Shown here: positions 1-42,589 of the stretch, in pieces | Layout: each line of letters begins with the position of its first letter | Position numbering within the stretch: the stretch's first letter is position 1 | Assembly (NCBI GenBank): GCA_045863335.1 | Contig: BTVY01000053.1 | Coordinates: forward strand, 1 to 42,589 | DNA length: 42,589 bases | Reading direction: 5' to 3' | Source of the DNA: Candidatus Hydrogenedentota bacterium | GTDB taxonomy: Bacteria > Hydrogenedentota > Hydrogenedentia > Hydrogenedentales > SLHB01 | Notes under the pieces: generated by a model | What the model was told of the DNA's origin: nothing | Databases searched by the model: none | The model's input: the letters and a program-made list of their open reading frames with translations, nothing else | Made by a program: the position numbers and the translations under genes

Positions 1-96
1 TAATATTTTTCCGCGAGTCCAGGGGTTGATCGCGCGGTACGATTGGCGGAAGATCTCCGCGGCGTCGTCTTGCCGAATTCTGAATTGGGGTAACAC

Positions 97-1473
97 GTGC
101 TTTTTCATACTTGGACCTTTGCGCTGTTCTTCGCAGTGGTGTACCCCATCCACCTCGTGCTTCGGCGCACGCGCTTTCAAAGCCACTGGTTGCTGGCGGC
201 ATCGTACGTCTTCTACGGCGCGTGGAATCCGCTCTACCTGCTGCTGATCGTCTACTCGACCCTGCTCGACTATGTCGTCGTGCTGATGATGGCGCGCAGC
301 CAGTGGCGCAAAACCTGGCTAGCCGTCAGTGTCGTGAACAACCTCGGCCTCCTCGGGTTTTTCAAATACGCCGTGTTTGTGACGGACAACCTGAACGCTC
401 TCATGACCGCAGCGGGATGGACCTACCAACTCCCCGCGCCCGGCGTGCTGCTACCGGTCGGCATCTCCTTCTACACCTTCCAGTCTATGAGCTATACCAT
501 CGACTTCTATCGTGGACAAATCGAAAAGGAACCGAACCTGATCCGGTTCGCCGCGTTTGTGGCGCTCTTTCCGCAGTTGGTGGCGGGCCCAATCGAACGC
601 GCATCCAATCTCTTGCCCCAGCTTAAGCGGGTCTCCCCCATCACGTCGCGTGCTGTCGCTGACGGCATGTCACTCTTCGTCGTCGGACTCTTCAAAAAGG
701 TTGCCATCGCTGACTATCTCGCCCTGTACGTGGACAAAGTCTACGCTACGCCCGAGCAGTATTCCGCCCCGGCGCTTATGCTGGCGACCATTGCCTTTGG
801 TTGGCAGATCTACTGCGACTTCAGCGGGTACACGGACATGGCGCGCGGCGTCGGGCGCATGATGGGCTTTCAATTCATGCTGAACTTCAACAATCCTTAC
901 CTCGCCACTGGCCTCGGGGATTTTTGGGAGCGCTGGCACATCAGCCTGTCCACCTGGTTTCGCGACTATGTGTATATTCCACTCGGTGGCAACCGGGGCG
1001 GGACATTTCGGACGTATGCGAACATGGCGATGACCATGTTGATTTCCGGGCTCTGGCACGGCGCCGCGTGGACTTTCGTGATCTGGGGCGTTATGCACGC
1101 GGTGGGCCGCGTCGCGACGCGGGAACTGGAACGCACACGGTTCTATCGCAACCGCGTACCGAAGTTTGCCAAGCAAATGCTCATCTTTGGGTTCGTGACC
1201 CTGACCTGGGTATTCTTCCGCGCGCAGGACCTGCCGCAGGCATGGACGATTCTTTCGCGAATGGTCACGGGCGGTTGGGCGAACCCGGAGTTTCCACTGC
1301 TGGCGTTGTTGCTTATCTTGGCGCTCTGGAGCTACCAGTTCGTGTACGAGTCGCGCGCGAAGCACATGCTCGATTGGGCACCGGTGCGGATCGCCGGCGT
1401 GGTGTTCATGCTGGCTTACGTCGCCCTGTTCGCGGCGTCCAGCGATCAGGCATTCATCTATTTTCAGTTTTAA
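97..1473 (+). CDS. MBOAT family O-acyltransferase (AlgI/DltB/PatA-like)
   Basis: Multi-TM protein with LPVGISFYTFQ, FPQLVAGPIER, QIYCDFSGYTD, FWERWHISLSTWFRDYVYIPLGG and catalytic SGLWHGA; C-terminal FIYFQF motif. Confidence 0.93.
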   Translation: MLFHTWTFALFFAVVYPIHLVLRRTRFQSHWLLAASYVFYGAWNPLYLLLIVYSTLLDYVVVLMMARSQWRKTWLAVSVVNNLGLLGFFKYAVFVTDNLNALMTAAGWTYQLPAPGVLLPVGISFYTFQSMSYTIDFYRGQIEKEPNLIRFAAFVALFPQLVAGPIERASNLLPQLKRVSPITSRAVADGMSLFVVGLFKKVAIADYLALYVDKVYATPEQYSAPALMLATIAFGWQIYCDFSGYTDMARGVGRMMGFQFMLNFNNPYLATGLGDFWERWHISLSTWFRDYVYIPLGGNRGGTFRTYANMAMTMLISGLWHGAAWTFVIWGVMHAVGRVATRELERTRFYRNRVPKFAKQMLIFGFVTLTWVFFRAQDLPQAWTILSRMVTGGWANPEFPLLALLLILALWSYQFVYESRAKHMLDWAPVRIAGVVFMLAYVALFAASSDQAFIYFQF

Positions 1474-1482
1474 AGCAAACCG

Positions 1483-2628
1483 ATGGCACAAATGGACCAC
1501 CAGATCAGTTCAAGTAAGAGCCCACGGAAACAAACAGATGATGCGCCGTTCGCATCCAACGCCTTACGGTTATCGATCCGGCAGTGGATTATCGCGATCG
1601 CGATCCTCGCGCTTGGCTACTTTCTCCTTCCGCGCGCATGGATGCAGGTCGAAGCATTTTCGCCGGATGCGGATTATCGGATTCCCTACGCATTGAGCAA
1701 CGACTACTGGCTCTACGAGCGTTACGCGAGTGAAGTGGCGAAAACGGATCAGATCCCCATCATTGGAGACTCCGTGGTTTGGGGGCAATACGTGGTCGGT
1801 AACGACACGCTGTCTCATTATCTCAACGCGTCTATTGGTAGTGAACGTTTTGCGAACCTCGGCGTAAACGGAAGCCATCCTGTGGCGCTCGCCGGGTTGG
1901 TGCGTCACTACGGCGAAGCGATCCGTGATCGAAAGGTTGTCCTGCACCTGAATCCGCTTTGGCTTAGTTCCCCGCGCCACGATCTCCGCGACGAACGCGC
2001 ACGGCGTTTCAACCACCCGGATCTGGTTCCTCAGTTCTATCCGGAGATCCCAAGTTACAATGCGTCCTTCGCGGATCGGCTTGCCGTGGTTGTGGACCGC
2101 GAATCGTCGTTCCTTTCGTGGACGGCCCACCTGCGGATCGCCTACTACGGCAACCAAGCGGTCCCCGTGTGGACCATGGAGTCGCCCTACGCGAATCCGC
2201 TGGCGCCCTTGACCGGAGATGTACCCGCCGACGGCGACAGCCCGCCAAGCGACCCGGTTCCCTGGGAGGAGCGCGATCTTCGGCTTCAGGATTTCGACTG
2301 GGTTGGGCTAGACGAATCCCTGCAGTGGCGATTCTTCCGCGAAACGGTGGAAACGCTCCAGCGCCGAGGGAACGAGGTATTCGTCATCCTCGGACCCTTC
2401 AACGAGCACATGTTGACGCCAGAAAGCCAGCGCACGTACCGGGAGTTGCGGTCCGGAATGGTCGCGTGGTTCGATTCGCGCGGTCTGCCTTACGCCGCGC
2501 CCGAGCCGCTGCCGAGCGAACTGTACGCCGACGCCAGCCACCCTATCGCGGTGGGGTACGAACGCTTTGCCCAGCAATTGCTCGCGAATCAACCCTTCTA
2601 CTCATTTCTCGAAGCGGTTGACAGATAA
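1483..2628 (+). CDS. Membrane-anchored SGNH-type O-acyltransferase partner (AlgJ/DltD/PatB-like)
   Basis: N-terminal TM helix, GDS block I (IIGDSVVWG), DxxH block V (DASHP); starts 9 nt after the MBOAT gene. Confidence 0.75.
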   Translation: MAQMDHQISSSKSPRKQTDDAPFASNALRLSIRQWIIAIAILALGYFLLPRAWMQVEAFSPDADYRIPYALSNDYWLYERYASEVAKTDQIPIIGDSVVWGQYVVGNDTLSHYLNASIGSERFANLGVNGSHPVALAGLVRHYGEAIRDRKVVLHLNPLWLSSPRHDLRDERARRFNHPDLVPQFYPEIPSYNASFADRLAVVVDRESSFLSWTAHLRIAYYGNQAVPVWTMESPYANPLAPLTGDVPADGDSPPSDPVPWEERDLRLQDFDWVGLDESLQWRFFRETVETLQRRGNEVFVILGPFNEHMLTPESQRTYRELRSGMVAWFDSRGLPYAAPEPLPSELYADASHPIAVGYERFAQQLLANQPFYSFLEAVDR

Positions 2629-2781
2629 ATTCCACTCGACCATACTCTTGTTGGCGGCAGTCCAGGGGTCGCTGCGGGGCCAATCAAGTATCCGGAACGC
2701 GGAAGTATTGTCATTACCGATGCATCCGCTGGCGGTCAGGAGTCTGTCCACCGCGTGACACACTGAGGGGTGGGATCGCGC

Positions 2782-5700
2782 ATGAAGAAGATATTCATCT
2801 CCTATCGGCGAGACGACGCGACGAGCGTTGCGCACATGATCCATGAGTTCATCGCCCGGCGCTTCCGAACGGAGAATGTCTTCTTCGATCTCACCGGCAT
2901 CAAGCCCGGGGATAACTGGCGAGACAGGATCACCGACGCCCTGGAAGAGTGTGGCGTATTTGTCGAGATCATCGGCTCTCAATGGCTCGAGCCCCGAGAT
3001 CAGAAGACAGGCCACCGAGTCCGCCGGCTCGACAACCCTCACGACGTCCTCCGCTTCGAGATTGAGACGGCAATTGCCAAGAGCATCCCCATCATACCTG
3101 TGCTGGTTGACCGCGCGGAGTTTCCCGGAGAAGACGAGGTGCCCGCCTCGATACGCCCGCTATTTAAGGCGCAAGCGCATATTCTCAATCCCGAGCAAGG
3201 TGAATATGAAACCCGAATCGAAAAACTCCTGGTCCGGATAGAGGAATTCGTGGCTCTTGCCCCACACGAGGAACCCCAACGCAGCTTCGACGACCGCATC
3301 GAAACCATTGCCGATTCTCTCCCCACGCCATTGGCGAAGATTGCGGAGTGCGCCTGGTTAGAGCCTGACCGGCGGACGATCCATCTCAATCGCCTGTTCA
3401 TGGAAGGACTTCGTCTACTCTCCCTGGTGGCATTGCACGACACGATCGCCAGCGGATGCTTTGGAAGCGGCCAAGCGAACCCCAACGCGTCACTCCACCT
3501 TATATCGCGGGATATGACGCTGAATGATTGGTACACGATTCTACGCAATTCGATTCAGGACAAACGCGCCGACACGGTCACACTTATCGCACCCGAGATT
3601 CAGGATTGGGCTGAAAATTCCGAAATCGCCGCGCTGATCGAAGATATGCTCAAACCGCGCGGCGCGTGGCGGTATGACGACGAGCCCGGCCGCTATACGA
3701 GCATGGAATCGCCCCGGGTTCTGGAAAGCAATATCCTCAAGCTGTTCGGAGATTTTCTGTTCTTCAAACGATACATTTTCGTTTCTGTGACCAGCCCTCC
3801 GAGCAGCATGGACAATACCTTCTCTTGCCGGATCCTGAGAGGGTTTGACCTCACGAACAAGGAGGTTAGTCTGGTCGTTTCCGATGAAGCAGACTGGAAT
3901 CCCCGGGCCCAGGAACTGTATCTGCTGGACATCGACGAACGGCAATGCCTATCCCTGGAACCCGCCCTCTGGTTCGGACTTGGCTATGAATCGGATCAGG
4001 TCGGCGGACTCTGCAAATTGCACTTGGAAGAAGGTGAAGCGCACATCCTCCACGTGGAGGCGTTTCGTTCGCACGACAGACTGCTCTTGCTTGATTCTCA
4101 GTGGCAGCAACGTGTCGGCAATGCGGCGGTCCCGAGGTTGCCCGGCAATCCGCCGATGATCTGTCGACCGGCCAATCTGGGCAAAGCACTCAGTGGCTGG
4201 CTTGGGTCCGATCGGGTCGCGGAGGCGTGGGGGATTCACGCGGCGGGCCGCAAAAAAGTCGCGATTATCGAAGATGCTTTCGATGAAACGGCCTGGCAGC
4301 AACTCAAGGCGATTGCAAATCCGCCACGGAACCTCGATAGCATCGCCGATAAGTTCCGCTTGGAGAACCCTCCTTTCCGGGTTGGAGAACTGGTTGACAT
4401 TTACCGTGGCGTGGAGAAAGGGCAGGAATCGATTTCCAGCCTCGCGTTTCACATCCTGCGGCCCGAAGTGCAGGACGATAAAGAGGTCACGCGGTGGTTT
4501 GTCGATCGGTACAACAACTGGCGACGTGTTTCCCACAAGAGCGTCAACAGTCCATACGCGGCAAGCGCGGTGGATGACCGTGACACTCCGCCGTTTATCA
4601 TTACGGAATTCGTCGTCGGCGGTCGATCGTTGGAAACGCGTATCCAGCGGGAAGGCGAGGTCGACCGGGAATGCCTTATTCGCGTCATACGGGAAGCCAT
4701 TCGATTGTGCACGGCCGCCCACCGCAATGATGTCTACATGCTGACGCTCCCCCCCCGCCATTTTCTAATTGACGACCGAGGTGACTATCGGATCACCGGA
4801 TTCGAAACGGCCGTGTCGGGCGATGCGGATCTGCGCGCGATCGACTGGGACCGGTTCAGTAAGGACTCACGACGAATGGCCCCCGAAATCGACCGCGGGG
4901 CGACGCGTCCAACGGTCGCGATGGACGTATTCGCCATCGGGGTGCTGCTGCAACAGCTCCGCGATCGATCCCCAAAGGCGATTCCATTTCCGGCGCCGGA
5001 AGACTCGGCCGAGCTGCTGGACGTGCTCGCATTTCACTGTCTCGCAACGGACGTTAACCTTCGGTTCCGCTCGATGGAACAAATTGAACGATTCGTATCG
5101 GAGTACCTGTGCGACGGGGCAACCAACGTTCCGCGAACCGTCGAAGTTCCAGCCGGACCTATTCGCGCGAACGGAAATGACCACTCCGAAGCGACGGTTG
5201 CTGGCTTCAGAATGGGCGCGTATCCCGTCACCAACTTCGAATACCAGCACTTCTGGATGACCACCGGCCATCGGCCTCCCTGCAGTGGCGATAACTTCCG
5301 TCTCCGTGGTCCGTGGTGCCCCGTTATCGGTGTTGACTTCGCCGATGCCCAGGCCTACTGCCAGTGGCTTTCAGATAGAACGTCTCTACGCTGGCGATTG
5401 CCGTCGGAGGCGGAATGGGTTCGAGCCGCGGTTCTGGACGGAGTTTCCGACTATCCCTGGGGCAACGAGGACCCGTTGAATCCGGCTGGCAAGTCCGAAG
5501 GGGCAATTGCGGACCCGATCGTTGCCGAACCCCGAGCCAATTTTGGATCGCGTTTCCGGGGCCCCACCCCGGTCGGCTCGTTTGTCTCCGGCAAATCCGC
5601 CGGAGGTTGTTATGACATGGGCGGCAACGTTTGGGAATGGTCCACCAATTGTCTCAGGGACGGCGCGCCATTCCGTGTGATCAAGGGCGGCGCTTATGGG

Positions 5701-5802
5701 TTTGGCAAGGAGAGTCTGACGGTGCGAGCGAGGAACCGGGCGCTCGCTGCGAATCGTTCGGGGCATTTGGGATTCAGAGTACTGTGCGAGGGGACGGATT
5801 AA
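2782..5802 (+). CDS. Multidomain protein: TIR + helical region + pseudokinase + FGE-sulfatase (SUMF1/FGS) domain
   Basis: TIR: IFISYRRDD...VFFD...PGDNW...RFEIETA. Kinase-fold remnants: FIITEFV, RMAPE, MDVFAIG. FGS: YPVTNFEY, AQAYCQWL, RLPSEAEW, YPWG, GCYDMGGNVWEW, RVIKGG, GFRV. ATG at 2782 preferred over GTG at 2770. Confidence 0.88.
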   Translation: MKKIFISYRRDDATSVAHMIHEFIARRFRTENVFFDLTGIKPGDNWRDRITDALEECGVFVEIIGSQWLEPRDQKTGHRVRRLDNPHDVLRFEIETAIAKSIPIIPVLVDRAEFPGEDEVPASIRPLFKAQAHILNPEQGEYETRIEKLLVRIEEFVALAPHEEPQRSFDDRIETIADSLPTPLAKIAECAWLEPDRRTIHLNRLFMEGLRLLSLVALHDTIASGCFGSGQANPNASLHLISRDMTLNDWYTILRNSIQDKRADTVTLIAPEIQDWAENSEIAALIEDMLKPRGAWRYDDEPGRYTSMESPRVLESNILKLFGDFLFFKRYIFVSVTSPPSSMDNTFSCRILRGFDLTNKEVSLVVSDEADWNPRAQELYLLDIDERQCLSLEPALWFGLGYESDQVGGLCKLHLEEGEAHILHVEAFRSHDRLLLLDSQWQQRVGNAAVPRLPGNPPMICRPANLGKALSGWLGSDRVAEAWGIHAAGRKKVAIIEDAFDETAWQQLKAIANPPRNLDSIADKFRLENPPFRVGELVDIYRGVEKGQESISSLAFHILRPEVQDDKEVTRWFVDRYNNWRRVSHKSVNSPYAASAVDDRDTPPFIITEFVVGGRSLETRIQREGEVDRECLIRVIREAIRLCTAAHRNDVYMLTLPPRHFLIDDRGDYRITGFETAVSGDADLRAIDWDRFSKDSRRMAPEIDRGATRPTVAMDVFAIGVLLQQLRDRSPKAIPFPAPEDSAELLDVLAFHCLATDVNLRFRSMEQIERFVSEYLCDGATNVPRTVEVPAGPIRANGNDHSEATVAGFRMGAYPVTNFEYQHFWMTTGHRPPCSGDNFRLRGPWCPVIGVDFADAQAYCQWLSDRTSLRWRLPSEAEWVRAAVLDGVSDYPWGNEDPLNPAGKSEGAIADPIVAEPRANFGSRFRGPTPVGSFVSGKSAGGCYDMGGNVWEWSTNCLRDGAPFRVIKGGAYGFGKESLTVRARNRALAANRSGHLGFRVLCEGTD

Positions 5803-5804
5803 CG

Positions 5805-6758
5805 ATGAACACGACGGAATCGATGCAGAAGTTCAGCCAGAAAACGGACGTAATCGGCGAGAAGCTCGTATACGTGAGCCAACCGTATTACGCACCCGAG
5901 TCGCCCTTCGAGGGACGCACGGAAGAGTTGAACCTCATCACGGCGGCCTGGATGAGGCGCAAGGGCCGTCCCCCGCTTTCGCCGCTTCTGCTGGGCGAAC
6001 CGGGCGTAGGCAAGAACCGGCTCGTGTACGAACTCGCGCGACGGACCGGCAAAGACCTCTACATCTTTCAGGGCCACGAAGACGTGACGGCCGAGGACCT
6101 TGCCTGCGCCGTGCGGTTCAGCGACGACGCGACGCGCAAGATGGACTACGTGGTTTCGCCGCTCGTGACCGCCATGCGTACCGGCGCCATCTATTTCATT
6201 GACGAAATCGCCAAAATCCGGCCGCGGGCTCTGGCGCTTCTGGTAAGTGTTCTCGATGAACGACAATATATCGATTCTACGCTTTTGGGTGAACGGGTCT
6301 ACGCCCACCCCGGATTCCGGTTTATCGCGGCTACCAACACCGCGGACCTCGAAGGACAAAGTATGCCGGAGTTCATCCGGTCCCGGCTGCGGCCAATTAT
6401 CAAGGTAGGGTATCCGCCCCGGGACGAAGTAAACCGGATTCTGAAAGCGCAGCACGCGCGGCTCCAAACGGATGGCGACCATTTACTCGATTATTTCTGG
6501 GTGTTGTGGGAACGTAGTGGCATGACGAACCCGCCCACGCCACGTGACGCTATCTATACTTTCGATCTCGCGCTCAGCCTGGCGGATTTCAACGCCATGG
6601 GACTGCGCGAAGCCATAATGCATCCCGGCGCCGACCACATTCGCCTTGAGAGCGCGGTTACGAGCGATGGCCTGGCCAAGGAACATGTCGAACAGGCATT
6701 CAACGAGCTGTTCCGCCGCAGCGATGGCGCGCAAGAAACTGCCGATACCCATGGTTGA
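5805..6758 (+). CDS. MoxR/CbbQ/NorQ-like AAA+ ATPase (AAA_5)
   Basis: Walker A GEPGVGKN, Walker B YFIDEI, HPGFRFIAATN sensor-1, SR arginine finger; ATG 2 nt after the upstream stop. Confidence 0.9.
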   Translation: MNTTESMQKFSQKTDVIGEKLVYVSQPYYAPESPFEGRTEELNLITAAWMRRKGRPPLSPLLLGEPGVGKNRLVYELARRTGKDLYIFQGHEDVTAEDLACAVRFSDDATRKMDYVVSPLVTAMRTGAIYFIDEIAKIRPRALALLVSVLDERQYIDSTLLGERVYAHPGFRFIAATNTADLEGQSMPEFIRSRLRPIIKVGYPPRDEVNRILKAQHARLQTDGDHLLDYFWVLWERSGMTNPPTPRDAIYTFDLALSLADFNAMGLREAIMHPGADHIRLESAVTSDGLAKEHVEQAFNELFRRSDGAQETADTHG

Positions 6759-9093
6759 TTCGCTCAACGCGTTGCGAATGCTCGTTGGGGAAAGCGAGCT
6801 GCTGGCGGTGCCGTCGGTACATTTCCGTACGGCATTCGCCGAACATGTAAACCGCGCTTGCGCCACGCAGAACGTCGACGCCGTCGCCATCGAACTCGGC
6901 CCTGGAACAGCGTATGCCCTCGAGGGCGCATTGAAAGATCTCGGAGTTGCCCCCCGCCGCCGAATCGAATTACCCGTTATGCTGGGGCTGGCCCGGCGCA
7001 ACGTTCGGATCAGACCCTCCGCGCAGAAAGCCGCCCGGCTACTTCAGGAAACGACCGGAAGGGAGCTTCACGAACTTGAGCCCTCTATCCTGAAGGAGGT
7101 TCTCGGGTACTCCTCCATGTCCGTTCTATTTCTCTCGGCGACGGATTCGATCATCGAGGGCGCCCGATGCTCGCTTGAACTGGGCGTGCCGCTCTACGGC
7201 GTTGATCTCGATGACACCGCCCCGCGTATTCCCGGTGAAACGAACATACAGGATCCCGCCCGCGCCAGCGGGAATCTGCCCCCCTTCGTGGCGCGAAACG
7301 CAAGCTTCAGCGAGCGCCAGCGCGACGATGAAATCGATACCCGCCGGGAGATCGCGATGGCGGCCCGGCTCAAGACGATTTTAAGCCGGCACAAACGGGT
7401 TCTGTTCGTGTGCGGTCTGGCGCATTGGATTCGGATCAAGCGCCTCTTGGCAGACGACGCGGTTCGCCCGGCTCCCTTGCCGGAGCCCTCGCATCAGGCC
7501 CTCGACTTTCAACAGGTTCTGGTTCACCCACTCGTGGCCATCCGGTATCTCGACATCTTCCCCGAGTGTGTCGCCCAGTACGAGAAGTCCCGCACCACGG
7601 CGGACAACCCGCTGACGAGCACCCATGAACCATTGGATCTTCATCAGATTTTCATGGCCAAGATGCGCGACGCCTACCGCGCCTACTTCCGAGACGAAGA
7701 TTCCGGCGATCAACTGCATCGCATAGCGGAGGATGTCGAAGCCTGCGGCGACTTCCGGGGGCTGCTGGAAAACCTTACAATCCTGAAGCAGATCGAGACC
7801 CCGGATTTATTCACCATCATGTCTGCCGCTCAGACCGTCATGAGTGAATCCTTCTGCGAGACCCTTGCCGACACGTTCCTCACCTTTATCAAATGGGCGA
7901 CTCCCAAGGACTATCCGTCCACGCCCATTCTGGCGCCCGTTCCAAACCAGCCCCACGACACCGATATGCGCGTCGTGATTATTGATGAGGAGGGCAACCG
8001 GAGCGGGTATTTCTACCTGAATGCGAAACCCGGTCCTTCGTCGTTCAAAGTTCAGGTAAAGATTCCATGGGACTGGGACGCCGAGCCGGAATCGCAAGCA
8101 CGCGAGGCACGCGACGGCGGGAAGAGCAACTGGTATCCGAAAGTGGATATGAGCGTGGCGCTGCACCTGCGTGCCGTCGAAGTTGCCCGGCAGAACGAGA
8201 AGAAGCCTGCGAGCATCCCCTTCGAGGGCAGCCTCATGGAGGGTATTGATGTGCGGGCGACCATCCGGGCGCACAGCACCGGTCTGGAGCAAGTGTACGT
8301 GCGGGAATCGCCCCGTGTCGTCTCTTCGGGGCCAACAACCGAGTTGGACGGATTTCCCGTCGTGATGTTGTCCAGTCTTGAAGACCCGCCGGGCGCTCGG
8401 TGGGGGTTCTACGGCGATTCACTGTCGAGCTACAACAAATACGTACGCGATCAGGAACGGCTCGAACGGGCAAAACGGGAGATGGGACGCAGCCTGCTCA
8501 CCGACATTGCGTACACGAAAAAGCCAGAGCGTTCGGACTTGTCCACGAAGGACTGCGAGGTGGAATCCATTTCCCTTCTCGGTAAAGTTGCCTTTCATCC
8601 CGGGTGTTTCACCATACGGCAGACGGCCTGGTGGGCGGAAGACAGCGATTACCGGCGAAACCCCATTCTGAATTACAGCTCCTTAGGCGGGCAAATGCCG
8701 GAGGACATGAAAGAGTACTACCGAAAGAAGGGCATCGAGCTTAGCGGGCAGCCCTGGCACACCGCCATGCTATTGACCGCGGTCCCCTTCGCCAAAACGA
8801 GTATGACGGTCGTAGCTCCGGACGGCTACTCGATCCCGTCGATTGTGTACCGCGAAGCCACACGCCGCAAGGCGGTAATCCGCGCCGTGCCCTTGTCCTA
8901 TTTTTCGCGCGAGGCCTTGCGCGAAATTTCCTCGCTGTTGCGCGTACCGACTGTGGGCCGAACGAAAGAAGACGACCTGCCGATATACCCCGCGCACATC
9001 ATCCGCAAATTGGGCGATCCGTATGTGAACCGGCACCTCGTGCCCGAGTGGGCGCGCAACTATGGAGTGAAGGAGCACGCGCTCCATGACTGA
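6751..9093 (+). CDS. Large protein with N-terminal TraB/TIKI/DUF5682(YehM)-like domain and uncharacterised C-terminus
   Basis: VPSVH, DAVAIELG, VPLYGVDL, RREIAMAARL and VLFVCGLAHW motifs; later EGIDVRATIRAH. Start overlaps the MoxR stop by 8 nt (alternative ATG at 6724). Confidence 0.7.
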   Translation: MVDSLNALRMLVGESELLAVPSVHFRTAFAEHVNRACATQNVDAVAIELGPGTAYALEGALKDLGVAPRRRIELPVMLGLARRNVRIRPSAQKAARLLQETTGRELHELEPSILKEVLGYSSMSVLFLSATDSIIEGARCSLELGVPLYGVDLDDTAPRIPGETNIQDPARASGNLPPFVARNASFSERQRDDEIDTRREIAMAARLKTILSRHKRVLFVCGLAHWIRIKRLLADDAVRPAPLPEPSHQALDFQQVLVHPLVAIRYLDIFPECVAQYEKSRTTADNPLTSTHEPLDLHQIFMAKMRDAYRAYFRDEDSGDQLHRIAEDVEACGDFRGLLENLTILKQIETPDLFTIMSAAQTVMSESFCETLADTFLTFIKWATPKDYPSTPILAPVPNQPHDTDMRVVIIDEEGNRSGYFYLNAKPGPSSFKVQVKIPWDWDAEPESQAREARDGGKSNWYPKVDMSVALHLRAVEVARQNEKKPASIPFEGSLMEGIDVRATIRAHSTGLEQVYVRESPRVVSSGPTTELDGFPVVMLSSLEDPPGARWGFYGDSLSSYNKYVRDQERLERAKREMGRSLLTDIAYTKKPERSDLSTKDCEVESISLLGKVAFHPGCFTIRQTAWWAEDSDYRRNPILNYSSLGGQMPEDMKEYYRKKGIELSGQPWHTAMLLTAVPFAKTSMTVVAPDGYSIPSIVYREATRRKAVIRAVPLSYFSREALREISSLLRVPTVGRTKEDDLPIYPAHIIRKLGDPYVNRHLVPEWARNYGVKEHALHD

Positions 9094-10069
9094 CCCGACC
9101 TCCGATCTCGCGGGAATTCTGAAACAACTGCAAGAGGCACTAGGACAGCCCAAATCGGGACGCTTCGATGCGCTAGCCAAAATACCGCGAGACTTGGTCT
9201 ACGACGATCAGGACTTGAACGGGGTCCTCTACGGCGAAGCTGACGTCACGCTTTCCCCGGCAAGCATCTTCTCGGGCACGTCCGAACTGTTTCCCCACAA
9301 CGACGATGCAACGCCCTTGGACGTCGTCTCAAGGGGCGCTGACCTTCTGGATAGCGGCGTGCCGCTTTCGAACGGCGACTTGACGCGGCTGTGCAACTTC
9401 GCCCGGCGCTGCTTGCCCGTATGGCCGCATCCTCCTAAGGAACCCATTTCTCCCCGGGTTGGAGAATTGCTCGATCGGCTCCAAACGATCGCGGGCGAAC
9501 GCGCCAACGATGATCTCCGGCAGGAAGTATGCCAGGTACGTTGGGAGTACCACGAGTGGCGGGGCGAGTTTGACCTGGCCCGCGACGCGCTGGAAACGGT
9601 CATGCAAGTTTACATGCGCAGAAACGAAGAAACCCAATACGCGCGCGCGCTGAACAACTACGCCTACCAGTACCAGCGTGAAGGAAAATGGGCCGACGCC
9701 GCCCGGGAATACGAACGGGCCGCCACTATTTTCAAACGAGTTCGTAACGACATCGATTACTCGAACTCCCAACAGAACTACTGGGAATGCCGCTTCGAAA
9801 TGGACGGACTGAAAAGCGTGGAATTCATGAAACCAGAGGTTCAGCGCCTCGTCATGGCGATGCACAATCGCAAGGACTGGAGGCAACGCAAAGGATTTCT
9901 CATCCTGGCCAGGATTGCGGAATCAGAATCCAATCTTCCGGAAGCAATCAAGTTCGCCCAGTTGGCCGTGGCCGTCGACAAGGCGGCGAACACCATCTAC
10001 CTGGATCAGGATACCGCCTTCTTAGAGGCCCTCGAGAAGAAGCTGCAAAGCGACCCGTCACGAAACTGA
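9086..10069 (+). CDS. TPR-like alpha-helical repeat protein
   Basis: TPR-type segments ARALNNYAYQYQREGKWADAAREYERAATIF and LARIAESESNLPEAIKFAQLA; AAGGAG RBS; 8-nt overlap with the upstream stop. Confidence 0.75.
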   Translation: MTDPTSDLAGILKQLQEALGQPKSGRFDALAKIPRDLVYDDQDLNGVLYGEADVTLSPASIFSGTSELFPHNDDATPLDVVSRGADLLDSGVPLSNGDLTRLCNFARRCLPVWPHPPKEPISPRVGELLDRLQTIAGERANDDLRQEVCQVRWEYHEWRGEFDLARDALETVMQVYMRRNEETQYARALNNYAYQYQREGKWADAAREYERAATIFKRVRNDIDYSNSQQNYWECRFEMDGLKSVEFMKPEVQRLVMAMHNRKDWRQRKGFLILARIAESESNLPEAIKFAQLAVAVDKAANTIYLDQDTAFLEALEKKLQSDPSRN

Positions 10070-10091
10070 TCCGATGTCCGAGGAATCAGGC

Positions 10092-11027
10092 CTACCGGTC
10101 CGCGTGGCGGCGGTCGACGAACACGACACTCTTGCCGTTCGGCTTCGCCATCTGACGCGTTTGCGCCAGCACTTCAAACATTTTCTTGGCAGACTTGAAA
10201 TGGCGGTGCTGGGTATGCGCTACTCCGATAGACAGTGCCATCAACGGGTACCTGGCCTCTTTGCCTTTTCGGTCAGTGGCGACCACGAATCCTTGCTGCA
10301 TTTCTTTCGCGGTATAGAGCTGGCCGACGGTGCTGTCGAAGGTCTGCATGAGCGTGCTGCAGAAGCGCTCGTAGTCTCCCAGATTCACCATGACCACAAA
10401 ATGCTCTCCGCCGAGGTGGGCGACGAAACACTCGTAGAGTCCGATGTTGCGTACAAGCTTCACCAGCGTCTGCGACATGAACTCCAGCGCGCGTTTTTGG
10501 CCCTGTTGGCCGTACGCGGCGCAATAGGGTTTGAACCCAACGATGTCGATGTAACAAGCGGCGATGGCCATGCCGCGGGCGAGCTTGTGGTTGATCTCGC
10601 GTTTGATGGCTTCCGTGCCGGGGAGGTTCGTTGTGGGATTTCGCCGGTCAATGGATTCCTGAAGCGCGTTCAGCCCAGCAAGTTTCTCGATCAAGTGATC
10701 GAGTTTAAAAGGCTTGGCGAGGAAATCATCCGCGCCCTGTTCGAGTCCGTGCTGAACCTCGGGCTCCTCGCCGAGAGCCGTCAGAATCAGGATGCCGATC
10801 TTGTAGAGTTCCGGGTCCTTCCGAATGCGGCGGCAGATCTGGTATCCGGTCACCCCCGGAAGCATGATGTCGAGCACGGCCATCTCTGGCTTAAACTCCT
10901 TCGCCATCTCGAACGCGCCGTCGCCGGTATGGATCACGGCAACCTCGTGTCCTTCGTCCAGCAGCTTGGTACGCAGGAGCTCCGCCAAATCGACATCATC
11001 GTCCACTATCAAGATTTTGCTCATCAA
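10092..11027 (-). CDS. Response regulator receiver + degenerate GGDEF domain protein
   Basis: KILIVDDD, LDIMLP (phospho-Asp), ADDFLAKPF; then NPTTNLPG, YIDIVGFKPY and HLGGEHF in place of GG(D/E)EF. Confidence 0.88.
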   Translation of the reverse strand: MMSKILIVDDDVDLAELLRTKLLDEGHEVAVIHTGDGAFEMAKEFKPEMAVLDIMLPGVTGYQICRRIRKDPELYKIGILILTALGEEPEVQHGLEQGADDFLAKPFKLDHLIEKLAGLNALQESIDRRNPTTNLPGTEAIKREINHKLARGMAIAACYIDIVGFKPYCAAYGQQGQKRALEFMSQTLVKLVRNIGLYECFVAHLGGEHFVVMVNLGDYERFCSTLMQTFDSTVGQLYTAKEMQQGFVVATDRKGKEARYPLMALSIGVAHTQHRHFKSAKKMFEVLAQTRQMAKPNGKSVVFVDRRHADR

Positions 11028-11080
11028 ACATCCTTCCGTAATGTCCCCGGGGAACGCGGCCGAATCGGCAATGCGCCGCT

Positions 11081-11123
11081 ACCATTATCATAGGTAATGG
11101 TTAACGCCGGAAACATTATACCA
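11081..11123 (-). promoter_or_regulatory. Extended -10 (TGGTATAAT) plus a downstream 7-7-7 palindrome, upstream of the response regulator
   Basis: Minus strand TGgTATAAT at 11123-11115; ACCATTA-N7-TAATGGT at 11081-11101. Confidence 0.5.
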
Positions 11124-11165
11124 CAAACACTTACGAAGGACAGAGACCGGTGGGCCACAAAAACG

Positions 11166-11921
11166 TCAAACCCTGTCACTTTCCGCCCCCTCGTTAATAC
11201 CAGCGAGCGTATCCTCAGGTGGGGTCTCTTTTTCTTGGGCTTGTTCAACGGACTCAAATTGGGCTAAGAGTTTATGATACTGGTCGACGCCCCTTACAAC
11301 GGAAAGGCCGGGTAACGTCTCGCCCGTTGCTCGATTTGGCATGTACGCGGAAACGACGCCGACAATCGTCGTATGCTTGCTTATTTCGCTGTCGTCTAGC
11401 TCCATCCCATGCATGACGCTCCAAATTGCCGGGCCTCCACTTACTCCATTGATTGCCACGCCGTCAACTAAATACGCACTCTCTTCCTGAACCCAGGCGC
11501 TTATGCTACCGGAAAAGAAACACAAATTCGCGGACGGAATTGCTGGATAACCTAGCCACGCAATGGTGTTGCCGATCTTGAGATACTTGTCTTTCGGAGC
11601 CAGAGGTAGTGGCTCTGTCGGAAAAGGGATATCATTTCCATCTATCAGAATCGCAGCGGTATCTCGCTGAGAATCAAGAAAAACCGCCCTATCTGTGCTT
11701 TGAACCAGTATCGTTGTGTTTGAACTCTCATGCACAATCCTGATCGGCTCCAGCCAATCATGAGCGTGATCAATCACGTGTGCTGCGGTTGCAATGCCGC
11801 AAATTCGCTTGTCTGTATTGTTCGAGACAAGGAAACCTGTACCTGACCCATGGGGTGTGAAAATCCGAACAACATGCGGCTGAACCTGCTCTACAATCGA
11901 AGACCAACTCACCGATGCCAT
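11166..11921 (-). CDS. Trypsin-like serine protease (no signal peptide)
   Basis: GSGTGF, TAAHV (His), DTA (Asp), GYP, NGVSGGP (Ser); GAGGAGG RBS. Confidence 0.88.
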   Translation of the reverse strand: MASVSWSSIVEQVQPHVVRIFTPHGSGTGFLVSNNTDKRICGIATAAHVIDHAHDWLEPIRIVHESSNTTILVQSTDRAVFLDSQRDTAAILIDGNDIPFPTEPLPLAPKDKYLKIGNTIAWLGYPAIPSANLCFFSGSISAWVQEESAYLVDGVAINGVSGGPAIWSVMHGMELDDSEISKHTTIVGVVSAYMPNRATGETLPGLSVVRGVDQYHKLLAQFESVEQAQEKETPPEDTLAGINEGAESDRV

Positions 11922-11936
11922 TGAAGCTGCCTCCTC

Positions 11937-13013
11937 TTATTCTTCAGATTTGTCGTTCACCGGGCATTCCAGTTCTTCATTCGAACTCGACAGAAACAGC
12001 ACTGCGCTAGCAGTCATGTTAAGAACGTATTCAGCGACGTGCCTCGGAGCCGGATGACCTGGAGCCTCTTGACTGTGAGCGTGCGGATTTGTGAGTGTGG
12101 GAACGCCGCTTTCAAGCAGGGTTCTAAGTCCTGTCATTTGGCTTTGAAGCCCGGCTGGAATGAGGCCGTTCTTCAAACAAATGTCGATAAGCAGTTTCGC
12201 GGTGCCCCGTTTCTCGCTGAACTCCCAGTTTCGCTGACGGCATATAGCTTTCATGATGCTCTCGAAGCACTTTCGCGCCTCCACAAGAGAATCGCCATGC
12301 TCACCGTTCCGGTAGTGCCGGTGTGCCTTCAGAAAATGGGCGTTGGCACTGCCGAATTTTGAATCTGAGAGGACCATGAAAGCGGGCCGGACTATCTCGT
12401 TGTGTGCAAATTGAGAATCAACCCTCACGACCAAACCACTCTCGAACAGGTATCCTACTCCGCGTTGGCGGAAACACTGATTCAATTCTCGGATTGCAGT
12501 ATCCGCTCTTTTCGGTCCGTCAGCTTCGACTCGCCGAAGATCACCATCGATGAGCCGCAACGCCGCTTCGATCCCCCAGACTAGAATATCGATGTCGGAC
12601 TCGTTCAAGAGAAAGTGCCGAAGTTCCTCTCGCATGTTGACAGAGTCACCGTTACTCTTGGGGTCGCACAGATTAAACCTACCCAAAACGCGGCGGATTT
12701 CTTGCACTAGCTCCACCCACCATAAGCGAACTTCCGGGACCGGTGAATTTCGCTTTGCTCCGAAATGCGTTCCGCCGTAGACCCCACCCCCGAAACTGCC
12801 ACCGCCGACACCACTCGCTCCGAGCGGACTCGGTCCGAACACAGCCGGCCCAAACGCCATAGCTCCGGAAATATAGTTGCCTAACGCTGAATCTATGACA
12901 AGAAAAATCTGCACTCGGAGCTCTTTCGGAAGCTCATTGTAGACGTACACTTCAGGAAGGTCACCACGCTCTCGTCGCCGACGCAAATGATACGGTTCAT
13001 ACTCATCGGTCAC
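11937..13013 (-). CDS. Abortive-infection-like protein (STM4504/CBY_0614-like; AbiJ-type N-terminus + Abi_C/HEPN-like C-terminus)
   Basis: RRRERGDLPEVYVYNELPKELRVQI, AIRELNQCFRQRGVGY, DSQFAHNEIVRPA, KCFESIMKAIC, LESGVPT..H; GTG start at 13013 with GGAGGAG 7 nt upstream. Confidence 0.75.
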   Translation of the reverse strand: MTDEYEPYHLRRRRERGDLPEVYVYNELPKELRVQIFLVIDSALGNYISGAMAFGPAVFGPSPLGASGVGGGSFGGGVYGGTHFGAKRNSPVPEVRLWWVELVQEIRRVLGRFNLCDPKSNGDSVNMREELRHFLLNESDIDILVWGIEAALRLIDGDLRRVEADGPKRADTAIRELNQCFRQRGVGYLFESGLVVRVDSQFAHNEIVRPAFMVLSDSKFGSANAHFLKAHRHYRNGEHGDSLVEARKCFESIMKAICRQRNWEFSEKRGTAKLLIDICLKNGLIPAGLQSQMTGLRTLLESGVPTLTNPHAHSQEAPGHPAPRHVAEYVLNMTASAVLFLSSSNEELECPVNDKSEE

Positions 13014-13306
13014 ACGCACGCTCCTCCCAACACCCGATGAATTCTCTAATTGTTGGAGTAATGTTCTATAGAGTTGCAAACGGCCTTGGCATTAAGATTT
13101 CCACAACTCCCGCACCATAAAGACTAAGTGAATCGACCGTCGTTCCCGCGCTTACACCATTATCATAGTACATAAAGCGCCGAATCAGCAAGAAATGTCG
13201 CGCGCGCGAAGCTGGTCGCAATTCGGCAAGCGTTTGTAAAGTGTGAAGTTAGCGCCGCAACGGAGTTGGGGCGCGGTACGTTAGCTCCGGAATCCTGTCA
13301 ATTGAT

Positions 13307-13335
13307 TTGTCTTTGGCCACGTTACTCCCTATACT
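13307..13335 (+). promoter_or_regulatory. Sigma70-like promoter for the lipoprotein/TMTC operon
   Basis: TTGTCT-N17-TATACT about 60 nt upstream of ATG 13396. Confidence 0.5.
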
Positions 13336-13395
13336 ACAGGTTCACTGCCGCCACTTCGGCAGGCTCGGGTAGTTAGTGAGAAAGAGGAAGATGAC

Positions 13396-14013
13396 ATGAA
13401 ACGATTCGCCGTCTTGGCAATTCTTGTTTTGGTCGCCTTGAGCGCATGCAAGAAGGAACCGCCACCTCCACCACCTCCGCCTCCGCCCCCGCCTCCCACT
13501 GCGGAAGCCTTGGAGCGGCAAGTGATGGAGAAGGTCAATCCGCTGGTCAGCCCCGATCCCGCGAGCGGGAAGGAACTCCGCGAGACCTTGTCAAAAGAGG
13601 TCGCGAGTCTCAAGACGGAATTGAACGGAAGCAGCGCCCAGAACCGCATCACAAATAACTTCATCGACAAACTGAAGGAAGCCCACCAGAATGAGCAGTG
13701 GGACCTGGTGCTGAATCTTTGCGAAGCTGTGGACGTCCTGGATCCGGGCAATACCCGGACCCAACGATACCGCCAACGGGCGGTCGACGAGAAGAGCCGG
13801 CCCGTCGTTGCCATGAAAGGCATCATGGAAATCGAAGGGGTCACCAACGTCTTCCTGGATATCTATCTCCCAACGACGGGACAGACCGAACACGAGCAGG
13901 TACGCGAGGGCGAGGAGTTCCACGGATTGCTACTGGAACGCATTATCGGAAACAATCAGGGCGTCCGGCTGAAGTACAAGAAGACCGACACCACGTTCGA
14001 CGTGTATAAGTAG
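13396..14013 (+). CDS. Lipoprotein with poly-Pro linker; possible PilP/GspC-HR-like C-terminal beta domain
   Basis: Lipobox LSAC, 13 consecutive prolines, GAGG RBS; paralogous to the next gene. Confidence 0.75.
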   Translation: MKRFAVLAILVLVALSACKKEPPPPPPPPPPPPPTAEALERQVMEKVNPLVSPDPASGKELRETLSKEVASLKTELNGSSAQNRITNNFIDKLKEAHQNEQWDLVLNLCEAVDVLDPGNTRTQRYRQRAVDEKSRPVVAMKGIMEIEGVTNVFLDIYLPTTGQTEHEQVREGEEFHGLLLERIIGNNQGVRLKYKKTDTTFDVYK

Positions 14014-14048
14014 ATCCGGTGCGTCGGATGCCGGCGCGGGTTGACGCG

Positions 14049-14741
14049 ATGATGTGCAGATTCGCAGCGGACAAGTTCGCCTGGATGGCAGTGGCATTGC
14101 TCGTGGTCGGTTTGGGTTGCGAGGACAGTTCACTTCCCGCGCCGCCACCGTCGGCCGGCGACCCGGCGGTCACTGAAGAAGCGATAACGGCCGAAATCGA
14201 GAAGGGGCTCCAGCCGCTGTACGATTTCGTTCCGATCCTGACGCGGCAGACGCCGGTTCCGCCCGCATTCGCTCAGACCATGCGCGAACACTTGCGGCAG
14301 GCGAACGAGAAGTACCACGGCACGCCCGAAGGCAAGGAAGCGCTCCGCAATGCGGTGCGTCATCTCGAAGACGTGCTGGTGGTGGCGCGCGAAAAGCAGA
14401 ACGGCCTGGCCGTCCTGTTGATCTGTGAACTGATTCGCATCGTGGAGCCCAACAATTCCCGGGTCGCGCGGTACGAAGAGTGGGCGACCATCGAAAAGAA
14501 TCGTCCCGTCGTCATGTTGCGCGGCTGGTTTGTGGATGAGGAAAAGGATCCGCCCGTTATCAACGCATTTATCGAGGTCTTCCTCCCGGAAACCGGAGAA
14601 GTCGAACACTTGCGGGCGCGCGAAGGCGAGGAGTTTCTGGGCCTGAAGTTTCGGAAGATTTTGGGGAAGCGGCGCGGGATGCTGTTGGAGTACCTGAAGA
14701 CCGGTGATCTGTTTGAGGTATACCTTCGTTCATGGCCATGA
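14049..14741 (+). CDS. Lipoprotein, paralog of the upstream gene
   Basis: Lipobox-like GLGC; VFLPETGEVEHLRAREGEEFLGL aligns with IYLPTTGQTEHEQVREGEEFHGL; start codon uncertain. Confidence 0.7.
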   Translation: MMCRFAADKFAWMAVALLVVGLGCEDSSLPAPPPSAGDPAVTEEAITAEIEKGLQPLYDFVPILTRQTPVPPAFAQTMREHLRQANEKYHGTPEGKEALRNAVRHLEDVLVVAREKQNGLAVLLICELIRIVEPNNSRVARYEEWATIEKNRPVVMLRGWFVDEEKDPPVINAFIEVFLPETGEVEHLRAREGEEFLGLKFRKILGKRRGMLLEYLKTGDLFEVYLRSWP

Positions 14742-16435
14742 GTTCTGACGTGAAATATCGCTTGCTGGTGGCCCTGTGCATCGTGGCGGCTGCCTTCATC
14801 GCCTACGCAAATTCTTTCCACAATGGCTTTGTCTGGGACGACGCCTCGTCGGTATTGCTCCATGAAGATGTGAAGAATGCGCGCCTCGCCGATCTCTTCA
14901 CCAAAGACCAGCACGCCTATGGCCGGGGCCAGGGCAATTTCTACCGGCCGCTGGTCTCCTTGTCGTTTGCGATCGACTACGCGTTGACGACTCGCGGACA
15001 GCAACCGCCGCTCAACCAATTTGGCGTGCCGGATATCGGCACGTTCTATTTCCATTTCACCAACACTGCTTGGCACGCCCTCGCGGGAGTCTTTCTGTTC
15101 CTGATTCTCGCCCGGCTAGGCGCGCCGCGGTTGGTTCAGGTCTGCGTGCCGCTTCTTTACGTCGTACATCCGCTGCACACGGAGGCCGTCACGTACATCA
15201 GCGGACGCGCCGATCCCATGGCCGCCGCCTTTGGATTTGCCGGTTTGCTATTCGCGGTGCGTTCCACAGAGGGCGCGCGCAATCTGCTGAACGCCGCTGC
15301 CGGAACGCTCTGTTTCGCGCTGGCGTTGCTCTGCAAGGAATCGGCGCTCATTTTCCCGTTCCTTGTCTTGGTCATCCTTCTTCTAGTTCGCAAAGGGACC
15401 AGCGCTGAGAGTTCCGACGAGCCGCGCCGTTCGCCCATTTCTGTGCTGGCCGGGGCCGGATTGGTACTCGTCGTGTATGGCATGTTGCGGGCAACGGTCC
15501 TTCATTTCGCTTCGGACTCCACAACCGGCGACCGCGGGCTCGGAGCGCGGCTCCTGGAGACGCTTCAGGCCTTCGCGCTTTACGTGAAACTCATCTTCGT
15601 TCCCACGAACCTCCACATGGAACGAACCCTGAACGGTGTTGGCGCCTTGACCGCGATCGTGGGCGCCCTTTTGTTGATCGTCTGTCTTGGAGCGGGGTTC
15701 TGGGCATACCGGGTCGGCAGGCCGCGACTGGCCGCGGCGGTTTGCTGGTTTCTGCTTACCTGGATTCCCATCTCGGGGATCTTCCCCCTCAACGCGCCCA
15801 TGGCCGAACACTGGATGTACGTACCGCTCGCCGGTTTCCTGTGGGCGTTCTTCGAGATCCTTGCTCCGGGGCTTCAAGGCCGCGGACCTCGCACCGTCCT
15901 GGCGGCAGCGACCTACGCCGCCGCCCTCTGTCTCGTTGCCCTGACGGCATCCCGAAACCTGGACTGGCGCAGTGACGAAACGCTATACCGTGCCACATTG
16001 GAAAAGAACCCCGAGTCTATTCGCGTGACCTACAATCTCGCGGTAACCTACGAAGACCTGCTTGAGAACCTTCCTGGCGCGCGGCGGAACTACGAACGGG
16101 TTATCGCGCTCTACAAGGAGAAGAAGGCGGCCGAAGACAGCCCCGGCCCGGAACGGTTCTGGGATGACGAGCTGGAATCTCACCTCTCCCTGGGACGCAT
16201 CTTCATGGAACAGCAGCGATTCGATCGGGCCGCGCAGCACTTCGCCACGTTGTTGCAGGTTGGCCCAACCGAGTCTACGCGTCCGCTCCTTCACACCGCT
16301 GCCATGGGGATGGTGCAGAGCGCGCTCGCCATGGGCCGCACGGCAGAAGCAAAACAGATCGTCGAACAATTGCGGGACAAATTCCCCGAGATTTCGAACC
16401 AACTGAACTCGCTGGTGCAAGGGTTACCGGCGTGA
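14738..16435 (+). CDS. TMTC-like GT-C membrane glycosyltransferase with C-terminal TPRs
   Basis: FVWDD, FYRPL, VHPLHTEAVTYISGRAD, ALLCKE, AEHWMYVP, RNLDWRSDETLY, TPR tail; ATGA overlap with the upstream gene. Confidence 0.85.
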   Translation: MSSDVKYRLLVALCIVAAAFIAYANSFHNGFVWDDASSVLLHEDVKNARLADLFTKDQHAYGRGQGNFYRPLVSLSFAIDYALTTRGQQPPLNQFGVPDIGTFYFHFTNTAWHALAGVFLFLILARLGAPRLVQVCVPLLYVVHPLHTEAVTYISGRADPMAAAFGFAGLLFAVRSTEGARNLLNAAAGTLCFALALLCKESALIFPFLVLVILLLVRKGTSAESSDEPRRSPISVLAGAGLVLVVYGMLRATVLHFASDSTTGDRGLGARLLETLQAFALYVKLIFVPTNLHMERTLNGVGALTAIVGALLLIVCLGAGFWAYRVGRPRLAAAVCWFLLTWIPISGIFPLNAPMAEHWMYVPLAGFLWAFFEILAPGLQGRGPRTVLAAATYAAALCLVALTASRNLDWRSDETLYRATLEKNPESIRVTYNLAVTYEDLLENLPGARRNYERVIALYKEKKAAEDSPGPERFWDDELESHLSLGRIFMEQQRFDRAAQHFATLLQVGPTESTRPLLHTAAMGMVQSALAMGRTAEAKQIVEQLRDKFPEISNQLNSLVQGLPA

Positions 16436-16494
16436 TGGCCCGTATCGCCTCACGGGTTTCGCTCCACCACATACTTTGAGGAAAATCGCCGACC

Positions 16495-16911
16495 ATGTTG
16501 AAACAACGTCTCATTCATCCGGAGATCCTTGAAGCCATCGCCGCTGCGGGCCACGGATCTCGCATTCTCATTACAGACGGGAATTATCCGGCGAGCACGT
16601 GCCTGGGTGAGAACGCGTCGCTTATCTATTTGAACCTTGCCCCGGGTCTTGTGACGGTGACGGATGTATTGGGCATATTGCTCACGGCTGTGCCCGTCGA
16701 GGACGCGGCGGTCATGGAACCCGAGGACGGCCCGGAGCCGCAGATCTTCTCGGAGTTCCAGCGGATGCTGCCCGAGATTGAGCTAACGAGGTTTGGCCGG
16801 TTCGAGTTTTATGAAGAAGCCTCCGGCCCGGAAACCTGTCTGCAGGTCGTCACCGGAGAACAGCGCATTTACGCCAATCTCCTGCTGACGATTGGCGTGG
16901 TAATGCCATGA
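16495..16911 (+). CDS. RbsD/FucU family sugar mutarotase/pyranase
   Basis: MLK...HPEIL...GHG..ILITDGNYP, RFEFYEEA, TGEQRIYANLLLTIGVV. Confidence 0.88.
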   Translation: MLKQRLIHPEILEAIAAAGHGSRILITDGNYPASTCLGENASLIYLNLAPGLVTVTDVLGILLTAVPVEDAAVMEPEDGPEPQIFSEFQRMLPEIELTRFGRFEFYEEASGPETCLQVVTGEQRIYANLLLTIGVVMP

Positions 16912-17081
16912 GACGTGGTGCGTCTGATTCCGGCACACTTTTTGGGGCGATTTCGCAGAATTAGTAAGCCTGTGGGTGACTGTACCTTATCGCGTGTGAG
17001 CTTACCTTAGGTGACCGGAAAAGCTGAACTTGCGTCATTCTAGCGCCACCGTATGGGCGCTTTCTTTGGGGTAGGGTTTTC

Positions 17082-17110
17082 TTGACAGTCCCCATACCCC
17101 GTGTTAGAAT
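17082..17110 (+). promoter_or_regulatory. Near-consensus sigma70 promoter
   Basis: TTGACA (17082-87), N17, TAGAAT (17105-10), with extended TG. Confidence 0.75.
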
Positions 17111-17167
17111 GGCTGGACGAAAACAGCGGTTAACTCCAAGTTTCTACAATAGATGGAGGTGGTTTCG

Positions 17168-18922
17168 ATGGCTGACGATAAAGGCCGCAACCAGCATGGT
17201 GGCTCCGACGACCAGGATAACGAAACCGATGGATTCGGTACCGCGGATTCTGGCGATTCGGATTTTGAGTCCGGCGACAGCGGCTTGGGCAATCTTCCAC
17301 CGCTGAGCGATTTCGAATCGTCGGCCGGAGGCGGATTCGACAGCGGTTTGCCGCCATTGAGTTCAATCGACTCCGACGATAGCGGTCACTCCGCCGGGGG
17401 ACTCCCTCCCATCAGCGATATCCCCGTGGAGACACCACAGCCGACTGGCGGCGCAATTCGACCGCCTGCCCCCGAATACGGCAGCACTCCGGTTTTTGGT
17501 ACGCCGTCCTCGGACAGCGGGTTGGATACTCCGTCAGGAACGGGATTCCAAGACCTTTCGGCCGATAGCGATTTCACGCCGGAGACTCCCGAAGTCGCAC
17601 CTCCCGGCCCCGAGTCGGATATCGACACTCCCCTCTTTGACAGTGCGTTTGGCGGCTCCGGTGGTTTCAGCGCCGCAGCGGACACGTCCGCGCCGACCCA
17701 GGCGATGGAGACTCCCATGTTCGGTGCGGATCAGAACCAAGGATTTGACGCGGACGCCTTCGGCAGCGGCGGTGGCCGCGGTTTCGACCAGGGCACGCCG
17801 GTACCGGATTTCGGTCCGGATACGGCTGCGCCGACTGCAATGACGCCTCCTCCCGCACCCCAAGCTGCCGCGAAATCCGGCAAGGGCGGCGGCGGCAAGG
17901 GAATTCTGATTGGCATCGCCGCGCTGATCCTCGGTTTGATCGGCGGTATCTTTGCTGGACCCTATGTACCTGGAATGCCGAATCCGGCAGCAACGGAAGC
18001 AGAACAGTTACGGGGCGAGGTAACCCGGTTGCAGGCGCAGAACCGGGAATTGCAGGGACGGACCACCGAAGCGCCTCTCTCCGAAGAGACAATCAACGAA
18101 CTCCGGGCCCAAGAAGCAGAGCTGGAAGCCCAGATTGCTGAAAGCAGTGCGCAACTGGAGACTGCGCAGGCTGAGTACACTACGGTCTCGGCCGAACTGG
18201 ATAGCGCGAAGGCCGAATTGGAAGCGACCAACGCGGATTTCGTCCAAGCGCAGGATGATTTTGAACGGCTCGTTAATGAGACTGCGATTACCCGTGCGCG
18301 CAAGGACGGCTTGGAAGCCGAGGTCACCCGGCTGGAAGGGCTTACGGGGCAACTCGAAGATGCCAACACGCGCCGCATGATTACGAAAGAAACGCTGGAA
18401 AGCAATATCGAGCGTCTCGAGATTCTGGTCAGCGAAGCCAGCCCGCTGGCACCCGAGAAGTACTCGCGTGAATCGCGTATGGCTGCCGTGGCAAACCTGA
18501 AACAGCGCGCCCAGGGAATGAACTGGGTCGATTCGCAGTTGCTGGATGCCTACACGGCACTTTACGTCCAAGAGTTGGAAATTGCCCGGTCGCGGGAGTA
18601 CTTCTTCGCACGCCTTCCAGTCACGGATCGCTTTGGAACCACAACGATGAGTTGGGCTGAATGCGTGATGAACGGCAACTGGGGCGTTTATTACCGCACG
18701 TTGGACGGCGAGCATGTGGGCGTGTACCAGAGCACGTCAGCCTTGGGTTCGCCCGATTACCAGTTCCTCGACATTCGCGACGAAGCCGCACGCAGCAACG
18801 TGGAGGCCCAGATCTTCGCGTCGCGCACGGAAGGCTTCGAAGAGAAGCTTGAACTGTTGGCCAAGAAGCAACTCGTAGTCGATGACCGGACCCCGTTCCA
18901 GAAGAGCTTCGAGTCGCTGTAG
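17168..18922 (+). CDS. Hypothetical bitopic protein: acidic disordered N-terminus, one TM helix, coiled coil, C-terminal domain
   Basis: GGAGGT RBS; D/S/G/P-rich first ~240 aa with LPP(L/I)S repeats; ILIGIAALILGLIGGIFA TM; heptad E/A/L-rich stretch. Confidence 0.8.
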   Translation: MADDKGRNQHGGSDDQDNETDGFGTADSGDSDFESGDSGLGNLPPLSDFESSAGGGFDSGLPPLSSIDSDDSGHSAGGLPPISDIPVETPQPTGGAIRPPAPEYGSTPVFGTPSSDSGLDTPSGTGFQDLSADSDFTPETPEVAPPGPESDIDTPLFDSAFGGSGGFSAAADTSAPTQAMETPMFGADQNQGFDADAFGSGGGRGFDQGTPVPDFGPDTAAPTAMTPPPAPQAAAKSGKGGGGKGILIGIAALILGLIGGIFAGPYVPGMPNPAATEAEQLRGEVTRLQAQNRELQGRTTEAPLSEETINELRAQEAELEAQIAESSAQLETAQAEYTTVSAELDSAKAELEATNADFVQAQDDFERLVNETAITRARKDGLEAEVTRLEGLTGQLEDANTRRMITKETLESNIERLEILVSEASPLAPEKYSRESRMAAVANLKQRAQGMNWVDSQLLDAYTALYVQELEIARSREYFFARLPVTDRFGTTTMSWAECVMNGNWGVYYRTLDGEHVGVYQSTSALGSPDYQFLDIRDEAARSNVEAQIFASRTEGFEEKLELLAKKQLVVDDRTPFQKSFESL

Positions 18923-18941
18923 TCGAAATACTGATTCATCT

Positions 18942-18984
18942 CATGGCCGCGATACCCACAGGGCATCGCGGCCATGCTCTTTTT
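18942..18984 (+). terminator. Intrinsic terminator
   Basis: CATGGCCGCGAT...ATCGCGGCCATG stem followed by CTCTTTTT, just after stop 18922. Confidence 0.7.
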
Positions 18985-19184
18985 GTAGGTCGGGAATGGT
19001 TCCCGACCAGCCTACCGCAGTGAGCCATAGAGCGTGCACCAATGAGACGCAAAGTCCCGCGAATACGGACGCGTCCTCAAAAAACGCCGTATGTAGATCA
19101 TTTCCGCGGGTTTCGGATGGCACATAGATAAGGCGTAAATGCGAGTTCCCGGTCGATCCTGATCGGGAATCACTCCCGACCTAC
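18985..19184. repeat. GTAG-type REP doublet (REPIN-like), copy 1
   Basis: GTAGGTCGGGAATGGTTCCCGACC (18985-19008, +) and GTAGGTCGGGAGTGATTCCCGATC (19161-19184, -). Confidence 0.8.
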
Positions 19185-19185
19185 A

Positions 19186-20478
19186 TTAGACCATGTTGGA
19201 AACGACGTGGATGGCGTGGCGGGGATTGCGGATGGCGCGCTTGACCATCTCGGGCCAGGTGTAGTTGCGGAATGCCTGGCGCGCGCTGAGCTTGAGGAAG
19301 AGCTTCTTCTGAAGTTCCGGCGACATGCTCTTGTTGCAATTGAAGGTATCGGGATCGCCCGCGGTGAAGCGGTCCCACGTAATGCCGGCCTTGAGAATCT
19401 CGTCCTTGAACTCGTCAAACAAGGCCGTGCCGGGGTACGGCGTCAGGTAGTGGATCGATGCGAAATCGATCTTTGCCTCCCGGATGAACTTCCGTGTCTG
19501 TTCGACGTCGTCGACGGTCTCGCCGGGTGTGCCGATAATGAAACAGCCGCGAACGCGAAGTCCGGCTTCATGTATCCTGCGCGCGGCTTCCATGTTCGCC
19601 TCGACGGAAGAATGCTTGACCATACGGTCCAGCATGCGCTGACTGCCGCTCTCAAATCCGATCGTCACCTGCACGCAACCCGCGCGCTTCATCAACTCGA
19701 GCACGTCCGGACGGATGCGGCGCGCGTGAATCTGGCACTCCCATTTCAGATGATGGAGATCGGCTTGTATCATCGCTTCGCAGATGGCACGGAAGCGGTC
19801 AATATCCGTCGCCATCAACTCGTCGAAGAAGGCAATGCTCTCGATGTGGTGACGATCCACAAGGTAACGAATCTCCTCCACGACGCGCTCGGGTCCGTGG
19901 AAGCGCAGCTTCGTCTCGCGCTTGGAATTGATGCAGTAATTGCAAACAAACGGACAGCCCCGGCTCGTGATGATTCCCAGGGTACGGTACGAGAAACCTG
20001 CAATCTCTTCCCCGGCGGCGGCGTACTGATCCAGGTCGAGTTGATCGCGTCGCGGTTCCGGAATGTCATCCAGCACCGGCGGCACAGCGGGCTCGATGAT
20101 GCCCTCCAGTTTGCCCGACGTAATGGCCTGCGGGAAGGTCCATTCCGCCTCGCCACGAATCACGCAGTCACTGTGTTCGAGGGCCTCTTCCGGCATGGCC
20201 GTCGGATGTGCGCCGCCCATGACCACCGTAAGCCCGCGCTCCTTGCGGATGCGGTCGGCGAGTTCATAGGCGCGCAAGGCGTACATGGTCATAAAGGAAA
20301 TGCCGACAATGTCCGGACGGAACTCGTCGAGTCCTGCCTCGACATCCTGACCTGCGATTTCATCGATAATCTTCGTCTGATGTCCGTCGGCTTGCAGGGT
20401 GGCAGATAAATAGGCGAGCCCGAGGTTTTCCTTTTTCAAGGACCGTGGGACGCTCGGGTTGATGAGTGCGATCCGCAT
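19186..20478 (-). CDS. B12-binding radical SAM protein
   Basis: MRIALINPS, LGLAYL, GGAHPT, VIRGEAE, SRGCPFVCNYC, GFESG; ATGA overlap with the upstream gene fixes the start at 20478. Confidence 0.9.
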   Translation of the reverse strand: MRIALINPSVPRSLKKENLGLAYLSATLQADGHQTKIIDEIAGQDVEAGLDEFRPDIVGISFMTMYALRAYELADRIRKERGLTVVMGGAHPTAMPEEALEHSDCVIRGEAEWTFPQAITSGKLEGIIEPAVPPVLDDIPEPRRDQLDLDQYAAAGEEIAGFSYRTLGIITSRGCPFVCNYCINSKRETKLRFHGPERVVEEIRYLVDRHHIESIAFFDELMATDIDRFRAICEAMIQADLHHLKWECQIHARRIRPDVLELMKRAGCVQVTIGFESGSQRMLDRMVKHSSVEANMEAARRIHEAGLRVRGCFIIGTPGETVDDVEQTRKFIREAKIDFASIHYLTPYPGTALFDEFKDEILKAGITWDRFTAGDPDTFNCNKSMSPELQKKLFLKLSARQAFRNYTWPEMVKRAIRNPRHAIHVVSNMV

Positions 20479-21884
20479 CAGTGGGCTCCCACGACTTTGA
20501 AGAAGCGCTGTGCGCTGTACTTCCCGAGGCGAAGCATCCCTCCCACGCCTTCGCGGCGAAACGCATTGCCGAAGTGGTGCATCAGGGTCCTCGGCCGCCG
20601 CGTGAGCATGTGCCACTGCCACCGGCTCCACGCCAGTTCGTACATGGCCGCGATCTCGTCGGCCGAATAATTTGGATACGAGACCACCGCCTCGCCGGCG
20701 GGATCGAACTGCATCCAGCTATCTTTCGTAAGCCAACCGTTCTCTTTCGCCCGCGCGTAGAAGTTCGTGCCCGGGTACGGCGTGGCGATGGCGAACTGGA
20801 GCGTGCGCGTGTTCAGCCCGATAGCGAATTCGATGGTGCGTAACGCGCTCTCACGCGTCTCACCGGGTAGGCCCACAAGGAAGTTCGCGTGAGTTTGGAT
20901 GCCATGCGCGCGACAGTCGTTGACCGTGCGCACCACGTCCTCCGGCTTCTGGTCCTTGGGGATCTGGCGCAGGACTTCCGGGTCGCCGCTTTCCACTCCG
21001 AACTTGATGGCCCGGCACCCGGCCTGCGCCATGGCCGCTACCACGTCGGATTCGATAACCGCATTGCCCATGCAACTGAAAGGAATCCCGAAGTTCCGGC
21101 TGCGGATTTCGTCGCACAACGCGAGGATGTGCTTCCGGTTAATCGTGATGGTGTCGTCGTCGAAGTAGAACTCGTCGGGATGATAGCGATCGATGAGCTC
21201 TTGGATCTCGTCGCACACAGCCTTGGGTTCGCGACGGCGGTAGTTTCGCTTACCCGCGAACGGCGCAATCGTGCAGAACCCGCATTCCAGCGGACAGCCC
21301 CGCGAGGTCAGGATCGTGACCGAACGGCCCAGACAGAAAGGATCGTTGTACTTCTCCATGGCCATCAGCTCCCACGCGGGACGCGGGATAGCATCGAGGT
21401 CACGAACCAGCGGCACAAACTCGGTCGCGGGCGAATCCTGCGTGACCAACCAGGGACGCGGTTCGAGAGAAATGGCTTCGCCGATGACTTGATCGTACTC
21501 GCCGTGAATGACCGCTGTGAATCCAGCCTCGATATGTTCCACCGGCGTGGCGGTGGCATGGGCGCCGCCCGCAATGGTGGGGCGATTCAGCGCCTCAAGG
21601 GTAGCCAGATCGTCCGACCAACTGGGAGCGCTGGTTTCCATGAAGACCACCTCCGGGCCAAAGGAATCGGCGCACTCGCAAAGTTCGTCGAGCGTGATCC
21701 CCTGCGCGATGCAGTCGAGCACTTTGACCTCATGGCCGTCGGTTAACAAGCGAGACGCCGCGTACCCCAACTGAAACGGGAAGGGATGATAATCGATCCC
21801 GACGGCTTTCGGTTTGCGCTTGTGCGGCCACCGCGAACCCGCGCGGCAAAACGGCCCCGGAGGATTTAGCAGCAGCACTTTCAT
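20478..21884 (-). CDS. B12-binding radical SAM protein (HpnJ-like N-terminus)
   Basis: LLNPP..RAGSRWP, GGAHAT, SRGCPLECGFC, FDDD, FGVESG, TPYPGT. Confidence 0.9.
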   Translation of the reverse strand: MKVLLLNPPGPFCRAGSRWPHKRKPKAVGIDYHPFPFQLGYAASRLLTDGHEVKVLDCIAQGITLDELCECADSFGPEVVFMETSAPSWSDDLATLEALNRPTIAGGAHATATPVEHIEAGFTAVIHGEYDQVIGEAISLEPRPWLVTQDSPATEFVPLVRDLDAIPRPAWELMAMEKYNDPFCLGRSVTILTSRGCPLECGFCTIAPFAGKRNYRRREPKAVCDEIQELIDRYHPDEFYFDDDTITINRKHILALCDEIRSRNFGIPFSCMGNAVIESDVVAAMAQAGCRAIKFGVESGDPEVLRQIPKDQKPEDVVRTVNDCRAHGIQTHANFLVGLPGETRESALRTIEFAIGLNTRTLQFAIATPYPGTNFYARAKENGWLTKDSWMQFDPAGEAVVSYPNYSADEIAAMYELAWSRWQWHMLTRRPRTLMHHFGNAFRREGVGGMLRLGKYSAQRFFKVVGAH

Positions 21885-21925
21885 AGGCACGTCCCGGCAA
21901 AGACCACATCGGTGAAGAAGGAACG

Positions 21926-22094
21926 AAAGAACATCCCCCTAGATCCCCCTTCAAAGGGGGAACGGAGTGCAACGCTTCGCATTGCACATACATCAACCAA
22001 GGCTTGCGATGAGTAGTAACGGACGGCCCTGTCGGCGTTGCACAGAAGTGAGCGCAATTCCCCCTTTGAAGGGGGATTAGGGGGGATGTTCTTT
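21926..22094. repeat. Inverted pair of CCCCCTTCAAAGGGGG REP-like elements
   Basis: 37-bp arms at 21926-21962 and 22058-22094 match at 34/37 as inverted repeats; each holds a C5-TTCAAA-G5 hairpin. Confidence 0.8.
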
Positions 22095-22154
22095 AGTGCT
22101 CGTGGTGCGAACACCTCAACATCCGCGCGCCAAGGCCACGGTTGCCGTAGCGTT

Positions 22155-23327
22155 CTAAATGAATTCGAACTGCGCATCGTTGTGCACCATGGCTTCGTTC
22201 ATAATCTGGTTGTACCTGACGAACCGGCAATCGAGGTTATTGCACTCGTGCGGTTGAATGCCGTCAATGGCTTCCCAATGCTCCTCGCTGTACCAGAGAT
22301 CGTGGAGCGGCGTCTCGAAGCAGTTGCCGATGGAATGCCGATCCTTGCGGTGCCGGTAATAACAGCAGAGATACACCTCGCCCATCGGATCGACGGTCAA
22401 CTGCAAGGGCGTCAGCCAACAGTGGGTCGTCATGTTGATCTTCTCGGTCCCGCCGACGATCGCCATTCCGGGGTAAACCGGGCGCAAACGCGCGAGCGTC
22501 TGGTTGACCTCCTCGCTCTGTTCCTCCGTCAACTCCGAGGCGACGAGCCGCGCCGCTTTAAACTGGATCGAATCGACCTTCAATTCAAGCGCCAACTGCA
22601 CGCATTGCTCGATTTCGTGGACGTTGTTTTGGTCCAGCACGACCTTGATGCTGATCTTGACCTTCGTCTTGCGCTCGTTGCGCAGGGCGATCATGGCTGC
22701 AATATTCTCGCAAACCGCTTCGAACCGCGCCTCGGGAGTCTTGGGGCGTTTCACCGCGTTGGCCGTCTCCGGCGTAGCGCCGTCGAACCCGACGCGCACG
22801 TAGCTTGCGCAGTCGACGAGCGCCGATGCGAGTTCGCCCTTGAGCTTCGTACCGTTCGTCAGCAGGCCGATACTCTGCCCTTTGGCGTGCATATCGCGAA
22901 CCAGTTCTGCGAGATTGGGATGCAGCGTGGGCTCTCCCCCGCCGCAAAATTCGACCCCGCGCACGCCGAGGTTGCGTAGATCTTCGATTAACCCGAAAAG
23001 CCGCTCGCGCGACATGACGCGGTCGAGATTCTTGTTCGTGTTCTCGGCGTTGTACTCGCACCAGAGGCAATCCTGATTACAGACGTAGGTGGGATACACG
23101 ATCGCCGTGCGCGGCGCGGGCATCTTTCGCTCCAGGATTGACTTGGCCTCAGGCCAATGGGTCAAAATGCGGCTCTGTAACGTGTCGAATACTTCCAACT
23201 GGCTCCCGGCCTTGGCGACATCCTCCCGGACGCCGGTATCGCGGCCGTTGCCGCGATGCTGCGACGATCCGACCCCGCCGCCGGGCAATTCCACCGCGCT
23301 CTTGCCGTTGCCGCTGTTTCTGTTCAT
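22155..23327 (-). CDS. Radical SAM protein with SPASM/twitch domain
   Basis: CNQDCLWC, GGGEPTLH, TNGT; C-terminal CW...GEVYLCC..IGN...C..CRF. Confidence 0.88.
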   Translation of the reverse strand: MNRNSGNGKSAVELPGGGVGSSQHRGNGRDTGVREDVAKAGSQLEVFDTLQSRILTHWPEAKSILERKMPAPRTAIVYPTYVCNQDCLWCEYNAENTNKNLDRVMSRERLFGLIEDLRNLGVRGVEFCGGGEPTLHPNLAELVRDMHAKGQSIGLLTNGTKLKGELASALVDCASYVRVGFDGATPETANAVKRPKTPEARFEAVCENIAAMIALRNERKTKVKISIKVVLDQNNVHEIEQCVQLALELKVDSIQFKAARLVASELTEEQSEEVNQTLARLRPVYPGMAIVGGTEKINMTTHCWLTPLQLTVDPMGEVYLCCYYRHRKDRHSIGNCFETPLHDLWYSEEHWEAIDGIQPHECNNLDCRFVRYNQIMNEAMVHNDAQFEFI

Positions 23328-23953
23328 GCGTACCCCTCAGTCGTCTGGACGCGAAATCCGTGCTGCGCCGGCGGTGATACCATGCCGGCAATCGGGGTCA
23401 ACGCGCCTCGCTGCGAATAGTCCGGGCCGTGCTCCGCATCGAGCGCCGACAAGCGCATCCACATGGCCGGATTGAAATTCTTCTGCTGCGGCTTGCTGTA
23501 ATTCTTGATGACAAACTTGATGATACGAATCTTCGAATCCCGCGTCAGGCGCACGCGCCCCTGATCGGTCACATACAACTCGATGAACTTCTCGTCCTGC
23601 TTGCGAACGCGAAACCGTTTCCGAATCTGCGCGAGTCCGCCCTGCGAAGTCGCGGAGAGCGTATGCGTTCCGGTAGGCAACGTGATTTGAAACTGGCCGT
23701 CGTCGCTGTTGCGGCCCATCGTGAACGAGCGATTGATCACCGGTTTGTCGTCGATGCTGATCTGCATGTCGACCGGCGCTTTCGCGCGGGCGTCTTCGTC
23801 GACGAATACCTTGAGAAATACGGTGCCGCGATCGGCCGCGCTCTTTCCCGATGCGGAAATGAGCGGCAGCCGCGCGTCGTCATTCGAGGTCGTTTCGCAA
23901 CCCGTGAACGTAAGCGCGAGCGCTATCATCGCAATTAGGAAGAAAACACGCAC
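23324..23953 (-). CDS. Hypothetical lipoprotein (beta-sandwich-like)
   Basis: GTG start with GGAGG RBS, lipobox FTGC; paralogous to the upstream gene (QFQITLPTGTHTLSAT). Confidence 0.65.
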   Translation of the reverse strand: MRVFFLIAMIALALTFTGCETTSNDDARLPLISASGKSAADRGTVFLKVFVDEDARAKAPVDMQISIDDKPVINRSFTMGRNSDDGQFQITLPTGTHTLSATSQGGLAQIRKRFRVRKQDEKFIELYVTDQGRVRLTRDSKIRIIKFVIKNYSKPQQKNFNPAMWMRLSALDAEHGPDYSQRGALTPIAGMVSPPAQHGFRVQTTEGYA

Positions 23954-23954
23954 G

Positions 23955-24392
23955 TTATTGAATCCCTCCACCCGGCGCGGCGTAGATGGGCTCGTCAGAC
24001 ACCTTCATCTCCCATCCGCCCGGTCCTGCCTCTGACTTGGGCTTAAAGTAGAGCGCGCAGAAGGTGCGTTCCTTCATTTCAAAGGACTGTTCGATGGTCG
24101 AGTTCCCTTTGCGCGTCGTGGCCTTGATCGTGTGCGTGCCTGGCGTCAGGGTGAACCGGAACTGGTCGCTGTAATGCCCCTTGGAACTGCTGAAGTTCCG
24201 GTCTACCGCAACCCGGCTGTCGATCCACACCTTAAGATCCATGGGCACCACCGCGTACTGATAGCTGTCCATGTACACGCGCAAATGGAAGTTGCCGTTG
24301 GGATCGTCAAACGTTGCGGCCTCTTTCATCGTGCCGCAGCCGGAAAGGACGACAAGTGCGAGAGCGAAACCAGCAATTCGTGATGTACGCAT
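23955..24392 (-). CDS. Hypothetical lipoprotein (beta-sandwich-like)
   Basis: Lipobox LSGC; QFRFTLTPGTHTIKAT matches its neighbour. Confidence 0.7.
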   Translation of the reverse strand: MRTSRIAGFALALVVLSGCGTMKEAATFDDPNGNFHLRVYMDSYQYAVVPMDLKVWIDSRVAVDRNFSSSKGHYSDQFRFTLTPGTHTIKATTRKGNSTIEQSFEMKERTFCALYFKPKSEAGPGGWEMKVSDEPIYAAPGGGIQ

Positions 24393-24402
24393 GACGTTGA
24401 TC

Positions 24403-25863
24403 CTAGTTGTTACCGACAAATCCCGTGAATGCCTTTTCCTTGCTCGAGAAGTAGCTCACGAAGCTTTTCAACCCGTGTACCTTCGCGCGAAGGTCCGGGA
24501 TGTTCTGAATGTTCCGGAGCATGCGCCACATTTGCGACGGGCGCAGGTAGAATCCGCGTAGCCCTTCGTCGATGAAGCCGTTGATTTGATCCACCGACAA
24601 GCCCGGCAACTCCTGGGTGGAGCGCTGCTCGAAGTTCTCGTCGACCCAATCGCGCCAGGTCGGTTGTTTGAGAAATCCGTTGTCCTTCGCCCACTGGTAA
24701 TACGTAGTGCCGGGATACGCCACGACCGCAGTAAATTGCGCCGTGTCGATGGGGAGTTTCTTGGAGAGGTCCAGGGTTTTTCGCGCGGTCTCGGGCGTCT
24801 CCCCTGGTCCGCCGAACATGAAACACCCATGCACGCGAATCCCCGCCTTGTGGGCATTCTCCGCGAAGCGGTGCATCTGGGCCACGGTGGCGCCCTTCTT
24901 CACCGCGTTCAGCACATTCTGATCGCCGAACTCGAAGCCCACGCACAGCCAGCGGCAACCCGACCGCTTCATCAGCTTCAGCACTTCGATGTCGTTGACA
25001 TCGACGCGGGCATTGGCGCTCCAGGATATCCGCACGTCGCGACGGATGATCTCTTCACATAAGGCGACCAGGCGGTCCTGGGAACTGCGCATCGTCAGCG
25101 TATCGTCTTCAAACATGATCTCTTTCAGATCGGGAAAGAGCTTGCGATCGTATTCCATCTCGTCGACCACGTTTTCCACGCTGCGCGTGCGGTAGGTGTG
25201 GCCATTCATGACTTGTGGCAACTGACAGAAGGTGCACTTCGCGCGGCAACCCCGGCCGCTGATGAGCGTCAGGAAAGGAAACAGCTTGCCGAAGTCGTGG
25301 TAGTCATGAATGTCGATATGCTTCCACGCGGGGAAGGCGAGTTCGTCGAGATTCTCAATGTAGGGCCGTTCCGGATTGCAGGTGTACGCCTCGCCGTTCA
25401 TCCACGCGACGCCAAGGCAGTCCTTGATGGGAACGCCCGCGGCCAGGTCGCGAAGGGTATAGTCGTACTCGGCGATGGCCACGGCATCCACCGCGCCGTT
25501 TGCGCTGCGCAAGGTGTCTTCCGGTTCCGCTGTCACGTGGGGACCAATCATGACGTGCAGCCCACCGACGGCTTCTTTGCAGATCCGCGCGGATTCGATG
25601 TCGGCGTAGATCGACGGGGTTGTCGTCTGGTACACGACCATGTCGGGTTGGAAGGCTTTCAGGCGCGGCAACGCGTCCTCAGTGGGCATATTCTTGGCCT
25701 GGGCATCGAGAAACATGATCTCGTGCCCGGCCGCTTCGACGACGCCCGCGGCGATGCAGAAGTAATCGGGATGGCGCTGCACGCGGCCGCGCGAACGGGC
25801 AAACCAGCGCGCCGACTTCGTGAAGTCTTTCCCAAACATGGGATTCAGGAACGCTACGCGCAT
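24403..25863 (-). CDS. B12-binding radical SAM protein (HpnJ-like)
   Basis: FLNP..SARW, TTTPSI, GPHVT, GRGCRAKCTFC, FEDD, VGFEFG, YPGT. Confidence 0.9.
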   Translation of the reverse strand: MRVAFLNPMFGKDFTKSARWFARSRGRVQRHPDYFCIAAGVVEAAGHEIMFLDAQAKNMPTEDALPRLKAFQPDMVVYQTTTPSIYADIESARICKEAVGGLHVMIGPHVTAEPEDTLRSANGAVDAVAIAEYDYTLRDLAAGVPIKDCLGVAWMNGEAYTCNPERPYIENLDELAFPAWKHIDIHDYHDFGKLFPFLTLISGRGCRAKCTFCQLPQVMNGHTYRTRSVENVVDEMEYDRKLFPDLKEIMFEDDTLTMRSSQDRLVALCEEIIRRDVRISWSANARVDVNDIEVLKLMKRSGCRWLCVGFEFGDQNVLNAVKKGATVAQMHRFAENAHKAGIRVHGCFMFGGPGETPETARKTLDLSKKLPIDTAQFTAVVAYPGTTYYQWAKDNGFLKQPTWRDWVDENFEQRSTQELPGLSVDQINGFIDEGLRGFYLRPSQMWRMLRNIQNIPDLRAKVHGLKSFVSYFSSKEKAFTGFVGNN

Positions 25864-25888
25864 GAGCACTTCCGTCGCGCAAATCGCA

Positions 25889-26407
25889 TCAATGGTCCCT
25901 CCACAAGTTTCCCAGGTAGGCCGCCCGCCGCGGAAATCCTTGCTCGATTGCGGGAATCAATTCGTCGCGTATGTCCGGATAGAAGGTTAGGTCGCGGATC
26001 TCCGATACGGGCACGAAGCGCACTTCCTCCAACCGGTGGTCGGTCCCGCATTGCATCGCTCCCGACACGATCTCGGCGGTGAAACACAGATTGACGACGT
26101 GGCGCGTGCCATCGGGATTGATGCTGTCGTTCACGATGACCAAGTCACCGACCCGGACCTCCAGGTTCGTCTCTTCGAGGAGTTCGCGTACCAGCCCCTC
26201 CGCCAGCGATTCGCCATAATCCAGTCCGCCTCCGGGTAACAGCCAATAGGACTTCCCATCCTTCACGTGCCGCACCAGCAGAATTGAATCATCCTGAACG
26301 ATAATCGCGGCCACCCGAATCCTGGGCCGGAGGACGTTCGCAGGCGTTCCCGCGTCCAACGCCGCGGCCGTGCCGCATACCGGTTCAGGCCGGGTGGGCA
26401 TAGACAT
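25889..26407 (-). CDS. NUDIX hydrolase
   Basis: Nudix box GGGLDYGESLAEGLVRELLEETNL; start uncertain (26407 or 26401), overlapping the hflX end. Confidence 0.85.
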   Translation of the reverse strand: MSMPTRPEPVCGTAAALDAGTPANVLRPRIRVAAIIVQDDSILLVRHVKDGKSYWLLPGGGLDYGESLAEGLVRELLEETNLEVRVGDLVIVNDSINPDGTRHVVNLCFTAEIVSGAMQCGTDHRLEEVRFVPVSEIRDLTFYPDIRDELIPAIEQGFPRRAAYLGNLWRDH

Positions 26408-27713
26408 TCTCCCGCGATTCAGATTGCGTCGCATCGACAAAGGATTCGAGACGGCCCATGGCTGCCGGGTCCAACTCGACATCCACGAGAATGGCATTGT
26501 CTTCGTACCGCCTTTCGAAGACACGCCCGCCCTCATACAACTCGCTCAACAATCCTGCGTCGCGCTGAGGTATCCGCAACCAGACTCGTTTGCGCTTCAA
26601 CGCCAACGTTTCTTGCACCAACCGAAGCAGGTCGTTCAGTCCCTCGCCCGACTTGGCGGATACGGCAACAGTGGTACCCGGGCCGCGCAATTGTTCGCGG
26701 ACATGCGCGGGATCGGCAATGTCGGTCTTATTGAAAACGCGAATCATTGGCTTGTCTTCGACGCCGATCTCGTCAAGCACCGTGTTCACCGCGTCGATAT
26801 GTTCGGAAACGGCTTCGTGGGATACATCCGCCACCAGCAGAATGATGTCGGCGTCCGTCACCTCCTCCAATGTCGCGCGGAACGCTGCCACGAGCGAGTG
26901 CGGCAGCTTGCGAATGAACCCTACCGTGTCGGTAATGACGATGTGCCCGCCTTCCGGCAAGGGACAACGGCGGCTGCACGGATCGAGCGTCGCGAATAGC
27001 TTGTCTTCGACGAACGCGTGCGAGTTTGTGAGCGCGTTGAGCAACGAGGACTTGCCTGCGTTCGTATACCCGACGAGCGCCACGGTCCCGGCGCTGCCCT
27101 CTGTGCGGGTCTTGCGCTGCACGCGACGATGCTTGCGAATCTCGTCGAGTTCCGCGCGGAGCCGGTTGATGCGTTTGCGAATGACACGGCGGTCCACTTC
27201 CAGCTTCTGTTCACCGGGACCACGCGTACCGATACCGGCGCCCAGCCGCATCATCTCCGCGCCGCGTCCCGTCAAGCGCGGAAGCGCGTACTGCAATTGG
27301 GCGAGTTCGACCTGGTGTTTACCTTCGTTGGTCTGCGCGCGTTGGGCGAAGATATCGAGAATGAGTTGAGTCCGATCGACCACCTTCACGCCCAGGGCCA
27401 CCTGCAATTTAGATCCTTGCGTCGGAGTCAGATCGGAGTCGACCACCACGAGGTCGGCCTCCAACTCCTCCACCGCGGCGCGAACTTCCTGCACCTTGCC
27501 CGACCCGATCAGCGTGGCGGGGCATGGCTCCGGACGGCGCTGCACAAAGGTGCATGCCACGTCGGCCCCGGCGGTCCACACCAGGCGCCGCATCTCCGCC
27601 ATGGATTCTTCGATTTCGTGGTCGGAATCGGACGGCAGCGCGAGACGCACGAGCACGGCGGTTTCCACAATCGGGGGGCGCTCGAGCGTTATCATTTTCT
27701 CAGAATTCGGCAT
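26385..27713 (-). CDS. hflX: GTPase HflX
   Basis: DRTQLILDIFAQRA, GIGTRGPGE, VGYTNAGKSSL, DKLFATLD, DTVGFIRKLPH, NKTD, SAK. Confidence 0.96.
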   Translation of the reverse strand: MPNSEKMITLERPPIVETAVLVRLALPSDSDHEIEESMAEMRRLVWTAGADVACTFVQRRPEPCPATLIGSGKVQEVRAAVEELEADLVVVDSDLTPTQGSKLQVALGVKVVDRTQLILDIFAQRAQTNEGKHQVELAQLQYALPRLTGRGAEMMRLGAGIGTRGPGEQKLEVDRRVIRKRINRLRAELDEIRKHRRVQRKTRTEGSAGTVALVGYTNAGKSSLLNALTNSHAFVEDKLFATLDPCSRRCPLPEGGHIVITDTVGFIRKLPHSLVAAFRATLEEVTDADIILLVADVSHEAVSEHIDAVNTVLDEIGVEDKPMIRVFNKTDIADPAHVREQLRGPGTTVAVSAKSGEGLNDLLRLVQETLALKRKRVWLRIPQRDAGLLSELYEGGRVFERRYEDNAILVDVELDPAAMGRLESFVDATQSESRENVYAHPA

Positions 27714-27989
27714 ACTCTAACTCTACCAAGAATCACCAGTCACGCCGTACTGCCGCCACAGCATATAGTGTGTTTCCTGCGGGGCATTATACGTTATATG
27801 GTGGGCGGCGTCCAATGGAATCGGTGCAGCACGATCATCGATTTTCTACTGAATCGCTTTCCGAATATCCAGTATTCACTATACCATGGACCCCAAAGCC
27901 TGACAAGACGATCAAACAGCCTAAATACTTGTCTCTGCGCAGATTTATGCGTACCATGCCTGACGCGAAGTAAACAAGGAGTTCCTACT

Positions 27990-29123
27990 ATGTCTTATCG
28001 GTGTTTTATGGTATTGGGTTTAACGTTCGGAATACTCCTGGGGAGCTGGAATGCCGGAGCCCAGGTCACCCCCGAGGAAAAACAGAAAGCTCTGGAGGCC
28101 GCCGCGATGACGCCATCAGAGTGGACCACCGAGGATTTTGTGAGCCGACTGGAAACCGCCGGCGGCACGGTGGACTTCGTGTTTGGTGATGATCGTCCCT
28201 TCCCCCAGTGCCACGCGTCCACAATTGTCGAGGCGGAAGACGGATCGCTCCTCTGCGCCTGGTTCGGCGGTAAAGAGGAGAAGGCCGAGGACGTCGGTAT
28301 CTGGCTTTCGCGGTACGTGGACGGCGAATGGACAGCTCCCGAAGAAATCGCCAAGGTAAACGAGACGCCCCACTGGAACCCGGTGCTTTTCCGCGACCCG
28401 GCCCGGGGCACGTATCTCTTCTTCAAGTTCGGACGTGAAATCCCGCTATGGGAGACGGCCTGGATGGAAACCGCGGACAGCGGCAAAACGTGGTCTGATC
28501 CCGTGGAACTGGTGGCCTTCGATCAGGGCGGCCGTGGCCCGGTGAAGAACAAGGCTATCGTGCTATCCGACGGCGCCTGGCTGGCCGGCGCCTCGACGGA
28601 ATACCAGCGCTGGGACGCCTTTGCCGACCGTTCGGATGACGGCGGCAAGACGTGGGTCCGCAGCGAGAACTTTGAAATTGACCATGAAACTTTCAGCGGT
28701 CACGGAGCGATCCAGCCTACGGTTTGGGAATCGGAGCCCGGCAAGGTCCACGCGCTGCTGCGCACCACAGCGGGCAAGGTCGGCCGGGCCGACTCCACCG
28801 ACGGCGGCCGGACGTGGACCGCGATGCACCTCACGGAACTGCCGAACAACAATAGCGGTATCGATGTCCTGAAGGTCGAAGATGGCAGCCTTTATCTGGT
28901 CTACAACCCAGTGGGCGTGAACTGGGGCGGCCGCTCCCCTCTCACCTTGGCGAAATCCACGGATAACGGGCTGTCCTGGACGAATCTGGTGCATCTCGAA
29001 AACGAAATGGGCAGCGAGTTCTCCTACCCCGCGATTGTTTCCACAAGCGAGGGCATCGCAATAAGTTATACTTGGAAACGCCAACGGATACGCTGCTGGC
29101 AAGTCCCAGCAAAGGCTCTGTAG
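27990..29123 (+). CDS. Exported BNR/Asp-box sialidase-family protein
   Basis: Signal peptide; CHASTIVE, WFGG..E, repeated S/AxDxGxTW Asp boxes, EFSYPAI. The upstream extension to 27018 is antisense to hflX. Confidence 0.85.
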   Translation: MSYRCFMVLGLTFGILLGSWNAGAQVTPEEKQKALEAAAMTPSEWTTEDFVSRLETAGGTVDFVFGDDRPFPQCHASTIVEAEDGSLLCAWFGGKEEKAEDVGIWLSRYVDGEWTAPEEIAKVNETPHWNPVLFRDPARGTYLFFKFGREIPLWETAWMETADSGKTWSDPVELVAFDQGGRGPVKNKAIVLSDGAWLAGASTEYQRWDAFADRSDDGGKTWVRSENFEIDHETFSGHGAIQPTVWESEPGKVHALLRTTAGKVGRADSTDGGRTWTAMHLTELPNNNSGIDVLKVEDGSLYLVYNPVGVNWGGRSPLTLAKSTDNGLSWTNLVHLENEMGSEFSYPAIVSTSEGIAISYTWKRQRIRCWQVPAKAL

Positions 29124-29325
29124 ATTCTCCTGGCAACGCCCCGGCTACACCGGATTACGCTAGCTGCGAATAGATAGCGTTGTACACGGGATTGCTGGTC
29201 CCGCTTAACCGAGTGACACTGGATTACGCGGCACCGGCCCCGCGTTTCTATTGAACGGTGACATCTGAAGTGGTCCGCGAGCAGCCGGATGGTTGCCGGG
29301 ACGAAACGCTGCTAAGGTGACTTTC

Positions 29326-30579
29326 ATGAGTACGACAACGGAATCGGGCATTGGTGCGCAATGGGGACTTCTGGGTGTGTTGGGATTGGTTGTCCTGGTC
29401 ACGGCGATTTTCGTGTATTCCTTCAACCACGCTGGCTCGGCGGTGGCCGAGGCCCCGGAAAAGACCAAGGAGAGTAACGAAATGGTACGGGTAAACGTGA
29501 TCGGTTCGGACGGAAAACTGACTGGCCCAGTCGAGATGGCCAAGTTCGAACTCACCGATGCCGAATGGCGGTCGCGTCTCTCTCCGGAACAGTACGCCAT
29601 CCTTCGCAACAAGGGCACGGAACCGGCCTTCTGCGGTACCCTCCTGGACAACAAGAAGACGGGGTACTACGTGTGCCTGGGATGCCGGCTCCCACTCTTC
29701 CACTCCAACGCCAAGTTCAACTCCGGTACCGGCTGGCCCAGTTTTTTCCAGCCGGTGAGCGATGAGAACGTAATCGAGAAACAGGATCTCAGCCATGGCA
29801 TGGTGCGTACGGAGATTCTCTGCGCCCGCTGCGATGGACACTTGGGGCACGTGTTTGAGGACGGACCCAGAGACAAGACGGGGCTTCGGTATTGCCTGAA
29901 CTCGGAATCTCTCGAGTTTGTGGATGAGAAGGATGTGAAGACGCTCGCCGAAAACGTGCCTGCCTCTGGTACTGCGAGCAACACGCCTAAGGTCGGCGAT
30001 AAGTTACCCGCTCCAGCGAAGGACACGGCCCTCGCCACTGAGTCGGGCACGGCGAAGGCCGTCTTCGGGGGAGGATGCTTCTGGTGCACTGAGGCCGTAT
30101 TCCAGGAGATCAACGGAGTCTCGGAAGTGCTCTCGGGGTATGCCGGCGGCGACCCGGCCAGAGCGAATTACGAGGACGTGTGTACCGGCACGACCGGACA
30201 CGCGGAGGTCATCCAGATCACATACGATCCTTCAAAGGTCACGTACGGCCAACTCCTGCGGATCTTCTTCGCGACCCACGACCCGACCCAGCTCAACCGG
30301 CAAGGGCCAGACACGGGGACGCAATACCGGTCTTCGGTCTTTTTCGCTAATGAGGAACAGAAGTCGGTCGCGGCGGCCTACATTCAGCAGTTGAACGAGG
30401 CCGGGAAATTCAAGAAGCCCATCGTGACGACACTGGAGGAGCTGGAAGAGTTCTTCCCGGCCGAGGATTACCACCAGGATTACGCCGACAAGAACCCGGG
30501 CAACCGGTACATCCAAATGTTCGCGGCACCGAAGGTGGACAAAGTGCGCAGCGAATTCACCGAGGAAGTGAAGCAGTAG
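29326..30579 (+). CDS. msrAB: Membrane-anchored MsrB-MsrA fusion methionine sulfoxide reductase
   Basis: N-terminal TM; Msr[24 protein letters not shown]; Msr[27 protein letters not shown]. Confidence 0.93.
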
Positions 30580-30978
30580 CCAGAGATACTGAATAAAGCA
30601 TAATTTACGTCAATCGCAAAGAAGCAGTTCGAGTTTAATGTAAGATATTTAATACCCCAATGATCTCGAGTTCATTTTGATGGACACTCGACTGTTCGCC
30701 GCGCTCATCCGGCTTTGGCTGCAAGAAACGGCAGACATTGACGCGCGGGTTTGAGGATTCCGGAGAGTACTATTTCCCGAATGGACTTTTCGGAGTGACC
30801 GGTTCGATCAAGTGTTTCACGGGAATTAAAGCCGAACAGGTTTGAGCCATGATACGCCTTTTTCTTCCCTTCATCGGAGCCTTTCGCTAAGAGATAGCCA
30901 TCGTATTTAATTGGTAGATTCGATGATGAAACATTTGTGAAACATATTTGTCCGCCTTAATACGGGAGCGAACGAATA

Positions 30979-32301
30979 TTGACAGGAATCAGGTTAATTC
31001 TGACGTTTATCGCCACTGTGGGGGTGGGAATGTCGTCTTTTGGATCAACGTTCAAGGTCGGTTTTGTCCAGCGGGACATCACGCCAACGGAATCGGTTCC
31101 GATGTGGGGGTACGCGCAGGAGAATCGATCGGATTTCATGTCCGATGGAATCCTCGATCCTTTACATGCGAAAGCCGTCGCCATTGAGGTAAGCGATACA
31201 AAACTCGCCATCGTAGGGCTGGACCTGGGACGGGCACCCACCAAAGCCCTGACCAACCGGATTCGACAAGCCGTGCAAGAACGGGTAGGCATCGATCAGG
31301 TCTTGCTCGTCGCGTCCCATACCCACCACGGCCCGGTCCTGGAGTTGACCGGTTCGCAGGGTGAAGGCATAGGCAAGTACGACGCTGCCCTGCGCTATGT
31401 GAACGCCCTCGAAGGGCAGCTTTTGGACGTCATAGTCGAGGCCGCGAGTAGCGCCCGCGATGCCAGGGTTGGTTGGGGAAAGGCGGACTGTCTCTTGAAC
31501 AGAAATCGCCATTCCTCTATCGCTCCCGTCCCCGTGGACTCCGATTTGGTCGTGATTCGGTTCGAGAACCTGGATGGGAATCTGATCGCCACGCTCGTGA
31601 ACTACGCCGCCCATCCGACGGTACATCCTCCCCAGAATCGACGCTTCACCGCGGAGTTTCCCGGCGTGATGATGCGGGAGGTGGAACGAGTAACAGGCGC
31701 ACCATGTGTGTTTCTCCAAGGCGCGGCCGGCGACCTTCAGTGTGAAATGAACGACGACCTCTGGGGAAAAGAAGACTTTATCGAACCGATCGGGAAGGCA
31801 CTGGCGCGCCGCGTGCTCGAAGTAAGCAAAATCATACACGCAGAAGTACCGGCCCGCCCTTCCATTCTGGGAAAAACGAGTGCGTTTGAGGCGAGCACCC
31901 GGATAGACCTTTTTGACCCTGACGTTCGGGCGGGTTTTGGCGCGGCGTATTTCCCAGAGATCGTGACAGCCCTGGCTAACAACGCAGTTGGCGAATTGGG
32001 CCACATGCATCCGGAAATGACCACGGTGCTGCTCAACAACGAGATTTTCTTCGTCGGTGTCTCGGGGGAGTTTTTCTGTAACCACGCGATTCGCTTGAAG
32101 GCCCGCGCCCGGATTCCATTGACCGTGTTCGCAGGGTACTGCAATGAGCATCACTTCTACTTCCCCACCATCGAAGCGGCGGCGGAAGGCGGTTATGGCG
32201 CCGACCCCGCGTCGGCCTGGGCGGAAGTGGGCACAGGCGAACGTATGATGGACCAGGCGCTTGAAGACCTTTACGAATTCCAAGGAAAGCTCGGCGGCTA
32301 A
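30979..32301 (+). CDS. Neutral/alkaline ceramidase-like exported hydrolase
   Basis: DITP..PMWGY, DPLHAKA, ASHTHHGP, NYAAHPT, FLQGAAGD, GEFF. Confidence 0.75.
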   Translation: MTGIRLILTFIATVGVGMSSFGSTFKVGFVQRDITPTESVPMWGYAQENRSDFMSDGILDPLHAKAVAIEVSDTKLAIVGLDLGRAPTKALTNRIRQAVQERVGIDQVLLVASHTHHGPVLELTGSQGEGIGKYDAALRYVNALEGQLLDVIVEAASSARDARVGWGKADCLLNRNRHSSIAPVPVDSDLVVIRFENLDGNLIATLVNYAAHPTVHPPQNRRFTAEFPGVMMREVERVTGAPCVFLQGAAGDLQCEMNDDLWGKEDFIEPIGKALARRVLEVSKIIHAEVPARPSILGKTSAFEASTRIDLFDPDVRAGFGAAYFPEIVTALANNAVGELGHMHPEMTTVLLNNEIFFVGVSGEFFCNHAIRLKARARIPLTVFAGYCNEHHFYFPTIEAAAEGGYGADPASAWAEVGTGERMMDQALEDLYEFQGKLGG

Positions 32302-32424
32302 TCACGGACCCAGCGGGATTCCGCACGCCCTGCGTCCGGTTATATCTTGACGTGACAGCGGGGTCGCCTGCTACACTTCGGCTCGCAGAGGGGCGCGACG
32401 GGGTAACACCGGAGATCGTGGGGT

Positions 32425-33594
32425 TTGGGTAAGAAGGACCAGTCGTCGAAGGGGAGCCGAAGTGTGCGCTTCGGCATCGGTCTCATGTCAGGGTCGTCGT
32501 GCGACGGGGTCGACGCGGCCCTGGTTCGTATCAAGGGAACTGCGCCGGATATCCGCATCAAACTCGTTGCCTTCGAGACCTTCACGTATTCCCACACGTT
32601 AAAGCAACGCCTGTTGCAGTCCCGCATCGACTGCCGGGAACTGGCGCGCCTCCATTTCGACCTCGGCAAGATCTTCGCCGAAGCGACCCTGTCCATGCTG
32701 ACCCGCGCGAGGGAGGAGGACGTCAACGTCGATTTCGTCGCATCGCACGGGCACACCCTCTCCCACGTTCCGCCGGAACTTGGGCACGAGGGCTGCGGGA
32801 CGCTCCAGATTGGCGAGGCGGCCATCATCGCGCAGACGGCCAAAGTGCCGGTCATCGCGGATTTTCGGCCGCGGGATATGGCGGCGGGTGGCCAGGGCGC
32901 GCCGCTCGTGCCCTATGCGGATTGGCTCTTTTTCCACCGGGACGACGAGACGGTCGGCTGCCTGAACATCGGCGGCATCGCGAACCTGACGGTCGTGCCT
33001 CCGAAGCTGGAAGACGTCTTCGCCTTCGATACGGGACCCGGCAACATGCCCATCGACGGAGCAGTCCGCCGGATCACCCACGACAAGCATGGCGTCGATT
33101 TCAAAGGCGCCGGCGCAGCCAAGGGGAAGATCATCGAGCCGCTGCTGAAGACGCTGACCGCTCACCCCTTCTTCGACAAGGCGCCGCCCAAATCCACGGG
33201 GCGGGAACATTTCGCCGTCGAGGAATACGTCCCCAAAGAGTTCTTCAATACCGCCGAATACGCATCCGAAGATGTGCTAGCCACAATCACCAAGGCTGTG
33301 GCGACCAGCATCATCAACGCCTGCGACCGGTTCGTCGGCCCCTCCCACGCCCTCGCCCGCCTCATCGTCAGCGGCGGCGGCGTACACAACCGCACCCTCA
33401 TGAAACACCTCCGCGAAGGCATGCCCGATATGACCATCCTCACCAGCGATCAGATGGGCCTCTCCTCCGACGCCCGCGAAGCCATCGCCTTCGCCATCCT
33501 TGGCAACGAAACCATGTCCCTCGCCCCCGCCAACCTGCCCTCCGCCACCGGCGCCAGCCGTGCCGCGGTGCTCGGGAAGTTTTATTGGGGATAA
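32425..33594 (+). CDS. anmK: Anhydro-N-acetylmuramic acid kinase
   Basis: IGLMSGSSCDGVDAAL, SHGHT, DFRPRDMAAGGQGAPLVP, NIGGIAN, FDTGPGN, PKSTGRE, REAIAFA. Confidence 0.95.
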   Translation: MGKKDQSSKGSRSVRFGIGLMSGSSCDGVDAALVRIKGTAPDIRIKLVAFETFTYSHTLKQRLLQSRIDCRELARLHFDLGKIFAEATLSMLTRAREEDVNVDFVASHGHTLSHVPPELGHEGCGTLQIGEAAIIAQTAKVPVIADFRPRDMAAGGQGAPLVPYADWLFFHRDDETVGCLNIGGIANLTVVPPKLEDVFAFDTGPGNMPIDGAVRRITHDKHGVDFKGAGAAKGKIIEPLLKTLTAHPFFDKAPPKSTGREHFAVEEYVPKEFFNTAEYASEDVLATITKAVATSIINACDRFVGPSHALARLIVSGGGVHNRTLMKHLREGMPDMTILTSDQMGLSSDAREAIAFAILGNETMSLAPANLPSATGASRAAVLGKFYWG

Positions 33595-33617
33595 GGGGTC
33601 GGGCGTAATCGGACCGC

Positions 33618-33896
33618 TCAGTCCGTTGATTGCTCCGGGGTAGACGGTCCCAGACAATTCCTGTCGCGCATCGGGTGAAGTTGCCGGCCACATTTGGCAC
33701 ATTTGCGGCGGGGTTTCATAACTTCGCTTTTCGTCTTCATCACGATCTTCCAGTTCGCGTAATTGGTGTATCCGCAGTGATGGCAGATGAGGGAATTCCG
33801 GAAAAACTCCCGATGCACGACATCGGGGTCGCCGAGGCCGGGGGCGTCCTCATTCGAGGATGCCGGATTGTTCCTGTGAAGACGCCCTCTCTTCAT
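33618..33896 (-). CDS. Small putative zinc-ribbon protein
   Basis: CHHC...CAKC pair in 92 aa; occupies otherwise empty space. Confidence 0.4.
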   Translation of the reverse strand: MKRGRLHRNNPASSNEDAPGLGDPDVVHREFFRNSLICHHCGYTNYANWKIVMKTKSEVMKPRRKCAKCGRQLHPMRDRNCLGPSTPEQSTD

Positions 33897-34012
33897 TTCT
33901 CGATGCCATCAAGAGGAATGCCGACCAGAGACTCGACGGCTATCCGTATTGAACACATAGTATCATACGTGAAGAAAGCCTCGGGACGCGGTAGAAAACA
34001 ATCGAGGGGCAG

Positions 34013-34090
34013 ACGTCAATTCAGAACGCGCTACGCCCGATGGTGAACCGCCACGGCGTTACATTCGACGAGCGATACTTGTGGGACCAG
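34013..34090 (+). pseudogene. 3' remnant of a Y1 transposase gene
   Basis: Translates TSIQNALRPMVNRHGVTFDERYLWD versus VSFQDEFRRFLKRHGVAFDERYVWD in the intact gene; followed by the same REP cluster. Confidence 0.75.
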
Positions 34091-34109
34091 CGTGACGATT
34101 CGGTTGTGT

Positions 34110-34696
34110 AACCCTTTCAGGGTATGCGTAAAGGGGATGCACCCGCACCCTGGGTAGGCCTTGCTTCGCTGCGGCCAACCCAGGGCTATAAATATGTAGG
34201 CCCGTTGGGCCATTTCGGCGGCTCGGCGCCGCCACGTGCTGGGTGAGGCTACACGCCCGTCCGTCGTCATACGTACCTGCGCCGGGCCATTACAGCCCGC
34301 TCTGCGCCGCAACGTATTGGGTGAGGTACACGACTTGTCTTTGTCATACCTACGTTTGTCGTGCTCATTGAATCTGAGGTATGCGTCCTTTGCGGTAATC
34401 TTGCTCAGAAGAGACACCCGGACGTTCGCGGCGCGGCGGCTTGATGCCGCCGCGTGTTAGATGAGGCACCGGCCTTCCTTTGTCATACCTACATTTGTCG
34501 TGCTCATTGGCCTGAGGCCTACGCCCTCAACCGTAAACTTGCTCAGAAGAGACACCCGGACGTTCGCGGTGCGGCGGCGTCAAGCCGCTGAAATGGCCCG
34601 AAGGGCCTACATACTTGCAGCCCCAGGTTGGCGCGCCTTGGGCGCGACTACCTGGGGTCACCGGTGCCTCCCCTTGGTCCTTCCCCTGAAGGGGGT
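34110..34696. repeat. REP module 1: inverted triple-hairpin REP clusters enclosing about 2.5 copies of a 138-140-bp unit
   Basis: Left arm 34110-34223, right arm 34583-34696 (inverted); units anchored at (A/G)TGAGG 34243 (partial), 34321 and 34461. Confidence 0.85.
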
Positions 34697-34778
34697 ATAT
34701 AGAATACATTCATCAGGGCTGCGGTACGCAGCTTCCCGTAGGACAGACCGTAATGAAGACAGCGGAAGGAGAATTCGC

Positions 34779-35234
34779 ATGGCCCAATCGCTCGCCCAGG
34801 TCCATCTCCACCTGATTTTCTCGACCAAGAACCGCGTGCCTCATTTGGCGGATTCGAAGGTTCGAAACGAGGTGTTCGCGTATCTCGCGTCGACCTTCAA
34901 TGGGTTGAATGCACCGGCGCACATCATTGGCGGGATGCCGGATCATGTACACGCATTATTTTCGTTGCCGCGGGACAAGGACATCGCCGGAATAGTTGCC
35001 GAGGTGAAACGGAGTTCATCGATTTGGATCAAGAAGAAGGACGACGCATACAAATCATTTCAGTGGCAAAGTGGGTACGGGGTGTTTTCGGTGAGTCATT
35101 CCAATTTGGGGCGCGTCGCGCGATACATTCGCGGCCAGGAGGAGCATCACCGGGACGTGTCGTTTCAGGACGAGTTTCGACGATTTCTGAAGCGTCACGG
35201 CGTCGCATTTGATGAGCGATACGTGTGGGATTAG
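34779..35234 (+). mobile_element. tnpA: IS200/IS605-family Y1 HUH transposase, REP-associated (RAYT/TnpA-REP-like)
   Basis: HLIFSTK, MPDHVH (HUH), WQSGYGVFSVS, RYI..QEEHH (catalytic Tyr); AAGGAG RBS; no tnpB; flanked by REPs. Confidence 0.92.
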
Positions 35235-35250
35235 CGAGAAGCGGTTGTAT

Positions 35251-35755
35251 AACCCTTTCAGGGTATGCTTAGGGGGAGACACTTGTACCCTGGGTAGGCC
35301 TTGCTGCGCGGCGGCCAACCCAGGGCTATGAGTAGTTAGGCCCTTCGGGCCATTTCGGCGGCTTAATGCCGCCGCGTGTTAGATGAGGCACCGGCCTTCC
35401 TTTGTCATACCTACGTTTGTCGTGCTCATTGGCCTGAGGACTACGCCCTCAACCGTAATCTTGCTCAGAAGAGACACCAGGACGTTCGCGGTGCGGCGCC
35501 TTGATGCCGCCGCGTGTTAGATGAGGCACCGGCCTTCCTTTGTCATACCTACGTTTGTCGTGCTCATTGGCCTGAGGACTACGCCCTCAACCGTAATCTT
35601 GCTCAGAAGAGACACCCGGACGTTCGCGGTGCGGCGGCGTCAAGCCGCCGAAATGGCCTGAAGGGCCTACATACTCCCAGCCCCAGGTTGACGCGCCTTT
35701 GGCGCGACTACCTGGGGTCACCTGCGCCTCCCTTTTGTCTTCCCCTGAAGGGGGT
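35251..35755. repeat. REP module 2: inverted REP clusters enclosing two near-identical 138-bp units
   Basis: Left arm from 35251, right arm to 35755; ATGAGGCACC anchors at 35383 and 35521. Confidence 0.88.
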
Positions 35756-35862
35756 ATAAACACCATGGCCTTGGTGGTTTGCCGGGCACGCCGTCCTGCA
35801 ATCCGCATCGAACGGGTGGACAGCGCCCTGAGTATCTCAGGAAGCAAGCATCCCTGCCCTGT

Positions 35863-36210
35863 TTACCGCTCTCCGACGGTCGCACGCGCCGGATCGCGCC
35901 AGCCGAAGATGGCGAGGAGCATGAGGACTTGGGAGAGGATTGACATGAGTCCGAGGGCGCCCTGGACGATTCCGTAGAACCCGGTTACCGGCGCCCCGTC
36001 GTTTGTGATCTGCCAGTACTGGTAGGCGAAGACCGCGAAGGAAATCAGCCGCGTCGCCAGTAACAAACTGAATGCGATAAGGGCCACCAATGATACCGTG
36101 GGGTGTTTCTTCCAACGGACGAGGGCAAGAACGATTCCGGCGATGGCGAGGGCGATGGCCGGCAGGTTCCAGAGCTGGGAAAGGACCAATTGAGCGGGGA
36201 AGCTGGTCAT
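35863..36210 (-). CDS. Small three-TM membrane protein
   Basis: Three hydrophobic segments; RWKKHPTVS loop; last gene of the minus-strand operon. Confidence 0.7.
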   Translation of the reverse strand: MTSFPAQLVLSQLWNLPAIALAIAGIVLALVRWKKHPTVSLVALIAFSLLLATRLISFAVFAYQYWQITNDGAPVTGFYGIVQGALGLMSILSQVLMLLAIFGWRDPARATVGER

Positions 36211-36295
36211 GGGCGCCGGCCTTTCGGTTGAGTTGCGATGTTTCTACGGCGGAGGAAGTGTACCTGCGCAGGAAGACGCGAGCAACTGGCTCGGG

Positions 36296-37042
36296 CTACC
36301 AACTTCCGTAGCAGTGGCCGGGCATCTGGGGTGGGACGCTCCCGAACGTTTCGGCGCTGACGCGGGTTGCGGGGAAGTAGCTGGAGTTGTTGTAGTGGGA
36401 GTACTTCACAAATTCCACGTGGCCGTCCATGTGCAGAATGTTGATTCCAATGGGCAGATGCGCAAATTCGTCCGGCCGCAGGGGTACGCGATCCCAAAGG
36501 ACCGGCTGATCGGTTTGCGAGGCGCACGACACGCGTCCGCTGTTCGGGAACGATGGAACGAGCAGGTTCAGGTTCTCCATGGAACCGGCGGGCCATTGGT
36601 TGGATGTGGCGTCGAAGAGCGCGACGGCCTGCTCGTCGGAACAGATGGCGTAGCCGGTGTAGATGTAGTAGAGGGAGGATACGCACTCCGGCTGCGGAGT
36701 GGCCTCTCGTCCCGCGCCGGAGAAGGCGACGGCCGTCCGGAAGGGACTGGACGGGCATATGAGGATCTCCAGATCGCTCAGGTACTCGGGGTAAAGCGCC
36801 GTGGCGTCGACCATCCAGTTGTCGCGATAGGGGCTCAGTGGCGGATAAGCCCCTCTCTTGTTCTCGTTGGCGAACATCTTGAACACGATCCCCATTTGCT
36901 TGAGGTTATTCTGGCAGGAGGCGCGTCGCGACGCTTCTCGCGAACGGCTGAGGGCGGGCGTCAAGACCGCGGCCAGGATTCCGATCATCCCAACCCCGGC
37001 GATGAACTGGAGCAGGAACTTCCGATTGACGTAGCCTTTCAT
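36296..37042 (-). CDS. DUF1559-type prepilin-like protein with H-X9-DG motif
   Basis: IGILAAVLTPALSRSREASRRASCQNNLKQMG; HLPIGINILHMDGHV. Confidence 0.85.
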   Translation of the reverse strand: MKGYVNRKFLLQFIAGVGMIGILAAVLTPALSRSREASRRASCQNNLKQMGIVFKMFANENKRGAYPPLSPYRDNWMVDATALYPEYLSDLEILICPSSPFRTAVAFSGAGREATPQPECVSSLYYIYTGYAICSDEQAVALFDATSNQWPAGSMENLNLLVPSFPNSGRVSCASQTDQPVLWDRVPLRPDEFAHLPIGINILHMDGHVEFVKYSHYNNSSYFPATRVSAETFGSVPPQMPGHCYGSW

Positions 37043-39342
37043 GACTCAGCCTCTTGCGTAGTCGTAGATCCGACCGATCGGACTGATCGGACCGATTCGA
37101 CGGATCGGGCCACAATAGGAGCGAGCGTTAGGAAGGCCGCCAGGAGCACGCCGTAGACCGCTGGAGTAAGGCTGATTGCAGTGAAATGCCTGACCGCGGC
37201 AAGTGCAACAGCCATGAACAGCGCGGTAAGGAGAACCAACCTTGCCTTCCCCCTCTTCTGGATTTTTCGGATAACGACAGCAAGTACGGCCCGTGCAAGG
37301 ATCGCTCCTGCGGCGAACAACGCAGTGGTCTTCAGCAATCCGAGCGCCGCATCGGCCCAACGCGGATAAGTGGTGACCTGGAGGTTGAGCGTTTCCCCTT
37401 GCGTCGTCAGGACGGTGTGGAAGCTGTACGGGATGCCGGTCCGCGGCAGATCGATGGGAACCGGGAGCACGCCCGCGATGGCGGAGACGGAGGACCCGAC
37501 GCCGGCCTGTTGTTGTTCCAGTGGCGGCCCCTGGTATCTCTGACTGGGGCCTTCTACACCAGAGGCGGCGGGATTGTTGATATCCGTAACGAAGAATCGT
37601 TGGACCCCTTCCTGCAAGCGCGGAATCATCTCCATGCGCGCGCCCTCCGTCGTGGGACGGACCATGTCAACGGACCCGCGCGCTTGATACTCATGCGGTT
37701 TGAGGTCGCCGTCCGATGACAACAGGCGGCGCGATTCGGGAAGCAGAACTGTCCAAGAGACCTCGCCCGCCATGATGTCCGTCGCGGGGGCCTGCAATCC
37801 GAACGTGTGCGACAGGCCTTTCGGTTCGTCGACGTGCGTCATGTAGAGCAACTCGACCGGGAACGAACCCAGCCGGCGGTCGATTTCAACAGACTTGAAC
37901 AGTGGGACGAGCACCGCCCCCGAATCGCCGTCCCGCGCGGGTTTGACGACCTGCCCGCCGACGCGGGCCGACCAGACTTCGGCATCTGGCGCGAGTTCGA
38001 CGCGCAGGAACTGGCGCACGCTGTTGCGCACCTCGTAGACCGAGCGCGTCACGACCATGCCATCTTCGGTGATGACTGTTTCGTGGCTCGCGTGCTCGAT
38101 AGTGGAGTCCGGCATGGGGACGTCTTCCAATCGGCGCACGAGCAGGGGCAGATCGCGGGCGCCTTCCGTGTAGCGGAAGGCAAGCAGGATCGGTTTGGGT
38201 GATAACGCGCGCACCTCGGCGGGTAGCTCACCGGAGTCGATTCGGGTCAACCCTTGCAGGCTCTCCCCCGGACTGATCTCGACGTTTCCGAGTGCAATGA
38301 CGCCGACGTAGCCCGACTCGCGGACGACACCAGGCGTCTGCAAATCGGGAATGCGAATATTGTCCCCGTCGTAAGGCATCTCGTAGGTCACTTCGAGGTC
38401 GAATGCGTCTTCCACGGAATGGTTGAGCTTCACATCGATAGCGACCGAATCCTCTTCCGGATTCTGCGACCATGCGACGCCCTGCCCAACCACGTCCAGC
38501 AGATTCGCATCCCCGGGAAGACGCAGTGCAAAGGTATCCACCGCGCCGCGAAGTACCGCAAAGCGCAGCAGGGTCCTGCAGGAGACGTAGTTTTCGGTCA
38601 GTTCGGTCAAGGTCCACGCGGTGCAGGCGACGCGGGGTTCCACGCGCGCGGGCGGTTTGGGCAACTCGGCGGGCAACGTGTACTGAATGGCGATGGTCTT
38701 CGTCGGTTTGAACGCGATGTCCGCCTGCAACCGGTCCCCCTGCCGGTTGACGGCGATGTTCGTCGCCATGGGTGACCGGACTACGGCGTCCTTTGCGGGG
38801 GTGGTAAGCGTCATTTGGGTAACGGGCGCTTCCGCACAAGGAAACTTGAAGGAGACCACGCCATCCTGCGACGTCGCGTTCACGTAAAACTCGACCGCGA
38901 GCGTGTGCTCACCGGGTTCGTTGAGGAGCAGCGTGAGCCAATCCTGCTGGTCCCCCACAAGGTGCGCCGGTTCGCCGTCGAGCCGCACGGAGGATAGCCC
39001 GACCGTGTTTCCCAAGACGGGAATGCGGCTCCAGGTCGCGTCATCGTAGACGTGGATGGTGAGTTCGCCCTGTACTCGCACGGACGTGGCTTCGGGAGCG
39101 GAGGCCGTGTAGTGCGCCGCGGCAATGGTCCAGGGCACGGGCGGTTTCGGCTTCTCTTTCTCGCGCATTTCCTCCCGCTCCGCTTTCTGAAGCGCTTCGA
39201 CGAGGGCTTTGAAATCCGTCCACGGCACGGACATCGACGCCTGGGGCAGGTTGGGCAAAGTGTCGCTCGGCGGCGGAGAATCGGGAACATCCTGGGCATA
39301 GACCGCCCCCACACACAAGAATATCGGCAGAAGGTACCGCAT
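37039..39342 (-). CDS. Large exported beta-rich protein with C-terminal TM helices (hypothetical)
   Basis: Signal peptide (AVYA|QD), three C-terminal hydrophobic helices, GGAGG RBS, ATGA overlap with the downstream gene. Confidence 0.75.
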   Translation of the reverse strand: MRYLLPIFLCVGAVYAQDVPDSPPPSDTLPNLPQASMSVPWTDFKALVEALQKAEREEMREKEKPKPPVPWTIAAAHYTASAPEATSVRVQGELTIHVYDDATWSRIPVLGNTVGLSSVRLDGEPAHLVGDQQDWLTLLLNEPGEHTLAVEFYVNATSQDGVVSFKFPCAEAPVTQMTLTTPAKDAVVRSPMATNIAVNRQGDRLQADIAFKPTKTIAIQYTLPAELPKPPARVEPRVACTAWTLTELTENYVSCRTLLRFAVLRGAVDTFALRLPGDANLLDVVGQGVAWSQNPEEDSVAIDVKLNHSVEDAFDLEVTYEMPYDGDNIRIPDLQTPGVVRESGYVGVIALGNVEISPGESLQGLTRIDSGELPAEVRALSPKPILLAFRYTEGARDLPLLVRRLEDVPMPDSTIEHASHETVITEDGMVVTRSVYEVRNSVRQFLRVELAPDAEVWSARVGGQVVKPARDGDSGAVLVPLFKSVEIDRRLGSFPVELLYMTHVDEPKGLSHTFGLQAPATDIMAGEVSWTVLLPESRRLLSSDGDLKPHEYQARGSVDMVRPTTEGARMEMIPRLQEGVQRFFVTDINNPAASGVEGPSQRYQGPPLEQQQAGVGSSVSAIAGVLPVPIDLPRTGIPYSFHTVLTTQGETLNLQVTTYPRWADAALGLLKTTALFAAGAILARAVLAVVIRKIQKRGKARLVLLTALFMAVALAAVRHFTAISLTPAVYGVLLAAFLTLAPIVARSVESVRSVRSVGSTTTQEAES

Positions 39343-39424
39343 TATGTTCGCCCTCCCGGTCGGCTGCCTGGTTTTACGACCATTTCTGCATCCAGTACGT
39401 ATCGAGGAAGGGAAGGTTCACTTC

Positions 39425-39629
39425 GTAGGACGGGAATGATTCCCGTCCCGGGAGTTCAAGTGCGATGGACCGTTTTGTCAATCCGATGTTTGCAGGCAGC
39501 CCCAGGTAAACCGCACAGACGAGGCGCCTCGCATATCTGTGCGCCCACAGATTTGGAGCAGACTCAGAGGCACACGTTAAAGACGGACTTACCGAGAACG
39601 GGACTGATAGGGAATCATTCCCGACCTGC
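39425..39629. repeat. GTAG-type REP doublet (REPIN-like), copy 2
   Basis: GTAGGACGGGAATGATTCCCGTCC (39425-39448, +) and GCAGGTCGGGAATGATTCCCTATC (39606-39629, -). Confidence 0.75.
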
Positions 39630-39706
39630 ATTCGGGACTGGCAACTGCTCGCGGTTTTCCCTACAGTGGTGGGGGTCTGGTTTAGGAACCGGGGAAAGGA
39701 CGAACG

Positions 39707-41173
39707 ATGAGGGCACTTCGTTTTTTGGTTTTGATTCTTGTCGCTGCGGCGGCGGCGCAAGCGCAGTTTATCAATGTCGGATCCGACTTGCAGCCGGTGA
39801 TCGACAGTCTGTTGATTCAGAATTTCGGCGGGAAGGCGCATTTTCAATTGCACTCCCCCACGCCGCAGGAGATATCGCTGGTCTTTGATGAGCCGTGGGA
39901 AGGGAACGCCTGCAACTACGTCACGGTGTTTCAAGACGGCGACCGCTATCGCATGTACTACAAGGGCGACAATCTGACCGTCGGCGAGAAGTTGGAGTCC
40001 CATCCCCTGGTAGCCTGCTACGCGGAAAGCACCGACGGCATTCATTGGGTGAAACCGAAGCTCGGACTGTTCGACTATGAAGGTTCGACCGAAAACAACA
40101 TCGTCTGGATCGGTGCGGGGTCCCACGACTTTGCACCGTTCATCGACGCCAATCCGAATTGCCCGCCGGAAACGAAATACAAGGCGGTCGCAAACGGCAA
40201 TAGTGACCTTGTAGCGTTCATATCGCCGGATGGCATTCACTGGAGCCCGCTTCAGGACGGACCGATTATTACGGACGGTGCGTTTGACAGCAACAACATC
40301 GCGTTCTGGGACCCAAACACGCAGGAGTACCGCGCCTTCATCCGCGATTTCAAAGATGGCGTTCGTGACATCAAGATGGCGACATCGAAAGATTTCATCA
40401 CGTGGACGGAGCCGGTGTGGCTGGACTATCCCGGCGCGCCGACCGAGCAACTGTACACGAACAACATCATTCCCTATTTTCGCGCGCCGCAAATCTATCT
40501 GGGTTTTCCCACGCGGTATGTGGAGCGGGGTTGGACCGATTCGACGCGCGCGCTGCCGGGATTGGAGAATCGCGAGAACCGCTCGAAACTTCAGGAACGG
40601 TACGGGATGGCGATCACGGACGGCCTCTTCATGACGAGCCGCGACGGGCGCACCTTCCACCGCTGGAGCGAGACCTTTCTCCGTCCGGGCATTCAGCGTC
40701 CTGACACCTGGGCCTACGGCGATAACTACCAGTGCTGGGGCGTCGTGACGACGATGTCGGCCCTGGAAGGTGCGCCGGACGAGCTGTTGGTCTACGCGAC
40801 GGAAGGGTACTGGACCGGAACGAGCAGCCAGTTGCGACGATACACCTTGCGGATGGACGGGTTTGTGTCCGTTCACGCGTCCATGGCAGGCGGGGAGATC
40901 ATGACGCGGCCTCTCGTATTTGAAGGCAAGGAACTCGCGCTCAACTTCGCTACGTCAGCGGCCGGCAGTATTCGGGTCGAAGTGCTTGATGTAGGCGCCG
41001 AACCCATCGAAGGATTCACGGCGGACGACTCCACCGAGATCTTCGGCGACGAACTGGCGCGTGTTGTGACGTGGAAGAATGGCAATGACTTATCCGCACT
41101 GTCGGGAACGCCAATCCGCCTGCGGTTTGTGATGAACGACGCCGATTTGTACGCATTCCAGTTTCGGCCATGA
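39707..41173 (+). CDS. Exported five-bladed beta-propeller glycoside-hydrolase-like protein
   Basis: Signal peptide; PWEG, YRMYY, ESTDGIHWVKP, SPDGIHW, SKDFITW, SRDGRTF, LRMDGFVS. Confidence 0.75.
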   Translation: MRALRFLVLILVAAAAAQAQFINVGSDLQPVIDSLLIQNFGGKAHFQLHSPTPQEISLVFDEPWEGNACNYVTVFQDGDRYRMYYKGDNLTVGEKLESHPLVACYAESTDGIHWVKPKLGLFDYEGSTENNIVWIGAGSHDFAPFIDANPNCPPETKYKAVANGNSDLVAFISPDGIHWSPLQDGPIITDGAFDSNNIAFWDPNTQEYRAFIRDFKDGVRDIKMATSKDFITWTEPVWLDYPGAPTEQLYTNNIIPYFRAPQIYLGFPTRYVERGWTDSTRALPGLENRENRSKLQERYGMAITDGLFMTSRDGRTFHRWSETFLRPGIQRPDTWAYGDNYQCWGVVTTMSALEGAPDELLVYATEGYWTGTSSQLRRYTLRMDGFVSVHASMAGGEIMTRPLVFEGKELALNFATSAAGSIRVEVLDVGAEPIEGFTADDSTEIFGDELARVVTWKNGNDLSALSGTPIRLRFVMNDADLYAFQFRP

Positions 41174-41179
41174 TTTCCC

Positions 41180-41328
41180 AGGAGGGCGGACATTCCTCTC
41201 CGCCAACACCAAGGACTTTAGGATCGAAGCAGGCGAGATACCTGAACAAGAAGTTCGATGTGCCGGTGTTCGCAAGCAACCTCATTCGTTGAGGCTTTCG
41301 AGTGGCGGGTTGGAAAACCCGCCCTCCT
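41180..41328. repeat. Third REP-like inverted doublet
   Basis: AGGAGGGCGGACATTCCTCTCCGCC (41180-41204, +) and AGGAGGGCGGGTTTTCCAACCCGCC (41304-41328, -). Confidence 0.6.
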
Positions 41329-41370
41329 ATTCCGCCGAGATTCAATTCTTTCATCCATAAGGAGAGACAC

Positions 41371-42486
41371 ATGATTCGTAGAGCGTCGCTAACAATCGCC
41401 GTTGTATTCGCGATGGGCGCAGCCTTCGCCCAAGATGCAATCGATTCGGCAACCGCAACGAAAGGCGAGAACGGTATCCTCTGGTACAACGCACTGGAAA
41501 TCGGCCTTGAAGGCAAAGGTTGGACGGATACGGAGCATCCCTACGACCGGCTGCCCAGCAAAGCCAAGGGAGTCGTGCCCGATCCGGTGTGGAGTTTATC
41601 GCACGATTCCGCGGGAATGGCGGTACGTTTCGTGACCGACGCTTCAGCAATCCGCGCGCGCTGGACCGTGCGCGATGAAGGCCTTGCCATGCCGCATATG
41701 CCTGCGACCGGGGTCAGCGGATTGGACCTCTACGTGCGTGGCGGCGACGGGTGGGGCTGGATCGCACAGGGCAGGCCGTCGGCGGTGAGCAATGAAGCCG
41801 AACTGGCGACGGGCATTCCGGAAGGGTCCCACGAGTATCTCCTCTATCTCCCGCTATATAACGGAACGGAATCTCTGGAGATCGGCATTCCGGAATCGGC
41901 CACCTTGAGTAAAGCGCCGGCGCGGCCTGAAGACCATGCGAAGCCCGTGCTGGTCTACGGAACGTCCATCGTTCACGGGGGTTGCGCGGCGCGTCCGGGG
42001 ATGGCTTACCCAGCAATCATGGGACGCTGGCTCGATCGTCCTTTCATCAATCTCGGGTTCTCCGGAAATGGGAAGATGGAAATCGAGATGGCCGACCTGC
42101 TTGGCGAACTCGATTGCGCGGTGTACGTCATCGATTGCGCGCCAAACATGGCGCCGGAGCTGATCGCGGAACGGGTAGTGCCGTTCGTGAAGCGGCTGCG
42201 CGAGATCCAGCCGGAGACGCCGATTCTCCTCGTTGAGAACATCGAGTACCAGGCGGGCTGGTTCATCCCGGCAAAGCGGGATGCCTACGTGAACAAGAAC
42301 GTGGAGTGGAAGAAAGCCTTCGATACCTTGCAGGCGGATGGTGTGGCGAATCTGCATTACTTCCCCTGTGACGCTTTGCTGGGTGACGACCACGAAGGAA
42401 CGGTCGACGGGACGCATCCCACGGACCTCGGGTTCTATCGCATGGCGCAAGCCTTGGAGCCCATTGTGCGCGAACTTTGCGACTAG
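41371..42486 (+). CDS. Exported SGNH/GDSL hydrolase (GxDLY N-terminal domain)
   Basis: AAGGAG RBS, signal peptide, GLDLY, YGTSIVHG, NLGFSGNG, DGTHP. Confidence 0.88.
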   Translation: MIRRASLTIAVVFAMGAAFAQDAIDSATATKGENGILWYNALEIGLEGKGWTDTEHPYDRLPSKAKGVVPDPVWSLSHDSAGMAVRFVTDASAIRARWTVRDEGLAMPHMPATGVSGLDLYVRGGDGWGWIAQGRPSAVSNEAELATGIPEGSHEYLLYLPLYNGTESLEIGIPESATLSKAPARPEDHAKPVLVYGTSIVHGGCAARPGMAYPAIMGRWLDRPFINLGFSGNGKMEIEMADLLGELDCAVYVIDCAPNMAPELIAERVVPFVKRLREIQPETPILLVENIEYQAGWFIPAKRDAYVNKNVEWKKAFDTLQADGVANLHYFPCDALLGDDHEGTVDGTHPTDLGFYRMAQALEPIVRELCD

Positions 42487-42522
42487 ACCTTGTTCGCAAA
42501 TTTCTGGTAGTGGATCAAAATC

Positions 42523-42543
42523 ACATCCCCCTTAATCCCCCTT
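42523..42543 (+). repeat. Truncated CCCCCTT REP-like element
   Basis: ACATCCCCCTTAATCCCCCTT matches the 21926/22094 arms but lacks the AAGGGGG half of the hairpin. Confidence 0.6.
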
Positions 42544-42589
42544 CACTCTTGTCCTAAACAGGATTTTGAGTCTTCTCATAGAAATGCCC

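Follow-up and report, generated by a model that had tools for sequence, protein, structure and literature searches.

The four genes A to D, carried by an accessory cassette in the 42,589-nt stretch of DNA analysed here (the window, forward strand of contig BTVY01000053.1 of GenBank assembly GCA_045863335.1, whose positions give all coordinates), most likely represent a bacterial immune system that has not yet been described. On balance they probably make up a conflict system that is accessory and has spread horizontally, with genes B, C and D as its core; defence against phages by abortive infection is its most likely role. The features of the locus are listed in Table 1.

Table 1. Features of the cassette and its surroundings in the window.
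Feature	Coordinates	Strand	Description
MBOAT gene	97-1473		Upstream of the cassette
381-aa gene	1483-2628		Upstream of the cassette; no Pfam match
Accessory cassette	2608-10095		Insertion/deletion unit of 7.5 kb; carries A-D
Promoter-like site	2618-2646	+	TTGACA-17-CATACT, 5' of gene A; 10 of 12 matches; weak
Gene A	2782-5802	+	ATG start, 1006 aa; TIR, helical/unknown middle region, pseudokinase, FGS; putative sensor/effector
A, TIR domain	2791-3132	+	Residues 4-117; TIR_2; putative catalytic Glu93
A, kinase-like domain	4339-5121	+	Residues ~520-780; no catalytic Asp residues
A, FGE-sulfatase domain (FGS)	5131-5781	+	Residues 784-1000; C-type-lectin-like; PF03781, 119.9 bits, E 2e-34
Gene B	5805-6758	+	ATG start, 317 aa; MoxR-clade AAA+ ATPase
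Gene C	6751-9093	+	ATG start, 780 aa; signature protein of the family
C, N-terminal domain	6751-7635	+	Residues 1-295; TraB/TIKI/ChaN/EreA fold; H24, E48, D132, E136, R199, E200, H225
C, C-terminal half	8113-9090	+	Residues 455-780; alpha/beta; no solved relative
Gene D	9086-10069	+	ATG start, 327 aa; TPR protein
Response-regulator/GGDEF gene	10092-11027	-	Downstream, convergent to gene D
Second, independent indel	11094-13155		Trypsin-like and AbiJ_NTD4/DUF7014; 1 kb from the cassette

Genes A and B are separated by 2 nt (5803-5804, from the ORF listing and reading of the sequence), and B and C (6751-6758) as well as C and D (9086-9093) overlap by 8 nt each, so that the ORF listing bears out the compact same-strand arrangement described in the initial annotation, which had also correctly placed a convergent regulator downstream. 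This arrangement is more than chance, since B lies directly 5' of C in all 48 close-family loci for which upstream sequence is available. RNA-library contigs spanning the 3' end of A, B and the 5' end of C (5691-7217) and the C/D junction (8993-9609) are weakly consistent with an operon, and the promoter-like site is not above chance, given that the region has 5 such sites against 3.0 ± 1.8 in shuffled sequences. A Pfam scan of A-D and 12 neighbouring proteins gave no vWA match, in agreement with the earlier remark that no vWA gene is visible.

In three genomes of the same genus, the matches to the window that end at 2607 and resume at 10096 lie only about 190-240 bp apart, revealing empty sites; the segment 2608-10095 was thus gained or lost as one piece within the genus, and no target-site duplication was seen at its borders. 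Gene C is present in two of five other genomes of the genus and in none of 35 genomes from other genera of the order. Its relatives number 295, 640 and 856 representatives at E ≤ 1e-30, 1e-10 and 1e-3, respectively, among 1.84e9, with 51 clusters found for the family and no relative found in viral contigs. Loci with B and C occur in Planctomycetota, Acidobacteriota, Nitrospirota, Bacteroidales, Gamma- and Deltaproteobacteria, Verrucomicrobiota, Leptospira and others.

Comparison of these loci, in which the ORFs came from a simple longest-ORF script instead of a gene finder, indicated that the conserved unit is B-C-D and not all four genes, as had been assumed initially. A D-like TPR gene adjoins C (or B, in one locus) in 36 of 45 loci, and the D-type genes form BLAST clusters covering 19 and 18 loci. 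Only about 7 of 50 loci have a gene similar to A beside the core, all of them from one clade that comprises the window, five further loci and one with a truncated copy; in four of these loci DUF4062 takes the place of the N-terminal TIR, and in three the end of the A-like gene is at most about 20 nt from B. Near the core there are also TIR_2 or ThsB_TIR genes (seven loci, one of them with SIR2 plus FGS), DUF4062-NACHT-TPR (two loci, one of them with NADAR plus NUDIX), nSTAND1-FGS, NB-ARC-WD40 and trypsin (one locus each). Clades that lack A-like genes have TIR, SIR2, STAND, FGS or WD40 genes in their place. In about half of the related loci none of the scanned ORFs is recognisable as an effector, and the neighbours include housekeeping genes, for example that for leucyl-tRNA synthetase in one locus and that for UxuA in another. 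The scan of same-strand neighbours turned up no vWA gene, and the loci conserve beside the core neither a cofactor-enzyme or substrate gene nor a small peptide gene, a transporter or a membrane anchor. The conflict-like setting proposed at the outset stands, in the form of a patchy accessory cassette with effector swapping.

The TIR_2 domain of protein A is well above threshold in Pfam (40.4 bits, E 4.8e-10, cut-off 28), and E93 falls on the 'HKE' Glu of the SARM1/TIR-1 TIR, in a match that is full-length but weak (E 0.13); we take this Glu to be catalytic. Partial matches to Thoeris ThcB4/ThsB models were also obtained, the similarity to TIR defence models being at domain level only and far under the NCBIfam cut-offs (39.8 versus 220 bits). 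Pkinase matched residues 601-730 with 25.1 bits, below the gathering cut-off of 31.7, and the kinase-like domain is also matched by the PD-T4-6 and MAD6 kinase models. An active Ser/Thr protein kinase was rejected, because other residues stand in place of the HRD and DFG Asp in the window protein and six homologues (7 of 7 aligned).

Protein B matches AAA_5 (92 bits) and AAA_3 (28.2 bits), in keeping with a MoxR-clade ATPase, and the solved chains nearest to it are midasin AAA (E 1e-31), CbbQ and NorQ. The Walker A motif reads GEPGVGKN (K70, N71) and Walker B is D133-E134, the DE pair being invariant across the B family. Because Asn replaces Ser/Thr in Walker A in 45 of 47 close-family B proteins (GKT is found in 17 of 17 distant ones), the ATPase activity of B may be altered or weak. 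Protein D contains TPR_12 (32.2 bits, E 1.2e-7) and has weak matches to kinesin-light-chain TPR structures; TPR proteins bind peptides. With these results, the TIR, pseudokinase, FGS, MoxR and TPR calls of the initial annotation are upheld. Judging by domain content, all four proteins look cytoplasmic.

Protein C gave no Pfam, NCBIfam or PADLOC match at E ≤ 0.01, PF01963 remaining sub-threshold (15.7 versus 26.8 bits, E 0.014) and confined to residues 190-234. Its AlphaFold model (pLDDT 85.5) combines a TraB/TIKI-fold domain with a helical bundle and a C-terminal half of 320 aa. Residues 1-295 of the model matched a Tetrahymena complex-IV subunit best (Z 9.7-10.5), followed by HopBA1 (5t09, Z 7.5-7.7), ChaN (2g5g, Z 7.5), EreC (Z 6.0-6.5), PMT (PMT-C1, Z 6.3-6.5), 3b55/2rad (Z 5.5-6.1) and RRSP (Z 5.3), with 2qgm also among the superfamily members in the top ranks. 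These Z-scores (5.3-10.5) are moderate, and the model supports an EreA/ChaN/TIKI-type alpha/beta fold for this domain. The residues H24, E48, R199, E200 (E/D) and H225 are kept in 38 close, 19 distant and 20 DUF5682 sequences; paired residues of this type are assigned to metal binding in TIKI. The fold does not by itself imply a peptidase, since it includes non-proteolytic members such as ChaN, which binds haem, and EreC, an esterase, according to the titles of their structure entries.

By profile comparison the N-terminal domain of C is a remote DUF5682 homologue (hhalign probability 94.6%, E 6.8e-8, 178 columns; full-length probability 91.7%), which, with the fold matches, sustains the original 'TraB/TIKI-like' label. 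Structural neighbours in the ESM Atlas include a DUF5682 cluster, with a TM of 0.44 that can serve as a lead only, and a cluster named 'conjugal transfer protein TraB'. Membership of C in DUF5682 was rejected, as PF18934 was not reached (no match at E ≤ 1, for a gathering score of 26 bits; distant relatives of C score 11-20 bits and YehM 330.8 bits) and the order MoxR, C, TPR differs from MoxR, DUF5682, CoxE-like vWA. The C-terminal half, modelled with pLDDT 90.2 and pTM 0.84, had a best VIA Z of 3.4, none reaching 5 among 48,161 chains, and no Foldseek match at E ≤ 0.001 (best E 0.11); its profile gave probabilities of 1.8% against the YehP vWA profile and 0.2% against DUF5682. A cryptic vWA-like fold in this half may nevertheless have escaped these comparisons.

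The nearest relative is the uncharacterised yehL-yehM-yehP cluster of E. coli, in which yehM encodes a DUF5682 and yehP a vWA protein; in E. coli K-12, yehL-yehM-yehP-yehQ encode MoxR-family AAA_5, DUF5682, VWA_CoxE and SWIM proteins. Both clusters have an AAA_5 MoxR ATPase gene directly 5' of that for a protein of about 750 aa, B is 28% identical to YehL (E 4e-10), and the homologous N-terminal domains of C and YehM share the H...E...RE...GxxH residues. In contrast, a vWA gene lies downstream of DUF5682 in 23 of 23 distinct places of a Myxococcota sample, where a TPR gene is found in the window family, SWIM and DUF4132 genes occur in the E. coli yeh cluster, and only the window family was seen to have TIR or STAND partners, with the DUF5682 loci examined within 1.5-kb flanks. 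Since B-C corresponds, in divergent form, to the known yehL-yehM pair, which the initial annotation had not noticed, the partnership of MoxR with a TraB-like protein is not new, and from the novelty first ascribed to the composition there remains the vWA-less, TPR- and TIR-linked form.

The cassette was also compared with the MoxR-vWA ternary systems VMAP, iSTAND, FtsH, beta-propeller, iSTAND2 and TERNS3 (Kaur et al. 2020, eLife, PMC7159879; 2021, eLife, PMC8195603). As described in these papers, such systems comprise several genes in an operon, including an additional component specific to each system, and have a MoxR-clade AAA+ as presumed threshold-setting chaperone, TIR, inactive kinase, FGS, TPR and WD40 modules, a patchy distribution and effectors swapped between related loci, as seen here. 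According to one of the papers, inactive kinases occur in these systems and FGS is always the C-terminal-most domain, and protein A fits this syntax by virtue of its inactive kinase and C-terminal-most FGS (PMC7159879). Compared with the MoxR proteins described there, B misses nothing obvious but has the GKN Walker A. Unlike those systems as described there, the cassette has no vWA co-chaperone gene, its invariant partner being the TraB/TIKI-fold protein, and its effector modules are on a separate protein instead of the vWA component. Neither 'TIKI' nor 'TraB' occurs in the main texts of the two papers.

Protein C resembles TIKI, TraB-PrgY-GumN, ChaN, EreA, PMT-C1, RRSP and HopBA1 in fold and in the conserved paired His/Glu, and differs from the members of this superfamily in being always paired with a MoxR ATPase and below the PF01963 threshold. 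Protein A shares TIR_2 and the conserved Glu with TIR-based immunity (Thoeris ThsB, TIR-STAND/Avs-like proteins and SARM1-like NADases), whereas none of the proteins scanned was recognised as a ThsA-type partner, and its TIR is fused to a pseudokinase and FGS and linked to a MoxR/TraB-like/TPR core. As anticipated, no named system of PADLOC-DB v2.0.0 (2023) was fully matched: it holds no models for B, C or D, A having domain-level matches only (PD-T4-6 kinase, ThsB TIR), B one weak AAA match and C and D none, and it did not match YehL or YehM either. No phage-resistance phenotype is known in the literature for members of the C family or the yehLMPQ cluster.

Another explanation, in our judgement unlikely, is that B-C-D has a housekeeping role in chaperoning or maturation, as a module of the CbbQ/NorQ type similar to yehLMPQ, with A as a signalling protein and not an immune effector. 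The solved relatives of B, the metabolic neighbours in several loci and the occurrence of YehL-DUF5682-vWA, for which no role in defence is known, throughout the Myxococcota sample and in E. coli K-12 are consistent with this, but the family is rare (the 295 representatives at E ≤ 1e-30), its phyletic pattern is patchy with empty sites in congeners, the core lies repeatedly beside TIR, SIR2, STAND and DUF4062 genes, and no cofactor enzyme or substrate gene has been conserved with it. Likewise improbable is a locus made of two units, where A would act by itself, as a TIR gene for defence or signalling, and B-C-D would be an unrelated module sharing an integration hotspot. The restriction of A-like genes to one clade of the C family, the majority of loci with B-C-D and no A-like gene, and the second indel at this hotspot would be explained in this way. 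The short distances between A-like genes and B, the gain or loss of the whole block, and the swap of TIR and DUF4062 in genes that stay linked to B-C-D argue against it, as does the fact that, of 301 Planctomycetota genomes sampled, a single one was found to have the architecture specific to A (middle region plus pseudokinase) at full length, next to B-C-D.

In a manner analogous to pheromone control by TraB/PrgY, C might instead process a secreted or intracellular peptide that D binds, in a peptide-signal or quorum-type system. Such a system would suit the TraB/PrgY/GumN-TIKI superfamily of the N-terminal domain of C, the ESM Atlas cluster named after TraB and the general capacity of TPRs to bind peptides; we nevertheless judge it very improbable, considering the seemingly cytoplasmic proteins, the lack of a conserved peptide gene, transporter or membrane anchor, the partners with immune-type domains and the viral contigs, in which no relative of C was found.

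For the preferred conflict system, we postulate that A acts as a single-chain sensor and effector coupled to the core in this clade, its FGS and dead kinase serving as ligand- or protein-recognition modules and its SARM1-like TIR, as predicted from sequence, as a NAD+-consuming or signal-making output. A would be held inactive before an invader-derived cue, the presumed trigger, is recognised, after which B-C-D, perhaps in a physical complex, would set the threshold, by analogy with what is proposed for the MoxR-vWA pair of the ternary systems. B would contribute ATP-driven remodelling, D could be a peptide-binding scaffold, and the hydrolase domain of C would possibly cleave a peptide segment, a putative protease activity. 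The freed TIR domains may then associate, and their NADase activity would lead to NAD+ depletion, or alternatively to a nucleotide signal, with a presumed immune phenotype as the outcome. The B-C-D core is a rare, widely transferred trio, joined here to a TIR "suicide enzyme" sensor.

The initial annotation had proposed a four-gene conflict or anti-phage system, and the arrangement it described was confirmed, given that the ORF listing and the reading of the gene junctions agree on the coordinates, strand and spacing of the genes encoding the TIR-pseudokinase-FGS protein (A), the MoxR ATPase (B), the TraB/TIKI-like protein (C) and the TPR protein (D). These genes are joined by one 2-nt gap and two 8-nt overlaps, as seen by direct reading. 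On the 5' side there are an MBOAT gene and a gene encoding a 381-aa protein without family match, and on the 3' side a convergent receiver-GGDEF gene. The interpretation given with that annotation was upheld in part: the effector swapping it proposed to look for was seen, and the unit of synteny proved to be B-C-D instead of all four genes.

Positions of the features discussed, in the window unless a related locus is named
Feature	Position	Strand	Description
Cassette insertion/deletion	2608-10095		7.5 kb
Gene A	2782-5802	+	ATG start, 1006 aa
Gene B	5805-6758	+	317 aa
Walker A of B	6012-6017		K70-N71
Gene C	6751-9093	+	780 aa
C-terminal half of C	8113-9090		residues 455-780
Gene D	9086-10069	+	327 aa
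Bin without RNA cover	10022-10318		run X5
Second accessory block	11094-13155
Genes of the second block	11166-11921, 11937-13079	-	trypsin-like peptidase, AbiJ_NTD4/DUF7014
GtrII-like glucosyltransferase gene	14732-16435	+
Radical-SAM gene pair	19186-21890	-
Second C paralogue	L008:6496-8076
Paired D-type genes	L028:6460-7419
ORF between B and C	L025:9101-9943		281 aa
NADAR and NUDIX genes	L035:7475-8231

The C family formed 51 clusters in a word-indexed search, and a full HMM search among 1.84 billion proteins recovered 295, 640 and 856 representatives (at 50% identity) at E<=1e-30, 1e-10 and 1e-3, respectively. Scanning a single genome from each species yielded 73 C-family loci, 50 of them close, full-family loci (L002-L051) and 23 distant, the latter encoding C-like proteins (C') of 600-750 aa. 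According to the record titles, the close loci belong to Hydrogenedentota, Planctomycetota, Acidobacteriota, Nitrospirota, Armatimonadota, Bacteroidales, Delta- and Gammaproteobacteria (including Thiocapsa and Lamprocystis isolates), Verrucomicrobiota, Omnitrophota and Leptospira. In synteny counts based on ORFs called in this analysis and on phmmer and jackhmmer, B was immediately 5' of C in every one of the 48 close loci whose upstream sequence exceeds 400 nt, and the estimated B-C gap was at most 50 nt in 44 out of 49. In 36 of the 45 loci whose downstream sequence spans 900 nt or more, C is directly adjoined by a D-like TPR gene, a count that includes one locus in which D abuts B (L019) and one in which D is on the opposite strand (L043), and two D-type BLAST clusters lie immediately 3' of C in 19 and 18 loci. 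Therefore, the conserved unit is B-C-D. Of 21 loci of the distant family, 17 have an ATPase (B') upstream of C', whereas D is absent from this family.

Some loci depart from the simple arrangement. A second C paralogue is located 1.2 kb 3' of the first in L008 and two D-type TPR genes are found in L028, which may represent tandem or duplicated systems, and in one Bacteroidales locus (L025) an ORF with a match to the FtsZ C-terminal domain separates B from C. Among the distant loci, the ATPase/TraB-like pair directly follows UvrD-helicase and PD-(D/E)XK nuclease genes (AddAB-like) in L057, L058 and L060, and C' is also encoded in two Promethearchaeia MAG contigs (L061 and L066, Asgard archaeal records).

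C was detected in two of the five other genomes of the same genus and in none of the 35 genomes of the order's other genera. In three congeners without C (G001, G002 and G004, completeness 81-93%) the two flanks of the cassette are 190-240 bp apart, indicating that the cassette region is an insertion or deletion. Neither direct or inverted repeats nor a target-site duplication were seen at the cassette borders, and the promoter and terminator scans did not rise above shuffles. At 1 kb from the cassette there is a block of lower G+C (0.50-0.54) with weak PADLOC matches to RT-Protease_XI and LmuA protease parts and to PDC-S32. Since this block is missing from L002, L003 and G004, it constitutes a second, independent indel at the cassette's spot. 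The window also carries a GtrII-like glucosyltransferase fused to TPR repeats and two adjoining B12-binding radical-SAM genes, all seemingly unrelated to the cassette. Over 10.4 kb that take in the flanks, locus L003 shares 90% identity with the window; the L003 record is assigned to an uncultured Nitrospiraceae and that of the 98%-identical L002 to Hydrogenedentota, so that one of these bins is probably mislabelled at the phylum level.

The cassette was also recovered from public data, in 13 studies with 20 runs between them, for the most part metagenomes of sludge, bioreactors and wastewater, and the 19 pattern matches in IMG/VR viral contigs included no relative of C. In one RNA library, contigs extend over 29 of the 30 bins and connect A3'-B-C5' as well as C/D, a faint hint of co-transcription in a library where DNA carry-over is possible; the bin at 10022-10318 was without cover in run X5.

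Pfam assigns to protein A a TIR_2 domain (residues 4-117) and an FGE-sulfatase/FGS domain (784-1000), with a sub-threshold protein-kinase match at residues 601-730. The aspartates of the HRD and DFG motifs are replaced in all seven aligned A-type proteins (A and six homologues), and the term pseudokinase used by the initial annotation is thus correct. The TIR domain aligns end-to-end but weakly with the SARM1/TIR-1 TIR (E 0.13), and this weak alignment pairs Glu93 with the glutamate of the 'HKE' motif, presumably a catalytic residue. The middle region (125-530) had no usable match in the ESM Atlas. Genes of the A type, combining this middle region with the pseudokinase and FGS, are confined to the window and to loci L003, L004, L005, L006, L014 and the truncated L008; those of L004, L005, L006 and L014 carry DUF4062 in place of the N-terminal TIR.

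The other same-strand neighbours in the related loci include TIR_2 proteins (L011, L014, L024, L047 and L048, and at greater distance L041), a ThsB-type TIR (L017), SIR2 with a free FGS (L024), DUF4062-NACHT-TPR proteins (L019 and L035), nSTAND1-FGS (L043), NB-ARC-WD40 (L049), NADAR with NUDIX (L035) and trypsin (L037), besides a Bacteroidales-type set of an unknown 405-513-aa protein, a WD40 protein of about 423 aa and small downstream genes including a metallophosphoesterase. In L035, genes for a DUF1598 protein and the DUF4062-NACHT-TPR protein are followed by the ADP-ribose-processing NADAR and NUDIX genes, whose position directly 5' of B hints at NAD-derived chemistry in this variant. In many loci no effector could be recognised, and certain neighbours have housekeeping functions.

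Protein C had no Pfam, NCBIfam or PADLOC match at E<=0.01, the TraB_PrgY_gumN family (PF01963) remaining sub-threshold at E 0.014, and its sequence profile matched PDB chains only at chance level (E 0.98). An AlphaFold model built from 30 homologues was confident (pLDDT 85.5, pTM 0.69), and in two fold searches over 48,161 chains the N-terminal domain (residues 1-295) aligned best with a Tetrahymena complex-IV subunit (184-192 residues at Z 9.7-10.5), followed by HopBA1 (Z 7.5-7.7), ChaN (Z 7.5), EreC (Z 6.0-6.5), the C1 region of the Pasteurella toxin (Z 6.2-6.5), 3b55/2rad/2qgm (Z 5.5-6.1) and RRSP (Z 5.3). The modelled domain thus matches the EreA/ChaN/TIKI/TraB fold group, with Z scores that are moderate but with a single superfamily topping the search. 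In line with the fold, the N-terminal domain matched in profile-profile comparison a 20-sequence DUF5682 profile (probability 94.6%, E 6.8e-8, 178 columns), as did full-length C (probability 91.7%); significance needed this profile, the hhalign probability against the single YehM sequence being 2%. ESM Atlas structural neighbours of C labelled 'TraB' and 'DUF5682' serve as leads only. Conservation of H24, E48, R199, E200 (E/D), G222 and H225 across 38 close-family, 19 distant-family and 20 DUF5682 sequences suggests that C retains an active site.

Matches of the helical bundle at residues 296-379 of C to AAA-lid, RbcX and histone folds (Z 4.3-5.9) were discounted as a common arrangement. Folded alone, the C-terminal alpha/beta half gave a still more confident model (pLDDT 90.2, pTM 0.84), for which there was no match at Z>=5 among 48,161 chains (best Z 3.4) and no Foldseek match at E<=0.001 among 350,542 chains. 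Weak matches to ASKHA kinases, Pelota, Argonaute/RNase-H-like proteins and a vWA-type A-domain (Z 2.5) were not usable, and profile comparison showed no similarity to the YehP vWA or to the remainder of DUF5682. The model of this half may possibly represent a new fold or domain arrangement and, being confident and lacking a solved match, is a target for structural work.

B is an ATPase that matches AAA_5 at 92 bits and is placed in the MoxR clade by its closest solved relatives, the midasin AAA domains (E 1e-31), CbbQ and NorQ. Its Walker A motif reads GxPGxGKN instead of GK[ST] in 45 of the 47 close-family B proteins, the window included, placing Asn where the Mg2+-binding Ser/Thr is normally found; GKT occurs in the two exceptions (L031 and L039) and in all 17 distant relatives. 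The Walker B motif (DE) is retained throughout the family.

In their main texts, Kaur et al. define every one of their MoxR-centred conflict systems by a MoxR-vWA pair together with a third component (PMC7159879, PMC8195603), and the words 'TIKI' and 'TraB' are absent from these main texts of 2020 and 2021. Protein A agrees with what the 2020 main text says of such systems, in which kinases are inactive and an FGS module always lies farthest towards the C-terminus (PMC7159879). For their defining vWA, no match was obtained in A-D or in the 12 flanking proteins scanned. The nearest homologous gene pair is that of E. coli K-12, yehL (AAA_5) and yehM (DUF5682, 330.8 bits), followed by yehP (VWA_CoxE) and yehQ (SWIM). 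In a Myxococcota sample, DUF5682 was found in 20 of 121 genomes, and each of the 23 distinct places examined had a YehL-like ATPase on one side of it and a vWA gene resembling yehP on the other. The window system descends from or parallels the YehL-YehM pair; no vWA gene like that of those clusters was detected in it, a TPR gene is present, and the C-terminal half of C differs. Taken together, this homology and the comparison with the ternary systems suggest that the window system works on the MoxR-ternary plan.

As the initial annotation had expected, PADLOC yielded no full match, and none of B, C, D, YehL and YehM is represented by a model in PADLOC-DB v2.0.0. Literature searches returned nothing on 'DUF5682', only incidental mentions and no functional work for yehL/M/P/Q, only unrelated work for TIKI, TraB, MoxR or erythromycin esterase with anti-phage, and, among the matches listed, no paper with TIKI, GumN or PrgY for these terms with antiphage. 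The gene set was likewise undescribed in titles and abstract starts among the matches listed for MoxR and defence from 2021 onward, and PMC12839542 mentions neither TraB nor TIKI. This gene composition is a real one, both rare and mobile, that lacks annotation and is linked to an E. coli orphan cluster; it is best filed as a MoxR-centred conflict-system variant with an unnamed, vWA-less MoxR/TraB-like/TPR core.

We lean towards an immune cassette in which A senses and then kills or signals and B-C-D gates that step. A would sense through its FGS and pseudokinase modules and act through its TIR, and B-C-D would gate it by ATP-driven remodelling, possibly also by cleavage at the putative TraB/TIKI-type site of C, with D as adaptor; physical contacts, enzymatic activities, trigger and phenotype are all putative in this scheme. 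That A and B-C-D are two independent units side by side is improbable in our estimate; the full-length A-specific architecture was found in one of 301 sampled Planctomycetota genomes, adjoining B-C-D, and 14 other genomes of this sample matched the kinase part of A only. It also seems unlikely that B-C-D is a non-immune chaperone or maturation module, as other MoxR systems are. Processing of a peptide signal is a highly improbable role for the module.

Beyond the immune cassette that we favour, we advance quite tentatively that B-C-D is a new class of MoxR-dependent immune core, in which a fusion of a TraB/TIKI-fold hydrolase with a novel fold, plus a TPR adaptor, would replace the customary vWA co-chaperone, and in which ATPase and hydrolase would license interchangeable death effectors (TIR, DUF4062, SIR2, STAND-linked) by regulated activation, either proteolytic or conformational; the still unexplained yehLMPQ/DUF5682 clusters, found in E. 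coli and numerous further bacteria, would then, by homology, be conflict systems too.

The natural exchange of TIR and DUF4062 on a conserved pseudokinase-FGS scaffold offers a ready comparison of sensor-output coupling. If the proposal is true, B-C-D would be a widely transferred yet rare immune core (about 300 close and 850 total representatives), it would extend the principle of the MoxR chaperone as a threshold switch beyond the vWA partnership, and it would provide the first role in prokaryotic immunity for the TraB/TIKI/ChaN fold, as well as a way into the function of the DUF5682/YehM proteins, which so far have no known role in E. coli K-12.
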